Below the pieces are notes generated by a model. The model was not told where the DNA came from. It saw nothing but the letters and a program-made list of their open reading frames with translations, and ran no database searches. A stretch of DNA of 64,000 nt from contig JAAYLR010000141.1 of assembly GCA_012521815.1 (NCBI GenBank), positions 414 to 64,413 of the forward strand, written 5' to 3'. Shown here piece by piece: positions 1-64,000 of this stretch. This DNA comes from Acidobacteriota bacterium. GTDB taxonomy: Bacteria; Acidobacteriota; Thermoanaerobaculia; Multivoradales; JAGPDF01. The position numbers and the translations under genes are program-made. How positions within the stretch are numbered: the stretch's first letter is position 1; every line of letters starts with the position of its first letter.

Positions 1-27
1 CACCCACGCTGGCAGGCGCGGCGGGAG

Positions 28-1038
28 ATGGCCGCCGGCTGGGTCGAGGAGCTCGCGGGGCAGGGGGCCAGCTGCCCGCTGCCGGTCTCGCTCTGGCTCT
101 ACCCGAACGTGCGCACGAACAACGGCGACCTGCCCGCCGGCGCCTGGCGTCACGGCGGCGGGCCGCTGCCCGCGAGCGCCGACGAGCTCGACCCGGCGGC
201 GGCGGTGCCGTTCGCCGAGCTCTTCCGCGGCTGGTCGATCCTCCTCGCCCCGACCGAGTTCTCGGCCACCGCGCCGCTGAAGGTCGCCGCCCGCAGCTTC
301 CCCATCCGGGCCGCGACGATGCCCGGCTTCACCGCCGAGATGATCCCGGCGCTGCGCCTCGACTACGGCGAGGTGAACCGCCGGGTCGCCCGGCTCGCCG
401 GGCTCCTCACCGCCGCCGAAGGATGCGATCTCCTCTTCCATCACCCGCAGGGCGATTCGGCCCTCCACCTCGACCTCCGCCACCGCAGCGCGCACGCCTC
501 CGGGGGCCTCGTGCCCGAGCCCGGCTTCGCCGGCAACCTCCCTTCGGGAGAGGCGTACATCGTCCCCTACGAGGGAGAGCGCGCCGGGGAGCCGAGCCGC
601 ACGGCCGGCTTCCTGCCGGTGCAGTTCGGAGACGAGGTGGTCGTCTACCGGATCCAGGGCAACCGCGCTCTCGAGGTCCTGCCCGGCGGCGCGGCCGCCG
701 CGGCCGAAGCCGCGCACCTCCGGCGCGAGCCGGCGTACGGGAACCTCGCCGAGCTCGGGCTCGGGGTGCTCGCCGCGTTCGGCGTGGAGCCGGTGGGCGA
801 GATCCTCCTCGACGAGAAGCTCGGCCTCCACATCGCCTTCGGCCGCAGCGACCATTTCGGCGGCACGGTCGGGCCGGCCCAGTTCTCCGCTCCCGGCGAG
901 GTGATCCACATCGATCGCGTCTACGTCCCCGCCTGCCAGCCGCGGATCAGGGTGGCCGCCGCCGACCTCCTCCTGCCGGCGGGCGAGCGGCTCGCGCTGA
1001 TGCGCGATCAGGCGTATGTCGAGGGGCTCTTCGACTGA
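28..1038 (+). CDS. hypothetical protein (possible aminopeptidase-like fold; 5' end may extend beyond window start)
   Basis: 336-aa ORF with high GC3 and no internal stops; the frame stays open upstream to position 1, so the N-terminus may be truncated by the window edge. Motifs such as [12 protein letters not shown] and HIAFG/HIDRV only weakly recall M29-type aminopeptidases. No recognisable family with confidence. Confidence 0.5.
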
Positions 1039-1053
1039 GCCGGGGCCGGGGGA

Positions 1054-1083
1054 TTGACAGCACCTCGGTCTTTGTGCTGATAC
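1054..1083 (+). promoter_or_regulatory. sigma70-like promoter upstream of cold-shock gene
   Basis: TTGACA at 1054-1059, a 17-18 nt spacer, then CTGATACT (-10-like) at 1077-1084. This leaves a 5'UTR of about 110 nt before the cspA ATG, typical of csp genes, and is conspicuous in a GC-rich background. Confidence 0.35.
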
Positions 1084-1202
1084 TCCGCCCCGTCTGTCGA
1101 CAGGTCGACCGACACGAGCCGTCCCAGTCCGGGGCGGTCTCGAAAACTGAGTGTAGATGGGCACGGTTCGACCGGCTCAGGCTACCGAGGAGCAGGGAGA
1201 GC

Positions 1203-1409
1203 ATGCGCATCCAGGGCAGTGTCAAGTGGTTCAACGAGGCCAAGGGCTTCGGCTTCATCACCCGTGACGACGGCGAGAAGGACTGCTTCGTCCACCACAC
1301 CGGCATCGCGGGCGAGGGCTTCAAGACCCTCCACGAGGGTGAGCGGGTCGAGTTCGACGTGGTCCAGGGCCAGAAGGGCCCGGCGGCCGCCAACGTCACC
1401 CGCATCTGA
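1203..1409 (+). CDS. cspA: cold-shock protein, CspA family
   Basis: 68 aa; sequence [35 protein letters not shown] with RNP-1/RNP-2 motifs; AGGAG RBS 8 nt upstream of the ATG. The track's long 423..1409 ORF is an upstream shadow extension. Confidence 0.95.
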
Positions 1410-1432
1410 CGACCGACTGACCAGACGCCAAC

Positions 1433-1475
1433 GGGGCCGGTTCGCCGCAGGGCGAGCCGGCCCCGATTCTTTTCC
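1433..1475. terminator. rho-independent terminator (bidirectional, between convergent cspA and ELW-repeat gene)
   Basis: GGGGCCGG (1433-1440), a 16-nt loop, CCGGCCCC (1457-1464), followed by GATTCTTTTCC. Confidence 0.5.
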
Positions 1476-1514
1476 GGAGACCGCCGCAGGCGGCACCGCC
1501 GGGCGCCGCCCGCC

Positions 1515-2804
1515 TCAGGGCGTCGCCGCGTCCCAGCGATGCGGGCCGCCGGACTCCCAGCCATCACGGAAGAGCGGCACCGAGCCGTCGGCCGTCAGGC
1601 CCCAGAGCTCGAACCCCCGCTCCCCGTCGTTTGCCGCGAAGAGCAGCGTGCTCCCCACCTGCCGGAAGAGGCCCGGGCTCGACGACGCCGGACCCGGCGC
1701 GATGTCCGTCAGCCGCCACGTCCCCGCCGAGGTCCCGTCGGTCCGCCACGCCTCCCGCCCCCACGCCGGCGTCCACGCCGAGAAGACCAGCCGCCCGTCG
1801 AGCCAGGCGAGATCGCCCGGGCAGGAGGAGCCGGCTCCCGGCACGAGATCGGCGGCCGGCACGGTCCCCGCCGGGGTGCCGTCCGTCACCCAGAGCTCGC
1901 GGCCGAGCGCCGGATGCTCCGCCACGAAGAAGAGGCGCTCCCCCGCCGGGGTCAGCTCCCGCGGCGAGGAGGGCCGCGGCCCGGGCATCAGGTCGCCGAG
2001 GAGGTATGTCCCCGCCTCCGTCCCGTCGCTCACCCAGAGCTCCTCGCCGTGCACCCCGTCGTCGGCCGCGAAGAGCACGCGGTCCCCGAGCGCGGCGACC
2101 TTGCCCTCGAGCCGCGGCTCGAACGGAGCGGCGAGCGGGTCGCCGAGCTGGATCGCCGAGGCCGGACCCGGCGCAATATCGCGCACGCGCCGCGTTCCCG
2201 CCGGCGTCCCGTCCGTCCACCAGAGCTCGGTGCCGTACGCCTCCTCGCTCACCACCACCGCGAAACCGGTACCCGCCGGAACGATCCCCCGGATCCAGTC
2301 GACGCTGCCCGCCGCGAGCAGCTCCACGGGCGAGGCATCGGGGGCGAGGAAGTGGAGGCTCCTGCAGCCGTAGAGCGCCCCGAGCGGCGAGCTCGCGAGG
2401 TTCCAAGGGGTGCAGAGCACGGGGTCGATGGCGTCGGCCAGAAACGAGCCGTCCTCCGTGCCGTCGCTCTCCCAGAGCCCCTGTGGCGTGCCGAGGAGCC
2501 AGCCGGATCCGAACGGAACCGCCGGGGGCTCCCAGTACCCGGTACCCTGGATCCCCGGTACGAACGGTACCCCGGTTCCCTCCGGAAGGCCGTCGGTGCG
2601 CAGGAGGCCGGTCTCCATCGAATCGGGCTCCTGGGCGTGGACCACGGCGAACCCGCCGTTGGCGGCACAGGTCGCGCTGTTCCAAGCCACCTCCCGCAGC
2701 GCCTCGAGGCCACCGATCGCGCCGTCGCTCGACACGAGCCGGGCCGTCGCCTCCGCGGTCCAGATCCGCGCCTCGTAGAGGAGCCGGTTCCCGGTCACCT
2801 CCAT
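1515..2804 (-). CDS. ELWxxDGT-repeat protein, distal segment (probably the frameshifted continuation of the upstream gene)
   Basis: Repeats TELWWTDGTPAGT, EELWVSDGTEAGT, RELWVTDGTPAGT and REAWRTDGTSAGT. The first in-frame ATG (2804) overlaps the stop of the upstream gene in the +1 frame right after a G6/C6 homopolymer. Repeat periodicity is maintained across the junction. Confidence 0.55.
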   Translation of the reverse strand: MEVTGNRLLYEARIWTAEATARLVSSDGAIGGLEALREVAWNSATCAANGGFAVVHAQEPDSMETGLLRTDGLPEGTGVPFVPGIQGTGYWEPPAVPFGSGWLLGTPQGLWESDGTEDGSFLADAIDPVLCTPWNLASSPLGALYGCRSLHFLAPDASPVELLAAGSVDWIRGIVPAGTGFAVVVSEEAYGTELWWTDGTPAGTRRVRDIAPGPASAIQLGDPLAAPFEPRLEGKVAALGDRVLFAADDGVHGEELWVSDGTEAGTYLLGDLMPGPRPSSPRELTPAGERLFFVAEHPALGRELWVTDGTPAGTVPAADLVPGAGSSCPGDLAWLDGRLVFSAWTPAWGREAWRTDGTSAGTWRLTDIAPGPASSSPGLFRQVGSTLLFAANDGERGFELWGLTADGSVPLFRDGWESGGPHRWDAATP

Positions 2805-4387
2805 GCAGCGGGTGGGGGGTTGTGGAGAAAACGGGGAAAATCGCGGGGCGGCTGCAGGCTCGAGGATTGCCAGCCGAGCTGCCGTACGACGCTCGTGGTG
2901 TCGGCCGCCGGATCGGCCCGCCAGAGGCGCACCCCCGCCTCCGGATCCCAGGTCGGGAGCAGGAGCTGGCCGCCGAGCGCCACCGGTGGGAGTCGCGAGG
3001 CGAAGTCCGGCAGCCCCGGGTACTCCTCTCCCGGGGTGAGGTCGGAGATCCGCCGCGTCCCCGCGGGCGTGAGGTCGGTCGCCCAGAGCTCCAGCCCCGC
3101 GCCCGAGCCGTCGTCGGCGAGGAAGACGACCTCGCCACCGGCCACGGCCGAGAAGATCCCGCTCAGATACGCCAGATCGACCGCCGCCGAGCTCTCCGGG
3201 CCGGGGCGCAGATCGGCGAGCGGGGTAGCCACGAGCCCGTCGACGACCCACGGTTCGGCGCCGGTCGCCGGCTCCCAGACGGCGAGGAAGAGGCGCCCGC
3301 CGAGGCTCGATGCCCAGGCGCCGACGTACGGCCGGGCATCGTCCGGGAGCGGAACGAGCTCGGTGCCGCTCACGGTCCCGTCGGAGCGCACGAGCTCGGT
3401 CGCGCCCTCTGGCGTCTGCCCCACGAGATAGCCGGAGTCGCCAGCGATGACGATAACGCTGTTCAGGCCGCCGTAGCCCACCCGGCGGAGGAAGAAGGTG
3501 CCGGCCACCGTACCGTCGGAACGCCAGAGCTCGATGTCGTGGTTCGGCTGCGCCACGGTGTAAAGGAGCGTGCCGTCAGGCAGCGAGTTGAACCGCCGGT
3601 AGGCACCCGAGACGCTCTGCCAGCCGCCTTCGGGCGGCAGGCTGGAGAGCCGCTGCGTCCCCGCCGCCGTGCCGTCGCTCACCCAGAGCCCGGTGCGCTC
3701 CGCCGGCGCCCCGGCGATGGCGAAGAAGAGGTGCCCCGCTCCCGGCTCCAGCACGCCGATACCGGCGCTCTCCGGGCCAGGGGACAGATCGCGCACGAGC
3801 CAGGTTCCCGCCGCCGTGCCGTCGGAGCGCCAGAGCTCCGCACCGTGCACCCCATCGTCGGGTACGAAGAAGAGGAGACCCGAGGCCACGAGGAAGTTGC
3901 GCGGCGCGGACGAGTCGAGCCCCGGCCGGAGGTCGGCGACGAGGCGGGTCCCCCCCGCCGTGCCGTCGGTCGCCCAGAGCTCCACCCCGTGCACCCCGTC
4001 GTGGCCGGCGAAGAAGAGCGTCGAGCCGAGCACCGCGAGCGCCCCCGGGGCGCCGATGGCGGAGGTGCCACAGGCTCCCGGGCAGAGATCGCGCACCATC
4101 CAGGTGCCGAGCGCCGTGCCGTCGGAGCGCCAGAGCTCCTCGCCATGCACGCCGTCGTCGTGGAAGAAGTAGAGTGCGCCGCCCATCGCGACCGGCTGCG
4201 CCCGGAGGCCGATGAAACTCCACGGGTAGTCCACGCCCACGCCGAGGTCGTGGACGAGGTAGGGACCGTCCGCCGGGGCCGGCGCTGCTAGGACGGCGAG
4301 CTGGAACGCCACGGCAAGCAGCACGAGAGCCGCGTCGCGGCGGGCGCGGCGGCCAACGAACGGCATGGTCGGCTCGGGCCTGGCCAT
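2795..4387 (-). CDS. secreted ELWxxDGT-repeat protein (N-terminal signal peptide)
   Basis: Start ATG at 4387 has a GGAGGTGAG SD 7 nt upstream. N-terminus MARPEPTMPFVGRRARRDAALVLLAVAFQLAVLAAPAPA looks like a signal peptide, followed by about 9 repeats of the ~50-aa unit ...DDGVHGxELWRSDGTAAGT.LVRDL.PG.... The track's 1609-aa ORF (2795..7624) is an upstream shadow extension across ettA. Confidence 0.75.
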   Translation of the reverse strand: MARPEPTMPFVGRRARRDAALVLLAVAFQLAVLAAPAPADGPYLVHDLGVGVDYPWSFIGLRAQPVAMGGALYFFHDDGVHGEELWRSDGTALGTWMVRDLCPGACGTSAIGAPGALAVLGSTLFFAGHDGVHGVELWATDGTAGGTRLVADLRPGLDSSAPRNFLVASGLLFFVPDDGVHGAELWRSDGTAAGTWLVRDLSPGPESAGIGVLEPGAGHLFFAIAGAPAERTGLWVSDGTAAGTQRLSSLPPEGGWQSVSGAYRRFNSLPDGTLLYTVAQPNHDIELWRSDGTVAGTFFLRRVGYGGLNSVIVIAGDSGYLVGQTPEGATELVRSDGTVSGTELVPLPDDARPYVGAWASSLGGRLFLAVWEPATGAEPWVVDGLVATPLADLRPGPESSAAVDLAYLSGIFSAVAGGEVVFLADDGSGAGLELWATDLTPAGTRRISDLTPGEEYPGLPDFASRLPPVALGGQLLLPTWDPEAGVRLWRADPAADTTSVVRQLGWQSSSLQPPRDFPRFLHNPPPAAWR

Positions 4388-4564
4388 CGTCTCACCTCCG
4401 GGGATCGATGCGCGCCAAGATACCAGACAACGCCGCGCCGGGCTGTGAGGCGTTGCACTCCCCGGTCCGCCCCGGGCGGGGGGCGATAGACTCCGCGCTG
4501 CCGTCGCGGCGCCGCCCCGAGCGGGCGCCGCCCTCACTCTCCCGTTCGCCAGGGGGTTTCGCGC

Positions 4565-6223
4565 ATGCCGCAGTTCATCTACCACATGAAGAACCTGCGC
4601 AAGGTCACGCCGCAGGGCAAGGAGATCCTCAAGGGGATCTGGCTCTCGTTCTTCTACGGCGCCAAGATCGGCGTCATCGGCCACAACGGCGCCGGCAAGT
4701 CGACGCTCCTGCGGATCATGGCCGGGCTCGACCCCGACTTCGACGGCGAGGCGAAGCTGCTCGACGGCTACACCGTCGGCATGCTGCCGCAGGAGCCGGT
4801 GCTGCCGGCCGGGCGGACGGTGCAGGAGGTGGTCGAGGAGGCGGTGGCGGAGAAGAAGGCGATCCTCGCGCGCTACGACGAGCTCGCCGCGAACTACTCC
4901 GACGAGACCGCCGACGAGATGGGGCGCCTCCAGGACCAGATCGACGCCCAGAACCTCTGGGAGCTCGACCGCCACCTCGAGGTGGCGATGGACGCGCTCC
5001 GCCTCCCGCCGGCCGATCAGGAGGTCTCGACGCTCTCCGGCGGCGAGAAGCGGCGGGTCGCACTCTGCCGCCTGCTGCTGACCGCTCCCGACCTGCTGCT
5101 GCTCGACGAGCCGACGAACCACCTCGACGCCGAGTCGGTCGCCTGGCTCGAGCATCACCTGCAGGAGTACAAGGGGACGGTGGTCGCCATCACCCACGAC
5201 CGCTACTTCCTCGACAACGTCGCCGGCTGGATCCTCGAGCTCGACCGGGGCGCCGGGATCCCCTGGGAGGGGAACTACTCCTCCTGGCTCGACCAGAAGC
5301 AGCAGCTCCTCGCGAAGGAGGAGAAGGAGGCGACCGCCCGGCGGCGGACCCTCGAGCGCGAGCTGGAGTGGATCCGGATGGCACCGCGCGCCCGCCACGC
5401 CAAGGGGAAGGCGCGCCTGAACGCCTACGAACAGCTCCTCGCCGAGGACCAGGCGGCCGAGAAGCGCGGTCCCGCCAACGAGATCCTGATCCCGCCCGGG
5501 CCGCGCCTCGGCGAGAAGGTGATCGTCGCCGAGGGGCTCACCAAGGCGTACGGCGAAAAGCTCCTCTTCGCGGACCTCTCCTTCATCCTGCCGCGCTCGG
5601 CGATCGTCGGCGTCATCGGCCCGAACGGCGCCGGCAAGACGACGCTGATGCGGATCTTCGTCGGCCAGGAGAAGCCCGACGCCGGCACCCTGACGATCGG
5701 CGAGACGGTCGTGCTCTCCTACGTCGATCAGAGCCGCGAGACCCTCGACCCGGAGAAGACGGTCTTCCAGGAGATCTCCGACGGCGGCCGCGACCTCGTG
5801 CTCGTGGGCCGGCGCGAGGTGCCGTCGCGCGCCTACTGCTCCTGGTTCAACTTCCGCGGCGCGGATCAGCAGAAGAAGGTGCGCGATCTGTCGGGCGGCG
5901 AGCGCAACCGCCTCCACCTCGCCCGGCTGCTCAAGAGCGACGGCAACGTGATCCTCTTCGACGAGCCGACCAACGATCTCGACGTCGACACCCTGCGGGC
6001 GCTCGAAGAGGCCCTCCTCGCCTTTCCCGGCTGCGCCGTGGTGGTCTCCCACGACCGCTGGTTCCTCGACCGGATCGCCACCCACATCCTCGCCTTCGAA
6101 GGGGAGTCGCAGGTCGTCTGGTTCGAGGGCAACTATCAGGAGTACGAAGCCGACCGCCGCCGCCGTCTCGGCACGGAGGCCGATCAGCCGCACCGGATCC
6201 GGTACCGGAAGCTCGTGCGCTGA
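4565..6223 (+). CDS. ettA: energy-dependent translational throttle protein EttA (ABC-F ATPase)
   Basis: 552 aa; MPQFIYHMKNLRKVTPQGKEILKGIWLSFFYGAKIGVIGHNGAGKSTLLRIMAG; two ABC domains, with Walker A at GHNGAGKST and GPNGAGKTT. Confidence 0.95.
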   Translation: MPQFIYHMKNLRKVTPQGKEILKGIWLSFFYGAKIGVIGHNGAGKSTLLRIMAGLDPDFDGEAKLLDGYTVGMLPQEPVLPAGRTVQEVVEEAVAEKKAILARYDELAANYSDETADEMGRLQDQIDAQNLWELDRHLEVAMDALRLPPADQEVSTLSGGEKRRVALCRLLLTAPDLLLLDEPTNHLDAESVAWLEHHLQEYKGTVVAITHDRYFLDNVAGWILELDRGAGIPWEGNYSSWLDQKQQLLAKEEKEATARRRTLERELEWIRMAPRARHAKGKARLNAYEQLLAEDQAAEKRGPANEILIPPGPRLGEKVIVAEGLTKAYGEKLLFADLSFILPRSAIVGVIGPNGAGKTTLMRIFVGQEKPDAGTLTIGETVVLSYVDQSRETLDPEKTVFQEISDGGRDLVLVGRREVPSRAYCSWFNFRGADQQKKVRDLSGGERNRLHLARLLKSDGNVILFDEPTNDLDVDTLRALEEALLAFPGCAVVVSHDRWFLDRIATHILAFEGESQVVWFEGNYQEYEADRRRRLGTEADQPHRIRYRKLVR

Positions 6224-6331
6224 GCCGCGCGCCGGGAACGGCGGCCACCGGCCCTGACACAGCGCGGGAAGCGCGGCGATCGCGTTCTTCGCGCTCGTTC
6301 CCGCCGCCCGCGCGGTAGACTCGGAGCGATC

Positions 6332-6997
6332 ATGTACGCGCGCCTCCTCGATCTCCGCCTGGCCCCCGGCGCCACCCCGGCGTTCGCCGGCCTCTACCGC
6401 CAACGGATCTCGCCGACCCTCACCGCGACCCCCGGCTGCCTCGGCGCCGTGGCCCTCGCGGCGACGGGGCACGAGGAGAAGATCCTCTCCCTCACCCTCT
6501 GGCGGGCCGCCGAGGCCGCCGACGCCTACGACCGGGAGGGCCGCTTCGGCCAGCTCCTCGGCGAGACCGCCTCTCTCTTCCCCGGCCGGGACCGGGACGC
6601 CGATCCGCTCGACGACGGGGGCGAAGAGCTCGTCATCGAGGGGTATGCCGCCGAGCTCGCGCTGCCGCCGGCGCTCGGCAGGGCGCTGAGCGGCGTCACC
6701 TTCGCCCGCACCATCGTGGTCGAGGCCGCCGCCGGACGGGAGGAAGAGATCGAGCGGCGCGCCTGGGCGGCCGTCGACAGGGCCGCCGAGGAGGCGCTCG
6801 GCCTCGTCTCGATCTTCCTCATGCGCGGCCTCGACCGGCGGGAGCGGACGCTCGTCCTCGGCCTCTGGGAGAGCGAGGAGGCGGCCGGTCGGTGGGAGCG
6901 CTCCGAGCCGCACCTCGCGCTCCTGCGCGATCTCGAGAGCGCCGGGCTCGCGGCCGAGATCACGCCTTACCGGGTGCTCTGCGCGGGCGCCTTCTGA
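6332..6997 (+). CDS. hypothetical protein with two tandem ABM/Dabb-like (antibiotic biosynthesis monooxygenase-like) halves
   Basis: 221 aa, GGAG RBS. Both halves show an ...L.LW.S.EAA.A... pattern (LSLTLWRAAEAADAY and LVLGLWESEEAAGRW). Low-confidence family call. Confidence 0.5.
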   Translation: MYARLLDLRLAPGATPAFAGLYRQRISPTLTATPGCLGAVALAATGHEEKILSLTLWRAAEAADAYDREGRFGQLLGETASLFPGRDRDADPLDDGGEELVIEGYAAELALPPALGRALSGVTFARTIVVEAAAGREEEIERRAWAAVDRAAEEALGLVSIFLMRGLDRRERTLVLGLWESEEAAGRWERSEPHLALLRDLESAGLAAEITPYRVLCAGAF

Positions 6998-7581
6998 GCG
7001 ATCACCGCCAGCAGCTCGTCGACGATCCGCAGCGTCAACCCCCAGATCGTCCGCCCCTCGTAGCGGACGCACGGCGTCGGCAGCGGCACCCCGCGAAGGA
7101 CCCAGGTGAAGGCGCTGCGGTGAGCCGGTTCGGCGAGGTAGGCGAGCGGCACCCAGAGCGCCTCCTGGACCTCGGCGCTCGCCGTGAACGCGGGATCGCC
7201 GTGGATCGCGAAGACGAACGGCGCGACGCTGTGCGGGAGCCGGCCGTGCCGCAGATGGGTGCGGACCTCGGAGAGCTGCCCGAGCAGGCGGCCTCCCGCT
7301 TCGAGGTCGAGCGCGAGCTCCTCGCGCGTCTCCCGGATCGCCGCCGCCAGCGGACTGGCGTCGTCCGGATCGACCCGGCCGCCGGGCAGCCCCATCTGCC
7401 CCGACCAGGGGTCGCGCGGGTGCTCGGCCCGGCGGATGAAGAGGAGCTCGGCGCCCGGTTCGCGATCGCGGAGCACCGCCGCCACCGCCGCCTTGTGCGC
7501 CAGGAGCACCTCCTCCTCGCGGCGGGGTGCGAACCCGCGAAGCGCCGAGCCGGCACGGGCGACGTCGTAACGAACGGCCAT
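6967..7581 (-). CDS. NUDIX hydrolase, CoA pyrophosphatase-like
   Basis: Nudix box GLPGGRVDPDDASPLAAAIRETREELAL preceded by the NuCoA-like LFIRRAEHPRDPWSGQMGLPGG. Start chosen at MAVRYDV (7581); the track ORF starts 34 codons earlier in Arg-rich shadow. Confidence 0.8.
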   Translation of the reverse strand: MAVRYDVARAGSALRGFAPRREEEVLLAHKAAVAAVLRDREPGAELLFIRRAEHPRDPWSGQMGLPGGRVDPDDASPLAAAIRETREELALDLEAGGRLLGQLSEVRTHLRHGRLPHSVAPFVFAIHGDPAFTASAEVQEALWVPLAYLAEPAHRSAFTWVLRGVPLPTPCVRYEGRTIWGLTLRIVDELLAVIAQKAPAQSTR

Positions 7582-7622
7582 CGCCACAGATTCTCGCACC
7601 GGGTAAGCTCGGGCGGCAGCCC

Positions 7623-7976
7623 ATGCGCTCACCCGGCTCCTCCCGCCCCGTCTACGCCACCGGCCGCGGCCGCCTCTGCCCACGCTGCGGCGCGCCGGTG
7701 GACGCCTGCCGCTGCGCCGCGACGGCCGCCGAGCCGCTCCCGGCGCGCATCGAACCGGTGCTGCGCATCGAGCGCGCCGGCCGCGGCGGCAAGACGGTGA
7801 CGGTGATCGCCGGCCTGCCGCGCAACCGGCCGTTCCTCCAGGAGCTCGCCGCCGAGCTGAAGCGCGCCTGCGGCAGCGGCGGCACCGCGGGCGACGGCCA
7901 GGTGGAGATCCAGGGCGACCACCGCGAGACGGTGCGCGCGCGGCTCGCCGCCAGGGGCTGGCGCGTCAGGGGCTGA
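7623..7976 (+). CDS. yciH: translation initiation factor SUI1/YciH family
   Basis: MRSPGSSRPVYATGRGRLCPRCGAPVDACRC...RIERAGRGGKTVTVIAGL...LKRACGSGGT...EIQGDHRETVRARLAARGWRV, a typical YciH. It lies divergent from the NUDIX gene across a 41-bp gap. Confidence 0.85.
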   Translation: MRSPGSSRPVYATGRGRLCPRCGAPVDACRCAATAAEPLPARIEPVLRIERAGRGGKTVTVIAGLPRNRPFLQELAAELKRACGSGGTAGDGQVEIQGDHRETVRARLAARGWRVRG

Positions 7977-7992
7977 CCCGTAGAATCGGGAG

Positions 7993-8751
7993 ATGCGCGT
8001 CTCCCGCCTCGGCCCCGCCGCCTTCTCGATCGAGTTCGCCACCGAAGAGGAGCTCTTCGCCGAGCACCGCGCGCATCTCGGTGCCGGCGGGCTCAGGCTG
8101 CCCTGCGACGGCGAGGAGCTCCCGCTCTTCGCCCCCCTCACCCTCACGCTGCGCCTCGCCGGCCGCGACGAGGTGGCGGCCACCGCCCGCGTGGTCGGGA
8201 GCCTCGGCGGCGAGCTCGCGATCGCTCTCGACGGCCCGCCCGCCGCCCTCCTCGACGCCCTCCTCGCGGCGGCGCCCGTGGCCGCGCCAGCGGCGCCGTC
8301 CGCGGCGCCCGAGGAGGATCCGGAGGAGTCCGATTCGACCCCCGAGGGAACGCTCTGGGAGCGGCTGCGCAGCCTGAACCGGAACCAGCGTCTCCTCCTC
8401 GCTCCGAAGGCGGGGAGGGCCGAACGCGCGCTGCTCGTCCAGGAGAGCGACGCGCAGGTGCTCTTCGCGCTGCTGAAGAACCCCCGCCTCACCCTCGACG
8501 AGGTGGTGCGGGTGGCCAAATCCTCCTTCCTGAGCTTCCAGATGGCCGAGCTGATCCTCAAGACCAGCCAGTGGATCGGCAACCTCGACGTCCGCCTGGC
8601 GCTCGTCCACAACCCGAAGACGCCGGTCCCGTTCGCGCTGCGCCTGCTCCCCACCCTCCCCGATTCCGAGGTCCGGGCGATCGCCAAGGGCGCGGCCACG
8701 AGCATGGCGCTCAAGCAGGCGGCGCTGAAGCGGGTCCAGGGCTACTCCTGA
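7993..8751 (+). CDS. hypothetical protein (possible PilZ-like N-terminal domain)
   Basis: 252 aa, GGGAG RBS. N-terminus has RVSRL...(23 aa)...LGAGGLRL, weakly PilZ-like (RxxxR ... D/NxSxGG). Ala/Pro linker, then a conserved-looking alpha-helical C-terminal domain. No confident family. Confidence 0.55.
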   Translation: MRVSRLGPAAFSIEFATEEELFAEHRAHLGAGGLRLPCDGEELPLFAPLTLTLRLAGRDEVAATARVVGSLGGELAIALDGPPAALLDALLAAAPVAAPAAPSAAPEEDPEESDSTPEGTLWERLRSLNRNQRLLLAPKAGRAERALLVQESDAQVLFALLKNPRLTLDEVVRVAKSSFLSFQMAELILKTSQWIGNLDVRLALVHNPKTPVPFALRLLPTLPDSEVRAIAKGAATSMALKQAALKRVQGYS

Positions 8752-8818
8752 GAGCGCCGCCCCGGCTGCTAAGATCCCTCCCCCCGCGGCCCCGCCGCAG
8801 TCAGAAAGGAACCGATCC

Positions 8819-10024
8819 ATGGGCGACACCACGCGGCACCACCCCTCGACCCTCGTCATCCACGCCGGCCAGCACGCCGATCCGCACACCGGAGCCGTCT
8901 CGGTACCGATCTACCAGACCTCGACGTTCGCCTTCCGGAGCGCGGACGAAGGGGCCGCCCGTTTCCTCGGCGCCGACCCCGGCTTCATCTACACCCGGCT
9001 CGGCAACCCGACGATCCAGGCGCTGGAGACGGCGATCGCCGAGCTCGAAGGGGGCGCCGGCGCGCTCGCCGCGGCCACCGGCATGGCCGCGGTGCAGACG
9101 GTCTACTTCGCGCTGCTCGAACAGGGGGCGCACGTGGTCGCCACCGACGCCGTCTACGGCCCGTCGCGGCTCGTGCTGGAGACCGAGTACCGGCGCTTCG
9201 GCGTGAGCGCGACGTTCGTGGACTCCTCCGACGCCGCCAACGTCGCCCGCGCGATGCGTCCGGAGACCCGGCTCGTCTACGTCGAGAGCCCCGCGAACCC
9301 GACGATGGCGGTGACCGACCTCGCCGCCTGCGCGAAGATCGCCCACGACCACGGCGCGCTGCTCTGCGTGGACAACACCTTCGCCTCCCCGCTCCTCCAG
9401 CGGCCGCTCGATCTCGGCGCCGACGTGGTGCTCCACAGCCTGACGAAGTTCATCAACGGCCACTCCGACGTCGTCGGCGGCGTCGTCACCGCGCGCGATC
9501 CCGAGCTGCTCACCCGCCTGCGCAAGGTGCACCGGAACCTCGGCGGCACCATGGACCCGCACCAGGCGTGGCTCGTCCTGCGCGGCCTGAAGTCGCTCGC
9601 CCTCCGGGTGGAGCGCGCCCAGGCCAACGCCCAGCGGATCGCCGCCTTCCTCGAAGCCGATCCGCGCGTCGCCTGGGTTCGCTACCCGGGGCTCGCCTCC
9701 CACCCGCAGCACGAGCTCGCGAGCCGGCAGATGGCCGGCCCGGGCGCGGTGATCTCCTTCGGCGTGCGGGGCGGTTTCGCGGCGGCCAAGACGATGATCG
9801 AGAGCTGCCGCCTGGCGACGCTCGCGGTGAGCCTCGGCGGGATCGAGACGCTGATCGAGCACCCGGCCTCGATGACCCACAGCGCGCTGCCGCGCGCCGA
9901 GCGCGAGGCGGCCGGGATCACCGACGACCTCGTCCGGATCGCCGTCGGCTGCGAGGACGAGCGCGACCTGCTCGCCGACGTCGACCAGGCGCTCGCGCGG
10001 GCGGCGGCCATCGCGGCTCCCTGA
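8819..10024 (+). CDS. PLP-dependent trans-sulfuration enzyme (methionine gamma-lyase / cystathionine gamma-synthase family)
   Basis: 401 aa. PLP-lysine motif SLTKFINGHSDVVGG and an N-terminus typical of the Cys/Met metabolism PLP family. AAAGGA RBS. Confidence 0.9.
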   Translation: MGDTTRHHPSTLVIHAGQHADPHTGAVSVPIYQTSTFAFRSADEGAARFLGADPGFIYTRLGNPTIQALETAIAELEGGAGALAAATGMAAVQTVYFALLEQGAHVVATDAVYGPSRLVLETEYRRFGVSATFVDSSDAANVARAMRPETRLVYVESPANPTMAVTDLAACAKIAHDHGALLCVDNTFASPLLQRPLDLGADVVLHSLTKFINGHSDVVGGVVTARDPELLTRLRKVHRNLGGTMDPHQAWLVLRGLKSLALRVERAQANAQRIAAFLEADPRVAWVRYPGLASHPQHELASRQMAGPGAVISFGVRGGFAAAKTMIESCRLATLAVSLGGIETLIEHPASMTHSALPRAEREAAGITDDLVRIAVGCEDERDLLADVDQALARAAAIAAP

Positions 10025-10048
10025 GCGGACGTTCGCGGGAGCAGAGCC

Positions 10049-11056
10049 ATGACGAGCGCACGGCGCCGGCTCGGCGCGAGCGACCTCGAGATCAGCCCGC
10101 TCGGGCTCGGCACCTGGGCGATCGGCGGCCCCTGGCTCTTCGGCTGGGGTGAGCAGGAGGATGCCGACTCGATCGCCGCCATCCGGCGGGCGGTCGCATC
10201 CGGCATCAACTGGATCGACACCGCGCCGGCCTACGGCCTCGGCCACGCCGAGACGGTGATCGCGCGGGCGCTCGCCGGCCTGCCGGCGGCCGAGCGGCCG
10301 TACCTCTTCACGAAGTGCTCGCTCCTCTGGGACGACGCCGGCGCGATCTCCCACTCGCTCGCCGCCGCCTCGCTGCGGCGGGAGTGCGAGGCGAGCCTCC
10401 GCCGGCTCGGCGTCGAGGCGATCGACCTCTACCAGATCCACTGGCCGCACCACCCCGATGGCGACGGCACCGAGGGTCCGATCGAGGAGGCCTGGGAGAC
10501 GCTCGCGGCGCTGCGCGCCGAGGGGAAGGTGCGCTGGATCGGGGTCTCGAACTTCGACGCCGGCCAGCTCGACCGGATCTCCCGGATCGCCCCGGTGACC
10601 AGCCTCCAGCCCCCGTACTCGATGGTGCGGCGGAAGATCGAGAAGGAGATCCTCCCCTGGTGCGCCGCGCACGGCGTGGGGGTGCTCGCCTACTCGCCGA
10701 TGGCCGCCGGGCTGCTGACCGGCGCGATGACGCGGGAGCGGGTCGCCCGCCTGAGCGCCGACGACTGGCGGAAGCGGACGAACCCGGAGCTGCGCGAACC
10801 GCGCCTGTCGGCGAACCTCGAGCTGGTCGCGAGCCTCGCCGGGATCGGCGCCCGCCACGGCCGCGGCCCGGGGGAGGTGGCGATCGCCTGGACGCTCGCC
10901 AACCCGGCGGTGACCGCGGCGATCGTCGGCGCCCGCAACGCCACCCAGGTGGACGGCTTCGCGGGGGCGCTCACCTTCCGCCTCGACGCCGCCGAGCTCG
11001 CCGAGATCGACGTCGCGCTCGCCCGGCGCACGGCACGGATCGCCGCCGCGGGCTGA
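10049..11056 (+). CDS. aldo/keto reductase
   Basis: 335 aa; LGLGTWAIGG...IDTAPAYG...IDLYQIHWP...GVSNF; GGGAG RBS. Confidence 0.9.
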   Translation: MTSARRRLGASDLEISPLGLGTWAIGGPWLFGWGEQEDADSIAAIRRAVASGINWIDTAPAYGLGHAETVIARALAGLPAAERPYLFTKCSLLWDDAGAISHSLAAASLRRECEASLRRLGVEAIDLYQIHWPHHPDGDGTEGPIEEAWETLAALRAEGKVRWIGVSNFDAGQLDRISRIAPVTSLQPPYSMVRRKIEKEILPWCAAHGVGVLAYSPMAAGLLTGAMTRERVARLSADDWRKRTNPELREPRLSANLELVASLAGIGARHGRGPGEVAIAWTLANPAVTAAIVGARNATQVDGFAGALTFRLDAAELAEIDVALARRTARIAAAG

Positions 11057-11097
11057 GCCGTCCGCGCGGCCGCGAACGCCCCGTGTCCCGGACCGCC

Positions 11098-11865
11098 ATG
11101 CCCCGCTTCGAGCGGTACGTCGCCCTCGGTGACAGCTCCACCGAAGGCCTCGACGATCCGGACGGCCGGGGCGGCTACCGGGGCTGGGCCGACCGGTTCG
11201 CCGCCCGGGTGGCGGTCGCGCAGGGCGGCCTCCTCTACGCCAACCTCGCGGTGCGGGGCAAGCACGCCCGCCAGGTGCGCGAGGAGCAGCTCGCCGCGGC
11301 GCTCGCGCTCCGGCCCGATCTCGCGACGCTCTTCGCGGGCACGAACGACGCGGTCTCCCGCCGTTTCGACCTCGACGCCGTCATCGCCGACCTCGATGCG
11401 ATGCAGCGGGCGCTCGTCGCGAGCGGCGCCACCGTGCTCACGCTCACCCTCCCCGATCCGGGGCGGGTGCTGCCGTGGTTCCGCGGCTTCTCCCGGCGAG
11501 TCGCGGTCCTCAACGCCGCGGTCCGCAGGCTCGCGGCGGCGAACGGGGTGCTCGTCGCCGACCTCGCCGCCTGGCCGGATGCCTCCGATCCCCGTCTCTG
11601 GAGCGAAGACCGGCTGCACGCCAACAGCGCCGGTCACGAGCGGATCGCCGCCGCTCTCGCCCGTGCCCTCCGGCTGCCGGACACCGACGACGCCTGGCGC
11701 GCGCCGCTGCCGGCCACGCCGCCGGTCGGGCGCGTGCGGCGTCTCGGCGCCGATCTCCTCTGGGCCTACCGCTTCCTCTTTCCCTGGCTCTGGCGCCATG
11801 CCCGCGGGCGCTCTTCCGGCGACGGCCGGCGGCCCAAGCGGCCGGCGCTCCTGCCGGTGTGCTGA
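11098..11865 (+). CDS. SGNH/GDSL-family hydrolase
   Basis: MPRFERYVALGDSSTEG (GDS block I), FAGTNDA (block III) and DRLHANSAGHERIA (block V with D..H). Start placed at the internal ATG of the track ORF 10315..11865, which overlaps the AKR gene upstream. Confidence 0.8.
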   Translation: MPRFERYVALGDSSTEGLDDPDGRGGYRGWADRFAARVAVAQGGLLYANLAVRGKHARQVREEQLAAALALRPDLATLFAGTNDAVSRRFDLDAVIADLDAMQRALVASGATVLTLTLPDPGRVLPWFRGFSRRVAVLNAAVRRLAAANGVLVADLAAWPDASDPRLWSEDRLHANSAGHERIAAALARALRLPDTDDAWRAPLPATPPVGRVRRLGADLLWAYRFLFPWLWRHARGRSSGDGRRPKRPALLPVC

Positions 11866-11919
11866 CCGGCCCGGGTCACCACCTCGTGCCGGACGACGGC
11901 GAGCCGTCGCGGGGTCGGC

Positions 11920-12336
11920 TCAGCCGCGCTTCCTCGTCACCGCCCGCTTCCGCGCGGGGGGCGCGGCCGCCGACGCGGCGGGGGCGTGCCGCTCCTCCTC
12001 CAGGCGGAAGAGGATCCGGCCGCAGCGCTCGCACGTCTCGAGATCGCTCTGGCGGCTCGCCATCGCCGTCGGACGCACCGTGAAGCAGCCGAGACAGGTG
12101 CCACCGAGCGAGGGGACGACCGCCCGCGGATGGCGCTGCCGTATCCGCTCGTAGAGGCGCAGGACCCTGGCGTCGATCCGCGCCGCCGCCTCGGCCCGGG
12201 CCTCGCTCAGGCGCGTCGACTCCCCGAGCGGGAAGCCGAGCGCCGCCTCGCGCTCGCGCATCGCGGCCTCGCCGAGGTCGGCGAGCAGGGCGTCGAGCTC
12301 CTGCAGGACGAGGAGTTCCTGGATCTGTGGGTTCAT
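11920..12336 (-). CDS. zinc-ribbon protein (coiled-coil + C4 zinc ribbon, COG1579-like)
   Basis: 138 aa; coiled-coil N-terminal part then CLGCFTV...(16)...CERCGRIL (CxxC...CxxC). The ATG overlaps the stop of the upstream EIIA gene (ATGA). The long track ORF 11920..13512 is an upstream shadow extension. Confidence 0.7.
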   Translation of the reverse strand: MNPQIQELLVLQELDALLADLGEAAMREREAALGFPLGESTRLSEARAEAAARIDARVLRLYERIRQRHPRAVVPSLGGTCLGCFTVRPTAMASRQSDLETCERCGRILFRLEEERHAPAASAAAPPARKRAVTRKRG

Positions 12337-12833
12337 CGCGCGAGCGCCTCCTGGATGCGGGGCCGGATCAGCTGCCGCGCGAGCTTCTCCAGATCGTCGA
12401 AGCTCTCGACGGCGAGCAGCCGTTCGCGGTCGGTGTCGTGGTGCACCGCCGCCACCAGCACCCCGAGCAGCGGCAGATACCCCTCGCCGCCCACGCCGTA
12501 CGGCGCCACGACGAGGAAGACGCGCTCGACCGGGTGACCATCGACGGCCTGGAAGTCGAGGCCGCGGGCGAGCCGGGCGACGACGAGCGTCGTCCGCTGC
12601 GCGACCATCGAGCGGGCGTGCGGGATCGCGATCCCATGTCCGAGGCCGGTGGTGCCGAGCGCCTCGCGCTCGACGAGCAGGCGCTGGAAAGCGTTGCGGT
12701 CGTGGATCGCTCCCGCCGCGCCGAGGGCGTCGGCGAGCGCGGCGAAGAGCTCCTCCTGGCTGGAGACTTCGAGCGCGGGCAGGAAGAGGCCCGCCTCGAT
12801 CCGGATGGATGTGGCGATGTCGATCGGCTTCAC
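12333..12833 (-). CDS. PTS EIIA type-2 protein (PtsN / EIIA-Ntr-like)
   Basis: 166 aa. Phospho-His region GLGHGIAIPHAR in an EIIA(Fru/Mtl/Ntr) fold pattern. GTG start with GGGAGG SD, 18 nt downstream of the hycFG-like stop. Confidence 0.8.
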   Translation of the reverse strand: MKPIDIATSIRIEAGLFLPALEVSSQEELFAALADALGAAGAIHDRNAFQRLLVEREALGTTGLGHGIAIPHARSMVAQRTTLVVARLARGLDFQAVDGHPVERVFLVVAPYGVGGEGYLPLLGVLVAAVHHDTDRERLLAVESFDDLEKLARQLIRPRIQEALAR

Positions 12834-12851
12834 GATACCTCCCGGCTGAGA

Positions 12852-13631
12852 CTAACGGCTCTCGCCCGCGGATTCCAGACGCCCGAGGAGCCGCAGCATC
12901 CCGTCGAGCATGGTGAGGGGATGCGGCGGACAGCCCGGCACCCAGAGATCGACCGGCACCACCGCGCCGGCGCCGCCGGCGACCTCGGGGTGCCCCAGAT
13001 ACGGTCCCCCGGCGATCGCGCAGGCGCCGATGGCGATCACGATCTTCGGCGGCGCCACCGCGTCGTACGTCTTGCGCAGCGCGAGGCGCATGTTCTCGCT
13101 CACCGGCCCGGTCACGATCAGGCCGTCGGCGTGGCGCGGCGAGGCGACGATCCGGATGCCGAAGCGGCCGATGTCCCAGGCCAGCGTGGAGAGGACGTTG
13201 ACGTCCGCCTCGCAGGCGTTGCAGCCGCCGGCGCTCACCTGCCGGAGCTTGAGCGAGCGGCCGAAGAGGCGGCGGAGCCGTTCGTCGAGCGCGGTGGCGA
13301 GCGCGAGCTCCCGCTCGGCGCTCACCTGCAGCTCCTCGCGCCGGCGCACCGCGAGCCGGTGATCGCCGCCCCAGGTGATCGCGCCCTCCGGGCAGGCGGC
13401 GGCGCACTCCGCGCAGAAGAGGCAGCGGCCGAGATCGATCGCGATCGCGGGCGAGAGCGAGATCGCCTCCGTGGGGCAGACCTCCACGCAGTCGCGGCAA
13501 CCGTCGCGGCACCGCTCGGGCGCGAGCAGCGGACGGCCGCGGAAGCGGTCCGGCAGCGGCGGCGGCGGCCCGTCGGGGTAGGCGAAGGTCCGGTGCCCCT
13601 GATGGAGTCGCGCGCGCAGCAGTCTGATCAT
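12852..13631 (-). CDS. fused 2x[4Fe-4S] ferredoxin (HycF/NuoI-like) + hydrogenase/complex-I small subunit (HycG/NuoB-like)
   Basis: N-terminus has CRDGCRDCVEVCP and CLFCAECAAACP (two CxxCxxCxxxCP motifs). C-terminal part has SAGGCNACE, IGACAIAGGPY and VPGCPPHP, matching HycG/NuoB cluster-binding motifs. Confidence 0.85.
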   Translation of the reverse strand: MIRLLRARLHQGHRTFAYPDGPPPPLPDRFRGRPLLAPERCRDGCRDCVEVCPTEAISLSPAIAIDLGRCLFCAECAAACPEGAITWGGDHRLAVRRREELQVSAERELALATALDERLRRLFGRSLKLRQVSAGGCNACEADVNVLSTLAWDIGRFGIRIVASPRHADGLIVTGPVSENMRLALRKTYDAVAPPKIVIAIGACAIAGGPYLGHPEVAGGAGAVVPVDLWVPGCPPHPLTMLDGMLRLLGRLESAGESR

Positions 13632-13653
13632 CGGTGGCGGTTCTCCCCGGCGC

Positions 13654-15168
13654 TCAGAGGTCGTGTCCGCAGTAGGACAGGTTGAAGCTCTTGTTGCAGA
13701 GCGGGAAATCGGAGATCTGCCCGCCGCGCAGCGCCCGGGCGAGCCCGCTCCAGTTGTGGAACGACGGGTCGACGATCTTGTAGCGCGCGAAGCGCCCCGC
13801 GCGATCGGTGAGGGCGACGTGGCAGATCTCGCCGCGCCACCCCTCGACGAGCGACACCGCGAGGCTCTCGGGCGCGAGCCGCCCCACTGGCACCCGCACC
13901 TCCCCCTCCGGAAGCGCCGCGAGCGTGGCGTGGAGGAAGGCGAGCGAGTGCTCCATCTCGAGCCAGCGGACCCGGGCGCGGGCGTGGACGTCGCCGGAAG
14001 CCGCCGTGGCCACCGCCATCGACTGGTCGCGGTACGCCCCGCCGGGGTGATCGCGACGCAGGTCCCGGTCGACCCCCGAGGCGCGCGCCGCCGGCCCCAC
14101 CAGGCCGAGCGCGAGGGCGTCCTCCCGCGGCACCACGCCGGTCGTCTCGAACCGCTCCATGACCGACGAGCTCTCCCAGAGCAGCTCGATGGCGGAGCGG
14201 GCGTCGGTGAAGGTGCGGTCGAGGCCGGCCCGCAGGCGCTCGCGCCGCGCCGGCTCGAGGTCGAAGCCGCTGCCCCCCGGGCGGACGAGGCCGCGTCCGA
14301 AGCGCGAGCCGCAGAGCTCGGCCGAGAGGTTCAGGAAATCGCCCCTGATCCGCCCGCAGAAGGAGGCGGTCGGCAGGTAGCCGACGTCGCCGGCGAGCGC
14401 GCCGAGGTCGCCGGTGTGGTTCGCCAGCCGCTCGAGCTCGAGCGCGATCGCGCGCAGCGCCGCTCCCCGCGGCGGTGCCGCGGTGCCGGCGAGCGCCTCG
14501 ATCAGCTCGCAGCCCGCCGTCGCGTGGCCGATCGTCGTGTCGCCGGCGGAGGTCTCCAGGTAATGGATCGTGCGCCGGTCGGGCCCCCCGATGAGCGCCC
14601 GCTCCACCCCCCGGTGCTGGTAGCCGAGCCGGATCTCGAGGTGGAAGACCTGCTCGCCGTGGCACTGGAACCGGAAATGCCCGGGCTCGATCACCCCGGC
14701 GTGCACCGGCCCGACCCCGACCTCGTGGACCTCCTGCCCCTCGACCCGGTAGAGCTCGCCGGTACCGGGCAGCGCGGGGGCCGGCGCGCCCGCCGCGGGT
14801 GCGACCAGCGGTGGCTGCGAACGCACCGGCGCCGGCGCCGGATGCCCCTCCGCGACGAGCCCGAACTGCTCGGCGAGCTCGCGTTCGAAGAGGTGGAGCT
14901 GCGGACACGCGGCGGCTCGGGAGGGGAACGCCGGGCCGGTGAGCGTCGCCCGGGCAAGCGCGATCCCGGCGCGCGCGTCGTCGGCGAGCACCGCCACGAG
15001 CTCGACCCCCGAGGGGCGCGGCACCCCGAACCAGGCGGCCACCCGCAGCCCGCCGTCGCACGCCGTGACGACGGCGTCGGCCAGCTCGGCCACCGGCAGC
15101 GCCGGAATCTCCCGCCGCGCCACCGCGACCCCCGCCGTGGTCCGCAGGAAGCGGTCGGCGCCGCTCAT
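13654..15168 (-). CDS. NuoC-NuoD-fusion / HycE-like large subunit, apparently lacking NiFe-binding cysteines
   Basis: 504 aa. NuoC-like N-terminal domain, then GPVHAGVIEPGHFRF...LGYQHRGVE (NuoD/large-subunit signature). Where L1 (RxCGxCxxxH) is expected it reads SAGDTTIGH. The C-terminus ends FPLCNKSFNLSYCGHDL rather than DPCxxCxxR. ATGA coupling to the upstream gene; GGAGGGGG SD. Confidence 0.85.
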   Translation of the reverse strand: MSGADRFLRTTAGVAVARREIPALPVAELADAVVTACDGGLRVAAWFGVPRPSGVELVAVLADDARAGIALARATLTGPAFPSRAAACPQLHLFERELAEQFGLVAEGHPAPAPVRSQPPLVAPAAGAPAPALPGTGELYRVEGQEVHEVGVGPVHAGVIEPGHFRFQCHGEQVFHLEIRLGYQHRGVERALIGGPDRRTIHYLETSAGDTTIGHATAGCELIEALAGTAAPPRGAALRAIALELERLANHTGDLGALAGDVGYLPTASFCGRIRGDFLNLSAELCGSRFGRGLVRPGGSGFDLEPARRERLRAGLDRTFTDARSAIELLWESSSVMERFETTGVVPREDALALGLVGPAARASGVDRDLRRDHPGGAYRDQSMAVATAASGDVHARARVRWLEMEHSLAFLHATLAALPEGEVRVPVGRLAPESLAVSLVEGWRGEICHVALTDRAGRFARYKIVDPSFHNWSGLARALRGGQISDFPLCNKSFNLSYCGHDL

Positions 15169-16598
15169 CGTCCCCCTCCGAGCGCCGCCGCAGCCTCGGT
15201 CAGCAGCCCGCGCAGCGACGCCGGCAGATGGAGGCCGAGCAGGAGCACGAGCGCGACGAGCAGGAGCGGCGGCAGGTAGCCGCGCGCCCGGTCGCGGTAC
15301 GCCGACTGCCGGGCGTAGGCCGTCGGCCGTCCCTGGAGAGCGGCGAAGGTGGTCGTCCCCATCCCGGCGAAGACGAGCAGCAGGAGGGCGACGAAGAGGG
15401 CGGCCAGCCAGCCGCGCCCGGCGGCCAGCGCCACCTGCACGATCAGCAGCTTGCTCACGAAGAGGCCGAACGGGGGCGAGCCGGTGATCGCGAAGAGGCC
15501 GAAGAGGAAGACCGTGCCCGAATACGGCAGGCGCCGCAGCGCACCGCGGATCTCGCCGGTCGTCTTGCCGCCGAACGCCCGGTGGAGGTTCCCGGCCGCG
15601 AGGAAGAGCCCGGCCTTGCCGAAGGCGTTGAGCACGAGGTGCAGGAGCGCGGCGAAGGTGGCGGCGGCGCCGAGGCCGGCGGCGAGCGCGAGGATCCCCA
15701 TCTGCTCGACGCTCGAGTAGGCGAGCATCCGCTTCAGATCCCGCTGCCCGAGCAGCAGCGCGCCGGCCACCGCCATCGAAAGGAGGCCGATGGCGATGAG
15801 CAGGCGGTTCGCGTAGATCCCCTCGCCCGCCGCCGCGGTGAGCTGGGTGAAGCGCAGCAGGGCGAGGAAGGCGCAGCTCGTCAACCCCCCGGCGAGCACC
15901 GCGCCCACCACGCCGGGCGCCTCGCCGTAGGCGTCCGGCTTCCAGGTATGCATCGGCGCGAGCCCCATCTTCGTGCCGTAGCCGACGAGCAGCAGCGCGA
16001 AGCCGGTGCGCAGCCAGGGACGCGAGAGCTCGCCGGCGCGGGCGAGCAGGTCGGGGAAGAGGAGCGACGCCTCGCCGCCGCCGAGCAGCGCCGCGTAGCC
16101 GACGAAGAACGACCCGAGCAGCGCCAGCGCGATCCCCACCGAGGAGATCAGCAGGTACTTCCAGGTGGCCTCGATCGATCGCGCCGAGCGGTTGAAGTAG
16201 ACGAGCGGCGCCGAGGCGAGCGTCGTCGCCTCGATCCCCACCCAGAGCAGGCCGAGATGCTGCGCGTACGCCACCAGGCTCATCGCGCCGAGGACGGCGA
16301 GCATGCAGGCGGTGAAGCGGCGATTCTCCCGCTCGGGGCGCTGCTCCAGATAGCCGACCGCGTAGACGGCGCAGACGAGGAAGAGCACGCTCACGAGCAG
16401 CAGCAGGAGCCGCCCGGGGGCGTCGAGCCGGAGCCAGTCGCCGCCGCTCCCCGCGGGGGCGCGCAGCGCGAGCCCGACGAGGAGGAGGTGGATGGCCGCG
16501 CCGAGCGCGAGCAGCCGCGGCCGCCAGAGCCGGGAGGGCGTCAGGTAGACGGCGACCGCCAGGGCCAACGGCACGACGACGGGCAGCGGCAGGAGCAC
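15165..16598 (-). CDS. NuoM/NuoN-like proton-pumping membrane subunit (HyfF-like)
   Basis: 477 aa, polytopic; conserved antiporter-like block LGLAPMHTWKPDAYGEAP and others; GTG start 2 nt after the upstream stop. Confidence 0.85.
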   Translation of the reverse strand: MLLPLPVVVPLALAVAVYLTPSRLWRPRLLALGAAIHLLLVGLALRAPAGSGGDWLRLDAPGRLLLLLVSVLFLVCAVYAVGYLEQRPERENRRFTACMLAVLGAMSLVAYAQHLGLLWVGIEATTLASAPLVYFNRSARSIEATWKYLLISSVGIALALLGSFFVGYAALLGGGEASLLFPDLLARAGELSRPWLRTGFALLLVGYGTKMGLAPMHTWKPDAYGEAPGVVGAVLAGGLTSCAFLALLRFTQLTAAAGEGIYANRLLIAIGLLSMAVAGALLLGQRDLKRMLAYSSVEQMGILALAAGLGAAATFAALLHLVLNAFGKAGLFLAAGNLHRAFGGKTTGEIRGALRRLPYSGTVFLFGLFAITGSPPFGLFVSKLLIVQVALAAGRGWLAALFVALLLLVFAGMGTTTFAALQGRPTAYARQSAYRDRARGYLPPLLLVALVLLLGLHLPASLRGLLTEAAAALGGGR

Positions 16599-16600
16599 GG

Positions 16601-17242
16601 CTACTCCCGCAGCTGCGAGAGCCGCCGCGTGTCGAGCGAGGCGAACTCCCGGTTGATGTGGTGGATGATGATGCTGAGCACGAAGATGCCGACGAAGAGG
16701 TCGAGGAGCACCCCGGCCTCGACGAGGAACGGCATCGCCTCGACGAGCAGCAGGCCGAAGGCGAAGATCCCGTTCTCCAGCACGAGGTAGCCGACCACCT
16801 GGGTGATCGCCTTGCGCCGGGTGACGAGCAGGAGGAGCCCGGCGGCGACGGTGGCGAGCGCGGCCGGCACGAGCAGCGGCGCGAGCCGCTCCTCGGCGAA
16901 CGGGAGCCGCCCCGCCGCCGCCACCGCGAGCGCGGTGGTGAGGGCGCCGAGGACGAGCGACGGGAGCAGGCCGAGCAGCGGCTCGACCTCGCGCCGGATC
17001 GCCACCTGCCGGAGCGCCCGGAAGAGCATCGCCGGGATCAGCCAGGCCTTGAGCACCACGCTCGCGAGGGCGAGTACCAGCACCCGGTTGCTCGCCTCCC
17101 CGTGGGCGACGATCGCGATCACCCCGAGCAGCAGCCCCTGGAGGGCGACCGCCCGCACCATCGAGCCGATCCGGCCGGCGCCAAGCGCCACGAGGTTCAC
17201 GAGCAGGAGGCCGGCGACGAGGATCTCGAGCAGCGATTGCAT
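16601..17242 (-). CDS. HyfE-like small membrane subunit (NuoK-related)
   Basis: 213 aa hydrophobic protein with HyfE-like length and topology; 4-nt gap to the upstream gene. Confidence 0.75.
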   Translation of the reverse strand: MQSLLEILVAGLLLVNLVALGAGRIGSMVRAVALQGLLLGVIAIVAHGEASNRVLVLALASVVLKAWLIPAMLFRALRQVAIRREVEPLLGLLPSLVLGALTTALAVAAAGRLPFAEERLAPLLVPAALATVAAGLLLLVTRRKAITQVVGYLVLENGIFAFGLLLVEAMPFLVEAGVLLDLFVGIFVLSIIIHHINREFASLDTRRLSQLRE

Positions 17243-17246
17243 CCGG

Positions 17247-18194
17247 TCACCTTCCGAGCAGCAGCAGCGCGAAGCCGCAGCTGAGCACCGCGGCGACGAG
17301 CAGCGCCGGCACCCGCAGCAGCCGCAGCCGCGCCATGGTCGACTCCACGACGCCGATCAGCACCGCGACGGCGAGCACGCCGAGGACGAAGAAGCCGAGG
17401 CCGAGCCACCCCCGGACGGTGGCCGCCGGCACGAGGATGTGCATCAGGAGCACGTCGAGCACCAGCAGCTTGACCGCCGCGCCGTACTCCACGAGGCCGA
17501 AGAGCGGGCCGCTGTGGTCGAGGACCATGACCTCGTGGATCATCGTCAGCTCGAGGTGGGTCGCCGGGTCGTCGACCGGGATCCGGGCGCACTCGGCGAG
17601 CAGGACGATCAGCACCCCGGCGGCGACGAGCGCGAGCGCCACGGTGCTGTCGCGCCAGAGCTCCCCTTCCGGCGCCCGCAGCATGTCCTCGAGCTGCAGC
17701 GAGCCGGAGAGGCGCGCGAGAGCGAAGAAGGCGAAGAAGAGCGCCGGCTCGGTGAGCCAGGCGAAGCCGACCTCCCGGGCCGCCCCCATCCCCTCGAACG
17801 GCGAGCCGGTGTCGAGCGCCGCCGCGGCGGTGAAGAAGCGGCCGAGCGCGAGCAGGTAGGCGAAGAGCACGAAGTCGCCGGCGAAGGAGATCGGCGCGTC
17901 GAACGGCCCGAGCGGCACCACCAGCCCCGCCATCACCGCGGTGACGACCGCGAGTACCGGCGCGAGGGCGAAGACGCCGGTCGTCGTCGCGCTCAGCGCG
18001 AGCTCCTTGCGCGCGAGCTTGGCGAGATCGCGGTACGGCTGGACGAGGCTCGGGCCGCGCCGCCCCGCGAAGCGCGACTTCGTCCGCTGGATCACCCCGA
18101 GCAGGAGCGGCGGCAGCAGGAGGAGGACCCCGAGGTGGACCAGGATCTGGCTCAGCGCCACGGCGGACCTCCGGCGGCGTGGCTCACGAGCCAC
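17247..18194 (-). CDS. NuoH-like membrane subunit (HycD/HyfC-like)
   Basis: Aligns by eye to E. coli HycD (…RVARARLHNRRGPGVLQEYRDIIKLLGRQ vs …QRTKSRFAGRRGPSLVQPYRDLAKLARKE; ...LDTGSPF...). The true start is probably a few codons inside (near VALSQIL); the first ~11 Arg-rich residues are doubtful. Confidence 0.8.
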   Translation of the reverse strand: MAREPRRRRSAVALSQILVHLGVLLLLPPLLLGVIQRTKSRFAGRRGPSLVQPYRDLAKLARKELALSATTTGVFALAPVLAVVTAVMAGLVVPLGPFDAPISFAGDFVLFAYLLALGRFFTAAAALDTGSPFEGMGAAREVGFAWLTEPALFFAFFALARLSGSLQLEDMLRAPEGELWRDSTVALALVAAGVLIVLLAECARIPVDDPATHLELTMIHEVMVLDHSGPLFGLVEYGAAVKLLVLDVLLMHILVPAATVRGWLGLGFFVLGVLAVAVLIGVVESTMARLRLLRVPALLVAAVLSCGFALLLLGR

Positions 18195-20223
18195 CGAGCC
18201 TTTCCACGGGCCACCACGGCTGCAGGCTCACGAGCAGCAGGATCACGAGCGCGATCACGACGTAGAGGAGGTACTGCTGGAGGCTCCCCTGGTGGTAGCG
18301 GCGCAGCCGCTCGCTCAGCCGCACGAGCCACCGCACCCCGGGGCGCAGGAGCCGCTCGAGCACGCTGTCGGCGATCTCGGAGTGGAAGCTGCTCGCCTCC
18401 GGGAACGGCCCCTCGATCCGCGGCCAGCGGAAGCGGGGGGCGAGCACCCAGCCGAAGCGCGAGGTGATCAGCTCGGCGAACGACGAGGCCGTGTACTGCA
18501 GCCGCGGCGAGGCGCCGGCGAAACCGCAGTCCCAGGTCGGCAGCTCCGGCTGGCGTTCCCGGGCCCGGCGGCAGAGCGGGGCGAGCCGCAGCGAGATCAG
18601 GGCGGTGAGGAGGATCAGGAGGGCGGCGACGACCGCGAGCCGGCCGAGCGGCAGGAACCGCCCCCAGCCGAGGAGCGCCCCCGTGTCCTCCGCCCAGGCG
18701 GCGATCCCGCGATCGACCGCCGGCGCGAAGAGGCCGGGGGCGATACCGATCGCCACGCAGGCCGCGGCGAGGAGCGCCATCGGCCGGAGCATCGGCGCCG
18801 GTGCCTCCTTCGCCGCCGCGGCGGCCTCCGAGCGCGGGGTGCCGAGGAAGACGATGCCGTAGACCTTCACGAAGCAGGCGACCGCGAGCGCTCCGGTGGC
18901 CGCCAGCGCCGCCGCCGGCAGCGCGGCCCAGGCCGGGCCGGGGCCGAGCGCCGCCCGGGCGAGCCCGAGGAAGATCGCCAGCTCGCTCACGAAGCCGTTG
19001 AGCGGCGGCAGCGCACAGATCGCCACCGCGCCGACGAGGAAGAGCCCGGCGGTGGCCGGCATCCGCTTCGCGAGCCCCCCCTGGAGGTCGATCTCCCGGC
19101 TGCCGGTGGCGTGGAGGACCGAGCCCGCGCCGAAGAAGAGGAGCGACTTGAAGAGCGCGTGGTTCCAGACGTGGAGCAGGCAGCCGGCCATTCCGAGCAC
19201 CACCCAGTCGGCGCGGCCGGTGGCGCGCCCGGCCATCGCGAGCCCGAGGCCGAGGAGGATGATCCCGATGTTCTCGATGCTGTGGTAGGCGAGCAGCTTC
19301 TTCAGATCGTGCTGCGCGAGGGCGAAGACGACACCGAAGAACGCCGAGAGCCCGCCGGCGGCGAGCAGGACGACGCCCCAGGAGAGCGGCGGCGCCGCCA
19401 CCAGCCCGAGGGTCCGCACGAGCCCGTAGATCCCCATCTTGAGGACGACCCCCGACATCAGCGCCGAGACGTGGCTCGGGGCGCTCGCGTGGGCGTCGGG
19501 GAGCCACGAGTGGAGGGGCATCACCCCCGCCTTGATCCCGAAGCCGACGAGCGCGAGCGCGAAGAGCGCGGTGAGCGCCTTCGGCGCGGCGGTGGCCGGG
19601 ATCGCACCGAACGCGAAGCCGCCGCCGAGCTGCGCCTGGAGGGCGAAGAGCGCGACGAGGCAGAGCAGCGCCGCGTGGCTGTACAGCAGATAGGTCCAGC
19701 CGGCGGCGCGCACCTCGGCCCGCGCCTCCTCGGTGACCACGAGGAAGTAGGTCGCGAGCGCCATCGTCTCCCACGCGATCAGGAACGAGAAGCCGTCGCG
19801 GGCGGCGAGCAGCAGCAGGAGGCTCGCGAGCGCGAGGCCGTAGCTGAACTGGAGCCGCCGGCCGTGACGCGGGTGGCGGCGGGGATCCCAGTAGGTGCGG
19901 CCGTAGACCGCCCCGAGGCCGCCGACGAACAGGACCGGCAGCGCGAAGAAGCCGCTGAGGGCGTCGCCCCCGAGCTGCCCTTCGCCGAGGAAGAGCCCCG
20001 GCAGCCGCAGCGCGGCGGGTGCGGAGGCGGCGAGCAGCGCCACCGCGCCGGCGATCCCCACCGCGCAGCCGGCGAGCGTGAGCCGCACCGTCCAGCGCGA
20101 GCCCGACAGCGAGCGCCGCGGCAGGAGCAGCGCCGGCACCCCGCTGAGCGTGAGCACGAAGGCGGCGCCGAGCAGGAGCAGGAGCCCCGCGCGGGCGGCG
20201 AGGGGGCCTTCGAAGCCGCTCAT
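18184..20223 (-). CDS. NuoL-like antiporter-type membrane subunit (HyfB/HycC-like)
   Basis: 679 aa from MSGFEGPLAARAGLLLLL; conserved blocks WLPDAHASAPSHVSALMSGVVLKMGIYG and HALFKSLLF. ATG at 20223 overlaps the stop of the 31-aa HTH ORF (ATGA). The track ORF starts 69 codons earlier in non-coding-looking sequence. Confidence 0.85.
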   Translation of the reverse strand: MSGFEGPLAARAGLLLLLGAAFVLTLSGVPALLLPRRSLSGSRWTVRLTLAGCAVGIAGAVALLAASAPAALRLPGLFLGEGQLGGDALSGFFALPVLFVGGLGAVYGRTYWDPRRHPRHGRRLQFSYGLALASLLLLLAARDGFSFLIAWETMALATYFLVVTEEARAEVRAAGWTYLLYSHAALLCLVALFALQAQLGGGFAFGAIPATAAPKALTALFALALVGFGIKAGVMPLHSWLPDAHASAPSHVSALMSGVVLKMGIYGLVRTLGLVAAPPLSWGVVLLAAGGLSAFFGVVFALAQHDLKKLLAYHSIENIGIILLGLGLAMAGRATGRADWVVLGMAGCLLHVWNHALFKSLLFFGAGSVLHATGSREIDLQGGLAKRMPATAGLFLVGAVAICALPPLNGFVSELAIFLGLARAALGPGPAWAALPAAALAATGALAVACFVKVYGIVFLGTPRSEAAAAAKEAPAPMLRPMALLAAACVAIGIAPGLFAPAVDRGIAAWAEDTGALLGWGRFLPLGRLAVVAALLILLTALISLRLAPLCRRARERQPELPTWDCGFAGASPRLQYTASSFAELITSRFGWVLAPRFRWPRIEGPFPEASSFHSEIADSVLERLLRPGVRWLVRLSERLRRYHQGSLQQYLLYVVIALVILLLVSLQPWWPVERLGGS

Positions 20224-20315
20224 GCCTCGCTCACCACGCGCTGCTCGATCCAGCGATAGATCGTCTTCTCGGAGACGTCCAGCAGGCGGGCGGCATCCCT
20301 GACGAGGAGCTTCAT
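20220..20315 (-). CDS. 31-aa mini helix-turn-helix ORF (excisionase/MerR-type HTH_17-like), translationally coupled to the complex operon
   Basis: MKLLVRDAARLLDVSEKTIYRWIEQRVVSEA: a canonical 'LL.vs..T.YRwi..' HTH with the usual C-terminal wing missing. Its stop overlaps the next ATG (ATGA). Absent from the track because it is under 60 aa. No strong SD. Confidence 0.35.
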   Translation of the reverse strand: MKLLVRDAARLLDVSEKTIYRWIEQRVVSEA

Positions 20316-20350
20316 GGAGCAGATGTCGCCCCAGGGGGACGACAATGGAC

Positions 20351-20379
20351 AATCTATCCCGCTCCCACTCCCACTTCAA
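20351..20379 (-). promoter_or_regulatory. candidate sigma70-type promoter for the mini-HTH / complex operon
   Basis: On the minus strand: TTGAAG (20379-20374), a 17-nt spacer, TAGATT (20356-20351), about 40 nt upstream of the HTH ATG. An AATCAtTGATT inverted repeat lies about 50 nt further upstream (20432-20442). Confidence 0.3.
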
Positions 20380-20517
20380 CGGATGACAGGCAATGGCGAA
20401 AGCGGACCTCGCCCCGTCCAATCCGATCAAATCATTGATTCAAAGGAGTTTTCTCGCTCGTCGGCGCGCCCGGCACGCGACGGGAGGACGCTCACCCTCA
20501 CCCCTCCGCAAATCGCC

Positions 20518-20575
20518 TGGCACCTTCCGCCGGCAAATCCGGCAAATCGGCTGGCACCTTTCGGGCACCTTTCGG
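20518..20575. repeat. structured tandem direct-repeat array in the 290-bp intergenic region upstream of the operon
   Basis: GGCACCTTCCG (20519-20529), CCGGCAAAT x2 (20530-20547), GGCACCTTTCG x2 perfect tandem (20553-20574). Likely regulator binding sites. Confidence 0.5.
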
Positions 20576-20607
20576 AAAGGGACGGGAGGGGCTGGCGGGA
20601 GCCGGAG

Positions 20608-21051
20608 CTACCGGAGCGGGGAGACGAAGACGGTGAGCCCCTCGACCCGTTCGACGCGCACCCGGGCGCCGGCCGGAAGGGGGCGGGAGGTGGTGAGGCG
20701 GGCGTTCCACGACTCGCCGGCGAGCTCGACCCGGCCGAGCCGGCCGGGGGCGAGCGCTTCGAGCGTCACCCCTTCGCTCCCCACCAGCGGGTCGACCTTC
20801 CTCCGGGCGACGGCCGCCGCGGCCGCCCGGCCCTTTCCGCGGTGCCTCGTGAGCACCAGCGCCAACCCCACCGCGAAGAGGAGGGCGAAGAGCGCCCCCG
20901 GCGCCCACCCCGGCAGGCCGGGCACCGCGAAACGGACGAGGCCGGTGAGCAGCGCCGCGCCGCCGCCGAGCAGCAGGAGCACCCGCCAGCGCCGGTGGAA
21001 AGCGCCGAGGAGCAGGAGGAGTCCGAGGATCAGCCAGTACCAGTGAGACAT
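20608..21051 (-). CDS. NfeD-like membrane protein (short form, C-terminal OB-fold)
   Basis: 147 aa. Two N-terminal TM helices, then a beta-rich C-terminus (GRLGRVELAGESWNARL...VRVERVEGLTVFVSP) typical of NfeD. No SPFH/stomatin partner in the window. Confidence 0.65.
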   Translation of the reverse strand: MSHWYWLILGLLLLLGAFHRRWRVLLLLGGGAALLTGLVRFAVPGLPGWAPGALFALLFAVGLALVLTRHRGKGRAAAAAVARRKVDPLVGSEGVTLEALAPGRLGRVELAGESWNARLTTSRPLPAGARVRVERVEGLTVFVSPLR

Positions 21052-21135
21052 GGAGCGCTCCGGAGGGAAAGTCGGTGTCGCGCGGATGCTACACCGCCTC
21101 CGGAGGGGCTTCCGCGACCGCCGCCGCGGCCGGGA

Positions 21136-22971
21136 TCAGCCGTGCTCGGCGAGCAGCCGCAGCACCCGCTCGCCGTACCGCTCGAGCTTCTTCGCCCCGA
21201 TCCCCGGCACCTCGGCGAGCTGCGCGAGAGTGGCCGGCACGCGGAGCGCGATCTCGCGCAGCGTCCGGTCGTGGAAGACGAGGTACGGCGGCACCCCGGC
21301 CGCCGCCGCGAGCTCCTTGCGCAGGGCGCGGAGCGCCTCGTACCGCGCCGCGTCCGGGAGGAGCTCGGCGGCCGGGGGCGCCGTCGCCACCTTCCGCCGC
21401 CGGCCCTCGGGACGCCGGAGCACCCGCAGCGCGAGCCGCTCCTGCCCCCGGAGCACCGGCCAGGCGCGCGGGGCGAGGCGCAGCACGCCGAAGCCGTCGG
21501 TCTCGATCTCGAGGTAGCCACGCGCCACGAGCTGGCGGAAGACGGTCCGCCACTCCTTCGCGTCGAGCTCGCCGCCGACCCCGAAGGTCGGCAGCCGGTC
21601 GTGCCCGTGACGCTGGATCTTCTCGGTCGCCTCGCCGCGCAGCAGGTCGACGAGATGCATCGCCCCGAACCGCTCGCCGGTCCGGTAGACCGCCGAGAGC
21701 GCCTTCTGCGCCGGCACCGTGGCGTCCCAGGTGGCGGTCGGCTGGAGGCAGTTGTCGCAGTTGCCGCAGGGCTCCGGGAGCTCCTCGCCGAAGTAGCGCA
21801 GCAGCACCCGCCGCCGGCACTCGGTGGTCTCGCCGTAGCCGACGACCGCGTCGAGCTTCCGGCGCTCGATCTGCTTCCGCTCCGCCTCGGCGCCACCGGC
21901 GTCGATGAGCCGCCGCAGGTTCACGACGTCCTGCAGCCCCCAAACCATCCAGGCGTCGGCGGGCTCGCCGTCGCGCCCGGCGCGGCCGGTCTCCTGGTGG
22001 TACGCCTCGAGGCTCCGCGGCAGGTCGAGGTGGGCGACGAAGCGGACGTCCGGCCGGTCGATCCCCATCCCGAAGGCGATCGTCGCCACGACCACCACGC
22101 CGTCGTCGGAGCGGAACCGGTCGAGCACCGCCCGGCGCGCCTCCGGCTCCATCCCGGCATGGTAGGCGAGCGCCGGCACCCCGTGGGCGGTGAGCCAGTC
22201 GGCGGTCTGCTCGACCTTCGCGCGGGAGAAGCGGTAGACGATCCCGCAATGACCGGCGTGCTCCGACGCGAGGAAGGCGAGGAGCTGCCGGCCGGGGTCG
22301 CCCAGCTTGTCGACCACGCGGTAGCGGAGGTTCGGCCGGTCGAAGCTCGCGAGGAAGAGCCGGGCCCCGTCGAGCCCGAGCCGGGCGACGATCTCGCGCC
22401 GGGTCGGCGGGTCGGCGGTGGCGGTCAACGCGAGCCGCGGCACCCCGGGGAAGCGTTCGGCGAGCACGGAGAGGCCGAGGTACTCGGGGCGGAAATCGTG
22501 CCCCCACTGGGAGACGCAGTGCGCCTCGTCGATCGCGATCAGCGCGAGCGGCACGCCGTCGAGCAGCGCGAGGAACCGCTCGGTCAGCAGCCGCTCCGGC
22601 GCCACGTAGAGCAGGTCGAGCTCGCCGCGCCGGAGCCGGCGCTCGACCCCGACGAGCTCGCCGGGGGGGAGGTTCGAGTGGCAGGCGGCGGCGGCGACCC
22701 CGAGCTCGGCGAGCGCCGCCACCTGATCCTGCATGAGCGCGATGAGCGGCGAGACGACGACCCCGGTGCCCGACCGTACGAGCGCGGGCAGCTGGTAGCA
22801 GAGCGACTTGCCGCCGCCGGTCGGCCAGACCACGAAGGCGTCGCGCCCCGCGAGGAGCGCGGCCACGACCTCCTCCTGCCCGGCGCGGAAGCCGGGGAAG
22901 CCGAAGACCTCGGCGAGGGTCGCGCGGGCGCGTTCGAGGGTGGGCGGATCGCATTCCACGGGGGTGAGCAT
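21136..22971 (-). CDS. recQ: ATP-dependent DNA helicase RecQ
   Basis: FGFPGFRAGQEEVV...WPTGGGKSLCYQLPAL...DEAHCVSQWGHDFRPEY; zinc-binding CGNCDNC; RQC and HRDC-like C-terminus. Start taken at MLTPVE (22971). Confidence 0.9.
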   Translation of the reverse strand: MLTPVECDPPTLERARATLAEVFGFPGFRAGQEEVVAALLAGRDAFVVWPTGGGKSLCYQLPALVRSGTGVVVSPLIALMQDQVAALAELGVAAAACHSNLPPGELVGVERRLRRGELDLLYVAPERLLTERFLALLDGVPLALIAIDEAHCVSQWGHDFRPEYLGLSVLAERFPGVPRLALTATADPPTRREIVARLGLDGARLFLASFDRPNLRYRVVDKLGDPGRQLLAFLASEHAGHCGIVYRFSRAKVEQTADWLTAHGVPALAYHAGMEPEARRAVLDRFRSDDGVVVVATIAFGMGIDRPDVRFVAHLDLPRSLEAYHQETGRAGRDGEPADAWMVWGLQDVVNLRRLIDAGGAEAERKQIERRKLDAVVGYGETTECRRRVLLRYFGEELPEPCGNCDNCLQPTATWDATVPAQKALSAVYRTGERFGAMHLVDLLRGEATEKIQRHGHDRLPTFGVGGELDAKEWRTVFRQLVARGYLEIETDGFGVLRLAPRAWPVLRGQERLALRVLRRPEGRRRKVATAPPAAELLPDAARYEALRALRKELAAAAGVPPYLVFHDRTLREIALRVPATLAQLAEVPGIGAKKLERYGERVLRLLAEHG

Positions 22972-23069
22972 CTCGCAGATCGTCCTTTCCGCACAGCAGA
23001 CGCGACGGCGGCGCGCCATCGCTCGCTGCCGTCGGAGGCGCGGGATAAGATGCCCCTGCTGGTGCGCCC

Positions 23070-23891
23070 GTGATCGTCGCCTTCGTCAGCAAGAAGGGGG
23101 GCGTCGGCAAGACGACGAGCGCGGTCAACGTGGCGGCCGTGCTCGCCCGTCTCGGCCATCGCACCCTGCTCGTGGACCTCGACAGCCAGGCCTCGGCCTC
23201 GCTCTCGCTCGGGGTCGCCCGCGCCGACCTCGCCCCCTCCGCCTACGACCTCCTCTTCGCCAAACGGCCGGCCGCCGAGATCGTGCGCCGCACCGCGATC
23301 CCGAACCTCGATCTCGTGACCGCCTCGGTCGATCTCGTCGCCGCCGATCTCGATCTCGCGCCGCTGCGCGACCGGGAGCTCGTCCTCGGCCGCCAGCTCG
23401 CGCCGCTCCGCGCGGCGTACGAGTGGATCCTCCTCGACTGCCCGCCGGCGCTCTCGGTCGTCCCGCTCAGCGCGCTCGCCGCCGCCGACGGCTGCGTCGT
23501 GCCCGTGGTCCCGCAGCCGCTCGCCTGGGAAGGGGTCGATCTCCTCCTCGCCGCGGTGAGCCGCCTGCGCGAACGGTTCGGCACCGGCCCCCGCCTCCTC
23601 GGCCTCCTCCTGACGATGGCCGACAGCCGCACCCGCCTCGCCCGCGAGACGACCCGTCTCCTCCGCGAGCGCTTCGGCGACCGCCTCTTCACCGCCGCGG
23701 TGCCGGTCTGCACCCGCCTGGCCGAAGCCCCCGCCTGGGGCCGCCCCCTCGTCGAAGCCGAACCCGAATCCCGCGCCGCCCTCGCCTACGCCGCCGCCGC
23801 CCGCGAGCTCATCGACCGGAGCGCGAGCGGCGAGACCGGCCCGGCCTCGAAGATCGGCGTGCTCGGAACCGACCCGGCCCGGCACGGATAG
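23070..23891 (+). CDS. ParA/Soj-family ATPase (orphan, no parB adjacent)
   Basis: GTG start; deviant Walker A VSKKGGVGKTTSAVNVAA; 273 aa. Confidence 0.85.
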   Translation: MIVAFVSKKGGVGKTTSAVNVAAVLARLGHRTLLVDLDSQASASLSLGVARADLAPSAYDLLFAKRPAAEIVRRTAIPNLDLVTASVDLVAADLDLAPLRDRELVLGRQLAPLRAAYEWILLDCPPALSVVPLSALAAADGCVVPVVPQPLAWEGVDLLLAAVSRLRERFGTGPRLLGLLLTMADSRTRLARETTRLLRERFGDRLFTAAVPVCTRLAEAPAWGRPLVEAEPESRAALAYAAAARELIDRSASGETGPASKIGVLGTDPARHG

Positions 23892-23903
23892 GATCTCCCC
23901 GCC

Positions 23904-25304
<1,401 letters not shown>

Positions 25305-25400
25305 GCGCCGCCCGGCCCCCGCCGCGGTCGGCCGGGGGTGGCGTTCCCCCCATCCCCCGCTACCGGGCCGAAGGCGATAGCATCGGCGGCGGAGGCCCCG

Positions 25401-26627
25401 ATGAACGTGCCCTCGCGTGCCACCACCCACCCCGTCCTGGTCGGCGGGGTGCGGATCGGCGGCGGCGCCCCGGTCGTCGTCCAGTCGATGACCGCGACCG
25501 ACACCGCCGACGTGGCGGCCACCGTGCGCCAGTGCCACGAGCTCGCCCGCGCCGGCTCGGAGCTGGTACGGGTGACCGTGAACGTGCCCGCCGCCGCGGC
25601 GGCGGTGCCCGAGATCCGGCGCCGGCTCGACGACCTCGGCTGCGACGTGCCGCTCATCGGCGACTTCCACTACAACGGCCACCTCCTCCTCACCGAGCAC
25701 CCCGACTGCGCCGCGGCGCTCGCCAAGTACCGGATCAACCCCGGTAACGTCGGCTTCGGCGACCGGCGCGACGAGCAGTTCGCGACCATCTGCCGGATCG
25801 CGGTCGAGCGGGGCAAGCCGGTGCGGATCGGCGTCAACGCCGGCTCGCTCGATCAGGAGCTGGTGATGGCGAAGATGCAGGAGAACACCGACCGCGGGCT
25901 CGGGCGGAGCGCCGAGGAGATCTACGCCGACTGCATGGTGATCTCCGCGCTCCAGTCGACCGAGGCGGCGCTCGCCTGCGGCCTGACCGAAGAGCAGATC
26001 GTCATCTCCTGCAAGGTCTCCCGCCCGCCGGAGCTCGTCACCGTCTACCGGGAGCTCGCGCGCCGCACCCGCCAGCCGCTCCACCTCGGGCTGACCGAGG
26101 CGGGGATGGGGATCAAGGGCGTCGCCTGGTCGGCGGCGGCGCTCGGGGTGCTGCTCGCCGAGGGGATCGGCGACACGATCCGCGTCTCGCTCACCCCGCG
26201 CCCCGGCGGCGACCGGCGCGACGAGGTCGAGGCCGCCTGCGAGATCCTGCAGGCGCTCGGCCTGCGCGCCTTTGCCCCGTCGGTGACCGCCTGCCCCGGC
26301 TGCGGGCGGACCACCTCGACCACCTTCCAGGAGCTCGCGCTGCGCGTCCAGGAGTACGTCCGCGAGCGGCTCCCCGCCTGGAAGCGGGAGCGGGCGGGGG
26401 TCGAGGAGCTCAAGCTGGCGGTCATGGGCTGCGTCGTCAACGGCCCCGGGGAGTCGAAGATGGCGAACATCGGCATCTCGCTGCCCGGCACCGGCGAGGC
26501 TCCGACCTGCCCCGTCTTCGTCGATGGCCGCAAGCACGCCACGCTGAGCGGCAGCCCCGAGGAGCTCGCCACGCAGCTGATCGCGATCATCGAGGAGTAC
26601 GTCTCCACCCACTACCCGAGGCACTGA
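25401..26627 (+). CDS. ispG: 4-hydroxy-3-methylbut-2-en-1-yl diphosphate synthase (flavodoxin), IspG/GcpE, long form with insertion domain
   Basis: [15 protein letters not shown]..., C-terminal CPGCGRTTS...[10 protein letters not shown]. Start at MNVPSR (25401); the track ORF begins 21 codons earlier. Confidence 0.9.
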
Positions 26628-26639
26628 GAGGAAGCGAAC

Positions 26640-28838
26640 GTGACCATCGACCCGCTCTCCCCCGCGAGCTTCGTCAACGAACTCGGCCTCGCCTGGAAGC
26701 AGCTCTGGATCTACCCTCCCGGCCATCCGGCGCGGGCGGGCTCGGTGGAACGCGCCTACCGCGCGCTCGCGCGCCTGCTCGGCCCCACCGGGCTGTTCGC
26801 GCTCGGCGTCGAGCGCGACGCCTTCGTCTGCGGACAGGAGCGCAACGACAGCCCGAGCGCCCAGCGCCTCGCCGGCCAGCTCTTCGGCCGCAACGTCGCG
26901 GTGGTCTCGTTCGCGGACGGGATCGACGTCGCCGAGCTCGAGCGCTTCCTCAACCTGATCAACCCCGACCCGGGCCAGACCCGCAGCAGCCGGTTCTGGG
27001 AGGAGATGGACGCCCTCGGCTGCCCGCACGTGACGCTGCAGCCGGTCGACTACTCCGGTCTCGAGCTGACCGATGACCTCACGGAGCCCGAGCCCGCGAA
27101 GAAGGAGGCTCCGCCGAAACCGGGCGACCTCTGGCAGGAGATCCTCGAGCAGCTGCTCGCCGGCCGGAAGCTCGGCGCCGAGGGCCTGAGCGGCGCCGCG
27201 GCGACGCTGGCCGAGGTCATCAGCGTGATCGAGAAGCTGCTCGAGGCGGCGCTCGCCTCCGGGGCGATCCGGGGCGAGGTGCCGCTGAGCGAAGAGCAGG
27301 CGGCCGTCCGGGCCAGGGCGACGATCAACTCGCTCGCCGAGCAGATCGCGGCGGTGGTGGCACGCCATCTCGACCTCATCGGCCCCGAAGCGTTCGCCGC
27401 CGAGCTCCTGCAGATCGCCCATCTCCTGCGGGCGCTGCCGGCCGAGCTGCGGCCGCCGATCCTCGACGCCGTGCTCCGGCGGGTCGTCGCGCTCGCCGAA
27501 CCCGCCGACGCGCTCGGCCTGCTCGCCGCCTCCACCTCGGCCGCCGAGGTGCTCGCCTCGACGCGCCGGCTCGCCAGCCGGGGACTGCGCCTCACCGACA
27601 CCGTCCTGCAGACGCTCGAAGCGCTCTTCCTCCGGACGGCTCCTCCCGGTCCCGCCCCGGCGACCGGGGCCGACGCGGTCGCCCGCCTCTTCGCGCTCGG
27701 CGACATCGAGGGGCCGCTTCCCGGCGGTGCCGGGGAGCGCTTCCTCCTCGCGCTGCCCCAGCGCCGCGATCCGCTGACCGCCCCCCTGCCCGAGCTGGAG
27801 AAGCGGCAGCGCAGCCTCGGCGCCGCCGAGCGGGAGGACGCCCTCGCCGAGACGCTGCTCCAGCTCGCCTTCACGGCCACGGCGGGCGACCGCGCGGCGG
27901 CGCTCGCCAACCGGCTCGAAGCGCTCTTCCGGGGCCTGCTGCGCGCCGGCCGCCTGGAGGCCGCCGAGGGGATCGTGGCCGCCGTGGCCGCCGCCGGGCA
28001 CTCCGGCCGCGACGAGGCGCGACAGCGCCGGGCCGGGCGGCTCGCCGAGCAGCTCGCCGGGCCGGGCGCCATGGCGGCGCTCGCCGAGCTGATCGGGCAG
28101 CTGCCGGCCGAGGAGCGCGAACGGCCACTGCGGCTGGTGCGCGCGCTCGGCGATCCGGCGATCGCGCAGCTGCTCGACCAGCTCTCCGCGGAGCAGGATC
28201 TGACCCGGCGCCGGCACCTCTTCGACTTCCTCGTCGGCCTCGGCCCGGCGCTGACGCCCCACGCCGTGCGCCTGCTCGACGACCCCCGCTGGTTCGTCGT
28301 CCGCAACATGCTGGCCCTCCTCTGCGAGACCGGCGACCGGAGCCAGGCCGCCGCGATCCGCAACGCGGCGCTCCACGCCGACGCGCGGGTGCGGCTGGAG
28401 GCGGTCCGGGCGCTCGCCGCGCTCGACCCGCAGCTCCCCGCCGCGCTCGTCGACCGCCTGCTCGCCGACCCGGACTCCCGGGTCGCCGAGTTCGCGGCGC
28501 GCACCCTCGCCGCCCGCACCCGCCACGGGCGCGACACCCTGGTGGCGCTCCTGCGGCGCCGCGACCTGTTCGGCCGCCAGCGCGCCCGCCGCCTCCAGGC
28601 GCTGCGCACGCTCGGCGCCCTCGGCGACCCGGAGGTCCTGCCGCTCCTGCGGCGCTCCTTCCGCGGCGGCCTCTTCGGGGTGAGCGTCGAGGAGCGCCGC
28701 GTCGCCTACGCAGCGCTCGCGGGCTACCCCCCCGCCGCGCGCCGGCCCTGGCTCGAACAGGGGCGCCGGAGCGGCGACACCGAGATCCGTCGTACCTGCG
28801 AACAGCTGCTCGCCACGTCCGAGGAGGTGTCCTCGTGA
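26640..28838 (+). CDS. HEAT-repeat protein with a conserved N-terminal IYPxxHP module
   Basis: GTG start with GAGGAAG RBS; 732 aa. C-terminal HEAT/PBS-lyase-like repeats (DPRWFVVRNMLALLCETGDR, DARVRLEAVRALAALD, DPDSRVAEFAARTLAA). N-terminal ~60 aa are homologous to the N-terminus of the next gene. Confidence 0.7.
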   Translation: MTIDPLSPASFVNELGLAWKQLWIYPPGHPARAGSVERAYRALARLLGPTGLFALGVERDAFVCGQERNDSPSAQRLAGQLFGRNVAVVSFADGIDVAELERFLNLINPDPGQTRSSRFWEEMDALGCPHVTLQPVDYSGLELTDDLTEPEPAKKEAPPKPGDLWQEILEQLLAGRKLGAEGLSGAAATLAEVISVIEKLLEAALASGAIRGEVPLSEEQAAVRARATINSLAEQIAAVVARHLDLIGPEAFAAELLQIAHLLRALPAELRPPILDAVLRRVVALAEPADALGLLAASTSAAEVLASTRRLASRGLRLTDTVLQTLEALFLRTAPPGPAPATGADAVARLFALGDIEGPLPGGAGERFLLALPQRRDPLTAPLPELEKRQRSLGAAEREDALAETLLQLAFTATAGDRAAALANRLEALFRGLLRAGRLEAAEGIVAAVAAAGHSGRDEARQRRAGRLAEQLAGPGAMAALAELIGQLPAEERERPLRLVRALGDPAIAQLLDQLSAEQDLTRRRHLFDFLVGLGPALTPHAVRLLDDPRWFVVRNMLALLCETGDRSQAAAIRNAALHADARVRLEAVRALAALDPQLPAALVDRLLADPDSRVAEFAARTLAARTRHGRDTLVALLRRRDLFGRQRARRLQALRTLGALGDPEVLPLLRRSFRGGLFGVSVEERRVAYAALAGYPPAARRPWLEQGRRSGDTEIRRTCEQLLATSEEVSS

Positions 28839-29986
28839 GTCTCCAGGCGGTACAGGCGATCCTCGCCGCGCTCACCACCGGCATCACCACGCGGGCGATC
28901 TACCCGCGCAACCACCCCCGCGTCCGGCAGGCCGCGGCCGACCTGATCACCGTCTTCGGCGAGACGCTGCGAGCGGTCGGCAAAGAGGAGCTGACGATCC
29001 TCGTGGTCGGCGACGAGCTGGTGGTCGACGACCGGCCGATGCGCCAGGCCGCGCTCTTCCAGGAGAGCCTCCTGCGCGGGCTCCAGCGGCGCAGCGTCGA
29101 ACGGCTCACCCTCGGCGCCGGCCTCGCCCCGGAAGAGGCGGCGGCGCTGCTCGACGGGCTCTCCGGCGCCGGCGAGCTCGCCAACTCCCCCCACGTCACC
29201 CTCGGCCGGGTGCGGCTCGGCTACGGCGAAGAGGACGACGGCATCGCCGCCGACGACGGCCCCGAGGAGCCCGACGCCGAGCCGGAGCAGAAGGGCCTCC
29301 AGGAGAGCGACATCGAAGCCGTCCGCGCGGCGTTCGCGCTCTTCGCGACCGATCGGGCGGAAAGCATCCGGCGCCTCCGGCAGCTCCTGCCCGAGCTGGT
29401 CGTGAAACTGGCCCGGATGCGCCGCACCTTCTATCTCCTCCCGGCGGCCGAAGAGCCCGACGAGCGCCTCTCCGTCCACTCGGTCAACGTCGCCCTGCTC
29501 GCGATCGTCTTCGGTCAGGCCCTCGGCTTCGACGAGGCGCTGCTCGCCGAGCTCGGCTTCGCGGCGCTCTTCCACGACATCGGCAAGCTCGAGCTGCCCG
29601 CCGAGCTCCGGCGGCCGGGGCGCCCCCTGAGCCCGTCCGAACGGGCGCTCTTCGAACGCCACCCCGAGCTCGGCGCGGCCACGCTCGCCACCACCGAGGA
29701 GGCGGGTACGCTCAGCGTCGTCGTCGCCTACGAACACCACCTGCGCTGGGACGGCGAGCCCTCCTACCCGCCGCGCCAGGCGCCGGCGCGCGCCCCCGGC
29801 CTCGCGAGCCAGCTCACCGCGGTGGTGGATCTCTGGGACGTGGCGCTGGCGCTCGCGCCGGCGCCCGGTGCCGCTGCCCGGGCGTACGCGCGGGAGGCGC
29901 TGGTGGCGGCGGCGGGAACCCGCCTCGATCCGTGGCTCGCCGGCCGCTTCCTCAGCCTCGTCTCCGGCCCCGGAGCGCCACCCTGA
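28835..29986 (+). CDS. HD-GYP-like phosphohydrolase domain protein (degenerate GYP: HHLRWDGEPSYP)
   Basis: GTG start overlapping the upstream stop (GTGA). HD motif at FHDIGK; HHLRWDGEPSYP replaces the canonical HHExxDGxGYP. Its N-terminal IYPRNHPRVRQ...LTILVVGDELVVDDRP module is shared with the upstream gene. Confidence 0.8.
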   Translation: MSLQAVQAILAALTTGITTRAIYPRNHPRVRQAAADLITVFGETLRAVGKEELTILVVGDELVVDDRPMRQAALFQESLLRGLQRRSVERLTLGAGLAPEEAAALLDGLSGAGELANSPHVTLGRVRLGYGEEDDGIAADDGPEEPDAEPEQKGLQESDIEAVRAAFALFATDRAESIRRLRQLLPELVVKLARMRRTFYLLPAAEEPDERLSVHSVNVALLAIVFGQALGFDEALLAELGFAALFHDIGKLELPAELRRPGRPLSPSERALFERHPELGAATLATTEEAGTLSVVVAYEHHLRWDGEPSYPPRQAPARAPGLASQLTAVVDLWDVALALAPAPGAAARAYAREALVAAAGTRLDPWLAGRFLSLVSGPGAPP

Positions 29987-30031
29987 GCGGGTGACCGGGC
30001 CGCTCCCGCGGCCCCGCCGGCGGCGCGCCCG

Positions 30032-31315
30032 TCATTCGTCCGGGCGCTGCTTCTCCCGGTTCCGCAGGAGCTCGCCGAGCGTTCCGAAACCGCCCCGCTC
30101 GCGCGCCAGATGGGCCCGCCACTCGGCCTCCTCGCCGGTCCCGGCGTGGCGGGTTCCGAGCAGGGTGAGCGAGAGGCGACGGCGCGTCTCGTCCACGTCG
30201 GCGACCCGCACCACGAGGTCCTCGCCGAGCTGGAGCGCTTCGCGCGCGTGGTTGAGCCGGCGGCCCTCGCCGAGCTCGCTGACGTGGACGAGCCCCTCGA
30301 GACCGGGCGCCACCTCCACGAACGCGCCGAACGATTCGAGGCGCATCACCCGGCCCGGGTGCTCGCTGCCGACGGGGAAGCGCAGCGCCGCATCCTTCCA
30401 GGGATCGCGCTGCAGCGCCTTGATCGAGAGCGCGATCCGCTCCTCCCGCCGCCCCTCGCGCGGCGGCTCGATGCGCAGCACCTGCACCTCGACCTCGTCG
30501 CCCACCGCGAGGACGTCCTCCACGGACGCGACCCGGGTATGGCCGAGCTCGCTCGTGTGGATCATCCCCTCGATCCCCCCGAGGTCGACGAACGCCCCGT
30601 AGCTGGCGAGCGAGGTGACCCGGCCGCGCACCACCGCCCCCGGCGCCAGGGTGGCGCGCACCGCCGCGGCGCGCTCGCGCGCCTCCCGTTCGAGCAGCTC
30701 GCGGCGCGAGACGACCACGTTGGCGGAACGCCCCCGGCCCCCCTCCTCGACGCGGGTGACGAGGAAGGCGAGACGCTGGCCGACGAGCGCCTCCGGCTCG
30801 GCGACCGGCCGGGCCGCGATCTGCGAGACCGGACAGAACGCCCGCTGCCCCGCGAGCTCGACCTCGAAGCCGCCCTTCACCACCCCCCGGATAATCCCCT
30901 CTACCGGCAGGCCCATCTCCTTCGCCTGCCGCAGCTCCGGACCGACCTCGCCCGGGCGTCCGCCCCCCCGGCGGCGCAGGAGGAAGGCCCGCGAGCCCGG
31001 ATCGCGGCCGACCACCACGGCCACGAGGGGATCGCCCACGCTCACCGTGACCTCGCCGTCGAGATCCCGCACCTCGACGGTGTCGAGGATCCCCTCGAGG
31101 CCGCCGCCGAGGTCGAGGAAGACCGTCTCCGCGCCCACCGCAAGCACCTTCCCCTCCACCCGCTCGCCGGGCGCGGGCTCGCGCGGGCCTCCGGGAGCGG
31201 GGCCGGAGTCGGAAGCGGCCAGGAGGCGCTCGAACTCCGCGCGCTCCGGATCGCCCGGCTGGTCGGGATCATCGAGGAAGGCGGGACGGGAGGGGCGGCG
31301 GGGACGGGAGCTCAT
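30032..31315 (-). CDS. S1 RNA-binding domain protein (four tandem S1 domains, RpsA-like)
   Basis: 427 aa from MSSRPRRPSRP. Four S1-like modules (GERVEGKV..., GLPVEGIIRGVVKGGFEVEL, GAVVRGRVTSLASYGAFVDL, HPGRVMRLESFGAFVEV). The upstream part of the track ORF (821 aa) is shadow. Confidence 0.8.
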   Translation of the reverse strand: MSSRPRRPSRPAFLDDPDQPGDPERAEFERLLAASDSGPAPGGPREPAPGERVEGKVLAVGAETVFLDLGGGLEGILDTVEVRDLDGEVTVSVGDPLVAVVVGRDPGSRAFLLRRRGGGRPGEVGPELRQAKEMGLPVEGIIRGVVKGGFEVELAGQRAFCPVSQIAARPVAEPEALVGQRLAFLVTRVEEGGRGRSANVVVSRRELLEREARERAAAVRATLAPGAVVRGRVTSLASYGAFVDLGGIEGMIHTSELGHTRVASVEDVLAVGDEVEVQVLRIEPPREGRREERIALSIKALQRDPWKDAALRFPVGSEHPGRVMRLESFGAFVEVAPGLEGLVHVSELGEGRRLNHAREALQLGEDLVVRVADVDETRRRLSLTLLGTRHAGTGEEAEWRAHLARERGGFGTLGELLRNREKQRPDE

Positions 31316-31435
31316 GCGCCGGAGTCTAGCCCGCCCGCGCCCTCCCGGCCCGCTTGCCGACGCCCGCGGGGGAGGGCTACCATCGGCGGCGCGCGGCCGG
31401 GTCGCCGGCTGCAGACCGCCCCCTGGGAGGGACCC

Positions 31436-32389
31436 ATGAAGCGCATCCTCGTGACCGGCGCGCTCGGTCAGATCGGTTCCGAGCTCGTCCCGGCGCTGGC
31501 CGCCCGTTTCGGCTCCGACGCCATCGTCGCCTCCGACATCCGCCTGCCCCCCGCGGGCCAGTCCGGCCCGCTCGGCCACTTCGAGTTCCTCGACTCGACC
31601 AACCTGCGGCAGATCCAGGATCTCGTGCGCCGCTACGACGTGGGGACGATCTACCACCTCGCGGCCCTGCTCTCGGCGTCGGCCGAGGAGAAGCCCCACG
31701 TCGCCTGGGAGCTGAACATGGGCGGGCTCTACAAGATCCTCGAGGTCGCCCGGGCCCACCGTTGCAAGGTCTTCTTCCCGAGCTCGATCGGCGCCTTCGG
31801 TCCCGGCACCCCGAAGGAGCGCACGCCGCAGGAGACCCTCCAGCGGCCGACGACGATCTACGGCGTCACCAAGGTCGCCGGCGAGCTGCTCTGCGACTAC
31901 TACCACCAGCGCTTCGACCTCGACACCCGCGGCCTGCGCTTCCCGGGGCTGATCTCCTACGTCGCCCCGCCCGGCGGCGGCACCACCGACTACGCGGTGG
32001 CGATCTTCTACGACGCCCTCCGCCACGGCCGCTACACCTGCTTCCTCGGGCCCGACACCCGGCTCGACATGATGTACATGCCCGACGCGGTCAGCGCGCT
32101 CATCGAGCTGATGGCCGCCGACCCGCAGCGGCTCGTGCATCGCAACGCCTTCAACGTCACCGCGATGAACTTCACCCCCGCGGAGCTGGCGGCCGAGATC
32201 CGGAAGCACCTGCCCGATTTCCGCATCGACTACGAGATCGACCCCATCCGGCAGGCGATCGCCGACTCGTGGCCGGACTCGCTCGACGACTCCGCGGCGC
32301 GGGAGGAGTGGGGCTGGAAGCCGGTCTACGACCTGCCCACGATGGTGGCCGACATGCTCGACAAGCTCCGCGCCAAGCTCCGTCTCTGA
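31436..32389 (+). CDS. tdh: L-threonine 3-dehydrogenase (NAD-dependent epimerase/dehydratase-fold type)
   Basis: MKRILVTGALGQIGSELV...YHLAALLSA...NMGGLYKILE...TIYGVTKVAGELL; GGGAGG RBS; directly followed by kbl. Confidence 0.9.
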   Translation: MKRILVTGALGQIGSELVPALAARFGSDAIVASDIRLPPAGQSGPLGHFEFLDSTNLRQIQDLVRRYDVGTIYHLAALLSASAEEKPHVAWELNMGGLYKILEVARAHRCKVFFPSSIGAFGPGTPKERTPQETLQRPTTIYGVTKVAGELLCDYYHQRFDLDTRGLRFPGLISYVAPPGGGTTDYAVAIFYDALRHGRYTCFLGPDTRLDMMYMPDAVSALIELMAADPQRLVHRNAFNVTAMNFTPAELAAEIRKHLPDFRIDYEIDPIRQAIADSWPDSLDDSAAREEWGWKPVYDLPTMVADMLDKLRAKLRL

Positions 32390-32405
32390 TCCAGGAGATC
32401 CGACC

Positions 32406-33644
32406 GTGCCCACCGACCGCCTGCACGAAACGCTCGCCCAGGAGATCCACGCCGTCGACGCCCGGGGCGCGAGCAAACGGCGCGAGCCCGTGATCACCGG
32501 CGTGCTCCCCGCCCAGGACGGCTTCGGCCCCCGCTACCTGCTCGCCGGGGAGGGATCGCAGCCGTTCCTGAAGATGAACTCCAACAACTACCTCGGCATG
32601 GCGCTGCGGGCCGAGCTCGCCGCCGCCGCCGAGGGCGCCGGCCGGCTCTACGGCGCCGGACCCGGCGCGGTCCGCTTCATCAGCGGCACCTGCGCCCCCC
32701 ACGTCGAGCTCGAGGAGCGGCTCGCCGCCTTCCACGGCCGGGAAGCGGCGATGCTCTTCAGCGCCGCCTACTCCGCGATGATCGGCGTCATCGTGCCCCT
32801 GGTGAGCGCCGACACCGTGCTCGTCAGCGACGAGCTGAACCACAACTGCATCATCAACGCGATGCGCCTCGCCCGGCCGCGGGAGAAGTACGTCTACCGC
32901 CACCTCGACCTCGCCGAGCTCGACGAGCGCCTCACCATGGCCGCCGCGAGCGGCGCCCGCCGGGCGCTGGTGGTCACCGACGGCATCTTCAGCATGCGCG
33001 GCGACCACGCCCCCCTCGCCGAGATCGCCGCCCTCTGCCGCCGCCACGACGCCGCCTTCGCCGAGAACGTCGTCCTGCTCGTGGACGACTCGCACGGGGT
33101 GGGCGCCTGCGGCGCCACCGGCCGCGGCACCGAGGAGATCACCGGCTCGGAGCCGGCCGACATCCTCGTCGCCACCCTCGGCAAGGCGCTCGGGGTCAAC
33201 GGCGGCTACGTGGTCGGCAGCCGGGTGCTAGTCGATTTCCTGCGCGAGACCGCGCCGACCTACATCTACTCGAACCCGATCGGTGCGAGCGAGGCGGCGG
33301 CCGCGCTCGCCGCCCTCGACCTGCTCGACAGCCCGCGGGGGCGCGAGCTGCTCGCGCACCTGCGGGCGATGACCCGGCGCTTCGAGAAGGGACTCATCGA
33401 CCTCGGCCTCGAGACGATCCCGAGCGAACACCCGGTGGTCCCGCTGATGGTGCGCGACACGCCCCGGACGCTCGCCATCGTCGACCACCTGCGGGCGCAC
33501 GGGGTCCTCGCCACCGGGCTGAACTTCCCCGTGGTGCCGCGCGGCGACGAGGAGATCCGCTTCCAGGTGAGCGCCGACCACACCCCCGCCGACATCGACT
33601 ACGTCCTCGAGCAGCTCGGCCGGTTCGCGCCGGCGGCCGGCTGA
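32406..33644 (+). CDS. kbl: 2-amino-3-ketobutyrate CoA ligase (glycine C-acetyltransferase)
   Basis: GTG start, AGGAG RBS. Class-II aminotransferase fold with PLP-lysine ATLGKALG; paired with tdh. Confidence 0.9.
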   Translation: MPTDRLHETLAQEIHAVDARGASKRREPVITGVLPAQDGFGPRYLLAGEGSQPFLKMNSNNYLGMALRAELAAAAEGAGRLYGAGPGAVRFISGTCAPHVELEERLAAFHGREAAMLFSAAYSAMIGVIVPLVSADTVLVSDELNHNCIINAMRLARPREKYVYRHLDLAELDERLTMAAASGARRALVVTDGIFSMRGDHAPLAEIAALCRRHDAAFAENVVLLVDDSHGVGACGATGRGTEEITGSEPADILVATLGKALGVNGGYVVGSRVLVDFLRETAPTYIYSNPIGASEAAAALAALDLLDSPRGRELLAHLRAMTRRFEKGLIDLGLETIPSEHPVVPLMVRDTPRTLAIVDHLRAHGVLATGLNFPVVPRGDEEIRFQVSADHTPADIDYVLEQLGRFAPAAG

Positions 33645-33653
33645 GCGGGGCGT

Positions 33654-34730
33654 TCAGGCCGCCGGCGCCTCGCCGGCCGGCGGCTCGTCGCCGCCGCGCA
33701 GCACGATCTCGAAGAGCGAGCGGGCGATCGCGACGACCACCGGCCCGACGAGGAAGCCGAGCACGCCGAACAGCTGCAGGCCGCCGAGCACCGCGAAGAA
33801 GATCGTCAGCTCGTGCATCCGCGCCCGCTCCCCCACCAGCCGCGGGCGCAGCAGGTTGTCGATCGATCCGATCACCAGCCCGCCCCAGAGCGCGAGCCCC
33901 AGCCCCTTGCCCCAGCTGCCGGTGAGCAGGAGCCAGAGCGCCACCGGCCCCCAGACCAGGGAGGCGCCGACGAGCGGGAGCATGGAGAGGATCGCCATCA
34001 CCGCCCCCCAGAGGATCGCGCCGGGGAGCCCGAGGACCGCAAAGGCGAGGCCGCCGAGCACCCCCTGGACGACCGCGATCACGAGGTTCCCGTTCACGCT
34101 CGCCTGGATGATCTCGCCGGTGCGGGCGACGATCCGTTCGGCATCCGCCCGGGGCAGCGGCAGCTGATCGGGCAGGCCGGTGCGGATCTCCTCCGCGTCC
34201 CGGAAGAGGTAGAAGAGGGTGAAGACGACGAGCGCGAGCTTCATCGTGGCGCCGAAGACCCCGCCGAGGACGTTGAAGGTGCCCTTGAGCGCCGTCTGGC
34301 TCAGGCGGCCGACGAGGTCGGCCACCTTCTCCGGGGCCACCTCGATCTCGAGCCCGGTCTTCTGCGCGAACCAGTCGAGCGCCTCCTGCACCCGGCCGCC
34401 GGCCAGCGGATCGGCGAGCAGCGGGCCGACCCGCTCCTGCGCGGTCTGCGCGAAATGGGCGAGCTCGGCGCCGACCGCCGCCCCCACGAACCCGACCGGG
34501 ATCAGGACGACGAGGATCACGAGCAGCACCGAGCAGAGCGCCGCGAGCGACGGCCGGCGGAGCCAGCGGGCGAGGCGCCGGTGCACGGGGAAGAAGAGGA
34601 GCACGAGCACCCCGGCCCAGACGAGCACCGAGAGGAACGGCTGGAGGATCTGGTAGGTGAGGTAGAGCGCGATCGCGCACGCCGCGAGCAGCAGCAGCCA
34701 GCGCGCCTGGCGCCCCCGTTCCGTGATCAT
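33654..34730 (-). CDS. AI-2E family transporter (PerM/TqsA-like)
   Basis: 358 aa from [11 protein letters not shown]; 8-TM pattern with the conserved ...SVNGNLVIAVVQGVLGG... and ...IDNLLRP... blocks. ATG overlaps the upstream peptidase stop (ATGA). Confidence 0.85.
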   Translation of the reverse strand: MITERGRQARWLLLLAACAIALYLTYQILQPFLSVLVWAGVLVLLFFPVHRRLARWLRRPSLAALCSVLLVILVVLIPVGFVGAAVGAELAHFAQTAQERVGPLLADPLAGGRVQEALDWFAQKTGLEIEVAPEKVADLVGRLSQTALKGTFNVLGGVFGATMKLALVVFTLFYLFRDAEEIRTGLPDQLPLPRADAERIVARTGEIIQASVNGNLVIAVVQGVLGGLAFAVLGLPGAILWGAVMAILSMLPLVGASLVWGPVALWLLLTGSWGKGLGLALWGGLVIGSIDNLLRPRLVGERARMHELTIFFAVLGGLQLFGVLGFLVGPVVVAIARSLFEIVLRGGDEPPAGEAPAA

Positions 34731-36799
34731 GGCCGGGCCGCGTCGGTTTCGAGACCGAGGACCGCCCGCACGTCCGGCTCCGCAGGCGGCATCCCCGCTG
34801 GGACGGGCCGGGCGAGGAAGTGTTCGAACCACTCCACGAGGCGGATCGAGAAATCGAGCTGCGAGGCGGCCCGGCGGTTGCCGTGCCCCTCGCCCGGATA
34901 CCAGACGAGGCGCACCGGCGCCTGGGCGAGCCGGCGCAGGTACCGGTAGAGCATCAGCGACTGGCTCGGGTGGACCCGCGGATCGCGGTCGCCGTGGGCG
35001 ATGAGCAGCGGGGTCCGGGAGCGGGCGACATGGAAGAGCGGGCTGCGCTCCCGCGCGAGATCGAACCGCTCGTGCGCCGCGTCGAGGAAGTGCACCTGCT
35101 CGTCCTCGACCGGGATGTCGGTCGTGCCCGCCTTCGAGGCGATCTCGCTGATCCCGACGAACATCACCCCGGCCGCGAAGCGGTCGCTGTAGCGGGTCGC
35201 CGCCCAGGCGGTGGCGTAGCCGCCGTAGGAGCCGCCGGTGATCCCCACCCGCTCCGGATCGGCGAGGCCGGTGGCGATCAGGTGATCGACGGCGTCGACG
35301 ACGTCGTCGAACTCGGCCCCCGCCGGATCCCCCTGGCCGGCCTTCGAGAAGGCGAGGCCCCGCCCGGTCGAGCCGCGATAGTTCGGGTAGAAGACCGCCA
35401 TCCCGCGGGCGGCGAGCACCTGCCCGGGGTTCGCGTACCGGCTCAGCCAGCCGTTGGCGAAATGCGCCTCCGGCCCGCCGTGGACGACGACCACGAGCGG
35501 CACCCGCTCCCCCGGCCGCCGGGCAAGCGGTTCGAGGAGCATCCCCTCGAGCGCGAGCCCGTCGCGGGCCGCAAAGCCGACGACGGTCTGCGGCGCGAGG
35601 CGCCGGGTGGCGAGCCACGGGTTCGAATCGGTGAGCCGCCGGGGAGCGGCCGCCCCGGGCTCCCAGAAGAAGACCTCGGCCGGGTGGGCGGAGCTCTCCC
35701 CCACGAGCGCGATCGCGCCGGTCGCGGCGCGATCGATCCCGCCCCAGACCTCCCCGCCCGCCGGCAGGAGCGGCTCCTGGCCGCCCGCGAGGTCGAACGC
35801 CACGACCTCGCTCCCCACCCCCCGGGCGACGATCGCCAGCAGGCGCTCCGGCCCGGCCCAGGTGAACTCCTGGACGTGGGCCGGAAAGTCGGCGGGGACG
35901 AGGTCGCGCGGAACGCCGCCCCGAGAGCCGGTGAACGCGAACCGGGCGGTGGACGGATCCTTCGGGTCGGCGGCGCCGATGAAGGCGAGGTGCGCCCCGT
36001 CGGGAGCGAGGCGGGCCGGACCGAGCTTGCCGCGGTTCTCGACCCGTCCCACCACCGTGCCCGGCGCCGGATCGATCAGGTGGAGCTGCCGGGCCATGTA
36101 GCCGTCGTCGACCGACGGCGTCGGCGCCACCGCGGCGAGGAGCCGCTCGCCGGCCCAGGAGAGCCCGGAGGCCGAGCCCGGCAGGTCGAGCTGGCGCGGC
36201 GCCGGGGCCTTCCCTTCGGCCGGCGGCGCGAGCTCGGCCACGAAGAGGCGGGTCTGGAGCCAGCTCTCCTCGAAGACGACCGCGTCGAACCCCTTCTCCC
36301 GCCGCTCCCGCTCGGCCGCCGGCGCCTTCTCCCGGGCGGTGAAGGCGACCTGCCGGCCGTCGCCGGCGAGCGCGTACTCCTCGATCCCCGTCTCGTGGCA
36401 GAGACGGCGCCGCGCCTCGCCGCCGTCGCGCGGGATCGACCAGAGGCAGGTGGCCTCGTCCCCCTGCCGCCGGGCGAGGAAGAGGATCTCCCGGCCGTCG
36501 GGGGTCCAGGCGAGGGAACGCACGTTCTCCCGGCCGGTCACGAACCCCCGGTCGGCCCCCAGCCGGTCGACGACGTGCAGCTCGCCCCAGGCCGGGCCGT
36601 CCTCCTCCTCCCAGGGGCGGCGGGGCACGCCGAGAACGTAGGCGACGAGCTCGCCGTCGGCGGAGACCGCGACCTCCCGCACCGACCGCAGGCGAGCGAT
36701 GTCGGCGAGCGAGAGCGGCTCCGGCGTGGCGGCCGGCAGCGCGGCGGCGAAAAGAGTGAGACCGAGCGCAGCGCAGACGAGGCGTACGGCAGCGGGCAT
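34727..36799 (-). CDS. secreted S9-family serine peptidase (prolyl oligopeptidase / acylaminoacyl-peptidase-like, beta-propeller + alpha/beta hydrolase)
   Basis: Signal peptide [24 protein letters not shown]. Catalytic Ser in [10 protein letters not shown]; the Asp/His parts are present ([13 protein letters not shown]). Confidence 0.85.
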
Positions 36800-36891
36800 C
36801 GCGAGGCTCTCCGAGAGCCGGGCGCCGTTCAGCCGGGCCCGGTGCGGCGAATGCTAACGCGGGTCGGGCACCTTTCCGCCCGGCCCGGGGC

Positions 36892-37710
36892 TCATCCCCG
36901 CAGCGCGAAGCCGAGCAGTGCGAGGCCGAAGGCGACGCGGTAGAGGACGAACGGCGCGAGCGAGCGGCGGCGCAGCCAGGCGAGGAGCCAGGCGATCACC
37001 AGGTAGCCGGCCGCCGCCGAGACCCCGACCACCGCGAGCGGCGCCAGCCAGCCGCCGAACGCCACGGGGGCGATCCCGAGCAGGTGCTCGCCGAGATCCT
37101 TCCCCGCCGCCAGGATCCCCACCGGCACCGCGAGGAGGAAGGCGAAGCGGGCCGCCGCCGGCCGGGTGAAGCCGAGCAGCAGGAGCGCGGTGAGCGTGAT
37201 CCCCGACCGCGAGGTGCCGGGCACGAGCGCGAGCGCCTGGGCGGCGCCCACCAGCAGCGCCGTCTTCCAGGTCAGATCGGCTTCGGTCCGCTCCTGGCGG
37301 GCGCGCCGGTCGGCCCAGAGCAGGAGCAGGCCGTAGGCGATCAGGTTGACGGCGACGAGCAGCGGCCGGCGGCCGGCCCCCTCGACCCACCGGTGGATCG
37401 CGAGCCCCACCACCACCGCCGGCAGCGTGCCGAGCGCGAGGTACCAGCCGAGCCGGGCGGCGGGAGGCGCCTCGGAGCGCCAGATCCGGGGCGCGGTCAG
37501 AGCGGAGCGCACGATCTCCAGGAGATCGCGCCGGAAGTAGACGGCCACCGCGAGCAGCGTGCCGGTGTTGGCGAGGATGTCGAACGAGAGCCCCTGGTCG
37601 GGCCAGCCGAGCAGGTGGGGGATCAGGATCAGGTGCCCCGAGGAGCTGATCGGCAGAAACTCCGTCACCGCCTGGACGAGCGCCAGGACGATCGCCTGGA
37701 GCGGGCTCAT
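36892..37710 (-). CDS. uppP: undecaprenyl-diphosphatase UppP (BacA)
   Basis: 272 aa from [27 protein letters not shown]; PGTSRSG motif. Confidence 0.9.
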
Positions 37711-37852
37711 CCGGTCGATCCAAACGAACGGAGTACCAGAGCGGGGCGAACCGAGAAGCGCGAGCGAGACATGGGCCGCCGCATATACTACGCGGGCGTT
37801 CGCCGTTACGTACCCGCCGCGTCGCGGACAGGATCGACGGAGAGCATCGCCC

Positions 37853-38956
37853 ATGGAGACCTGGATCGTCACCGGCGGAGCCGGGTTCATCGGCTCCAAC
37901 TTCGTCCACCGCGCGCTCGCGCGCGGCGATCGCCGCATCGTCGTGCTCGACAAGCTCACCTACGCCGGGCACCGGGAGAGCCTCGCCGGCGCCGAGGGGA
38001 ACCCCCGCTTCCGGTTCGTCGCGGGGGACATCGCCGACCGCGCCCTGGTGCGCACCCTCTTCGCCGCCGAGCGCCCCGCCGCGGTCGTGAACTTCGCCGC
38101 CGAGAGCCACGTGGACCGCTCGATCGAGGCCCCGGGGACGTTCGTCGAGACGAACGTCGTCGGCGTCTTCGAGCTGCTGGAGGCGGCCCGCGGCCATCTC
38201 GCCGGGCTGCCCGACGGCGAGCGGGAGCGGTTCCGCTTCCTCCACGTCTCGACCGACGAGGTCTACGGCAGCCTCGGCCCCACCGGCCTCTTCACCGAGA
38301 CGACGCCGTACGACCCGAGCTCCCCCTACAGCGCCTCGAAGGCGGCGGCCGACCACCTCGTGCACGCCTGGGCCCGCACCTACGGCCTGCCGGCGCTGCT
38401 GACGAACTGCTCGAACAACTACGGCCCGTACCAGTATCCGGAGAAGCTGATCCCGCTGATGATCCTCAACGCGCTCGAGGGCCGGCCGCTGCCGATCTAC
38501 GGCGACGGCGGCAACGTGCGCGACTGGATCTACGTCGGCGACCACTGCGAGGGGATCGAGCTCGCGCTCGCCCACGGCCGGCCCGGGGAGCGGTACAACC
38601 TCGGCGGCGGCAACGAGCGGACGAACCTGGAGGTGGTGGCGGCGATCTGCGCGGCGCTCGAAGCCGTCCGGCCGGCGCGGGAGAACCCGGCCCTCGCGGC
38701 GCGGGGGGTGACGAGCTACGAGGCGCTCCGCACCTTCGTCCCCGACCGCCCCGGCCACGACCGCCGGTATGCGATCGACGCCACGAAGGCGGCCCGCGAG
38801 CTCGGCTGGCGGGCCCGGCACGACTTCACCTCGGGCCTCGCCGCGACCGTCGCCTGGTACCTCGACCACCTCGACTGGTGCGCGGCCGTCCAGTCCGGCC
38901 GGTACGACCGGGAGCGGCTCGGCCTCGCCACGGCCCCCGCGGAGGGAGCGAAATGA
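37853..38956 (+). CDS. rfbB: dTDP-glucose 4,6-dehydratase
   Basis: [17 protein letters not shown]..., [11 protein letters not shown]. Start at the internal ATG of the track ORF 37559..38956. Confidence 0.95.
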
Positions 38957-39828
38957 GAGGGATCGTGCTCGCCGGCGGCGCGGGGAGCCGCCTCCACCCT
39001 CTGACCCGGGGGGTGAGCAAGCAGCTGCTGCCGGTCTACGACAAGCCGATGGTCTACTACCCGCTCTCGAGCCTCATGCTCGCCGGGATCCGGGAGATCC
39101 TCGTCATCACCACCCCCGAGGATCAGCCCGCCTTCCAGCGGCTGCTCGGCGACGGGAGCCGGTTCGGGATCGACCTCGCCTGGGCGGTGCAGCCGACCCC
39201 CGGCGGCCTCGCGCAGGCGTTCCTGATCGGCCGCGAGTTCGTGGGCGGCGAGCGGGTGGCGCTCGCCCTCGGCGACAACGTCTTTTACGGCCACGGCTTC
39301 TCGACCGACCTGGCCGCCGCCGCCGCGCGCGCGCAGGGAGCGACCGTCTTCGCCTACCGGGTTCGCGACCCGGAACGGTACGGGGTGGTCGAGCTCGGCG
39401 CCGACGGGCGGGCGCTCTCGATCGAGGAGAAGCCGGCCGCGCCACGCTCCCACCTCGCGGTGACCGGCCTCTACTTCTACGATCAGCGGGTGCTCGAGAT
39501 CGCCGCCGCGCTCCGCCCCTCGCCGCGCGGCGAGCTGGAGATCACCGACGTCAACCGGGCCTACCTCGCGGCCGGCGACCTCCACGTGCAGGTGCTCGGC
39601 CGCGGGATCGCCTGGCTCGACACCGGCACCCACGAGTCGCTCGCCCAGGCCTCCGCCTTCATCCAGGCGATCGAGGAGCGGCAGGGGCTCAAGGTCGCCT
39701 GCCTCGAGGAGATCGCCTGGCGTCAGGGCTGGCTCTCCGCCGACGAGCTCGCCCGGGAGGCCGCGGCCCTCGCCCAGTCGGAGTACGGCCGGTACCTGCA
39801 GCGGCTGCTCGCCGAGGAGGCGCGGTGA
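38953..39828 (+). CDS. rfbA: glucose-1-phosphate thymidylyltransferase
   Basis: [39 protein letters not shown]...; ATGA overlap with rfbB. Confidence 0.95.
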
Positions 39829-40394
39829 GGTTCACGCCCACCGCCCTGCCCGGCGTGGTGCTCGTCGAGCCCGACGTCCACCGCGACGAGCGCGGCTTCT
39901 TCCTCGAGGTCTTCCACCGCACCCGCTGGGCCGAGCAGGGCGGCCTCGATCTCGACTTCGTCCAGGACAACCACTCCCGCTCCCGCCGCGGCACCCTGCG
40001 CGGCCTCCACGCCCAGATCGAGACCCCGCAGGGGAAGCTCGTCCGCTGCCCCCGGGGCGCGCTCTTCGACGTCGCGGTCGACGTGCGGCGCGGTTCGCCC
40101 ACCTTCGGGCGCTGGGTCGGCTACGAGCTCTCGGAGGAGAACTTCCGCCTGCTCTGGATCCCGCCGGGGTTCCTCCACGGCTTCTGCGCGCTCTCCGAGA
40201 TCGCCGAGCTGAGCTACAAATGCACCGGGCCGTACGATCCGGCCGCCGAGATCACGGTGGCGTGGAACGACCCGGAGATCGGCATCGCCTGGCCGGTGGC
40301 CGAACCGGTCCTCTCGGCGCGCGACGCCGCGGCGCCGCCGCTCGCGGCACTCCACGAGCGGCTCCCCCGCTACTCCGGAAGCCCGGCTCCGTGA
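39825..40394 (+). CDS. rfbC: dTDP-4-dehydrorhamnose 3,5-epimerase
   Basis: GTG start overlapping the rfbA stop (GTGA); cupin fold ...[10 protein letters not shown]...LRGLHAQ...[27 protein letters not shown]... Confidence 0.9.
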
Positions 40395-41956
40395 ACGCGC
40401 GGGCGGCGGTGCTCTCTCCGGCCGATCTCGCCGCGCTCGCCGCGGCGGGGATCGCCGCCGGCGAGGCCGAACGCCAGCTCGCGCTCCTCGCCGCGCCGCC
40501 GCCGCCGCTCCGGCTGGCACGCCCCTGCGCGGTGGGCGACGGGATCGTCCGCCTCGCTCCCGGCGACGAGCCGGCGCTCCTCGCCGCCGCCCGGGAGGCC
40601 GCGGCCCGGGGCGCGCTCGCGAAGTTCGTGCCCGCCTCGGGTGCGGCGACCCGGATGTTCACCGGCCTGCTGGCGCTCGCCGCCGATCCGGACGCCGAGG
40701 GCGGCCGCCGGGAGGCCGCGGCGGTCGGCACCTCGCTCGCCCGGCTGGCGCTCCGCGACCGGCTCGCGACCCTCCTCGCGCCGCGCGGCGAGACGGCGGC
40801 GGCGCTCGCCGCCGATCCCGTCCGTCTCGCCCGGGCGATCGTCGGCGCCGACGGCCTCGACCTCGCCGCTCTCCCCAAAGGCCTCCTCCCGTTCCATCTC
40901 TACCCGGAGGGGGAGCGAACCGCCTTCGTCGAGCACCTCGTCGAGGGGGCGGCGTATCTCGCCGACCGGGAGGGGCTCTGCCGGTTCGACTTCACCGTCC
41001 CTCCCGGCACCGACCCGCTCTTCCACGCCGCCCTCGCCGAGGCCGGCGAGCGCCACGCCCGGCGCCTCGGCGTCCGCTTCGAGGTCCGTCTCTCGCATCA
41101 GGAACGGGCGACCGACACCCTCGCGCTCGCTCCGGACGGAACGCCGTTCCGGCAGCCGGATGGCCGGCTCCTCCTCCGCCCCGGCGGCCACGGCGCGCTG
41201 CTCGGCAACCTCGAGGCGACCGGCCGCGAGCTCGTGCTCGTGAAGAACATCGACAACGTCCTGCCCGCGGACCGGCACGCCGAGGTGGCGCATTGGCAGC
41301 AGCTGCTCGCCGGTCTCGCGCTCACGCTCACCGCCCGGCGCGACGCCATGCTCCGGGCGCTCGCAGCGGCGCCGGCGCGGGAGACGATCCGCGCGGCGGC
41401 GACGCTGCTCGCCGCGCTCGCCGACCCGGAGGCGGCGGCGCTCGGCGCGGAGCCCTCGCCCGCGCACCTCCGCGACCGCCTCCGCCGGCCGCTGCGCGTC
41501 TGCGGCGTCGTCCGCAACGAAGGGGAGCCCGGCGGAGGCCCCTTCTGGGTGCGCGACGAGGCGGGCCGGGAGAGCCTCCAGATCGTCGAGGGGGCGCAGG
41601 TCGCCCGGAGCGATCCGGAGCAGGCGGCGATCTGGCGCGCCTCCACCCATTTCAATCCGGTCCAGCTCGCCTGTGCGCTGCGCGACGAGAAGGGGAAGCC
41701 GTTCCCGCTCGCCCGCTTCGTCGACGAGACGGCGGTCGTCATCGCCGAGAAGCGCGAAGGGAGCCGCCCGCTGCGCGCCCTCGAACGGCCCGGGCTCTGG
41801 AACGGCGCCATGGCCCGCTGGCACACCGTCTTCGTGGAGGTGCCGGTGGCGATCTTCGCCCCGGTCAAGACCCTCCTCGACCTCGCGCGGCCCGAGCATC
41901 AGGCCGGCGCCGCCCCACCCGTTGACACGGTTTCCGCCCGCCCCTCGGCGGGCTAG
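40391..41956 (+). CDS. UDPGP-family (eukaryote-type UTP-sugar-1-phosphate uridylyltransferase-like) protein, coupled to rfbC
   Basis: GTG start overlapping the rfbC stop (GTGA); 521 aa. Motifs KFVPASGAATRMF (cf. UGPase LNGGLGTSMG), RPGGHGALLGNL...LVLVKNIDNV (cf. PPGHGD...IFVSNIDNL) and IFAPVKTLLDL (cf. FLPVKTTSDLL). Confidence 0.65.
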   Translation: MNARAAVLSPADLAALAAAGIAAGEAERQLALLAAPPPPLRLARPCAVGDGIVRLAPGDEPALLAAAREAAARGALAKFVPASGAATRMFTGLLALAADPDAEGGRREAAAVGTSLARLALRDRLATLLAPRGETAAALAADPVRLARAIVGADGLDLAALPKGLLPFHLYPEGERTAFVEHLVEGAAYLADREGLCRFDFTVPPGTDPLFHAALAEAGERHARRLGVRFEVRLSHQERATDTLALAPDGTPFRQPDGRLLLRPGGHGALLGNLEATGRELVLVKNIDNVLPADRHAEVAHWQQLLAGLALTLTARRDAMLRALAAAPARETIRAAATLLAALADPEAAALGAEPSPAHLRDRLRRPLRVCGVVRNEGEPGGGPFWVRDEAGRESLQIVEGAQVARSDPEQAAIWRASTHFNPVQLACALRDEKGKPFPLARFVDETAVVIAEKREGSRPLRALERPGLWNGAMARWHTVFVEVPVAIFAPVKTLLDLARPEHQAGAAPPVDTVSARPSAG

Positions 41957-41998
41957 GATCGGAAGACGACCCACTCACCTTTCGGAAGCGAGCCCGAC

Positions 41999-43156
41999 AT
42001 GCTGAACGTCTTCGTCCCCAAGGAGAGCCGGCCCGGCGAGCGGCGCGTCGCCGCCACCCCCGACAGCGTCAAGCGGCTGCTCAAGGCCGGCCTGGCCGTC
42101 CAGGTCGAGCGGGAGGCCGGCTTCGCGGCCGGCATCCCCGACGACGCCTACGCCAAGGCCGGGGCGACCGTCGCCGCCCACGCCACCGATCTCTGGCGCC
42201 ACGCCGACATCGTCCTCAAGGTGGCGCCGCTCGGCTCGAACCCGTCGCTCGGGATCATGGAGCTCGAGGCGCTCAAGCCGGGAGCGGTGCTGATCGGCTT
42301 CCTCGATCCGTTCAACCTGCCGGTCGTGCGCCGTTACGCCGAGCGGCGGATCACTGCGGTCTCGATGGAGCTGGTGCCGCGGATCACCCGCGCCCAGGTC
42401 ATGGACGCCCTCTCCTCGCAGGCGTCGGTCGCCGGCTACCGGGCGGTGCTGATCGCCGCGACCCGGGTGGGGAAGTACTTCCCGCTGATGACCACGGCCG
42501 CGGGCACCGTGACCCCCGCCCGGGTGGTCGTGCTCGGCGCCGGCGTCGCCGGGCTGCAGGCGGTCGCCACCGCCAGGCGGCTCGGCGCGGTCGTGGAGGT
42601 CTCCGACATCCGCCCCGCGGTCAAGGAGCAGGTCGAGTCGCTCGGCGGCCGCTTCATCGACCTGCCGCTCGAGGAGTCCGGTGAAGGGAGCGGCGGCTAC
42701 GCCCGCGAGCTCTCGAAGGCGGGCCTCGAGCGCCAGCGCGAGGTGCTCACCCGCCACCTCGCCCAGGCCGACGTGGTGATCACCACCGCGCAGGTCCCGG
42801 GCAAGCGGGCGCCGATCCTGGTGACCACCGCGATGGCCGAGCAGATGAAGCCGGGGGCGGTGATCGTCGACATCGCGGCCGAGCAGGGCGGCAACTGCGA
42901 GCTGACCCGTGCCGACGAGACGGTCGAGCATCGCGGGCTCCTGGTGCTCGGGCCGACCAACCTCGCCGCCGGCATGGCCGGCGACGCCAGCGTGCTCTAC
43001 GCGCGCAACGTGGCCGCGCTGCTGCTCCACTTCGTCCGGGACGGCGAGCTCGCCATCGATCCGGCCGACGAGGTGCTCGCCGGCGCGCTGCTGACCCACC
43101 AGGGCGAGGTCATCAACCGGACCGTCGCCGAGCTGCTCGCCGCCAGCCGCGGTTGA
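41999..43156 (+). CDS. pntAA: NAD(P) transhydrogenase alpha subunit part 1 (dI, NAD(H)-binding)
   Basis: 385 aa; VVLGAGVAGLQAV Rossmann, alanine-dehydrogenase/PNT N-terminal fold, C-terminal ...EQGGNCE...; no pntAB or pntB nearby. Confidence 0.85.
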   Translation: MLNVFVPKESRPGERRVAATPDSVKRLLKAGLAVQVEREAGFAAGIPDDAYAKAGATVAAHATDLWRHADIVLKVAPLGSNPSLGIMELEALKPGAVLIGFLDPFNLPVVRRYAERRITAVSMELVPRITRAQVMDALSSQASVAGYRAVLIAATRVGKYFPLMTTAAGTVTPARVVVLGAGVAGLQAVATARRLGAVVEVSDIRPAVKEQVESLGGRFIDLPLEESGEGSGGYARELSKAGLERQREVLTRHLAQADVVITTAQVPGKRAPILVTTAMAEQMKPGAVIVDIAAEQGGNCELTRADETVEHRGLLVLGPTNLAAGMAGDASVLYARNVAALLLHFVRDGELAIDPADEVLAGALLTHQGEVINRTVAELLAASRG

Positions 43157-43230
43157 GACCCCGCTCCTCGCGCCTCCCCGCGCGCCGCCGGCCGGGATAG
43201 ACTCCGGCCCTCTCCCGGGAGGGCGTCGCC

Positions 43231-45141
43231 ATGGGCGAACAGGACGTCCGAGAGCTCGACACGGAGTTGCAACGCGACTTCACGCGCAAGCTCCTCGCCG
43301 ACCTGCGCGCGCTCGAGCTGCTCCTCGACCACGGCTTCCTCGAATCGGGGGTGCGCCGGATCGGCGTCGAACAGGAGCTCTTCCTCGTCGACCGGCGCTG
43401 GCGGCCGGCGCCGCTGGCGATGGAGATGATCGACCGGCTCGCCGACGATCACTTCACCACCGAGGTCGCCCGCTTCAACCTCGAGTTCAACTCCGATCCG
43501 CTCGTCTTCGAGACCGACTGTCTCTCCCGGCTCGAACGGCAGCTGGAGGCGCTCCTCGCCCGGGCGCGGGAGGCGGCCGCCGAGCTCGGCATCGGGCTGG
43601 TGATGGTCGGCATCCTGCCCACCCTCGAGAAGTCGGACCTCACCCTCGCCAACATGACCCCGAAGCCGCGCTACTTCGCGCTCAACGACGCGATGCGGCG
43701 GCTGCGGGGAGGCGACTACGAGTTCCACATCAAGGGCCTCGACGAGCTGCTCGTGAGCCACGACTCGGTGATGGTCGAGGCGTGCAACACGAGCTTCCAG
43801 ACGCATTTCCAGGTCGGTCCGGAGGAGTTCGCGGAGCTCTACAACCTCACCCTCGCGATCGCCGCGCCGGTGCTCGCGGTGGCGTGCAACTCGCCGCTCC
43901 TCTTCGGCCGGCGCCTCTGGCGCGAGACCCGGATCGCCCTCTTCCAGCAGTCGGTCGACCATCGCGCGGCCACCCCCTCCCTGCGCGAGCAGGCGCCGCG
44001 CGTCTCCTTCGGACGGCGGTGGCTCGACGACTCGGTGCTCGAGATCTTCCGCGAGGACATCGCCCGCTTCCGGGTGCTGCTCGCGGCGGAGATCGACGAG
44101 GATCCGTTCGCCCGGATCCGGGCCAACGAGATCCCCGAGCTCAAGGCGCTGCGGCTCCACAACGGGACGATCTACCGCTGGGCGCGCCCCTGCTACGGGA
44201 TCCACGACGGCCGCGCCCACCTGCGGATCGAGAACCGGATCCTGCCGGCGGGCCCCTCCCTGCGCGACGAGATGGCCAACGCGGCCTTCTGGTACGGCCT
44301 GCTCGCCGGCGCCTCGCGCGAGTACGGCGACATCCGCTCCCGTCTCGAGTTCGATCACGCGCAGGAGAACTTCCTCGCCGCCGCGCGCCTCGGCCTGCGG
44401 GCCCGGTTCACCTGGCTCGACGGCGCCGACCTGACCGCCGAAAAGCTGGTGCTCGACGAGCTCCTGCCGCTCGCCCGCGAGGGGCTGCGCGTGAAGGAGA
44501 TCGCGGCCGAGGATGCCGATCGCTACCTCGGCGTGATCGAGGAGCGGGTCCGGGCGGGGCGGACCGGCGCGCAGTGGCTGCTCGATTCGCTCGCCGCGAT
44601 GCGCGGCCAGGGGCTTGCGGCCGAGCGGCTCGCGGCGCTGACCGCCGCCACCGCCGATCAGCAGCGGCAGGGGAAGCCGGTTCACGAATGGCCGCTCGCC
44701 CGCCGCGAGGACGCCGGCGGCTGGGAGCAGCACTTCACCCGCGTCGAGCAGTTCATGTCGCGCGATCTGTTCACCGTCGGCCCCGACGACATCGTCGATC
44801 TCGCCGCGGCGATCATGGACTGGAAGAACATCCATTACGTCCCGGTCGAGGACGCCCATCACCGCCTGCTCGGGCTCGTCACCCATCGCCGCCTCCTCCG
44901 CCTCCTCGGCCAGGGGCAGGGGAGCGCCGGCTCGCGGCCGCTGCCGGTGCACGAGGTGATGAAGCGGGAGGTGGTGACCGCGACCCCGGAGATGTCGGCC
45001 CTCGACGCGATGAGCCTGATGCGCCAGCGGCGGGTCGGCTGCCTGCCGGTCCTGCAGGGAGAGCGGCTGATCGGGCTCGTCACCGAGAACGATTTCCTCG
45101 GCGTCGCCGGCCAGCTCCTGGAGCACGAGCTGCGGCGATGA
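43231..45141 (+). CDS. glutamate-cysteine-ligase family 2 (GCS2/YbdK-like carboxylate-amine ligase) fused to a C-terminal CBS-domain pair
   Basis: 636 aa; GGGAGGG RBS. GCS2-like core (RIGVEQELFLVD..., HTHFQV); last ~150 aa are CBS-like (VPVED...LLGLVT, GCLPVLQGERLIGLVTENDFL). Confidence 0.8.
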   Translation: MGEQDVRELDTELQRDFTRKLLADLRALELLLDHGFLESGVRRIGVEQELFLVDRRWRPAPLAMEMIDRLADDHFTTEVARFNLEFNSDPLVFETDCLSRLERQLEALLARAREAAAELGIGLVMVGILPTLEKSDLTLANMTPKPRYFALNDAMRRLRGGDYEFHIKGLDELLVSHDSVMVEACNTSFQTHFQVGPEEFAELYNLTLAIAAPVLAVACNSPLLFGRRLWRETRIALFQQSVDHRAATPSLREQAPRVSFGRRWLDDSVLEIFREDIARFRVLLAAEIDEDPFARIRANEIPELKALRLHNGTIYRWARPCYGIHDGRAHLRIENRILPAGPSLRDEMANAAFWYGLLAGASREYGDIRSRLEFDHAQENFLAAARLGLRARFTWLDGADLTAEKLVLDELLPLAREGLRVKEIAAEDADRYLGVIEERVRAGRTGAQWLLDSLAAMRGQGLAAERLAALTAATADQQRQGKPVHEWPLARREDAGGWEQHFTRVEQFMSRDLFTVGPDDIVDLAAAIMDWKNIHYVPVEDAHHRLLGLVTHRRLLRLLGQGQGSAGSRPLPVHEVMKREVVTATPEMSALDAMSLMRQRRVGCLPVLQGERLIGLVTENDFLGVAGQLLEHELRR

Positions 45142-46844
45142 GCCGTCCCCGGTCGCGCCCCTCTCTCTCCTTCGCCCTCCTGGCGCTCGCGCTCCTCCTC
45201 GCCCCGCCGGCCGGCGCCGCGCTCCGCGGGGCGCTCGCCGCCGATGAGGCCGACGCGGTGGCGGCCGGTGCCGAGCTGCTCGCCGCGGGCGGCAACGCGG
45301 CGGACGCCGCCGTGGCCGCCGCCCTCGCCCTCGCGGTCGTCCACCCGGAGGCCGGCAACCTCGGCGGCGGCGGCTTCGCCGTCGCCCGCTGCGATGGCCG
45401 GCTCGTCGCGCTCGACTTCCGCGAGACGGCCCCCGCAGGGGCGCATCCGGGCCTCTTCCTCGACGCCGCGGGCGAGCCCCGGCCGGGAGCCTCGACCGAG
45501 GGCCCGCTCGCCGCCGGCGTCCCCGGTGCCCCGTGGGGGTATCACGAGCTCCACCGGCGCTGCGGCCGCCGCCCCTGGGCGGAGGTCGTCGCGCCGGCCG
45601 AGCGGCTGGCCCGCGACGGTTTCGCCCTCTCGCCGCGGAGCGCCCGCTCGCTCGCCCTCTCCGCCGGGCGGCTCGCCCGCTTCCCCGAGAGCGCCGCGAC
45701 CTGGCTCCCCGGCGGCACGCCGATCGCCGCCGGCAGCCGGGTGCGGTTGCCGGCGCTCGCCCAGACACTCGCGGCGTACGGCCGCCGCGGTCCGGCGGCC
45801 CTCGCCCGCGGCGCCGCCGCCCGCGCCCTCGTCGCCGCCTCGACGCGCCACGGCGGGATCCTCCGGATGGCCGACCTTGCCGCCTACCGGCCGGTCTGGC
45901 GCGAGCCCCTTCGGTTCGCGGCGTTCGGCTGGCAGCTCGCGGGGATGGGGCTCCCCTCCTCCGGCGGGACGATCACCGCCTGGACCCTCGCGCTCGCCGA
46001 GCGGGGCGGCTGGGCGAAGCTGCCCCGCGATGGCGCCGAGCGCGCCCATCTCCTCGCCGAGAGCTGGCGCCGGAGCTTCGCCGATCGCACCCTGCTCGGC
46101 GATCCGGCGACCAGCCGCGCCACCCCGGCCGTGCTCCTCGCCCCCGCGCGGCTGGCGCGGGCGCTGGCCGGAATCGATCCGGAGCGCGCCACGCCGTCGG
46201 CGGCGGTGCGGCCGGCCCCCGGTGCGCCGCCCCGCGAGCGGCCGGAGACCACCCACCTCGCGGTGGTCGACGCCGAGGGGAACGCGGTCGCGCTCACCAC
46301 GACGATCAACGACCTGTTCGGCTGCGCCCTCTGGGTGCCCGAGGTCGGGATCTTCCTCAACAACGAGATGGACGATTTCGCGACCGCCCCCGGCCGGCCG
46401 AACCTCTTCGGGCTCGTGCAGGGCGAGGCGAACGAGGTGCGCCCGGGGCGCCGGATGCTCTCCTCGATGAGCCCCACCCTCGCCTGGCGGGGGACGGAGA
46501 TCGTCGCCATCGGCGGCCGGGGCGGGTCGCGGATCCCGACCGCCACGGCGCAGGTGCTGCTCTTCCTGCTCGCCGACGGCGAGGCGATCCGCGCCGCGGC
46601 CGCCCACCCCCGGCTCCATCACCAGTGGCTCCCCGACCGGCTCGAGGCCGAACCGGGCGCGCTCGCGGCCGGGGCACGGGAGGAGCTCCGCGAGCGAGGA
46701 CACGAGGTCGTCCCGCCGCCCGCCACCGCCAAGGTGAACCTCGTCCGGCGGCGGGCGGACGGGGCGCTCGAGGCGGCCGGCGACCCACGCGGCCCGGGTG
46801 CGGCCACCCCCGTGACCCCGGCGCTCCCGGCCGCCGGGAACTGA
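45138..46844 (+). CDS. ggt: gamma-glutamyltranspeptidase
   Basis: Signal peptide MSRPRSRPSLSFALLALALLLAPPAGAA; autoprocessing nucleophile region ETTHLAVVDAEGNAVALTTTIN; ATGA overlap with the upstream gene. Confidence 0.9.
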   Translation: MSRPRSRPSLSFALLALALLLAPPAGAALRGALAADEADAVAAGAELLAAGGNAADAAVAAALALAVVHPEAGNLGGGGFAVARCDGRLVALDFRETAPAGAHPGLFLDAAGEPRPGASTEGPLAAGVPGAPWGYHELHRRCGRRPWAEVVAPAERLARDGFALSPRSARSLALSAGRLARFPESAATWLPGGTPIAAGSRVRLPALAQTLAAYGRRGPAALARGAAARALVAASTRHGGILRMADLAAYRPVWREPLRFAAFGWQLAGMGLPSSGGTITAWTLALAERGGWAKLPRDGAERAHLLAESWRRSFADRTLLGDPATSRATPAVLLAPARLARALAGIDPERATPSAAVRPAPGAPPRERPETTHLAVVDAEGNAVALTTTINDLFGCALWVPEVGIFLNNEMDDFATAPGRPNLFGLVQGEANEVRPGRRMLSSMSPTLAWRGTEIVAIGGRGGSRIPTATAQVLLFLLADGEAIRAAAAHPRLHHQWLPDRLEAEPGALAAGAREELRERGHEVVPPPATAKVNLVRRRADGALEAAGDPRGPGAATPVTPALPAAGN

Positions 46845-46920
46845 GCGGGCGGAGGCTCCCCGACTCGGGCTGGCCCGCCCGCCGCCGATGGGAGAGACTT
46901 CCCCCGAGGAGGAGACCACC

Positions 46921-47487
46921 ATGCGCCGTCGCGCCGCCGCCATCGTTTTCGCCGCCGCCGCCCTCGCCGCTCTCGCCGCCTGCCGCGAGAGCCAGCCGCC
47001 GCCAGTGGCGCCCGCGCCGGTCCGGGTCGAGCATCCCGCCTCGGGGCTCGCCATCGCCGCCCTCCCGGCCTCTCTCCGCCTCGTCTCGGCCGACGGCCCG
47101 GTGCTCGAGCTGGCGCCGGCCGATCCGGCCCGCGGCGGGCGCTTCACGCTCACCGCCGGCGACCCCGAGCCGGGCGGGATCAACCTGATCGAGGTCGTCC
47201 GCGCGGCGGGCGTCGAGCTCGCGGCCCGTCCCGAGGGCGCCTTCCTCGGCCAGCGGGAGCTGATCACGTCGACCGGCCACGCCTACTCCGCCCGCGGCAC
47301 CTGGGTCGAGGATGGCGAGAAGCGGGAGGAGCTGCGGATCTACGCGCTGCACCCCGAACGTTCGGTGGATCGGCTGGTGACCCTCACCTACGTCTATCCG
47401 GCGGGCGACCGCGAAGAGAGCGGCGAGCGGTTCAACGAGGGGCTGTTCGTGCTCGGCGAGCTCGAGAAGCTTCCGGCCGCCGACTGA
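46921..47487 (+). CDS. putative lipoprotein
   Basis: MRRRAAAIVFAAAALAALAAC (lipobox LAAC); AGGAGGAG RBS; 188 aa. Confidence 0.6.
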   Translation: MRRRAAAIVFAAAALAALAACRESQPPPVAPAPVRVEHPASGLAIAALPASLRLVSADGPVLELAPADPARGGRFTLTAGDPEPGGINLIEVVRAAGVELAARPEGAFLGQRELITSTGHAYSARGTWVEDGEKREELRIYALHPERSVDRLVTLTYVYPAGDREESGERFNEGLFVLGELEKLPAAD

Positions 47488-47497
47488 GCCGGTCCGC

Positions 47498-49351
47498 TCA
47501 GGCGGCGCGGCCGTACTGGAGCTGATAGAGGCGGTAGTAGATCCCGCGCCGGGCGACGAGCTCGGCGTGGGTACCTTCCTCGCGCAGCTCCCCCTTGTGG
47601 AGGACGAGGATCCGGTCCGCCCGCTGGATCGTCGAGAGGCGATGGGCGATCACCAGGCTGGTGCGGCCCGCGAGCAGCCGGTCGAGTGCCGCCTGGAGGA
47701 GCCGCTCGGTCTCCGAGTCGACCGAGGCGGTGGCCTCGTCGAGGATCAGCACCCGCGGATCGAAGGCGAGGGCGCGGGCGAAGGCGAGGAGCTGCTTCTG
47801 CCCGACCGAGAAGCCGGCGCCCCGTTCCCGCACCGGCGCCGCGAACCCGCCGGGGAGCCGCTCGATGAAGCCGAGCGCCTGCGCTTCGGCGGCCGCGTGG
47901 CGGAGCCGCTCGTCGCCGATCGCCGTCTCGCCGAGCCGCAGGTTGCCGGCCACCGACCCGGAGAAGAGGAAGACGTCCTGGAGGATCACTCCCACCGCCC
48001 GCCGCAGGCTGGCGAGGTCCCAGGCCCGCACGTCCACCCCGTCGAGCCGTACCGCCCCCGCCTGGACGTCGTAGAAGCGCAGCAGGAGGTTCGCGAGCGT
48101 CGACTTCCCCGCCCCGGTATGGCCGACGATCGCCACCATCTCCCCCGGCGCCACCCTGAAGGAGACGTTGCGCAGCACCGGCTCGCCGGGCAAATAGCTG
48201 AAATCGACGCCGTCGAGCTCGATCGCCCCCGCCACTCGCGCTGGGCGGTGCAGGTTCGGTGGCGCCGTCACCGCGGGCGGGGTGTCGAGCAGGACGAAGA
48301 TCCGCTCCGAGCTCGCCATCGCCGCCTGCAGCACGTTGTACTTCTCCGACAGGTCGGCGAGCGGCTGATAGAAGCGCTGGGCATACTGGAGGAACGCCAC
48401 CAGGGCGCCCACCGAGAGGGTGCCCCGCACCGCCTGCCCGCCCCCCACCCAGAGCACGAGCCCGAGACCGGCCGCGGTCAGCAGCTCGACCCCGGGGTAG
48501 TAGACGGCGTAGTAGAAGATGCCGCGCACGTGGGCGTCGCGGTGGTCGCGGTTGTGCCGCGCGAACCGCGTCCGGGCCGCGGCCTCGCCCCCGAAGAGCT
48601 GCACCACCGCCATCCCGGCGATCTGCTCCTGCAGGAAGGCGTTGATCCGCGCCAGCAGCACCCGGACCTCGCGGAAGCTCGCCCGGGCCCGGAGCTTGAA
48701 CCAGAGGGTGAGCAGGAAGAGCAGCGGCAGCACCGCGAAAGCCGAGAGCGCGAGCCGCCAGTCGAGCCAGAAGAGGACCCCGACGATCCCCCCGAGCTGG
48801 AGCACGTCTCCGAAGAGGGTGACGATGCCCGAGCTGAACAGCTCGTCGAGGGCGTCGACGTCGCTCGTCGCCCGGGTCACCAGCCGGCCGACCGGAGTCC
48901 GGTCGAAGAAGGCCACCTCCAGCCGCTGCAGGTGGGCGAAGATCTCCGCCCGCAGGTCGGCCATCACCCGCTGGCCGACCATCTGCATCAGGTAGCCCTG
49001 GCCGTAGACGACGCCGAACCCCGCGACGAGCGAGACGAGGTAGACGAGCGCGGCGACGGCGAGCCCGGTGGCGGGGTCGGGCGCGAGATCGTAGCGGGCG
49101 AGGAGCGCCGCCACCTGCCGGCTCACCGCCGCCCGCGGCGCCGCGGGATCGCCGGGGGCGACGAAGAGGTCGAGCACCACCGCCGTGGCCAGCGGGCCGA
49201 CCAGCTGGAGCAGGGCGGAGGCGGCGATCAGCACGACCGCGAGCACCGTGGCGCCGCGGTACGGGTGCAGGTAGCCGAGCAGCCGCCGCATCAGCCGGGC
49301 GTCGTAGGTACGCTCGAGGGCCTCCTCCTCGTGGGGCGCGTTCCCGCTCAC
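47498..49351 (-). CDS. ABC transporter, fused permease/ATPase exporter (MsbA-like)
   Basis: 6-TM domain plus an NBD (GHTGAGKST, LSVGQKQLLAFARA, ILDEATASVD). Start uncertain: GTG at 49351 (VSGNAPHEEE...) or ATG at 49291 (MRRLLGYLHPY); neither has a strong SD. Confidence 0.8.
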   Translation of the reverse strand: MSGNAPHEEEALERTYDARLMRRLLGYLHPYRGATVLAVVLIAASALLQLVGPLATAVVLDLFVAPGDPAAPRAAVSRQVAALLARYDLAPDPATGLAVAALVYLVSLVAGFGVVYGQGYLMQMVGQRVMADLRAEIFAHLQRLEVAFFDRTPVGRLVTRATSDVDALDELFSSGIVTLFGDVLQLGGIVGVLFWLDWRLALSAFAVLPLLFLLTLWFKLRARASFREVRVLLARINAFLQEQIAGMAVVQLFGGEAAARTRFARHNRDHRDAHVRGIFYYAVYYPGVELLTAAGLGLVLWVGGGQAVRGTLSVGALVAFLQYAQRFYQPLADLSEKYNVLQAAMASSERIFVLLDTPPAVTAPPNLHRPARVAGAIELDGVDFSYLPGEPVLRNVSFRVAPGEMVAIVGHTGAGKSTLANLLLRFYDVQAGAVRLDGVDVRAWDLASLRRAVGVILQDVFLFSGSVAGNLRLGETAIGDERLRHAAAEAQALGFIERLPGGFAAPVRERGAGFSVGQKQLLAFARALAFDPRVLILDEATASVDSETERLLQAALDRLLAGRTSLVIAHRLSTIQRADRILVLHKGELREEGTHAELVARRGIYYRLYQLQYGRAA

Positions 49352-49487
49352 GGGCCGGACGATACCGCACCGGGACGGGGCGGAACGGGCCGACCCGGGG
49401 TGCGAAAGATGCCGCTTCCCGCATCCGGGGCTTGGATGTAGACTCCGGGGAGCCATCTGCCGGAAGGGCCGCAAGGGAAGGAGTGCC

Positions 49488-50624
49488 ATGCCGCCGACTC
49501 TCAACGCGCTGCTGAAGACCATGGTGGAGCAGGGGGGTTCCGATCTCCACATCACCACCAACTCCCCGCCCCAGATCCGGGTCGACGGCGTTCTCCACGC
49601 CCTCGACATCCCCCCGATGTCGCCCAGCGACACGAAACAGATCTGCTACGCCATCCTCACCGACAACCAGAAACACCGCCTCGAGGAGAACCTCGAGATC
49701 GACTTCTCCTTCGGCATCAAGGGGCTCTCCCGCTTCCGCGCCAACGTCTACCATCAGAGGGGGGCCATCGCCGGCGCCTTCCGGACGATCCCCTACGAGA
49801 TCCGCTCCTTCCGGGATCTCGGCCTGCCGCCGGTGGTGGAGAAGATCTGCGAGAAGCCGCGCGGGCTCGTGCTGGTGACCGGCCCCACCGGCTCCGGCAA
49901 GACGACGACGCTCGCGGCGATGCTCGACAAGATCAACCGGGAGCGCCACGAGCACATCGTCACCATCGAGGACCCGGTCGAGTACCTCCACTCGCACAAG
50001 AAGTGCATCGTCAACCAGCGCGAGCTCCACGCCGACACCCACAGCTTCGCCAACGCGCTGCGTTCGGCGCTGCGGCAGGATCCCGACGTGGTGCTGATCG
50101 GCGAGATGCGCGACTACGAGACGGTCGAGTCGGCGCTCCGCATCGCCGAGACCGGCCACCTCACCTTCGCCACCCTCCACACCAACAGCGCCGCGCAGAC
50201 GATCAACCGTATCGTGGACATCTTCCCCGCCCACCAGCAGGGGCAGATCCGCGTGCAACTCTCGTTCGTGCTCGAAGGCATCCTCTGCCAGTCGCTCCTG
50301 CCGCGCGTCTCCGGCAAGGGCCGGGCCCTCGCCATGGAGATCCTGGTTCCCAACTCGGCGATCCGCAACCTGATCCGCGAGGACAAGGTGCACCAGATCT
50401 ACGGCATGATGCAGACCGGACAGGCCAAGCACGGGATGCAGACCTTCAACCAGTCCCTGGCCACGCTCTACTTCCGGCGCCAGATCAGCCTGCAGACCGC
50501 GCTCGCCCGCTCTTCGTATCCGGACGAGCTGCAGGAGATCATCGCCCGTGGTCCCTCCGCGGTCGGCCTCGGGCCGCAGGGGGCGGAGAAGCCGGGGAAC
50601 TCGACCGCTGCCGTCAGGAGCTGA
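49488..50624 (+). CDS. pilT: type IV pilus retraction ATPase PilT
   Basis: 378 aa; GSDLHITTNSPPQIRVDG; Walker A GPTGSGKTT; AAGGAG RBS. Confidence 0.95.
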   Translation: MPPTLNALLKTMVEQGGSDLHITTNSPPQIRVDGVLHALDIPPMSPSDTKQICYAILTDNQKHRLEENLEIDFSFGIKGLSRFRANVYHQRGAIAGAFRTIPYEIRSFRDLGLPPVVEKICEKPRGLVLVTGPTGSGKTTTLAAMLDKINRERHEHIVTIEDPVEYLHSHKKCIVNQRELHADTHSFANALRSALRQDPDVVLIGEMRDYETVESALRIAETGHLTFATLHTNSAAQTINRIVDIFPAHQQGQIRVQLSFVLEGILCQSLLPRVSGKGRALAMEILVPNSAIRNLIREDKVHQIYGMMQTGQAKHGMQTFNQSLATLYFRRQISLQTALARSSYPDELQEIIARGPSAVGLGPQGAEKPGNSTAAVRS

Positions 50625-50627
50625 GCC

Positions 50628-51833
50628 ATGCCGAACTTCGTCTGGAAGGGGAAGACCCGGACCGGCGCCCTGCAGGAGGGCGTGCTGCTCGCCGACTCCC
50701 GTGACGCGGCGCTCGCCGTGCTGCGGCGCCAGAACATCCAGGTCACCAACCTGCGGGAGAAGGGCAAGGAGGTCCGCCTCCTGCCGCGGCTGCCCCAGGG
50801 GATCGACGCCAAACGGGTCGCGGTCTTCACCCGGCAGTTCTCGGTGATGCTCGATGCCGGCCTGCCCCTCGTGCAGTGTCTCGAGATCCTCGGCGAGCAG
50901 GAGGAGAACCGGCGGTTCCGGGAGATCATCAACCAGGTGCGCAGCGACGTCGAGCAGGGCTCCTCGCTCGCCGACGCGATGCGCAAGCACCCGGTGGCCT
51001 TCAACAACCTCTACACCAACATGATCGCCGCCGGCGAGGCGGGCGGCATCCTCGACATCATCCTCCAGCGGCTGTCGACCTACATCGAGAAGGCGGTCAA
51101 GCTCAACGCCCAGGTGAAATCGGCGCTGGTCTACCCGACGACCGTCATCGTCATCGCCGTCCTGGTCGTGATCGTCATCCTCTGGAAGGTGATCCCGGTC
51201 TTCGCCCAGCTCTTCGCCGGGCTCGGCGGCGAGCTGCCGTTCCTCACCCGCATGGTGGTCGGCGCGAGCAACTTCCTCGGCCGCTACTTCATCTTCGTCG
51301 CCATCGGCGTGGTGGCGCTCGTCTACGCCGTGCGCGCCTGGCACAAGACGCCGAGCGGGGCGCGGATCATCGACGCCGGCCTGCTGCGGATCCCGGCGAT
51401 CGGCATGCTGCTGCGCAAGATCGCGGTCGCCCGCTTCTGCCGCACCCTCTCGACGCTGACCTCCTCCGGCGTGCCGATCCTCGACGGTCTCGAGATCACC
51501 GCCAAGACGGCGGGCAACGCGATCATCGAGGACGCGGTGATGGCGGTGCGCAAGAACGTCGAGGAGGGCAAGACGATCTCCGGACCGCTCGCCGAGACCA
51601 AGGTCTTCCCGGCGATGGTCGTGCACATGATCAACGTCGGCGAACAGACCGGCGCGCTCGACCAGATGCTCTCGAAGATCGCGGACTTCTACGAGGAAGA
51701 GGTGGACATGGCGGTGGCCAACCTCATGAAGCTGATCGAACCGCTCATGATCCTCTTCCTCGGCACAGTCATCGGCACCATCGTGGCCGCGATGTACCTG
51801 CCCATGTACGCGATTCTCCAGAAGCTCGGCTAG
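50628..51833 (+). CDS. pilC: type IV pilus platform protein PilC (GspF family)
   Basis: 401 aa; two GspF repeats; AGGAG RBS 3 nt after the pilT stop. Confidence 0.9.
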   Translation: MPNFVWKGKTRTGALQEGVLLADSRDAALAVLRRQNIQVTNLREKGKEVRLLPRLPQGIDAKRVAVFTRQFSVMLDAGLPLVQCLEILGEQEENRRFREIINQVRSDVEQGSSLADAMRKHPVAFNNLYTNMIAAGEAGGILDIILQRLSTYIEKAVKLNAQVKSALVYPTTVIVIAVLVVIVILWKVIPVFAQLFAGLGGELPFLTRMVVGASNFLGRYFIFVAIGVVALVYAVRAWHKTPSGARIIDAGLLRIPAIGMLLRKIAVARFCRTLSTLTSSGVPILDGLEITAKTAGNAIIEDAVMAVRKNVEEGKTISGPLAETKVFPAMVVHMINVGEQTGALDQMLSKIADFYEEEVDMAVANLMKLIEPLMILFLGTVIGTIVAAMYLPMYAILQKLG

Positions 51834-51867
51834 CAGCGCCCTGTTCCCCACCCCGGCCACCGCCGCG

Positions 51868-53550
51868 GTGCCAGCGGCCCGCCTCCTCGGCCAGCTCCGC
51901 TGGCTCATCGTGATCCGGCTGGTGATGATCACCAGCGTGGCGGTGCCGTACTTCCTGCTCCGCCTCACCGCCGCCCGGGAAGGGCAGATCCCCTTCTTCG
52001 GCTCCGGCGCGCCCGACCTGCTGCTCCTGCTCACCGGCGCCACCTACCTCGCGAGCCTCGTCTATTTCGCGCTGCTGCGTCCTCTCGCTTGTCGCGCCGT
52101 CCTCCAGGCCGCGATCCAGTTCGGGGGCGACCTGGTGCTCATCACCGGGCTCGTCTACTGGTTCGGCGGCATCGCCAGCCCGTTCTCGCTGCTCTATCTG
52201 CTCGTCATCGCCTACGCCGCGGTGATGCTCCGGAGGCAGGCGGCGTTCTGGACCGCCACCGCCGCCTACATCGCCTACGCCGCCCTCCTGCTCGCGCTCT
52301 ATCGCGGCTGGATCCCCGGGCGCCCGGACACGCTCACCGGCGACGAGGGCTTCACGCGCCTCCTCTACAACCTCGCCGTCCACCTCTTCGGCTTCTACGC
52401 CGTCGCCCTTCTCACCTCGCATCTGGCTTTGACGCTGAGCCGCTCCGAGCGCGCGCTGGCCGAACAGAGCGACAACCTCGCCGATCTGCGGGTGGCGCAC
52501 CACGATGTCGTGCAGTCGATCCCGAGCGGCCTGCTCACCACCGATCTCGACGGCGCCGTCACCCGCCTGAACCGCGCGGCCGAGGAGATCCTCGGCCGCA
52601 GCGAAAGCGCCCTGCTCGGTGCGCACGTGGCCACGACCGGCCTCTTTTCGCGCTCGCGCTGGACGCACGAGACCGAGCTCGAGCGGCGGGGCGCCTACCA
52701 CCGTGCCGAGACCGAGCTCGCGCGGGGCGAGGCCCGGATCCCGATCGGCTACTCGCTCGGCGAGATCACCGACGCCCACGGCCGCCGCTCCGGCTTCGTC
52801 GTGGTCTTCCAGGACCTCTCCGAGTGGCGCCGGCTGCAGGAGGAGGTGCGGGTCAAGGACCGGATGGCGGCGGTCGGCGAGCTCGCCGCCGGGCTCGCGC
52901 ACGAGGTCGGCAACCCGCTCGCCGCGATCTCCGGCTCGGTGCAGATGCTCTCGGCCGCGCCCGGCGTCGACCCCGGCCAGCGCCAGCTGCTCACCATCGT
53001 GCACCGGGAGAGCCAGCGGCTCGACCGCACCATCAAGGGGTTCCTGCGCTTCGCGCGCCCCCGCGACCAGGCGGTGGTCGAGTTCGACATCGCCCGCCTC
53101 GTCGCCGAGCATTTCGAGCTGCTTCGCAACTCCGAGGAGGCCGGCCCGAGGCACCGGCTGCGGCTCGCGCTCGATCAGCAGTCGACGACCGCGATCGCCG
53201 ATCCCGACCAGGTGAGCCAGATCTTCTGGAACCTCGCCCGCAACGCCCTGCGCGCGATGCCCGACGGCGGCGACCTCGTGGTGAGCGGGCAGCGGCAGGA
53301 CGAGCGCTACCGGTTGAGCTTCCGCGACAGCGGCCACGGCATGGATCCCGAACAGCGCGCCCGTCTCTTCCAGCCCTTCCAGTCGTTCTTCGACGGCGGT
53401 ACCGGTCTCGGGATGGCGATCGTCTACCGTCTCGTCCAGGAGCACGACGGCCGCGTGAGTGTGGAGAGCAAGGAGGGCGCCGGGACGACGATCACCGTCG
53501 AGCTGCCGCTGCGGCCGGCGGCAGCGGCGTCCGAGAGGGGAACGGCATGA
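51868..53550 (+). CDS. pilS: PilS-like sensor histidine kinase
   Basis: GTG start; N-terminal 5-6 TM, a PAS-like segment, H-box GELAAGLAHEVGNPL, HATPase (GTGLGMAIV). Confidence 0.85.
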   Translation: MPAARLLGQLRWLIVIRLVMITSVAVPYFLLRLTAAREGQIPFFGSGAPDLLLLLTGATYLASLVYFALLRPLACRAVLQAAIQFGGDLVLITGLVYWFGGIASPFSLLYLLVIAYAAVMLRRQAAFWTATAAYIAYAALLLALYRGWIPGRPDTLTGDEGFTRLLYNLAVHLFGFYAVALLTSHLALTLSRSERALAEQSDNLADLRVAHHDVVQSIPSGLLTTDLDGAVTRLNRAAEEILGRSESALLGAHVATTGLFSRSRWTHETELERRGAYHRAETELARGEARIPIGYSLGEITDAHGRRSGFVVVFQDLSEWRRLQEEVRVKDRMAAVGELAAGLAHEVGNPLAAISGSVQMLSAAPGVDPGQRQLLTIVHRESQRLDRTIKGFLRFARPRDQAVVEFDIARLVAEHFELLRNSEEAGPRHRLRLALDQQSTTAIADPDQVSQIFWNLARNALRAMPDGGDLVVSGQRQDERYRLSFRDSGHGMDPEQRARLFQPFQSFFDGGTGLGMAIVYRLVQEHDGRVSVESKEGAGTTITVELPLRPAAAASERGTA

Positions 53551-54968
53551 GCGCCCGGCTGCTCGTGGTCGACGACGAGCCGAGCATGCTCGACATGCTC
53601 TCGCTGCTCTGGCGTGCCGAGGGTTACGAGGTCGAGACCGCCCGCTCGGTCGGCGAGGCGCGCGAACGGCTCGCCGAGCGGCCCGTCGACCTGGTGCTCT
53701 GCGACATCCTGATGCCGGACGGCAACGGCCTCGAGCTGCTGCGGGAGATCAAGGCGTCCGACCCGCGGGTGGCGGTGATCATGATGACCGCCTACACCTC
53801 GACGAAGAGCGCCCTCGAGGCGATGAAGCTCGGCGCCTACGACTACATCTCCAAGCCGTTCGCCGATCTCGAGGAGCTCAAGCTGCTCGTCGCCAAGGCG
53901 CTCGAGAAGACCCAGCTGGTCGACGAAAACGTCTATCTGCGCGGCGAGCTCGAGCGGCGTTACGCCTTCGACCGGATCGTCGGCCGCAGCCCCCGGATGC
54001 GCGCCGTCTTCGAGCTCGTGGAGCGGGTCGCGCGCACCCATTCCACCGTCCTGATCCAGGGCGAGAGCGGCACCGGCAAGGAGCTCGTCGCCCGGGCGAT
54101 CCACTTCGCGAGCCCGCGCGCCCGGCAGCGCTTCCTCTCGGTCAACTGCGGCGCCCTGCCCGAAACCCTGCTCGAGAGCGAGCTGTTCGGCCACGAGCGG
54201 GGGGCCTTCACCGGCGCGGTGCGCGAGAAGCGGGGGCTCTTCCAGGAGGCCAACCGCGGCACCCTCTTCCTCGACGAGATCGGCGACATGTCGCTGCCGA
54301 TGCAGGTGAAACTGCTCCGGGCGCTGCAGGATCGCACCGTGCGCAAGGTCGGCGGCACCGTCGAGGAGCCGGTGGACGTGCGGATCATCGCCGCCACGAA
54401 CCAGAACCTCGCCGAGCGGCTCGCGCAGGGGACCTTCCGCGAGGACCTCTTCTACCGGATCAACGTGATTCCGATCGAGCTCCCGCCGCTGCGTGAACGG
54501 CGGGAGGACATCCCGCTGCTGGTGCACCACTTCCTGCTCGAGAGCAGCCGCCGGCTGGGGATCGAGCCGCGGCGGATCTCGGTCGAGGCGATGCGGCGGC
54601 TCGAGACCCACTCCTGGCCGGGCAACGTGCGCGAGCTCGAGAACCTCGTGGAGCGTACGCTCGCCCTCTCCACCGCCGAGGTCATCACCACCGACGATCT
54701 CCCGCTCGAGCTGCTCATCCCGGGCCAGACCGGGGCCGCGACTCCGACCCTGCCCTCCGAGGGGCTCGATCTCGAAGCCCACCTCGACGGCCTCCGGCGG
54801 GAGCTGATGCGGCAGGCGCTCGATCGCACCGGTGGCCATCAGGGGCAGGCGGCCGAGCTGCTCGGGATGAGCCTCCGTTCGTTTCGCTACTATGCCGGCA
54901 AGTGCGGGCTCGCGGGACGGCGGGACGACGAGGAGGCGGCCGCCACGCCCCCCACCGCCGAACCATGA
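53547..54968 (+). CDS. pilR: sigma-54-dependent response regulator PilR (NtrC family)
   Basis: ATGA overlap with pilS. REC domain (LLVVDDEPS...D54), AAA+ sigma54-interaction domain ([14 protein letters not shown]), C-terminal Fis-type HTH. Confidence 0.9.
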
Positions 54969-55023
54969 GAAACCGGTCTCTCCGGACCGCCGCGTCCGGA
55001 CGCCGGAGCCCGCGAGGCCGCCG

Positions 55024-58000
55024 ATGAGCCATCACCCTCCGGTCCGCAGTTCCTGCCGGGTACTGCTCCTCGCCGTCACCCTGCTGCTCGCCTCCCCCGC
55101 CGGTGGCGCCATGGCGGCGACCGATCCGGCGGCGCGCGCCCAGCCGGTCCTGCAGATCTACGGCGATCGCGACGGGCTGCCCCACAACACCGTGAGCGAG
55201 ATCGCCCTCGATCGCGAGGGGCGCCTCTGGATCGGCACCCACGACGGCGTCGCCACCTTCGACGGCCGCGCCTGGCGTACCATCGAGCTTCCCCAGCCGC
55301 ACAAGACCCACCGGATCCGGTCGCTCCTCCCCGCGCACGACGGCGGGCTCTGGATCGGCACCGAGGCGGGTGGCCTCGTCCGCTGGCGTGAAGAGGGCGC
55401 CCAGAGCATCGAGCAGGTGCGCGTGGGCGCAATCGACCTGCCGCTGAACCGCGTCAACGCGCTCCTCGAGCTCGAGACCCCGCAGGGAGAGCGCGAGCTC
55501 TGGGCGGGAACCCATGCCGGCGGCATCTTCCGCCGGCGCGGCGGCGAATGGCACCGCTACGGTACCGAGGAAGGGCTCCCGACGCTCCAGGTCTGGTCGC
55601 TCCTCGCCACCCGCGACGCGGCCGGCGCCGCCACGATCTGGGCCGGGACCCTCCGGGGGCTCGTGCGGCTCGAACCGGATGGAAACCGCTTCGAGCCGGT
55701 GCCCGGCGCGCCGGAAGCGCCGGTCGTCCGGCTCACCGCCACCCGGGACGACGCCGGCAGGCCGATCGTCTGGGCGGCGACGTTTGGCCAGGGCCTCCAT
55801 CGCCTCCAGGGCACGGCCTGGACCCGCTGGACCCGGACGGAAGGGCTGCCCAACGATTTCGTCATCGCCCTCTCCCCCTCCCGGGCCCCGGACGGCCGGT
55901 CCGGGGTCTGGGTCGGCACCGACGGCGGCGGCGTCGCGCGCGTCAGTGAAGGCGTCGATCAGGTCTTCGACGAACAGAGCGGCCTGTCGGCCACCGCCGC
56001 CGTCTACGCGCTGCTCGAGACCACCACCGCCGACGGCGTCTCAGCGCTCTGGATCGGGATGCGCAACGGCGGCCTCGCCCGGCTCCGGCGGTACGGCTGG
56101 AAGAGCTTCGTCCTCCATGACGAGGGGGCCCGGCTGCCGGTGAGCGCTCTCCTGGAGACCACCGATCCCCAGGGGAACCCCCGCTACTGGCTCGGCACCG
56201 ACGGCGGCGGCCTCTTCCGTCTCGACAGCGACGGCTGGCAGCGGCTCACGGGGCCGGGCGCGCCCCTGCCCGACGACACCATCCGTTGCCTGCTCGCGCG
56301 CGGCGAATCGGGCCGGGAGGAGGTCTGGGTCGGGACCCGGAACCGTGGCCTGATGCGGTTCGCGGCCGGACGGTGGCAGACCTTCGACCGCGCCGGCGGA
56401 GCGCTGCCCGATGACATCGTCGAGGCCCTCCTCGAGACCTCCGAAGCCGCCGGAGAGTCGATCCTCTGGGTCGGTACCCGCACCGGCCTCGTGCGCTTCG
56501 ATGGCCGCCGGTGGGAACGGGTCGCGACTCCTGGATGGCCGCTCGAAAGCCGTTTCCAGACGTTCGCGTCGACCCGCGACCCGAACGGCGGGCTCGTGCT
56601 CTGGGTCGGCACGGACGACGGTCTCGGGCGTCTCGAGAACGGCTCCTGGCGACTGCTCGGCACGGAGGCCGGGCTGCCGAACCCGATCGTGCGCTCGCTG
56701 CACGCCGGCACCGGCCCCGGAGGGGAGCCGGCGCTCTGGGTCGGCACCACCGGGGGCGGGGTCGCGCTGATCGATCTCGCCGCGGAGAGCCGCCCGCCCA
56801 TCCTCCTCGATCGGGGCACCCTGCCCGGGCTGCCCAACGACGTCATCCACGGGATCACGGAAGACGCGACCGGCAGCGTCTATCTCCTCACGAACCGCGG
56901 GGTCGCCCGCCTGACCCCGGAGCCGAACCCCGGACCGGATGGGGCGAGCTACCGGGTCACGAGCTTCAACCACGAGGACGGCCTGCCGCTCAACCAGGGG
57001 AACCGGGGGGCGGTGATGCGCGACCGCCACGGGCGGATCTGGGTGGGGACGGTCGGCGGCGCGGCGTTCTACGAGCCGGGCAGCGAGCGTCCCGACCAGG
57101 TCGCCAAACGGCTTCTCCTGCGTGGGCGGCTGCTCCCGGAAGGGCGGCTCCTGGAGTCCGGCGAACGGCTCTCGTACCGGTCGTCGAGCATCCGCTTCGA
57201 CTACACCCTGCTCTCCTTCTTTCGCGAGGAGACGAGCGCGTACCGTTCCCGTCTCGTCGGCCTCGAGGCGCAACCGACCTCCTGGGGCAACGAGAGCGCC
57301 CGCGAGTTCGTACACCTGCCGGCCGGCAACTACCGGTTCCAGGCCTGGGGGCGCGACTATGCCGGCAACGTCACGGGGCCCGTGGAGATCGCCTTCGCGA
57401 TCCGCCCCGCCCCCTGGCAGACGCTCTGGGCACGGCTGGCGCTCCTCGTGCTGATCGTCGGACTCGTCGCCCTGATCGTACGCCATCGTTCCCGCCGGCA
57501 TGCGCGGCGCGAGCGCGAGCTGACCGAGCAGGTGGAGGCGCGTACCCGGCAGCTGCACGAGGCGAACCTGGCCCTGATGAAGCTCTCCTACGCCGATCCG
57601 GTCACCTCGGTCGCCAACCGGCGGCGATTCGACGAGGCCCTCGAGCACGAGTGGCGGCGGGCGGAGCGGATGCGGATACCGCTCGCTCTGATCATGATCG
57701 ACGTCGACCGTTTCAAGGAGTTCAACGACACCTACGGCCACCAGCGGGGCGACGAGGTCCTGCGCACGGTGGCCACCGCGCTGAACGATGGTCTGAAGCG
57801 GAGCGGCGACCTCCTTGGCCGTTACGGCGGCGAGGAGTTCGGAGTCATCCTCCCCGACACCAGCCTCGACGGCGCCGTGCTGGTTGCCGAACAGCTGCGG
57901 CGGCGGATCAAACGGCTGGCGATCGCGCACGACGCTTCCCACGTCGCGCCGCACGTGACGATCAGTTGCGGCGTCGCCTCCCTCGAGCCGGACAAGGGCG

Positions 58001-58083
58001 GCGACATCCACCTGCTGCTGCGACAGGCCGACGCGGCGCTCTACCGCGCCAAGGAGCGCGGGCGCGACCGCGTCGCCACCTGA
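55024..58083 (+). CDS. diguanylate cyclase with N-terminal periplasmic beta-propeller (two-component-regulator-propeller / Y_Y_Y-like) sensor, TM, GGDEF domain
   Basis: Signal sequence MSHHPPVRSSCRVLLLAVTLLLASPAGGAMA. About 12 LWIGT..GGL propeller repeats. TM WARLALLVLIVGLVALIV, coiled coil, then GGDEF with RYGGEEFGVIL active site. Confidence 0.85.
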   Translation: MSHHPPVRSSCRVLLLAVTLLLASPAGGAMAATDPAARAQPVLQIYGDRDGLPHNTVSEIALDREGRLWIGTHDGVATFDGRAWRTIELPQPHKTHRIRSLLPAHDGGLWIGTEAGGLVRWREEGAQSIEQVRVGAIDLPLNRVNALLELETPQGERELWAGTHAGGIFRRRGGEWHRYGTEEGLPTLQVWSLLATRDAAGAATIWAGTLRGLVRLEPDGNRFEPVPGAPEAPVVRLTATRDDAGRPIVWAATFGQGLHRLQGTAWTRWTRTEGLPNDFVIALSPSRAPDGRSGVWVGTDGGGVARVSEGVDQVFDEQSGLSATAAVYALLETTTADGVSALWIGMRNGGLARLRRYGWKSFVLHDEGARLPVSALLETTDPQGNPRYWLGTDGGGLFRLDSDGWQRLTGPGAPLPDDTIRCLLARGESGREEVWVGTRNRGLMRFAAGRWQTFDRAGGALPDDIVEALLETSEAAGESILWVGTRTGLVRFDGRRWERVATPGWPLESRFQTFASTRDPNGGLVLWVGTDDGLGRLENGSWRLLGTEAGLPNPIVRSLHAGTGPGGEPALWVGTTGGGVALIDLAAESRPPILLDRGTLPGLPNDVIHGITEDATGSVYLLTNRGVARLTPEPNPGPDGASYRVTSFNHEDGLPLNQGNRGAVMRDRHGRIWVGTVGGAAFYEPGSERPDQVAKRLLLRGRLLPEGRLLESGERLSYRSSSIRFDYTLLSFFREETSAYRSRLVGLEAQPTSWGNESAREFVHLPAGNYRFQAWGRDYAGNVTGPVEIAFAIRPAPWQTLWARLALLVLIVGLVALIVRHRSRRHARRERELTEQVEARTRQLHEANLALMKLSYADPVTSVANRRRFDEALEHEWRRAERMRIPLALIMIDVDRFKEFNDTYGHQRGDEVLRTVATALNDGLKRSGDLLGRYGGEEFGVILPDTSLDGAVLVAEQLRRRIKRLAIAHDASHVAPHVTISCGVASLEPDKGGDIHLLLRQADAALYRAKERGRDRVAT

Positions 58084-58200
58084 CGCGGATCGTTCCGGCC
58101 CCCGGGAGCGCATCCCCGACCCGTCGCGAAGCTCCGCATTAGACTCCACGACAGACCCCGCTCGCCGCTCCGGCGAAACCGGCACCCGAGGAGCCCGACC

Positions 58201-59961
58201 ATGCCTCGCCTCGTCATCCCCTTCCTGTTCCTGATCCTGACGGCGGGTTTCACGACCGCCGCCACCGCGAGCGAACCGCCGAGCGCCGGCGAGCAGGCCC
58301 GGCTCGTGGCCGCCGAGCAGGCCGGGCGGCTTGCCCCCGGCCTCGCGATGGCGCTCGCCCGTGGCGAGACGATGCCGGTGATCGTCCGCTTCGCGTCCCC
58401 CGCCGGGGAGGCGGAGCCCGCCCGCCGCGGCGCCGCGCTGCTCGCCCGGGTACCCGCCTCCGAACGCAGCGGCGAGCGGCTCTTCACGACCGTGCCGGGG
58501 ATGGCGCTCTCCCTCTCCGCCCGGGGCCTCGCCGCGCTGCTCGCCGAGCCCGAGGTCCTCCGCGTCGATCCCGACGCCGGCGGCGGCGCCCTGCTCGCCG
58601 AAACGGTGCCGCTCGCCGGGGGCGCGGCGCTCCAGATGGCCGGTTGGACCGGCGCCGGCAGCGTGGTGGCCCTCCTCGATTCCGGGATCGACGCCGCCCA
58701 TCCCGATCTCGCCGGCGCCCTCGACGGGGAAGCCTGCTTCTGCACCACCGCGGACGGCGCCGGCTGCTGCCCGGGTGGCGGCACGACCCGCACCGGCCCC
58801 GGCAGCGCCGCCGACGACTTCGGGCACGGCACCCATCTCGCGGGGATCATCACCGGCGACGGTCACGTCGCTCCGGTCGGCATGGCCCCCGAGGCCAGGC
58901 TGGTGGCCGTCAAGGTGCTCGACGCCACGGGGGCGTTCGCCTTCAGCTCCGACATCGTCGCCGCGCTCGACTGGATCACCGCCCACCGCCCCGACGTGGA
59001 CGTCGTGAGCCTGAGCCTCGGCACCGGCGCCCTCTTCCCCGGCGTCTGCGACGACGCCACCGCCTACACCCAGCTGCTCGCCGCCGCCGTCGCCAACCTG
59101 CGCGCCCGCGGCGTGCTGGTGCTGGCCGCGAGCGGCAACCGCGGCTCCGGCACCGCGCTTCCGGCCCCCGCCTGCCTGCGGGAGGTCATCGCGGTCGGCG
59201 CCACCTGGGATGCCGACGTCGGCTACCAGGGCACGATGTGTCTGCCCCCCCCCGACGGTCCCGGACCGGACCCGGTCACCGCCCCGGGCCAGATCACCTG
59301 CTTCTCGAACACCAACGCCGAGGTCGCCCTCGTAGCCCCAGGCGCGCCGATCACCTCCACCCGGCTCGGCGGCGGCACGACGACGCTCTACGGCACCTCG
59401 CTCGCCGCCGCGGTGGCGAGCGGCTGCGCCGCGCTCCTGCGCGAGGCGGCCCCGCTCGCCTCCCCCGAGCTGCTCGCCAGCGCCCTCGCCACCTCCGCGA
59501 CCCGCCCCACCGACCGGAAGAACGGCCGCTCCTTCCCGCTCCTCGACTGCGTCCGCGCGCTCGCCGTCGCCCAGAGCGCCAACACCGCCCCCTGCACGCG
59601 CGGCGCCACCACCGCCTGCCTGCTCGGCGGCCGCTTCGAGGTGACGGTCGGCTGGCTCTCCGACGGCCACGCCACCGGCGAGGCGAAGGTCATGGCGTTC
59701 GGGGGCCAGCGGACGGAGTCCGACCAGTCGGTCTTCTTCTACTTCTTCGACGACCAGCCCGAGAACTTCGAGATGGGGGTGAAGGTGCTCGACGGCTGCC
59801 CGATCAACGGCCAGTACTGGGTCTTCATCTCCGGCCTGACGAACCGCGGCTACACGGTGCGGGTGCGCGACAGCGTGACCGGGCGGATCCGTACCTATGC
59901 GAACCCGCTCGGCAACTACCCGCAGACGGTCGGCGACACCGACGCCCTCCCCTGCTCCTGA
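58201..59961 (+). CDS. secreted subtilisin-like serine protease (S8) with an unnamed C-terminal ~110-aa domain
   Basis: Signal peptide; triad D (LLDSGID), H (HGTHLAGI), S (GTSLAAAV). The C-terminal domain FFYFFDDQPENFEMGVKVLDGC...WVFISGLTNRGYTVRVRDSVTGRIRTYANP...DALPCS is shared with the next gene. Confidence 0.85.
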   Translation: MPRLVIPFLFLILTAGFTTAATASEPPSAGEQARLVAAEQAGRLAPGLAMALARGETMPVIVRFASPAGEAEPARRGAALLARVPASERSGERLFTTVPGMALSLSARGLAALLAEPEVLRVDPDAGGGALLAETVPLAGGAALQMAGWTGAGSVVALLDSGIDAAHPDLAGALDGEACFCTTADGAGCCPGGGTTRTGPGSAADDFGHGTHLAGIITGDGHVAPVGMAPEARLVAVKVLDATGAFAFSSDIVAALDWITAHRPDVDVVSLSLGTGALFPGVCDDATAYTQLLAAAVANLRARGVLVLAASGNRGSGTALPAPACLREVIAVGATWDADVGYQGTMCLPPPDGPGPDPVTAPGQITCFSNTNAEVALVAPGAPITSTRLGGGTTTLYGTSLAAAVASGCAALLREAAPLASPELLASALATSATRPTDRKNGRSFPLLDCVRALAVAQSANTAPCTRGATTACLLGGRFEVTVGWLSDGHATGEAKVMAFGGQRTESDQSVFFYFFDDQPENFEMGVKVLDGCPINGQYWVFISGLTNRGYTVRVRDSVTGRIRTYANPLGNYPQTVGDTDALPCS

Positions 59962-59983
59962 TCTTTCCGAGGGAGGCCGCCCG

Positions 59984-61594
59984 ATGACCGCCCCGCAGCC
60001 CGTCCGGCGCCACCACGCCGTCGTCCGGCTCTTCGCCGTCGCCCTTCTGGTCGCCGCCCCCGGGCTTGCGGGTGAGCTCACGCTGCGGCCTCTCGACGGC
60101 GCGGTGCGCCCCGTCGAGAAGATCGTCAACGGCCAGCTCGACTTCGGTCACCCGGCCGTCGGCGCCCTGCTCGGCCCGCAGGGGCTGCGCTGCAGCGCGG
60201 TCCTCGTCGGCTGCCGCACCGCGCTCACCGCCGCCTCCTGTTTCTGCTCGGATCCGTTCACCGGCGAGCCGCTCGCCGGACCGGAGTGCCTCGCCCGGCC
60301 CGAGCTGCTGGACACTGCGGGCCACACGCTCTTCCTCCAGCACCACCCGCCGCTGCCGGTGCAGGAGGCGGTCGTCCACCCCGGCTACGAGCCGGGCGGG
60401 GGCCACGACCTCGCGCTCCTGCGGCTCGGCGCCGCGGCGGCGGGGATCGCCCCGCTGCCGCTCCGGGAGGGCGACCCGCCTGCCCCCGGGAGCCCGGGAG
60501 AGCTGGTCGGCTTCGGGCGCGCCGGCGGCGAGACGGAGGATTGGGGGATGAAGCGCACCGGCAGGGTCGCGCTCGCCGCCTGTGACGGGGTTCCGGACGA
60601 AGGGAACCTCTGCTGGCGGTTCACGGCGCCGCTCCCCGCGCCGGGCGAGGCCGCGAACGCCTGCGACCGGGATGCCGGCGGGGCGCTCATCGTGGCCGGA
60701 AGCATGGGCCCCCGGCTCGCCGGCATCCTCTCCGGCGGCCTCGGCACCGACTGCCTGCCGCCCGACGAGGGGTGGGCCTCGGATGTCACCGCGGCGCGCG
60801 ACTGGATCGTCGCGACCGCGCTGGACGACCCGCTCGCCCCGGCGGCCTGTGGCGACCTGCGCAGCGCGGGCGCGCCGGGGACGTTCGTGCAGGGCAGCCA
60901 CGGCGATCTCGACGGCGCCTCCCCCGACTTTCGCACGACCTTCGCGATCCCCGCCGGAAGCGTGCTGCTGCGGGTCAATCTGAACGGCGACGAGAACGGC
61001 CGCCTCGCCGAGGCGCCGGACGCCGACCTCTACCTGCGCGCCGGCGCGCCGCCCGAGCGCGACGCGTACGACTGCGCGAGCACCGGCAGCGGGCTCTTCG
61101 AGAGCTGCGAGATCGCCGCTCCCGAAGACGGCACCTGGCACGCGCTGGTGAGCCGGGAGGCCGGCGCCGGACCGTTCCAGCTCACGGCGACGAGCTTCGC
61201 CGGCCAGGCGACGGAGTGCAGCCCCGGCCCGCACACCCTCTGTGTCGACGACCAGCCCGGCGACCGGCGGTTCAAGATCGAGATCGACTACTTCTCGCCG
61301 CCGCGCGCCGTCCTCGGCCGCGGCCGGGCGATCCCCCTCGCCGAGCTCGGCGTGAGCCGGGGCGGTCTCTTCTGGTTCTTCACCGCGGACAACCCGGAGG
61401 TGCTCGTCAAGGTGCTCGACGCCTGCACCCCGGCGCTCGGCAACCGGTTCTGGGTCTTCCTCACCGCCGGGACCGACCTCGGCTACAGCCTCACCGTGAC
61501 CGATACCGCGAGCGGGCTCCAGCGCACCTACGCGAACGAGGACGGGGCACCGGCGCTGCCGGTGCAGGACGTCGACGCCTTCCCCTGCCCCTGA
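59984..61594 (+). CDS. trypsin-like (S1) pseudo-protease with the same C-terminal domain (His and Ser of the triad appear substituted)
   Basis: GGGAGG RBS; signal peptide. IVNGQ..., then CRTALTAASC where the trypsin TAAHC His becomes Ser; DLALLRL keeps the Asp; CDRDAGGAL replaces GDSGGP, so Ser becomes Ala. The C-terminal domain is homologous to the S8 C-terminus. Confidence 0.8.
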   Translation: MTAPQPVRRHHAVVRLFAVALLVAAPGLAGELTLRPLDGAVRPVEKIVNGQLDFGHPAVGALLGPQGLRCSAVLVGCRTALTAASCFCSDPFTGEPLAGPECLARPELLDTAGHTLFLQHHPPLPVQEAVVHPGYEPGGGHDLALLRLGAAAAGIAPLPLREGDPPAPGSPGELVGFGRAGGETEDWGMKRTGRVALAACDGVPDEGNLCWRFTAPLPAPGEAANACDRDAGGALIVAGSMGPRLAGILSGGLGTDCLPPDEGWASDVTAARDWIVATALDDPLAPAACGDLRSAGAPGTFVQGSHGDLDGASPDFRTTFAIPAGSVLLRVNLNGDENGRLAEAPDADLYLRAGAPPERDAYDCASTGSGLFESCEIAAPEDGTWHALVSREAGAGPFQLTATSFAGQATECSPGPHTLCVDDQPGDRRFKIEIDYFSPPRAVLGRGRAIPLAELGVSRGGLFWFFTADNPEVLVKVLDACTPALGNRFWVFLTAGTDLGYSLTVTDTASGLQRTYANEDGAPALPVQDVDAFPCP

Positions 61595-61633
61595 ACGGCC
61601 CGCCGGCAGAGCCGCTCCCGGCTCCGGCCAGGG

Positions 61634-62929
61634 CTAGGTGCCGGCGGTGATCCGTTTCCCCTCCGACTTGGCGATGATCGTCGCCACCATCGCATCGCCG
61701 GTGACGTTGAGGACCGTCCGGAGCATGTCGAGCGGCCGGTCGACCGCGAGGATCAGCGCCAGCCCCTCGACCGGCAGCCCGACGGCGTTCAGGACGATGA
61801 TCAGCATCACGATGCCGGCTCCCGGCACCCCCGCGGTGCCGATGGAGGCCAGGGTCGCCGTCACGATGATCGTCAGCTGCTGGGCGAGCGTCAGCTCGAT
61901 GCCGAACACCTGGGCGATGAAGACGGCGGCGACTGCCTGATAGAGGCTGGTGCCGTCCATGTTGATCGTCACCCCGACGGGGAGCACGAAGCTGGTGATC
62001 TCGTTGCTCACCCCCAGCTCCTTCTCCACCTGCTCCATCGTGACGGGCAGCGTGGCGGCGCTCGAGCTGGTCGAGAACGCGACGAGCTGCACCGGGAAGA
62101 GCGCCCGGTAGAACTGCCGGAAGCTCACCCCGGAGAAGACGCGGATGAACAGCGGATAGAGGAGCAGCGCGACCGCCAGGAGCCCGCCGATCACCACCAG
62201 CGCATAGAGGCCGAGCGTCGTGAAGAGGTGCAGCGAGTCGGCGAGGCTGTCGCCCGAGAAGTCGACGATCAGCCCGGCCATGAGGGCGAGCACCCCGACG
62301 GGGGCGAACCGCATGATGAACTCGATCATCTTCAGGACGATCTCGTTGACGCCGGAGATGAAGCCGCTCACCACCTCCACGTGCGGATGCCGGACCGCCA
62401 CCATCGCCACCCCGAAGAGCATGGCGAAGAAGATGACCTGCAGCATGTTCCTGTTCTCTGAGGCGGCGGCGACCGCGTTTTCGGGGATCGCCTCCACGAG
62501 GAACTGCAGCGGGCTGCCCTCCAGGAGCCCCGCGGCGGTCACCTGCTGCCCCTCCACGTCCCCTCCGTACCGCGCGAGGAACTCCACCCGCTTCTCCGCG
62601 GGGAAGGAGTTGCCCGGCTGGACGAGGTTGACGAGGAGCAGCCCGATCGTCACCGCCAGCACGGTGGTGAGGATGTAGATCGCGATCGTCTTGACCCCGA
62701 TCCGCGACAGCCGCGAGATGTCCTTCAGGCCCGCGATGCCCGTGACCAGGGAAGCGAAGATGAGAGGAACGGCGATCAGCTTGAGCAGGTTCAGGAAGAT
62801 GACGCCGAACGGCTTGACCCAGTCGCGCACCAGCCAGTCGGCACCGGCTGCCACCGCAGCGATGCCGATCAGCACGCCCGCAAACATGCCGAGCAGGATC
62901 TTCCAGTAGAGGGGCAGGCGTCTCCACAT
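61634..62929 (-). CDS. dicarboxylate/amino acid:cation symporter (DAACS family, GltP/DctA-like)
   Basis: 431 aa, 8-10 TM; conserved blocks ...FDRLRTM-like (AVDRPLDMLRTVLNVTGD) and ...SSSAATLP... Confidence 0.9.
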   Translation of the reverse strand: MWRRLPLYWKILLGMFAGVLIGIAAVAAGADWLVRDWVKPFGVIFLNLLKLIAVPLIFASLVTGIAGLKDISRLSRIGVKTIAIYILTTVLAVTIGLLLVNLVQPGNSFPAEKRVEFLARYGGDVEGQQVTAAGLLEGSPLQFLVEAIPENAVAAASENRNMLQVIFFAMLFGVAMVAVRHPHVEVVSGFISGVNEIVLKMIEFIMRFAPVGVLALMAGLIVDFSGDSLADSLHLFTTLGLYALVVIGGLLAVALLLYPLFIRVFSGVSFRQFYRALFPVQLVAFSTSSSAATLPVTMEQVEKELGVSNEITSFVLPVGVTINMDGTSLYQAVAAVFIAQVFGIELTLAQQLTIIVTATLASIGTAGVPGAGIVMLIIVLNAVGLPVEGLALILAVDRPLDMLRTVLNVTGDAMVATIIAKSEGKRITAGT

Positions 62930-62937
62930 GGCGCGGT

Positions 62938-64000
62938 TCAGCGGGGAATGACCGGCAGGACGATGTGCGAGGGGTACTCCGGCGAGCGCATGACCGTCTG
63001 CCGCGCCGTCTCCATCCGCACCGAGGTCATCGGGTCTTCACCGGTGTTCAGGTTCCGGTCGAAGCGCGGGAAGTTGCTGCTCGAGATCTCCACCCGCAGG
63101 CGGTGGCCGGGGAGGAAGACGTTGCTCGTGGCCCAGAGGTCGATCTCGTACTCGTACACCCGCCCCGGCTCGAGCAGCTCGGCGGGCGCCGCCTTCCCCT
63201 TCCGGTAGCGGGCGCGCACGATGCCGTCCTGGAGGTTCTGGGCGTACCCGTCGGGGTGCACGTCGACGAGCTTGGCCGTCCAGTCGGTGTCCCGGGCGCT
63301 CGTGGCGGCGTAGAGGACGACCCGGATCGGCCCCGTCACCTCCAGCGCCTCTTCGAGGACGGGCGTCGTGTAGACGAGGACGTCCTGGCGCCTCTCCGCC
63401 GCGATCTGGTTCGCCGGCCCCGACGGCACCCGGCTGCAGCAGGTGTTGCCGCCGAGCGTGGGCACGGGGTCGTTCGGATCGTAGGTGAACTCGTCCCGCC
63501 CCGGCTGGCGCGGGGGCTGCAGGCTCAGGGTGCCGTTGCCGGCAACCGAGTTCGCCGGCCCCTCGCCGCCGAAGTAGTAGTTCGTGTAGCGGGTGCGGGC
63601 GAGCGGCCACTCGTTCTCGTGACGCCAGACGTTCTCCCCCATGACGAAGATCTTGACCGGCGGCTCGCTGTCCACGCCGTTGTCGATCCCCTTGAGCCAG
63701 TGATCGTGCCAGCGCAGGTAGAGCTTGCGCATCTCCAGCTCGGCCGCCGCACCGAAGTCGATACCCCGCTCCGGCCCTTCGCGCGGGGCGTCCGGCTTGT
63801 CCGTCCGCGCCCCGGTCTCGTGCGGCCAGGGGCCGATGATCAGATGCTTCCCCTTCCGGGCGCGCTCCGAGGGGCTCGCCGTGGTGATCCGGACGTGGTC
63901 GTCGAGCGCGCCGCGGAGGAAGAGGTCGTACCAGCCCTCGACGACCAGGAGCGGCACCGTGATCTGCTCGATCTCGTTCTCGAAGCTGATCCCCTTCCAG
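62938..64000 (-). CDS. CocE/NonD-family (X-Pro dipeptidyl-peptidase S15-like) hydrolase, 3' portion; gene continues past the window end
   Basis: The reading frame stays open through 64000 (…WKGISFENEIEQITVPLLVVEGWYDLF…); the C-terminal beta-sandwich domain is present. The N-terminal catalytic part lies outside the window. Confidence 0.8.
   Translation of the reverse strand, partial: WKGISFENEIEQITVPLLVVEGWYDLFLRGALDDHVRITTASPSERARKGKHLIIGPWPHETGARTDKPDAPREGPERGIDFGAAAELEMRKLYLRWHDHWLKGIDNGVDSEPPVKIFVMGENVWRHENEWPLARTRYTNYYFGGEGPANSVAGNGTLSLQPPRQPGRDEFTYDPNDPVPTLGGNTCCSRVPSGPANQIAAERRQDVLVYTTPVLEEALEVTGPIRVVLYAATSARDTDWTAKLVDVHPDGYAQNLQDGIVRARYRKGKAAPAELLEPGRVYEYEIDLWATSNVFLPGHRLRVEISSSNFPRFDRNLNTGEDPMTSVRMETARQTVMRSPEYPSHIVLPVIPR

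Follow-up and report, generated by a model that had tools for sequence, protein, structure and literature searches.

A DUF4301 protein with a predicted eukaryote-type UDP-sugar pyrophosphorylase fold encoded in an rmlB-rmlA-rmlC operon of an Acidobacteriota bacterium

Introduction

In bacteria, the UDP-GlcNAc pyrophosphorylase step is normally carried out by GlmU, and in sugar salvage a kinase can be paired with a pyrophosphorylase, as in AmgK-MurU, of which MurU belongs to PF00483. RmlA, GalU, and GalF are also PF00483 proteins and can be encoded beside rml genes; E. coli galF, which adjoins rfbBDAC, is a precedent for a second glucose-1-phosphate nucleotidylyltransferase gene next to rfb genes. 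The eukaryote-type UDP-sugar pyrophosphorylases (UDPGP family) include the UGPases (PF01704) and UAP1/AGX1. The active site of T. brucei UGPase (TbUGP) comprises Gly85/86, Gln163 (uracil), Gly191-His192, Gly258, Glu281, Asn303, and Lys377 (PMC3270307). These enzymes are compared here with ORF4, the product of the last gene of an operon for synthesis of the cell-envelope sugar rhamnose (rml) in the window, a 64-kb stretch of Acidobacteriota DNA.

Operon structure

A preliminary description of the window had rmlB, rmlA, and rmlC translationally coupled through a GTGA overlap to a 521-amino-acid ORF, and all four genes were located on the + strand as described:

36892 to 37722, − strand: bacA/uppP, undecaprenyl-diphosphate phosphatase, divergent from the rml operon (Pfam BacA; E value, 1.5e−76)
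37723 to 37852, no strand: divergent intergenic region of 130 bp, presumed to hold the bacA and rml promoters
37853 to 38956, + strand: rmlB, dTDP-glucose 4,6-dehydratase (TIGR01181, 468.4 bits, cutoff 365.1; 52.5% identity to E. coli RfbB)
38953 to 39828, + strand: rmlA, glucose-1-phosphate thymidylyltransferase (TIGR01207, 481.9 bits, cutoff 360.65; 61% identity to E. coli RfbA)
39825 to 40394, + strand: rmlC, dTDP-4-dehydrorhamnose 3,5-epimerase (TIGR01221, 227.2 bits, cutoff 155.75)
40391 to 41956, + strand: ORF4, DUF4301 protein of 521 amino acids, putative sugar-1-phosphate nucleotidylyltransferase of UDPGP fold (PF14134, AF2, Foldseek, and motifs)
41999 to 43156, + strand: AlaDh/PntA-like gene, 42 nt 3′ of ORF4 (Pfam AlaDh_PNT_N/C)

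All three Rml proteins thus scored above their NCBIfam equivalog cutoffs. Start/stop overlaps of 4 nt, read from the sequence, join rmlB to rmlA (gaaATGAgag, 38953 to 38956), rmlA to rmlC (gcgGTGAggt, 39825 to 39828), and rmlC to ORF4 (tccGTGAacg, 40391 to 40394). A promoter and terminator consensus scan gave no match above chance, with no σ70 consensus in 37723 to 37852 and no terminator consensus between ORF4 and the AlaDh/PntA-like gene. The latter gene is possibly cotranscribed with the rml operon and is thought to lie outside its function; the same gene order, ORF4 homolog followed by AlaDh/PntA, is repeated at four other loci (L082, L088, L089, and L090).

DUF4301 family and predicted fold

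ORF4 belongs to DUF4301 (PF14134), a large uncharacterized bacterial family, of which it is typical. It matched the Pfam model with an E value of 3.5e−146 and 488.5 bits (cutoff, 27), residues 11 to 504 covering positions 3 to 507 of the 507-position profile. The family has 7,997 database homologs in about 3,500 (3,480) clusters at 50% identity. Literature searches for DUF4301, PF14134, or IPR025393 returned a single rumen metaproteome paper that names the family in passing, and no biochemical data on any member. ORF4 had earlier been placed in the UDPGP family itself; a Pfam scan identified no PF01704 match at an E value of ≤0.1, an outcome that the preliminary description had itself named as refuting, so that membership gives way to DUF4301, while homology at the level of fold and motifs was retained. 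PF00483 and NCBIfam models were likewise unmatched.

In profile searches of PDB sequences with the ORF4 family, UGPase and UAP chains appeared only below the significance threshold (E values, 0.24 to 1.9). In these HMMER matches, which were to UGPase of human and yeast and UAP of Entamoeba, the GHG, NIDN, IVE, FN, LE, and PVKTxxDLL segments are aligned. Using hhalign, the C-terminal part of the family aligned with C-terminal fragments of UGPase (E value, 7e−4; probability, 27%), the UDPGP profile having been seeded with a 101-amino-acid human UGP2 fragment that returned sequences of ≤177 amino acids. Such subthreshold alignments are supporting evidence rather than proof.

The AF2 model of ORF4 (pLDDT, 92.6; pTM, 0.92) has the three-domain pyrophosphorylase fold of the UDPGP family. 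When it was compared with the PDB using Foldseek, all 50 listed matches were eukaryote-type UAP1/AGX or UGPase structures (E values, 1.1e−10 to 1.4e−8; probability, 1.00), with TM scores among them of 0.34 to 0.50 when normalized to the query and 0.38 to 0.56 when normalized to the target. The best matches, with the longest aligned span, were UAP1/AGX1 of A. fumigatus, C. albicans, and human (TM, ∼0.5; E value, 1e−10), and the UGPases of T. brucei (3GUE), human (3R2W), yeast (2I5K), and Arabidopsis (2ICY) shared the fold at E values of 6e−10 to 1e−8. By its modeled structure, DUF4301 belongs to the fold of the eukaryote-type UDP-sugar pyrophosphorylases as a divergent branch, and the listed matches, together with the motif alignments, bear out the earlier view of ORF4 as a distant relative of UGPase and UAP. 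The distance is considerable: identity to UGPases is only 10 to 17%, two helical insertions of ∼70 residues each (roughly 91 to 160 and 293 to 365) are peculiar to ORF4 in this comparison, and the distribution of DUF4301 is exclusively bacterial. The proposed reaction is of the same type as that of RmlA, GalU, and GalF, but ORF4 is nearly twice as long as these enzymes and has the three-domain UDPGP architecture.

Active-site motifs

The four motifs on which the UDPGP likeness was originally proposed, PASGAATRMF (81 to 90), RPGGHG (263 to 268), LVLVKNIDNV (281 to 290), and PVKTLLDL (491 to 498), are all present, and their key residues were invariant in an alignment of 47 homologs from Acidobacteriota, Bacteroidota, Desulfobacterota, Binatia, and Calditrichia. 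Putative equivalents of the UGPase GHG, NIDN, (I/L)VE, FN, and PVKTxxDLL motifs can be identified in ORF4. At nearly equal spacing to the TbUGP residues lie G84/A85, Q237, G266-H267, G381-G382, E400, N422, and K493, a mapping drawn from motif spacing and weak alignments rather than from superposed structures. On this basis ORF4 would have counterparts of the residues with which UGPase binds uracil (Gln), phosphate (His and Lys), and hexose (Glu and Asn). N422 was retained in 45 of the 47 homologs, and the remaining counterparts were invariant. Q237 and the nucleotide loop were assigned by spacing, whereas GHG (with G266-H267-G268 invariant), NIDN, and the PVK that includes K493 also align in the subthreshold HMMER and hhalign comparisons.

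The nucleotide-binding loop differs. No GGxGT(S/R) sequence was found in ORF4; where UGPases have GGxGT, DUF4301 has SGAA(S/T)R, within an invariant P-A-S-G-A-A-(S/T)-R-M-F loop that keeps one glycine, and a proline (P380) stands where UGPase has its sugar-loop lysine (TbUGP Lys256). The TR of the loop, together with a downstream PK(G), resembles the UAP signature LxxGxGTxMxxxxPK, although in ORF4 the PK is displaced by a ∼70-residue insertion and the catalytic motif toward the C terminus, PVKT, resembles that of UGPase rather than that of UAP.

Gene neighborhoods

An unbiased scan of 137 immediate neighbors in 80 genomes identified no universal partner of DUF4301. Neighbors were specific to lineages: AAA_28/ArfB in Flavobacteriia, RelA/SpoT in Prevotella, FtsH in Desulfobacteria, and MurB in Alistipes. 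The only fusion proteins found were to REC/SpoIIE phosphatase domains, which are uninformative on substrate.

Genes for dTDP-rhamnose synthesis were found beside DUF4301 in at least five different arrangements from several lineages: divergent bacA followed by (rmlB)(rmlA)rmlC-DUF4301 in Acidobacteriota, DUF4301-TreT-rmlBAC-bacA in Binatia, DUF4301 followed by a polyprenyl-phosphate transporter gene and rmlBAC (L044), DUF4301-rmlBAC-pyrophosphatase (L074), and rmlD-DUF4301 (L035). The divergent position of bacA was kept at L002, L013, and L083 to L090, and in Binatia (L038 and L068) a bacA homolog lies just after rmlC. An inorganic pyrophosphatase gene adjoins DUF4301 at L016, L032, and L074, which fits an enzyme that releases PPi. 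This recurrent link of DUF4301 to rml, bacA, and pyrophosphatase genes is newly recognized.

The content of the operon varies among related Acidobacteriota. Next to bacA, L084 to L087 carry rmlB-rmlC-DUF4301 without rmlA, L088 and L089 carry rmlA-rmlC-DUF4301 without rmlB, and L083 carries DUF4301 with no rml genes. The rmlB-rmlC-DUF4301 operons raised the idea that DUF4301 replaces RmlA, which was rejected in view of the rmlA-rmlC-DUF4301 sister operons and the many loci with both genes (the window, L033, L038, L044, L068, L074, and L088 to L090). Because of this co-occurrence, ORF4 is not simply a substitute for RmlA.

Proposed function and alternatives

Rather than a scaffold, ORF4 is most likely a catalytically active UTP/dTTP:sugar-1-phosphate nucleotidylyltransferase. 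Of the options raised in the preliminary description, that of a second activated sugar is the plausible one. It would convert an NTP and a sugar-1-phosphate to an NDP-sugar and PPi, the nucleotide probably being UTP or dTTP and the sugar probably a hexose-type sugar-1-phosphate, for which glucose-1-phosphate is the simplest candidate. The overall reading that we favor, with moderate confidence, is that this NDP-sugar-forming DUF4301 enzyme is cotranslated with RmlB, RmlA, and RmlC for the synthesis of an envelope glycan, with rmlD elsewhere. Its product would be used alongside dTDP-rhamnose for a glycan linked to undecaprenyl phosphate.

Several observations run against this reading. Sequence searches gave no significant match to PF01704 and none to a PDB chain, and the SGAA(S/T)R loop and P380 depart from UGPase. 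Most DUF4301 genes, including those of Prevotella, Alistipes, and Desulfobacteria, are not flanked by sugar-related genes, and the Flavobacteriia operons, in which DUF4301 accompanies pnuC and a ribosylnicotinamide-kinase-like gene, point elsewhere.

A rather unlikely alternative is that DUF4301 is a salvage or recycling pyrophosphorylase, acting on an amino sugar or other sugar-1-phosphate and feeding peptidoglycan or envelope-glycan precursors; candidate substrates, made by an anomeric kinase, would be GlcNAc-1-phosphate, MurNAc-1-phosphate (as for MurU), and L-rhamnose-1-phosphate. The best structural matches are indeed UDP-GlcNAc pyrophosphorylases, and bacA, DedA-type, and PopT-type polyprenyl-phosphate proteins recur near DUF4301. 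As in AmgK-MurU, a kinase gene can lie beside DUF4301, of the APH family in Binatia (divergent, L038 and L068) and AAA_28 in Flavobacteriia, and murB is divergent from DUF4301 at four Alistipes loci. However, APH and murB genes each accompany DUF4301 in a single lineage only and lie on the opposite strand, the operon in the window has no kinase gene, and the GHG, NIDN, and PVKTxxDLL sequences are closer to UGPase than to fungal or animal UAP.

Nucleotidyltransferases with a GT-A-like fold can also use non-sugar acceptors, as do IspD, LicC, and MobA, and the Flavobacteriia loci suggest such a role, for instance the completion of nicotinamide riboside salvage by an NMN adenylyltransferase-like activity, with the rml linkage incidental. 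There, pnuC (TIGR01528, above cutoff) is followed by the gene for an RNK-only NadR-like kinase, which lacks the adenylyltransferase domain, and then by DUF4301, the last two genes overlapping by 4 nt at L060 and L073. This appears quite improbable, since the pnuC link occurs in one order only, consistent with a single evolutionary event, against at least five arrangements with rml, and since an invariant Q237 occupies the presumed uracil-reading site and E400 and N422 the presumed hexose-hydroxyl-binding sites.

It is very doubtful that ORF4 is a noncatalytic or weakly active regulatory paralog modulating RmlA, RmlB, or RmlC. The partly substituted glycine loop and the missing UGPase lysine are in keeping with such a role, and E. 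coli GalF, annotated as having "low activity," adjoins rfb genes. The preliminary description had likewise raised a catalytically altered scaffold, which sits poorly with the invariance of the loop and of every other catalytic motif: across phyla, where overall identity is 35 to 50%, 57 positions never vary, all residues of the catalytic motifs among them, which argues for activity. DUF4301 also mostly lacks rml neighbors and hence cannot be a dedicated partner of the Rml enzymes.

Returning to an active pyrophosphorylase, we tentatively suggest that DUF4301 is an unrecognized, widespread nucleotide-sugar pyrophosphorylase with a job not covered by RmlA, GalU, GlmU, or GlgC. One possibility for that job is a eukaryote-like source of UDP-glucose for phyla such as the Bacteroidota, which lack GlgC and have a eukaryote-type GT3 glycogen synthase (PMC10395257; PMC11046441). 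Another is the activation of a 6-deoxyhexose or other sugar-1-phosphate that enters envelope glycans with dTDP-rhamnose. With either job, the Acidobacteriota rmlC-DUF4301 operon would point to a previously unrecognized step in how precursors of envelope glycans are supplied. Phyla that are abundant in gut, rumen, sea, and soil carry DUF4301 (Prevotella, Alistipes, Flavobacteriaceae, Acidobacteriota, and Desulfobacterota are among the carriers), and if it were an active UDPGP-type pyrophosphorylase, it would fill a nucleotide-sugar annotation gap in these groups. It could then help to explain NDP-glucose supply without GlgC and possibly without classical GalU.

Location of rmlD

The absence of rmlD near the operon, noted at the outset, was borne out by tblastn, Pfam scans, and flanking gene tables: rmlD was not found in the window or in ∼15 kb beyond it (∼10 kb past the right edge and ∼5 kb past the left; ∼79 kb examined), no full-length TIGR01214 or PF04321 match was found in or beside the operon, and the 10-kb flanks of the operon in nine relatives contained none either. 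To read ORF4 as standing "instead of rmlD" nevertheless overstates the case, as sister operons also lack rmlA, rmlB, or all rml genes. Since rml genes are scattered throughout the lineage, the missing rmlD is normal there and presents no puzzle; as in related bacteria, the gene most likely lies at another locus of the genome, and there is no sign that the pathway is truncated. That DUF4301 replaces RmlD is ruled out by its fold and by L035, where a genuine rmlD (RmlD_sub_bind; E value, 1.7e−96) lies directly upstream of DUF4301; having no SDR domain, ORF4 cannot be a 4-reductase. A pathway ending at a dTDP-4-keto-6-deoxy sugar, with DUF4301 functionally in the place of RmlD, is hardly credible despite the missing gene here and in the nine relatives, given the nucleotidyltransferase fold without a Rossmann reductase domain, the L035 arrangement, and sister operons whose lack of rmlA or rmlB indicates that a missing gene is not a missing step.

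Partial RmlD_sub_bind matches, to the Rossmann half, were limited to rmlB and an SDR gene at 31442 to 32389, with none among 42 other window ORFs covered by the Pfam scans, and the SDR was the sole tblastn match to E. coli RfbD (Rossmann half; E value, 0.003). The SDR was rejected as a cryptic rmlD, as only its Rossmann half fits RmlD models, a different type of SDR model fits it best, and it adjoins a Kbl/BioF-like gene.

The rmlBAC-DUF4301 operon

The window has a G+C content of 74%. The operon and its immediate flanks comprise the following genes, with bit scores given against the cutoff of each model.

36892-37722, divergent, upstream of rmlB: bacA/uppP
37853-38956, + strand: rmlB (TIGR01181, 468 bits; cutoff, 365)
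38953-39828, + strand: rmlA (TIGR01207, 482 bits; cutoff, 361)
39825-40394, + strand: rmlC (TIGR01221, 227 bits; cutoff, 156)
40391-41956, + strand: ORF4 (521 amino acids; DUF4301)
Start 42 nt 3′ of ORF4: AlaDh/PntA-like gene

The tetranucleotides ATGA (38953-38956), GTGA (39825-39828), and GTGA (40391-40394), read from the sequence at the rmlB/rmlA, rmlA/rmlC, and rmlC/ORF4 junctions, respectively, therefore give a 4-nt start/stop overlap at each of the three joints. The GTG start of ORF4 agrees with the N termini of its homologues, and a promoter/terminator consensus scan around the operon revealed nothing prominent. Coordinates, HMM scores, and junction sequences thus confirmed the four-gene operon with overlapping junctions described previously; the rmlBAC genes themselves are ordinary.

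Further along the + strand (43231-46844), a gene for a GCS2 (glutamate-cysteine ligase family 2) protein with two C-terminal CBS domains overlaps the start of a gamma-glutamyltranspeptidase gene, a pair kept 3′ of DUF4301-pntA in related loci L082 and L088 to L090. Type IV pilus-like genes (T2SSE ATPase, T2SSF platform protein, and PilS-like histidine kinase) occupy 49488-53550 (+), where G+C falls to 0.67 from ∼0.74 elsewhere. Complex-I/Mrp-like membrane subunits (Oxidored_q6 with Fer4, NADHdh, and Proton_antipo_M) at 12852-20430 (−) probably represent a membrane-bound hydrogenase or Mrp-type complex.

ORF4 is a DUF4301 protein with a predicted UDPGP fold

ORF4 matched PF14134 (DUF4301) over its full length (E value, 3.5e−146). 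No other Pfam family, and hence not PF01704 (UDPGP), matched at an E value of ≤0.1, and no NCBIfam model was found. An identical sequence (100%) occurs in the MAG "Acidobacteria bacterium ADurb.Bin051," annotated as a hypothetical protein. DUF4301 had 7997 matches in a 90%-clustered database and 3480 clusters at 50% identity (E value, ≤1e−3). Confirmed genomic matches number 593 and come from, among others, Acidobacteriota, Bacteroidota (Prevotella, Alistipes, and Flavobacteriaceae), Desulfobacterota/Syntrophia, Binatia, and Calditrichia. Source records label these proteins "hypothetical" or "DUF4301 family protein," and the literature searched contained a single mention of the family, in passing. 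Two records carry additional domains, namely, P0386 (905 amino acids), in which DUF4301 is followed by a C-terminal response-regulator receiver and a SpoIIE/PP2C phosphatase, and P0407 (730 amino acids), with SpoIIE alone at the C terminus; these could be genuine fusions or gene-call read-throughs.

Profile searches of PDB gave sub-threshold scores to human UGP2 (E value, 0.58), Entamoeba UAP (0.24 to 1.7), and yeast Ugp1p (1.9), with alignments that coincide with the functional motifs PGGHG, NIDN, IVE..Q, FN, LE, and F.PVKT..DLL. The same motifs aligned in profile-profile comparison with C-terminal fragments of UGPases (E value, 7e−4; probability, 27%). An AlphaFold2 model of ORF4 built with 47 homologues as input (mean pLDDT, 92.6; pTM, 0.92) returned 70 Foldseek matches in PDB at an E value of ≤1e−3, the best 50 of which were all eukaryote-type UDP-GlcNAc or UDP-glucose pyrophosphorylases (among the matches listed, E values of 1.1e−10 to 1.4e−8, probability of 1.00, TM of ∼0.5, and identity of 10 to 17%). 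The structural matches are clear, so ORF4 is remotely homologous to proteins of the UDPGP fold but belongs to a sequence family of its own. The earlier proposal of a UDPGP-family homolog therefore stands at the level of fold and motifs but not for the PF01704 model. In comparison with UGPase, UAP, and USP, the fold is alike and the working is predicted to be alike, whereas ORF4 is not recognized by PF01704 at the sequence level and its nucleotide loop departs from the canonical form; for these two reasons it is filed as a divergent bacterial variant, a member of DUF4301 and not of the UDPGP family in the Pfam sense.

Putative active-site residues

All four motifs quoted in the preliminary description are present in ORF4: PASGAATRMF (residues 81 to 90), RPGGHG (263 to 268), LVLVKNIDNV (281 to 290), and PVKTLLDL (491 to 498). 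When 47 sequences covering several phyla were aligned (35 to 74% identity to ORF4), 57 positions were invariant, including G84, A85, R88, P162-K163, S235, Q237, G266-H267-G268, N286, D288, N289, G381-G382, E400, F421, and K493. The ligand contacts listed for the Trypanosoma brucei UGPase (TbUGP) are as follows: for uracil, stacking by Gly85/Gly86 and Gly191 and recognition of the heteroatoms by Gln163; for the beta-phosphate, His192 and Lys256; and for the glucose hydroxyls, Gly258, Glu281, and Asn303. Its catalytic lysine is Lys377 (PMC3270307). Residue order in DUF4301 is that of these contacts, with nearly equal spacing: Gln to His (Q237 to H267), 30 in DUF4301 and 29 in TbUGP; Glu to Asn (E400 to N422), 22 in both; and Asn to Lys (N422 to K493), 71 and 74, respectively. 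Motif spacing and weak alignments thus suggest the residue equivalences.

DUF4301 differs from UGPase in having one glycine in the nucleotide loop, Pro380 where TbUGP has Lys256, and two helical insertions of ∼70 residues each (∼91 to 160 and ∼293 to 365). The substituted glycine loop had been taken as a possible sign of a catalytically altered protein; its invariance across phyla instead favors an active site that functions over one that has decayed. As the Gln is conserved, a nucleotide of the uracil or thymine type is suggested.

The missing rmlD and operon content in Acidobacteriota

A tblastn search of the window with E. coli RfbD (K-12 rfb cluster) gave a single match, at 31442-31885 (Rossmann half; 28% identity; E value, 0.003). 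The corresponding extended-SDR gene (31442-32389) fits the generic Epimerase family, matches RmlD models only over the first ∼137 positions, and is directly followed by a gene for a Kbl/BioF-type PLP acyltransferase. It was rejected as rmlD on these grounds and is most likely a threonine-dehydrogenase-type SDR, the pair (31442-33644, +) probably encoding an SDR-type threonine dehydrogenase and a glycine C-acetyltransferase. Among the 42 other window ORFs scanned with Pfam, RmlD_sub_bind gave nothing beyond partial Rossmann-half matches in rmlB and the SDR gene, and no glycosyltransferase or polysaccharide cluster was found among the scanned ORFs. Gene tables reaching ∼10 kb past the right edge and ∼5 kb past the left edge of the window contained no RmlD, and rmlD was never found within 10 kb of the operon in Thermoanaerobaculia/Acidobacteriota relatives. 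Those relatives showed the following arrangements.

Arrangements of DUF4301 loci in Acidobacteriota
L082 (73% identity) and L090, closest relatives: divergent bacA, then rmlB-rmlA-rmlC-DUF4301-pntA-GCS2/CBS-GGT, as in the window
L002, L013, and L084 to L087: divergent bacA, then rmlB-rmlC-DUF4301, without rmlA
L067: rmlB-rmlC-DUF4301 (contig begins within rmlB; bacA position outside the contig)
L088 and L089: divergent bacA, then rmlA-rmlC-DUF4301, without rmlB
L033: rmlA-DUF4301
L083: divergent bacA, then DUF4301, no rml gene

The rml genes are therefore scattered in this lineage, and which of them the operon contains varies. What stays constant is the divergent bacA gene and, at the 3′ end, the pair rmlC-DUF4301, whose coding regions often overlap or nearly abut. 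Dispersed rml genes are ordinary also in bacteria such as mycobacteria, and an operon without rmlD is ordinary for this lineage; Thermoanaerobaculia genomes with rmlC-DUF4301 are expected to encode rmlD at another site. This fluidity removes the basis for the earlier view that ORF4 stands "instead of rmlD," and it likewise disfavors DUF4301 as a substitute for RmlA.

DUF4301 neighborhoods in other lineages

Two Binatia loci (L038:6579-14353 and L068:6664-14485) carry a divergent APH-family kinase gene (−) beside DUF4301-GT4-rmlB-rmlA-rmlC-bacA, a second DUF4301/rml/bacA module in another order and another phylum, in which the GT4 is a TreT-like trehalose-synthase homologue. L044 combines DUF4301, a polyprenyl-phosphate transporter (DUF368/PopT-like), and rmlB-rmlA-rmlC; L074 has DUF4301-rmlB-rmlA-rmlC-inorganic pyrophosphatase; and L035 has a true rmlD (RmlD_sub_bind; E value, 1.7e−96) directly upstream of DUF4301. 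In two lineages, an inorganic pyrophosphatase gene adjoins either DUF4301 itself or the whole DUF4301-rmlBAC block (L016:7359-7952, L032:7353-7946, and L074:12203-12877); in L016 and L032 it is a divergent neighbor, and a phosphoglucomutase/GlmM-type gene lies ∼4 to 5 kb off. DedA-type proteins are encoded one or two genes 3′ of DUF4301 in six loci.

Overall, rml genes lay within the DUF4301 locus in 10 of 80 sampled genomes, in at least five independent arrangements; by our estimate, chance would place a gene so near a single 3- to 4-kb rml locus in far fewer than 1% of genomes. This recurrent linkage is the strongest functional clue, connecting DUF4301 with the metabolism of nucleotide sugars and of undecaprenyl-phosphate-linked envelope glycans, as well as with a reaction that yields PPi. 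The linkage is not universal, as the 137 immediate neighbors in the 80 loci gave lineage-specific partners only, such as RelA/SpoT in Prevotella, FtsH in Desulfobacteria, and MurB in Alistipes.

Proposed role and alternatives

ORF4 is predicted to be a catalytically active UDPGP-fold enzyme, a UTP/dTTP:sugar-1-phosphate nucleotidylyltransferase, which would be cotranslated with RmlB/A/C and contribute an additional nucleotide sugar to the Und-P-dependent glycan that these also serve. We hold this putative class and general role to be somewhat probable. The simplest candidate product would be UDP- or dTDP-glucose, given the resemblance of the motifs to those of UGPase, the presence in Binatia of a gene for a TreT-like glycosyltransferase, which uses NDP-glucose, between DUF4301 and rmlB, and the location of the E. 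coli GalU paralogue gene galF beside rfbBDAC. Glucose-1-phosphate as the substrate is nevertheless a tentative assignment, and rather unlikely taken singly.

One rival keeps the chemistry and makes ORF4 an amino-sugar or salvage pyrophosphorylase. Another has it act on a non-sugar-phosphate acceptor of the NMN type, and is kept alive by an operon of Flavobacteriia. In L018, L022, L048, L056, L060 (2970-5682), L073, and L078, same-strand genes occur in the order pnuC (nicotinamide riboside transporter, scoring above the TIGR01528 cutoff), a NadR-like kinase gene with the RNK part only (AAA_28, without the adenylyltransferase domain), and DUF4301; the last two share a 4-nt stop/start overlap, and ArfB is encoded downstream. 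This cluster might serve nucleotidyl transfer during riboside salvage. A regulatory pseudo-enzyme would have to be reconciled with the invariant loop, and a truncated pathway with rml genes that are ordinarily scattered in this lineage.

The worthwhile result is a very large uncharacterized family whose active site is evidently intact, judging from residue conservation, and which also has a reproducible rml/bacA/pyrophosphatase neighborhood. Published work describes Bacteroidota as having no GlgC and a GT3 glycogen synthase of eukaryote-like type (PMC10395257; PMC11046441). On a more ambitious reading, DUF4301 would be a candidate NDP-glucose supplier in phyla such as this one.

Just past the right edge of the window (L091:3224-8072), ∼25 to 30 kb from the rml operon, lie two adjacent divergent genes for YfhO-family membrane proteins. 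This family is tied to polyprenyl-phosphate-sugar-dependent glycosylation, and the pair might draw on envelope sugar precursors.

Follow-up and report, generated by a model that had tools for sequence, protein, structure and literature searches.

Two adjoining genes in a 64,000-nucleotide stretch of acidobacterial DNA, hereafter the window, raise the question of what purpose is served when proteins built on unrelated peptidase folds end in the same domain. A first-pass annotation of the stretch had noted that an S8 protease and an S1 (trypsin-like) protein are each followed by a homologous C-terminal module to which no name could be given, and had left open whether the module binds something or acts as a sorting tag. 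Both open reading frames and the peptides quoted from them proved exact, with one change: the S1-like frame, listed as 59897-61594 (565 aa), almost certainly starts at the ATG at 59984, giving 536 aa, because a GGAGG Shine-Dalgarno sequence precedes this codon, it lies 22 nt past the S8 stop and gene callers choose it. There is no terminator-like site in 57950-61750, and the two genes are probably co-transcribed (table 1). Both products carry predicted Sec signal peptides that would direct their export. In the same window, an amino-acid:cation symporter (PF00375) and an S15 peptidase adjoin the secreted protease genes.

Table 1. Features of the two adjoining genes (positions are those of the window; residue numbers are those of the protein named).
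Feature	Position	Strand	Basis
S8 serine protease gene, 586 aa: signal peptide, pro-region, catalytic domain, C-terminal module	58201..59961	+	ORF list; Pfam
Predicted Sec signal peptide of S8, MPRLVIPFLFLILTAGFTTAATA, cleaved before SE	58201..58269	+	Read off the sequence; cleavage site inferred without a dedicated predictor
S8 catalytic domain	58651..59508	+	Pfam PF00082 (Peptidase_S8), aa 151-436, E=4e-40; alignment to subtilisins
Module copy 1 (S8 aa 463-586), Cys465, Cys473, Cys533, Cys585	59587..59958	+	BLASTP to copy 2; AlphaFold2; family alignment
Intergenic spacer, 22 nt, with GGAGG ribosome-binding site	59962..59983	+	Sequence
S1-like trypsin-fold gene, 536 aa: signal peptide, degenerate trypsin domain, PPC domain, C-terminal module	59984..61594	+	Gene call; Pfam
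Trypsin-fold domain without catalytic His or Ser	60155..60808	+	Alignment with plasma kallikrein 2any_A, compared residue by residue
PPC (bacterial pre-peptidase C-terminal) domain, upstream of and separate from the module	60938..61153	+	Pfam PF04151, aa 348-419 of the 565-aa ORF, E=2e-11
Module copy 2 (S1-like aa 409-536, 536-aa numbering), Cys412, Cys420, Cys481, Cys535	61208..61591	+	BLASTP; HMM scan

The S8 protein, which is identical to HPA96583.1 ('S8 family serine peptidase [Thermoanaerobaculia bacterium]'), has both attributes of peptidase family S8: the Pfam match, and an Asp/His/Ser triad with its oxyanion Asn, all four residues being intact in the alignment to subtilisins (D160, H212, N313 and S400). 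The S1-like protein, HPA96584.1, is annotated as a 'trypsin-like serine protease' and had been taken to contain a catalytic domain. The fold is indeed that of trypsin, with a match to Pfam Trypsin PF00089 above the gathering score (E=7e-13), but two of the three residues of the His57/Asp102/Ser195 triad that defines peptidase family S1 have been replaced. In the kallikrein alignment, His57 corresponds to Ser85 ('TAASC') and Ser195 to Ala231 ('DRDAGG'), while the Asp alone is kept, as Asp142; the domain is predicted to be non-catalytic in the classical sense.

The two C-terminal copies of the module share 33% identity over 128 residues (BLASTP E=4e-15), which is far past chance and bears out the proposed homology, and Pfam places them behind domains of different families. 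The length of the shared region, given earlier as about 110 residues, has to be extended to about 118-124 aa. Its N-terminal limit is a Cys-x7-Cys pair that precedes the 'GxRF.V.V' strand, so bounded it covers aa 465-585 of S8 and aa 412-535 of the S1-like protein (536-aa numbering). Scanning of all six frames of the window with tblastn and an HMM revealed no copies besides these two. An AlphaFold check, suggested when the module was first noted, gave a confident model of copy 1 (pLDDT 96.6, pTM 0.90), in which the module is a compact all-beta domain of nine strands. The family alignment contains four near-invariant Cys residues and conserved polar residues at R16, N60, E62, K66, D95, N106 and D117. 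The Cys residues are placed such that two predicted disulfides, Cys3-Cys11 and Cys71-Cys123, would brace the domain, and the second of these would pin the C-terminus to the 'VKVLDGC' strand.

The terminal Cys deserves separate treatment, since a conserved Pro-Cys at the extreme C-terminus had been noted in the module. The Cys is nearly invariant, but it occurs in internal copies as well, and the Pro before it is a local property of the two copies in the window (...DALPCS in S8, ...DAFPCP in the S1-like protein) that is not conserved family-wide. The ending common to the family is 'D-T-x-A-F-x(1-2)-C-x-stop', most often in the form 'TCP-stop'. Among 505 copies, C71 and C123 are both absent from 17, C123 alone from 3 and C71 alone from none (Fisher p=6e-29). 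Because it is lost jointly with the 'LDGC' Cys, the terminal Cys is best read as the structural disulfide partner of that residue and not as a sorting motif. Neither protein ends in an Arg cluster, and no hydrophobic segment is present in the last 60 residues of either (maximum 15-aa Kyte-Doolittle mean 0.76 for S8 and 1.06 for the S1-like protein), in agreement with the original view that the module is not a transmembrane anchor of the PEP-CTERM/MYXO-CTERM type.

The module family is without a name, a database model or a solved structure. No Pfam or NCBIfam model for it was matched by the full proteins, by the tails alone (for Pfam even at E<=10) or by 62 further members, and NCBIfam/TIGRFAM sorting-signal models match neither tail (NCBIfam, E<=1) nor those 62 members. 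Sequence-profile searches of the PDB returned no true match, only a spurious Fab at E=0.03, and lectin or carbohydrate-binding module (CBM) relatives appeared in the fold search at noise level only. The claim of novelty would have been overturned had the module matched a domain that is well known and named; no such match arose in Pfam, NCBIfam or the PDB. Full-text literature searches turned up no account of the module, only general remarks on predicted secreted peptidases encoded by MAGs of certain marine Acidobacteriota (Ca. Polarisedimenticola, Ca. Sulfomarinibacter). The PPC domain (PF04151) resembles the module in being a beta-sandwich added C-terminally to secreted proteases, and the S1-like protein contains one, but PPC is a different family: the PF04151 match lies upstream of the module in the S1-like protein, and the S8 tail is unmatched.

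Beyond the window the family is large. At E<=1e-3, 10,749 cluster representatives match the module, mostly in Thermoanaerobaculia MAGs and with many copies per genome. The module was confirmed in 408 genomic stretches, the best 80 of which come almost entirely from MAGs of Thermoanaerobaculia or Acidobacteriota; there are at least 8-9 loci per MAG, and one 10-kb locus has five such genes. The scan that found these loci used a tight alignment, and they are biased towards the 'NWEMLVKV' subfamily. Partner domains are diverse and mostly non-protease: they include many types of beta-propeller, fn3, PKD, Big_1, cadherin-like, Ig and LamG domains, S8 and S53 peptidases, metalloproteases and purple acid phosphatase, while recognisable CAZymes are rare. 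The commonest single partner is found in no more than 5 of the 62 members.

The arrangement of the module is equally varied. Two copies are present in 146 of the best 150 representatives and four in some, although this sample was ranked by score and is therefore biased to two-copy proteins; in genome-sampled proteins the proportion with two copies is about 55%. Copies are separated by linkers with a median of 34 aa that are rich in Ala, Pro and Ser. In about 20 of the 150 representatives a pair of modules lies directly past the signal peptide and is followed by 100-1200 further residues, and there are stand-alone small proteins that consist of a signal peptide and one module. There is nevertheless an extreme preference for the C-terminus: the last copy ends within 9 residues of the stop in 86 of 88 3'-complete ORFs of the genome sample (two more are cut at the 3' end), and of 212 terminal copies, 179 have exactly one residue after the last Cys. 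All classes of copy show the same identity between proteins (0.54), lower than that within one protein (0.62), and no conserved core residue specific to the terminal copy was found, which together argue for repeated duplication of interchangeable units. The notion of distinct copy types within tandem pairs was rejected, as the few variable columns that differ chiefly concern the residue after the last Cys.

We propose, with a probability of roughly one half, that the module is an autonomous, multivalent binding or retention domain of secreted proteins. In the Thermoanaerobaculia secretome it is a non-catalytic accessory domain with promiscuous partners, and it would act by attaching each protein that carries it to one shared ligand. 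The likeliest ligand is either a polymer belonging to the envelope or matrix of the producing cell, or a scaffold protein. Such binding would keep exoenzymes and adhesin-like proteins at or close to the cell, with tandem copies increasing avidity. This proposal draws on the autonomous fold, the promiscuous partners, the tandem, N-terminal and stand-alone arrangements and the equivalence of the copies; it draws also on the expansion within one lineage, the rarity of lipid anchors (a lipobox-like motif occurs in only 5 of 138 full-length members) and the position of the module in S8 homologues. Among 80 homologues of the S8 catalytic region, 7 end in the module, 17 in a transmembrane helix plus Arg cluster of MYXO-/PEP-CTERM-like type (JGI gives one of them that name), while 28 lack any extension. 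The module thus sits in a slot where homologues often carry such an anchor. Of the two functions originally left open, the evidence leans to binding or retention, without settling the matter.

The same facts can be read in another way, since extreme C-terminal bias, lineage restriction and diverse cargo are also hallmarks of secretion and sorting domains. Under this alternative, which we hold to be rather unlikely, a lineage-specific machinery exports the cargo or attaches it to the outer membrane, possibly removing the module, which would be a functional analogue of the C-terminal domain (CTD) of the T9SS (Por_Secre_tail, PF18962 / TIGR04183; Bacteroidota). T9SS CTDs are likewise beta-rich, of about 80-120 aa, placed at the extreme C-terminus of diverse Sec-exported proteins and restricted to a lineage with many carriers per genome, just as the module has dozens of paralogous carriers with very diverse cargo in each genome of one lineage and a fixed ending in which a single residue, usually Pro, separates the Cys from the stop. 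MYXO-/PEP-CTERM-like tags fill the same slot on homologous S8 catalytic domains, and other members of the family match NCBIfam families that are split by sorting system or labelled 'choice-of-anchor' by NCBI. PEP-CTERM and MYXO-CTERM signals, however, are short tags combining a motif with a TM helix and a cluster of Arg residues, whereas the module is globular and soluble, spans 120 aa and lacks any hydrophobic segment.

The module also differs from T9SS CTDs. There is no HMM match to Por_Secre_tail or to type-B CTD models and no CTD among the structural neighbours; the solved CTDs, which are Ig-like sandwiches of seven strands, show no structural similarity to it. A T9SS CTD is present as a single copy and is always last, whereas the module commonly occurs in tandem or quadruple form, is found at internal and N-terminal positions (the latter with 100-1200 residues after the pair) and alone without cargo, is conserved as much in internal copies as in terminal ones, and contains two conserved predicted disulfides, one of which would account for the terminal Cys. 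No T9SS machinery is known from the Thermoanaerobaculia lineage. No recurrent neighbour gene lies within +/-5 kb of 80 loci, where the top families are Ser/Thr kinases (9 of 80), FtsX-type permeases (7) and ECF sigma factors (5). A search for a conserved genomic partner by clustering these neighbours yielded only families that are generally expanded in Acidobacteria. It seems clearly unlikely that the module is the recognition or sorting element of an undescribed, Thermoanaerobaculia-specific export or surface-attachment system, built on a new disulfide-braced beta fold; as such it would be a functional counterpart of the T9SS CTD or of exosortase/myxosortase tags, and would mark the whole surface and secreted proteome of the class.

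If the module does bind, its ligand could lie elsewhere than on the producer cell. It may act as a substrate-targeting domain, either CBM-like or binding insoluble protein or necromass, that brings enzymes onto particulate substrates. It has the architecture of CBMs, SLH, LysM, ricin-B and tandem dockerins, which are likewise small autonomous folds that occur singly or in tandem, are joined through flexible linkers to unrelated catalytic domains and usually lie at the C-terminus, though some are N-terminal or stand alone; the neighbourhood in the window also has a nutritional look (secreted proteases, PF00375 symporter, S15 peptidase). The position-independent architecture of a CBM/lectin-type accessory domain is present, but homology in sequence or fold to an established family is not: no sequence or significant structural homology links the module to any of these domains, and its similarity to CBM structures is at noise level. 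Classical CBMs accompany CAZymes, which the module mostly does not, and these last two points also count against binding or retention in general. Many partners are not hydrolases at all, including propellers, Ig/cadherin/FN3 repeats and the catalytically dead S1 domain, and one single substrate for them is hard to imagine. We regard substrate targeting as distinctly improbable.

Still less can be said for a folding, stability or pro-domain-like appendage that assists maturation or protease resistance and is later removed or inert, which is highly improbable. A maturation-linked, removable role has been proposed for PPC domains, one of which is present in the S1-like protein, and in both proteins of the window a compact, disulfide-braced module lies C-terminal to a protease domain. 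Family-wide, however, the module is mostly joined to non-protease proteins and is also found as N-terminal pairs and alone; a chaperone role fits repeated duplication poorly, and conservation over more than 10,000 clusters, whose partners differ widely, points to a function independent of the partner.

Soils, sediments, sponges and digesters commonly harbour Thermoanaerobaculia, but almost no cultured members are known. A large share of what they export, across diverse proteins, bears one unnamed domain that comprises over 10,000 sequence clusters and is encoded by dozens of genes in each genome. A model of the module would improve the annotation of thousands of 'hypothetical' proteins and provide a simple marker for the secreted and surface proteins of the lineage. 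A structure would be informative, as no close relative of the predicted fold has been solved. If the module is for retention, it would show how these bacteria hold exoenzymes near the cell; if it is a sorting signal, it would point to a new secretion or attachment pathway. Two minor leads can be added: the gene contexts of two stand-alone module proteins were uninformative, and a possible role in phage receptor binding was set aside, as it came from one IMG/VR contig only, on which a 597-aa protein with no Pfam match is encoded beside replication-type genes.

The proteins encoded by the S8 and S1 genes end in homologous modules: their tails, of 124 and 128 residues, align over 128 positions with 33% of residues identical (BLASTP E = 4e-15), and outside the tails the two proteins show no similarity. 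The first-pass annotation had described this C-terminal domain; its finding is confirmed and its reading supported, with corrections to the length (about 110 aa had been given), to a terminal 'Pro-Cys' and to the catalytic status of the S1 protein. No third copy was found in the window by tblastn and HMM scans of all six frames. The domain was rightly called unnamed: Pfam and NCBIfam give no match to the tails, even for the tails alone at E ≤ 10, no family in either covers the domain among 62 members scanned (the commonest matches just five), a profile run against every PDB sequence returns nothing for it, and a literature search found no description.

The S8 protein carries a typical signal peptide, read from the sequence (MPRLVIPFLFLILTAGFTTAATA, followed by SE), and a Pfam Peptidase_S8 domain (aa 151–436, E = 4e-40) in which alignment with subtilisins finds D160, H212, N313 and S400 all kept. 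A Cys-rich insertion (EACFCTTADGAGCCPGG, five Cys; aa ~177–190) lies between the catalytic Asp and His and is missing from the aligned subtilisins. The S1 start is placed 22 nt past the S8 stop codon, at an ATG preceded 8 nt upstream by a GGAGG ribosome-binding site and also chosen as the start in public gene calls for metagenome contigs of the same sequence. The two genes are probably co-transcribed, since no terminator-like site was found between them. The S1 product has a signal peptide (MTAPQPVRRHHAVVRLFAVALLVAAPGLAG, followed by E) and matches Pfam Trypsin (E = 7e-13) and PPC (E = 2e-11). It had been taken for a catalytic protein, which does not hold: Ser85 replaces the catalytic His ('TAASC' versus 'TAAHC') and Ala231 the catalytic Ser ('DRDAGG' versus 'GDSGG'), leaving Asp (D142) as the only catalytic residue. 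The trypsin-fold domain is therefore probably a pseudoprotease, whose gene would share a transcript with that of the intact S8 protease. Among PDB sequences it best matches 8w20_C ('Secreted esterase'), which likewise reads 'LTAASCF'; no paper on 8w20 was found.

Features of the S8/S1 pair and its neighbourhood (window positions)
Feature	Position	Strand	Remarks
Reg_prop/GGDEF diguanylate-cyclase-type protein	54892–58083	+	1063 aa; upstream of the pair
S8 gene	58201–59961	+	586-aa product
Cys-rich insertion	58729–58770	+	in S8 catalytic domain
S1 gene	59984–61594	+	ORF listed from 59897; 536 aa from ATG at 59984
Trypsin-fold domain	60155–60808	+	in S1 gene; altered codons at 60236 and 60674
Sodium:dicarboxylate/amino-acid symporter (PF00375)	61634–62929	−	downstream of the pair
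S15/PepX_C peptidase	62938–63957	−	downstream of the pair

The neighbourhood suggests a theme of protein degradation and amino-acid uptake. The S8 and S1 proteins recur unchanged on at least 22 contigs, anaerobic-digester metagenomes among them; NCBI gives them no labels beyond 'S8 family serine peptidase' and 'trypsin-like serine protease' and sources them to Thermoanaerobaculia or Acidobacteria MAGs.

The domain family is very large. A profile from both tails retrieves 237 proteins from a word-indexed database, nearly all 'hypothetical'. In an exhaustive search of 1.84 billion cluster representatives, an alignment of 72 sequences matches 10,749 proteins at E ≤ 1e-3, of which 6,915 reach E ≤ 1e-30. 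Scanning one genome per GTDB species gives 408 confirmed domain-bearing stretches, and the best 80 of these belong almost entirely to Thermoanaerobaculia or Acidobacteriota MAGs. Single MAGs hold at least 8–9 domain loci. At stretch L009 (JAAELT010000636.1, 45519–55866; also L056), five domain genes, all closing with one or two copies, crowd into ~10 kb of one MAG contig, a clustering that suggests local tandem expansion of carriers. The literature goes no further than noting predicted secreted peptidases in some marine Acidobacteriota MAGs (Ca. Polarisedimenticola, Ca. Sulfomarinibacter; PMC8528874). The family, unannotated and very large, marks the secretome of an under-studied class.

Near-invariant residues of the 72-sequence alignment (S8-tail numbering) are C3, C11, R16, F17, G31, F51, F53, F54, N60 and E62 in the first half and K66, L68, C71, W78, T85, V93, D95, N106, D117, A120 and C123 in the second. 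C71 and C123 disappear jointly: in 505 distinct copies both are missing from 17, C123 alone from three and C71 alone from none (Fisher p = 6e-29). Covariation is seen for C3 and C11 too (p = 7e-6). We infer from these joint losses two disulfides, C3–C11 and C71–C123, so that the terminal Cys would be structural. The Pro before it in the window copies is not conserved in the family, which rules out Pro-Cys as a signature; the commonest ending is 'TCP-stop', and of 212 terminal copies, 179 have exactly one residue after the last Cys.

A search with the tail-less S8 protein gave 80 homologues, whose C-termini fall into several classes. Seven, the closest orthologues (53–100% identity), carry this domain; 17 have a MYXO-/PEP-CTERM-like hydrophobic helix and Arg cluster, in many cases preceded by a Cys motif (one, P0367, bears a MYXO-/PEP-CTERM-type name from JGI); 28 end soon past the conserved '...FPRLDC...' of the catalytic region; 26 have other extensions and two are unclassified. 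In relatives, the module's slot is therefore often taken by a cell-surface anchoring signal. Many S8 homologues lacking any C-terminal domain (P0307–P0309, P0328–P0347) end in a recurring short '...(I/L)FA(D/N)GFE...' right after 'FPRLDC'. Other domain-family members match NCBIfam models split by sorting system (M36 peptidases) or labelled 'choice-of-anchor'.

Such anchoring signals in the same slot, the fixed ending, the restriction to one lineage and an extreme C-terminal bias favour the main rival explanation, a new secretion or sorting domain. In a sample of 90 genome-derived ORFs (two 3'-truncated), the last copy lies within nine residues of the stop codon in 86 of the 88 with an intact 3' end, and ~55% have two copies. 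We nevertheless consider this rival unlikely. Terminal copies are no better conserved than internal ones. Among the best 150 representatives, 146 carry the domain twice and three carry it four times, and it closes the protein in 128; in ~20 a pair directly follows the signal peptide and precedes 100–1200 more residues. Most of these ~20 proteins lack a Pfam match, and some have Big, cadherin or LamG domains. Stand-alone forms, a signal peptide plus one domain and no cargo, also occur. No neighbour gene recurs across 80 loci, and the domain does not resemble T9SS CTDs. Tests for membership place it outside that family, outside PPC, outside every Pfam-, NCBIfam- or PDB-represented CBM family and, in line with the first-pass annotation, outside PEP-CTERM/MYXO-CTERM. 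The chance of a new sorting system defined by this domain is modest.

Binding or retention through a common ligand is our preferred reading (probability about 0.5). Carrier proteins would be exported. The domain behaves as an independent, interchangeable, repeatedly duplicated unit on flexible linkers (inter-copy median 34 aa; enriched in Ala, Pro and Ser), at either protein end or alone, whatever its partner; modules for binding or anchoring (CBMs, SLH, LysM and tandem dockerins, for example) behave likewise. Lipoprotein signals are scarce (5/138). Partners include many beta-propeller families, fn3, PKD, Big_1, S8, S53, metalloproteases, LamG and purple acid phosphatase. Because cargo is so heterogeneous, the dead S1 domain included, a ligand common to all of it, carried on the surface or matrix of the producer itself, or else a scaffold protein, seems more plausible than a specific substrate; substrate targeting is accordingly rather improbable, and a folding or pro-domain role is a long shot. 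Accessory modules of secreted proteins are a known kind; the domain works like one of them but is a new family, its fold without close solved relative.

Separate types for copies 1 and 2 were rejected: between-protein identity is 0.54 for any pair of copy classes, against 0.62 between both copies of one protein, and few variable columns differ, mainly the residue after the last Cys. In P0129, P0131, P0141 and P0144 (about 823–843 aa), the signal peptide and N-terminal pair precede ~530–550 residues without Pfam match, a second unannotated region. A subfamily of small secreted proteins (P0026, P0028, P0037, P0047, P0051–P0053, P0057) carries, behind its single copy, a conserved extension of 39 residues, eight of them Cys (...CHACANNSQCAAGLLCCFTPGGNACLAPTSGGTCPLIP). 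In the viral collection the domain occurs on one contig alone, IMGVR_UViG_3300048838_000781 (L088:3558–5351), in a 597-aa protein with one terminal copy and no Pfam match; AAA_24, PD-(D/E)XK nuclease and HTH genes lie close by. A prophage cargo gene is one possible explanation, a host region assigned to the wrong source another.

Follow-up and report, generated by a model that had tools for sequence, protein, structure and literature searches.

Several eukaryotic proteins are pseudoproteases of peptidase family S1, among them the beta chains of HGF and MSP, haptoglobin, azurocidin, and protein Z. HGF and haptoglobin also retain activation-type cleavage together with Asp194. In bacteria, a dead protease homolog can control or assist an active protease, as described for CspC and CspA with CspB in Clostridioides difficile (PMC7200643, PMC6636752) and for MamO with MamE in magnetotactic bacteria (PMC4794232). 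UmbA of the Streptomyces umbrella toxin (PDB 8W20) is a dead trypsin whose cleft holds a strand from the N-terminus of UmbB, and purified UmbA trypsin domains lack protease activity (PMC11062931). Streptomyces also has orphan umbA genes that lie apart from umbB and umbC, and the authors of the Umb study found no Umb loci outside Actinobacteria. This precedent (Nature 2024) indicates that dead trypsins can be key adaptors.

Bacterial S1 pseudoproteases are already known, and the clade described here adds another. Bacterial pseudoenzymes are nonetheless little studied, and the public annotation of the protein analyzed here is that of an ordinary "trypsin-like serine protease". Its gene lies next to that of a subtilase of family S8 in a 64-kb window, by which we mean the whole stretch of Acidobacteriota DNA that was analyzed.

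Gene and domain organization

The pseudoprotease gene occupies positions 59984..61594 of the window (+ strand, stop codon included) and encodes 536 aa with Pfam Trypsin and PPC domains. An identical protein in NCBI is named [quoted passage not shown], and the exact sequence is present on 25 contigs. The start at 59984 is favored because a Shine-Dalgarno-like GAGGGAGG (59969..59976, + strand, read from the sequence) sits 7 nt 5' of the ATG and 8 nt past the stop of the S8 gene. A longer ORF starting at 59897 was rejected, as it runs into the S8 gene and no homolog has the N-terminal extension. An antisense ORF of 1362 aa (56041-60129) is devoid of homolog support and was also dismissed, since spurious long ORFs are expected at such GC content. 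A promoter and terminator scan of 57800-61800 gave no sites and is uninformative at 74% GC.

The protein begins with a predicted signal peptide (approximately aa 1-29; 59984..60070, + strand), recognized by eye from a basic n-region (RRHH), a hydrophobic core, and GLAG; the N-termini of homologs are comparable. It is followed by a propeptide-like linker (aa 30-46; 60071..60121, + strand; pLDDT <50) that ends at Lys46, just before Ile47-Val-Asn-Gly. A K or R precedes the (I/V)(V/A)NG motif in 25 of the 27 homologs that cover the activation site and, by analogy with S1 zymogens, the pseudoprotease would be cleaved after Lys46.

The next domain (aa 47-285; 60122..60838, + strand) has a chymotrypsin fold with a degenerate triad, as indicated by Pfam, PDB alignments, and Foldseek. 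Pfam Trypsin (PF00089) matches aa 59-275 with an E value of 5.9e-13 and 49.6 bits (cut-off 20.6), and the family profile matches PDB sequences down to E 4e-19. The AlphaFold model (pLDDT 82) retrieved thrombin and kallikrein in Foldseek at E about 1e-11 and a target-normalised TM of about 0.7, and haptoglobin (4x0l) was among the matches. By profile match and by its two-beta-barrel chymotrypsin fold, the pseudoprotease is a homolog in peptidase family S1, in agreement with the trypsin fold assigned by the first-pass annotation. A bacterial pre-peptidase C-terminal (PPC) beta-sandwich follows at aa ~300-405 (60881..61198, + strand), defined by Pfam (PF04151, aa 319-390, E 1.7e-11, 45.2 bits, cut-off 25.9), by the strands of the model, and by similarity to its counterpart in metalloprotease 2luw. 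The remainder (aa 406-536; 61199..61591, + strand) is an unnamed beta domain, which is treated below with the S8 neighbor. An NCBIfam scan of the pseudoprotease found no family.

Active-site residues

The first-pass annotation had proposed, from an alignment by eye, that the catalytic His and Ser are replaced by Ser and Ala while the Asp is retained. A HMMER alignment to crayfish trypsin 2f91 placed TAASC on TAGHC (Ser85 = His57), DLALLRL on DISLLKL (Asp142 = Asp102), and CDRDAGGAL on CQGDSGGPL (Arg229 = Gly193, Asp230 = Asp194, Ala231 = Ser195). The same register was obtained when a 29-sequence family profile was aligned with PDB kallikrein and TMPRSS11D, and again in the family alignment, where active homologs have TAAHC and GDSGGP in those columns. 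The triad register is fixed by these three independent alignments and the fold; all three agree on the proposed substitutions, and neither the profile nor the PDB alignments placed a catalytic His or Ser at either position. An hmmalign run of bovine trypsin against the family HMM, intended to supply chymotrypsin numbering, was used for its family columns only: its N-terminal barrel was misaligned because of a long insertion after position 57. The register rests on the 2f91 and profile-versus-PDB alignments.

Ser85 at the His57 position is encoded by TCC (60236..60238, + strand) and is invariant in the 90% cluster, whose nine full-length members also all share Asp142 and Ala231. Asp142 (60407..60409, + strand) is found in 29/29 family sequences. 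In Arg229-Asp230-Ala231 (60668..60676, + strand), Arg (CGG, 60668-60670) stands in for the oxyanion-hole Gly and Ala (GCC, 60674-60676) for the nucleophilic Ser, and Asp194 is kept. Arg229 is shared with P0002-4, and the remaining members of the dead clade (defined below) have Gly at the oxyanion-hole position.

Among the residues that mark an active S1 peptidase, the protein thus has Asp102 and is devoid of His57, Ser195, and the oxyanion-hole Gly193. Judged by its residues, a protein lacking all three cannot perform catalysis of the serine-protease type, although a new active site at another place on the S1 fold is conceivable. The parts that shape the cleft are kept (the K|IVNG site, Asp194, Asp102, Ser214, and Gly216), as are the cysteines that form disulfides in S1 proteases. 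Both sequence elements of the zymogen activation pair, K46|I47-V-N-G and Asp230, are present and conserved. It should be noted that Arg229 could obstruct the cleft rather than leave room for a ligand.

Conservation and origin of the dead clade

A neighbor-joining tree places the protein in a clade of 17 clusters (P0001-17; 45-100% identical) within Thermoanaerobaculia. These bacteria are from soil and sediment, and the same substitutions recur in uninterrupted ORFs from many independent metagenomes. Ser195 is absent in 17/17 members, which have Ala or Gly instead, and position 57 is occupied by Ser, Asn, or His. Within the clade, His57 persists only in P0005/6; loss of the Ser therefore came before loss of the His, which happened at least twice independently.

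In the tree, P0001-17 branch as a single clade from within a set of enzymes that share their domain order and have all of His, Asp, and Ser in the triad. The active Thermoanaerobaculia S1 enzymes P0018-P0025 share the trypsin, PPC, and C-terminal domains (42-45% identity overall, 55% in the C-terminal domain), the same extra cysteines, and the K/R|IVNG site, but unlike the dead clade they retain TAAHC and GDSGGP/GDSGSP. On this sequence evidence, enzymes of the P0018-P0025 type are either the still active ancestors of the dead clade or its sisters, and the pseudoprotease is predicted to have arisen in Thermoanaerobaculia from a secreted S1 enzyme that was active. The lineage thus preserves the steps by which an S1 active site was lost, along with its live ancestors, and provides a natural series for studying the reuse of a protease fold. 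The earlier term "dead paralog" is imprecise: the adjacent S8 protein has an unrelated fold and is no paralog, and the living relatives, which are S1 enzymes, are encoded at other loci.

The dead trypsin domain is conserved to the same degree as the active one, mean pairwise identities being 0.56 among dead and 0.58 among active members. Every member of the dead clade has N49, G50, D142, D230, G232, and the cysteines, and the clade also has conserved residues of its own near the cleft: an Asp at 192, CFCxDP after 57, and D..W in the 220-loop region. Comparison with a 91%-identical ortholog gives a dN/dS of 0.46 over the full protein and 0.39 over its trypsin domain, nonsynonymous changes falling below the neutral expectation in both (p = 3e-4 and p = 3e-3, respectively). 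Purifying selection acts on the pseudoprotease, and the gene is not decaying. Even so, the S8 gene has a roughly fourfold lower value (0.12 vs 0.46), so the pseudoprotease is under weaker constraint or partly diversifying selection. The clade-wide substitutions, the active-like conservation, and the purifying selection all lend good support to the earlier view that the protein is kept for a non-catalytic job.

The neighboring subtilase

The gene directly upstream (58201..59961, + strand) encodes an S8 subtilase of 586 aa and of active type (Pfam E 4.3e-40), as the first-pass annotation had recognized; its DSGID, HGTH, SGN, and GTSLA motifs line up with the catalytic motifs of solved subtilases. 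The 22-bp gap between the two genes holds the Shine-Dalgarno box, and because this box stands between them the S8 and pseudoprotease genes are probably co-transcribed in the same operon.

The order S8-then-pseudoprotease was found in four lineages (the window, L065, L001/L002/L009, and L064), at identities of 91%, 75%, and 52%. In the 52% lineage, an additional active S1 gene lies between the two and overlaps the start of the pseudoprotease gene. The proposed association with S8 thus gains from a linkage conserved down to 52% identity, but it applies to subclade P0001-6 only. No protease neighbor was found for the sister dead subclade P0007-17, which has instead a conserved secreted protein of ~300 aa; a profile of the latter had no match among PDB sequences.

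The only region common to the two proteins is the C-terminal beta domain (59566-59958, + strand, in the S8 gene), which aligns over ~125 aa with 33% identity and E 3e-18. It is modeled with a pLDDT of 96 and gave no significant PDB fold match and no Pfam or NCBIfam hit. The pair does share a domain, as first noted, but the domain is not specific to these two proteins: 10,527 representative proteins carry it and, because it is so common, it is weak evidence of a specific S8 partnership. In the same lineage, Kazal-type inhibitor domains are fused to it in P0253 and P0294. This domain could be the means by which secreted proteins are displayed in Thermoanaerobaculia and Holophagales.

Relationship to UmbA

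The best two PDB sequence matches of the pseudoprotease are both UmbA (8w20_C, E 4e-7; 9oee_A, E 2e-5), and both have TAASCF..D. The PDB name of the top match is "Secreted esterase"; a search for literature on 8W20 as an esterase, or as a trypsin-like secreted esterase of Streptomyces, found none. We scored UmbA query fragments, taken from the PDB alignments, against the family. Dead members scored 17-36 bits and active ones 9-32 bits (only 2-3 bits for P0032). A specific kinship with UmbA was rejected, as active family members score about as high as dead ones; catalysis was therefore lost independently, and the resemblance looks convergent or like generic bacterial S1 similarity. Membership in an Umb locus was rejected as well, as far as the window and related loci show. 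The window holds housekeeping genes, and neither Pfam annotation of 32 window ORFs nor the related loci yielded any gene resembling UmbB or UmbC (large ALF-repeat toxins).

Proposed role and alternatives

A partner or regulatory role, and not that of an enzyme, is most likely. We consider it probable, with good confidence, that the protein is a secreted S1 pseudoprotease whose inert cleft binds a ligand and which acts as a non-catalytic partner of the S8 subtilase. The pseudoprotease would be exported by Sec, and its short propeptide would be clipped after Lys46, so that Ile47 could form with Asp230 the pair known from activated S1 zymogens. A peptide stretch from a protein ligand would then sit uncut in the cleft, which is ordered but inert. 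The PPC and C-terminal beta domains would bring the protein to the extracellular site of the co-transcribed S8 subtilase, which it may serve, for example, by regulating it or as a subunit that binds substrates or inhibitors. The residue replacements, their fixation in the clade, the purifying selection, and the conserved S8 linkage are direct results, whereas secretion, propeptide clipping, binding in the cleft, and the partnership are inferred. The observations do not discriminate among the inhibitor, decoy, chaperone, and substrate-binding roles named in the first-pass annotation.

A more elaborate form of this proposal, to which we give a clearly smaller chance, is a secreted two-protein system spanning two families, in which the clipped dead trypsin clamps a strand of S8 or of its substrate and thereby gates or targets the subtilase on the cell surface or matrix, both proteins being anchored by their C-terminal domains. 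The Lys46|Ile47 clip might be made by S8 or by the S1 enzyme inserted at this locus in relatives. If true, this would be an independent, bacterial case of a cleavage-activated pseudoprotease, comparable to animal HGF.

The binding proposal has a variant in which the dead cleft is bait, soaking up canonical serine-protease inhibitors of competitors or of the producer itself and sparing the co-secreted proteases. Such a decoy falls within the binding explanation as one form of it and does not compete with it. The retained cleft-forming elements suit it, as does evolution faster than that of the neighbors, which is expected of an arms race, and the occurrence in this lineage of Kazal-type inhibitor domains joined to the shared C-terminal domain. 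We nevertheless find it improbable: Gly193 to Arg and His57 to Ser alter the contact site of canonical inhibitors, and S1-shaped bait would shield S1 enzymes better than the adjacent S8. It is still less probable that the protein is a hydrolase with a non-canonical active site, using Ser85 or another residue as nucleophile. Ser85 does adjoin the retained Asp142, and the "Secreted esterase" label in PDB and the protease label in NCBI point the same way, but positions 57 and 195 vary within the clade, which leaves no conserved replacement nucleophile, and the residues conserved in the dead clade alone include no other His or Ser. The esterase name of UmbA is annotation only, and its trypsin domains are inactive as proteases (PMC11062931).

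Two further explanations seem to us very improbable. One is that the gene was recently inactivated and is decaying, or is a sequencing or assembly artefact, and has no function. A dN/dS above that of neighboring genes could be read in this way; against it stand the intact ORFs in 17 clusters and many metagenomes, the exact protein on 25 contigs, a conservation equal to that of active relatives, a dN/dS significantly <1, and a confidently predicted fold. The other would make the protein a spoke of UmbA type outside Actinobacteria, gripping an UmbB-like adaptor and using its C-terminal domains as a lectin for target cells. The two top PDB matches with their shared TAASCF..D, the analogous architecture of a dead trypsin with C-terminal beta domains, and the known orphan umbA genes speak for it. 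We give it hardly any credence, however, as none of the annotated genes of the 64-kb window is UmbB- or UmbC-like, the similarity is of generic S1 kind plus a convergent His-to-Ser change, the C-terminal part is not a beta-propeller lectin, and the Umb authors report no such loci beyond Actinobacteria.

Comparison with known systems

The pseudoprotease resembles UmbA (PDB 8W20/8W22, 9OEE; PMC11062931) in being a secreted bacterial trypsin fold without a complete triad, in the change of His57 to Ser within a TAASCF motif, and in the fusion to C-terminal beta-rich domains. The alignment between the two, however, covers the N-terminal barrel only. UmbA has beta-propeller lectins, whereas the pseudoprotease has PPC and the unmatched ~125-aa beta domain; UmbA works with UmbB and UmbC and is found in Actinobacteria, in contrast to the Acidobacteriota origin of the present protein.

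With the eukaryotic S1 pseudoproteases it shares the chymotrypsin fold, a replaced triad, and, by prediction, the reuse of the fold as a protein-binding module. Those proteins come from animals and carry kringle, CCP, or Gla/EGF partner domains, and beyond membership in family S1 they have no evolutionary continuity with the bacterial clade. As in CspC/CspA-CspB and MamO-MamE, a dead protease homolog adjoins an active one, a linkage that is conserved here in P0001-6. Those pairs belong to one family each (S8/S8 and trypsin-like/trypsin-like, respectively), whereas a dead S1 protein stands beside a live S8 protease at this locus, and its conserved, probable operon with the subtilase supplies a concrete candidate for the partner.

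A trypsin-fold protein with two replaced triad residues

The pseudoprotease is encoded on the + strand by an ORF of 536 amino acids (59984-61594), with a Shine-Dalgarno-like box, GAGGGAGG, at 59969-59976 (+) preceding the ATG at 59984. A longer frame opening at 59897 was rejected; its extension runs into the upstream gene, and no homologue has a matching stretch. The window has a GC content of ~74%, so long spurious ORFs are expected in other frames; the pseudoprotease frame passes the third-position GC filter. An identical protein is present in NCBI on 25 contigs as [quoted passage not shown]. Among species-representative genomes, the closest is the Thermoanaerobaculia MAG ACID-4 (76% identity).

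The Pfam Trypsin profile, which the first-pass annotation had named as a check on its by-eye reading, detected the domain at residues 59-275 (E 5.9e-13). A PPC domain follows at residues 319-390 (Pfam, E 1.7e-11), and the final ~130 residues matched no Pfam or NCBIfam model. In the HMMER alignment to solved trypsins, the His57, Asp102 and Ser195 columns (chymotrypsin numbering) are occupied by Ser85 (codon TCC), Asp142 and Ala231 (GCC), and the Gly193 and Asp194 columns by Arg229 and Asp230. A profile of 29 family members gave an identical register against kallikrein and TMPRSS11D, and active homologues in the alignment of the family have TAAHC and GDSGGP in exactly the triad-replaced columns. 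The by-eye alignment, with Asp retained and His and Ser replaced by Ser and Ala, proved right in every detail, and no alignment to solved trypsins or to the family placed a His at position 57 or a Ser at position 195. In a Foldseek search, the AlphaFold model (pLDDT 82, pTM 0.81) hit S1 structures including thrombin and kallikrein at E about 1e-11.

The public name "trypsin-like serine protease" (NCBI HPA96584.1 and others) is used despite the absence of His57 and Ser195, and UmbA homologues are named "secreted esterase" in the PDB and in UniProt-style names. Both are cases of annotation carry-over.

Asp194 is invariant, and a Lys or Arg directly precedes (I/V)(V/A)NG in 25 of the 27 that cover the activation site. 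In S1 zymogens, cleavage at this site creates a new N-terminus that pairs with Asp194 and orders the cleft. The model shows disorder in the stretch of ~17 residues that separates the predicted signal peptide from Ile47. Ser214 and Gly216, which lie in the strand pairing with substrate backbones, are kept.

Triad loss and selection in the family

All homologues came from Thermoanaerobaculia/Acidobacteriota metagenomes and share a common domain order (trypsin, PPC, C-terminal domain). In a neighbor-joining tree, homologues P0001-P0017 form one dead clade, and the enzymes among which it nests (P0018-25, P0031 and P0032) are catalytically intact. Ser195 is absent in every member of this clade (Ala, or Gly in P0005 and P0006), and His57 is kept only in P0005 and P0006, being Ser or Asn elsewhere; the nucleophile was therefore lost first and the general base afterwards, at least twice. 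Invariant residues of the clade include N49, G50, D142, D230, G232 and the cysteines; peculiar to it, and near the cleft, are a conserved Asp at position 192, CFCxDP after position 57 and a conserved D..W motif in the 220-loop region. Across nine full-length sequences from the 90% cluster, Ser85, Asp142 and Ala231 are invariant.

Trypsin domains of the dead clade share a mean pairwise identity of 0.56, versus 0.58 in the active group. Against the 91%-identical orthologue (locus L065), dN/dS (Nei-Gojobori) was 0.46 over the full gene and 0.39 over the trypsin domain, with nonsynonymous changes below neutral expectation (p = 3e-4 and 3e-3, respectively). In the same comparison the S8 gene had a value of 0.12, the downstream symporter 0.24 and the upstream diguanylate cyclase 0.34, so that the pseudoprotease, while constrained, evolves faster than its neighbors.

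P0026, a metagenome protein of 693 amino acids, underwent a separate triad loss (Ser, Asp, Glu). In one MAG, two family members lie in tandem (L012, 4092-5759 and 5713-7467); the His/Asp/Ser triad is intact in the first, whereas the second, with TAAQC (His57 to Gln) and GDSGGP kept, represents one more independent, partial loss next to a live paralogue. Distant trypsin homologues are also found as tandem pairs (L053 5701-7626, L055 663-2886 and L060 5434-7547; Hyalangium, Myxococcota). Their upstream genes, with TAASC or TAGSC and YNGY(S/A)GGP (only ..AGGP aligned in L060), have His57 and Asp194 replaced, and their downstream genes have TAAHC and HEGDSGGP. Pairs of dead and live S1 proteins may be a recurring bacterial arrangement.

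Genomic context

The upstream neighbor (58201-59961, +), which the first-pass annotation had taken for an active S8 protease, is a bona fide subtilase (Pfam E 4.3e-40); its DSGID, HGTH, SGN and GTSLA motifs line up with the catalytic motifs of solved subtilases. Its stop codon (59959-59961) lies 22 nt from the pseudoprotease ATG, with the Shine-Dalgarno-like box in the gap, and this spacing makes co-transcription likely. Just upstream on the same strand (49308-58083, +) is a type IV pilus-type cluster encoding a PilB ATPase, a PilC platform protein, a PilS-like kinase and a PilR-like sigma-54 activator, followed by a large Reg_prop-GGDEF diguanylate cyclase; an SDF symporter is encoded downstream on the opposite strand.

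The order GGDEF, S8, pseudoprotease is also found at 91% (L065) and 75% identity (L001, L002 and L009), and L065 keeps the PilR-like activator as well. At the P0006 locus (L064), where the pseudoprotease is 52% identical, an S8 orthologue (246-2066) is still present at 61-66% identity; it was recognized only by tblastn, and a string of X in the translated sequence suggests ambiguous assembly bases. A blank precomputed Pfam record does not mean that a domain is absent. Between it and the His/Asp/Gly pseudoprotease lies an active lysyl-endopeptidase-like S1 gene (2154-3986) with the same C-terminal domain. The stop of this gene overlaps the start of the pseudoprotease gene, an arrangement that suggests coupled translation. 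The P0005 locus has the same S1 neighbor (L005, 3-1415, with LTARHC and GGSSGSA motifs) before the contig stops.

The other dead subclade, P0007-17, had no protease neighbor at the five loci examined; the link to S8 is therefore real but confined to subclade P0001-6. All five loci encode an adjacent secreted protein of ~270-310 amino acids with RRPRRR at its end, and some of them have polysaccharide genes around it. Copies at L007 (8006-8926), L006 (4273-5094, -) and L010 (~7620-8430, -) are 41-53% identical to that at L003 (8949-9881) and end in GRRPRRR. This protein, which gave only a weak ConA-like (Laminin_G_3) hint and has no sequence relative in the PDB, may be the partner of these dead trypsins.

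The shared C-terminal domain

A ~125-residue beta domain ends both the pseudoprotease (61199-61591) and the S8 protease (59566-59958), with 33% identity (E 3e-18), and is also present at loci L019-L049. The domain sharing proposed in the first-pass annotation is therefore real. A profile of 31 copies found the domain in 10,527 representative proteins (E <= 1e-3), the named sources being mostly Thermoanaerobaculia, Holophagales and other Acidobacteriota. It often occurs in two to four tandem copies, usually C-terminal and sometimes N-terminal, fused to S8 and S1 proteases, Kazal inhibitors, and plastocyanin-like, PKD, fn3 and cytochrome domains, or alone in short proteins. It is a general module of the secreted proteins of this lineage, so its presence in both proteins speaks for co-localization and not for a specific pairing. 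P0026 carries the S8-type variant at both termini, which argues that the domain is a module for binding, as opposed to a sorting signal restricted to C-termini. The domain is modeled very confidently (pLDDT 96.4), with no significant fold match in the PDB (best Foldseek E 0.47), and neither Pfam nor NCBIfam has a model for it. It may represent a new fold used across the lineage for surface anchoring or for binding.

Discussion

Our results make it highly probable that selection maintains the pseudoprotease as a catalytically inactive S1 homologue. It is not a dying gene: the dead clade is about as conserved as the active group, and nonsynonymous changes are depleted. A hydrolase with a non-canonical active site was considered, but the family alignment contains no conserved replacement nucleophile (Ser, Asn or His at position 57; Ala or Gly at position 195). 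The core of the first-pass interpretation, a dead trypsin kept for a non-catalytic task, stands; among the roles it proposed, none is singled out, and a decoy for inhibitors was also considered. Conserved gene order makes it possible, if somewhat doubtful, that the pseudoprotease and the S8 protease are functional partners. Precedents exist in the animal S1 pseudoproteases HGF, haptoglobin, azurocidin and protein Z. Given the retained features and the precedents of HGF and UmbA, it is plausible that the propeptide is removed and that the inert cleft would then bind a peptide or protein ligand.

The best PDB matches in a single-sequence search, 8w20_C and 9oee_A, are both labeled "Secreted esterase"; 8W20/8W22 is the Streptomyces Umb1 umbrella toxin particle (PMC11062931). 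UmbA has a trypsin-like domain without a complete triad, is inactive on casein, is fused to lectins and grips the N-terminal strand of UmbB with its substrate cleft; outside Actinobacteria, the same study found no Umb loci (PMC11062931). A true Umb component was considered. TAASCF..D is common to both proteins, but the alignment covers the first barrel only. Active and dead members of the family give about equal scores with UmbA fragments, the C-terminal domains are different, and the annotated genes of the 64-kb window are housekeeping genes, with none resembling UmbB or UmbC among them. Membership of the UmbA family was rejected on these grounds, and UmbA is better seen as the closest mechanistic analogue, with an independent loss of catalysis.

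The protein is an unannotated bacterial chymotrypsin-fold pseudoprotease of a kind already known in bacteria; what makes it useful are its live sister enzymes, a record of the order in which the triad was lost, and a conserved protease neighbor from another family. Other precedents are CspC/CspA with CspB (PMC7200643, PMC6636752) and MamO with MamE (PMC4794232), pairs in which a live protease is assisted by a dead one encoded beside it.
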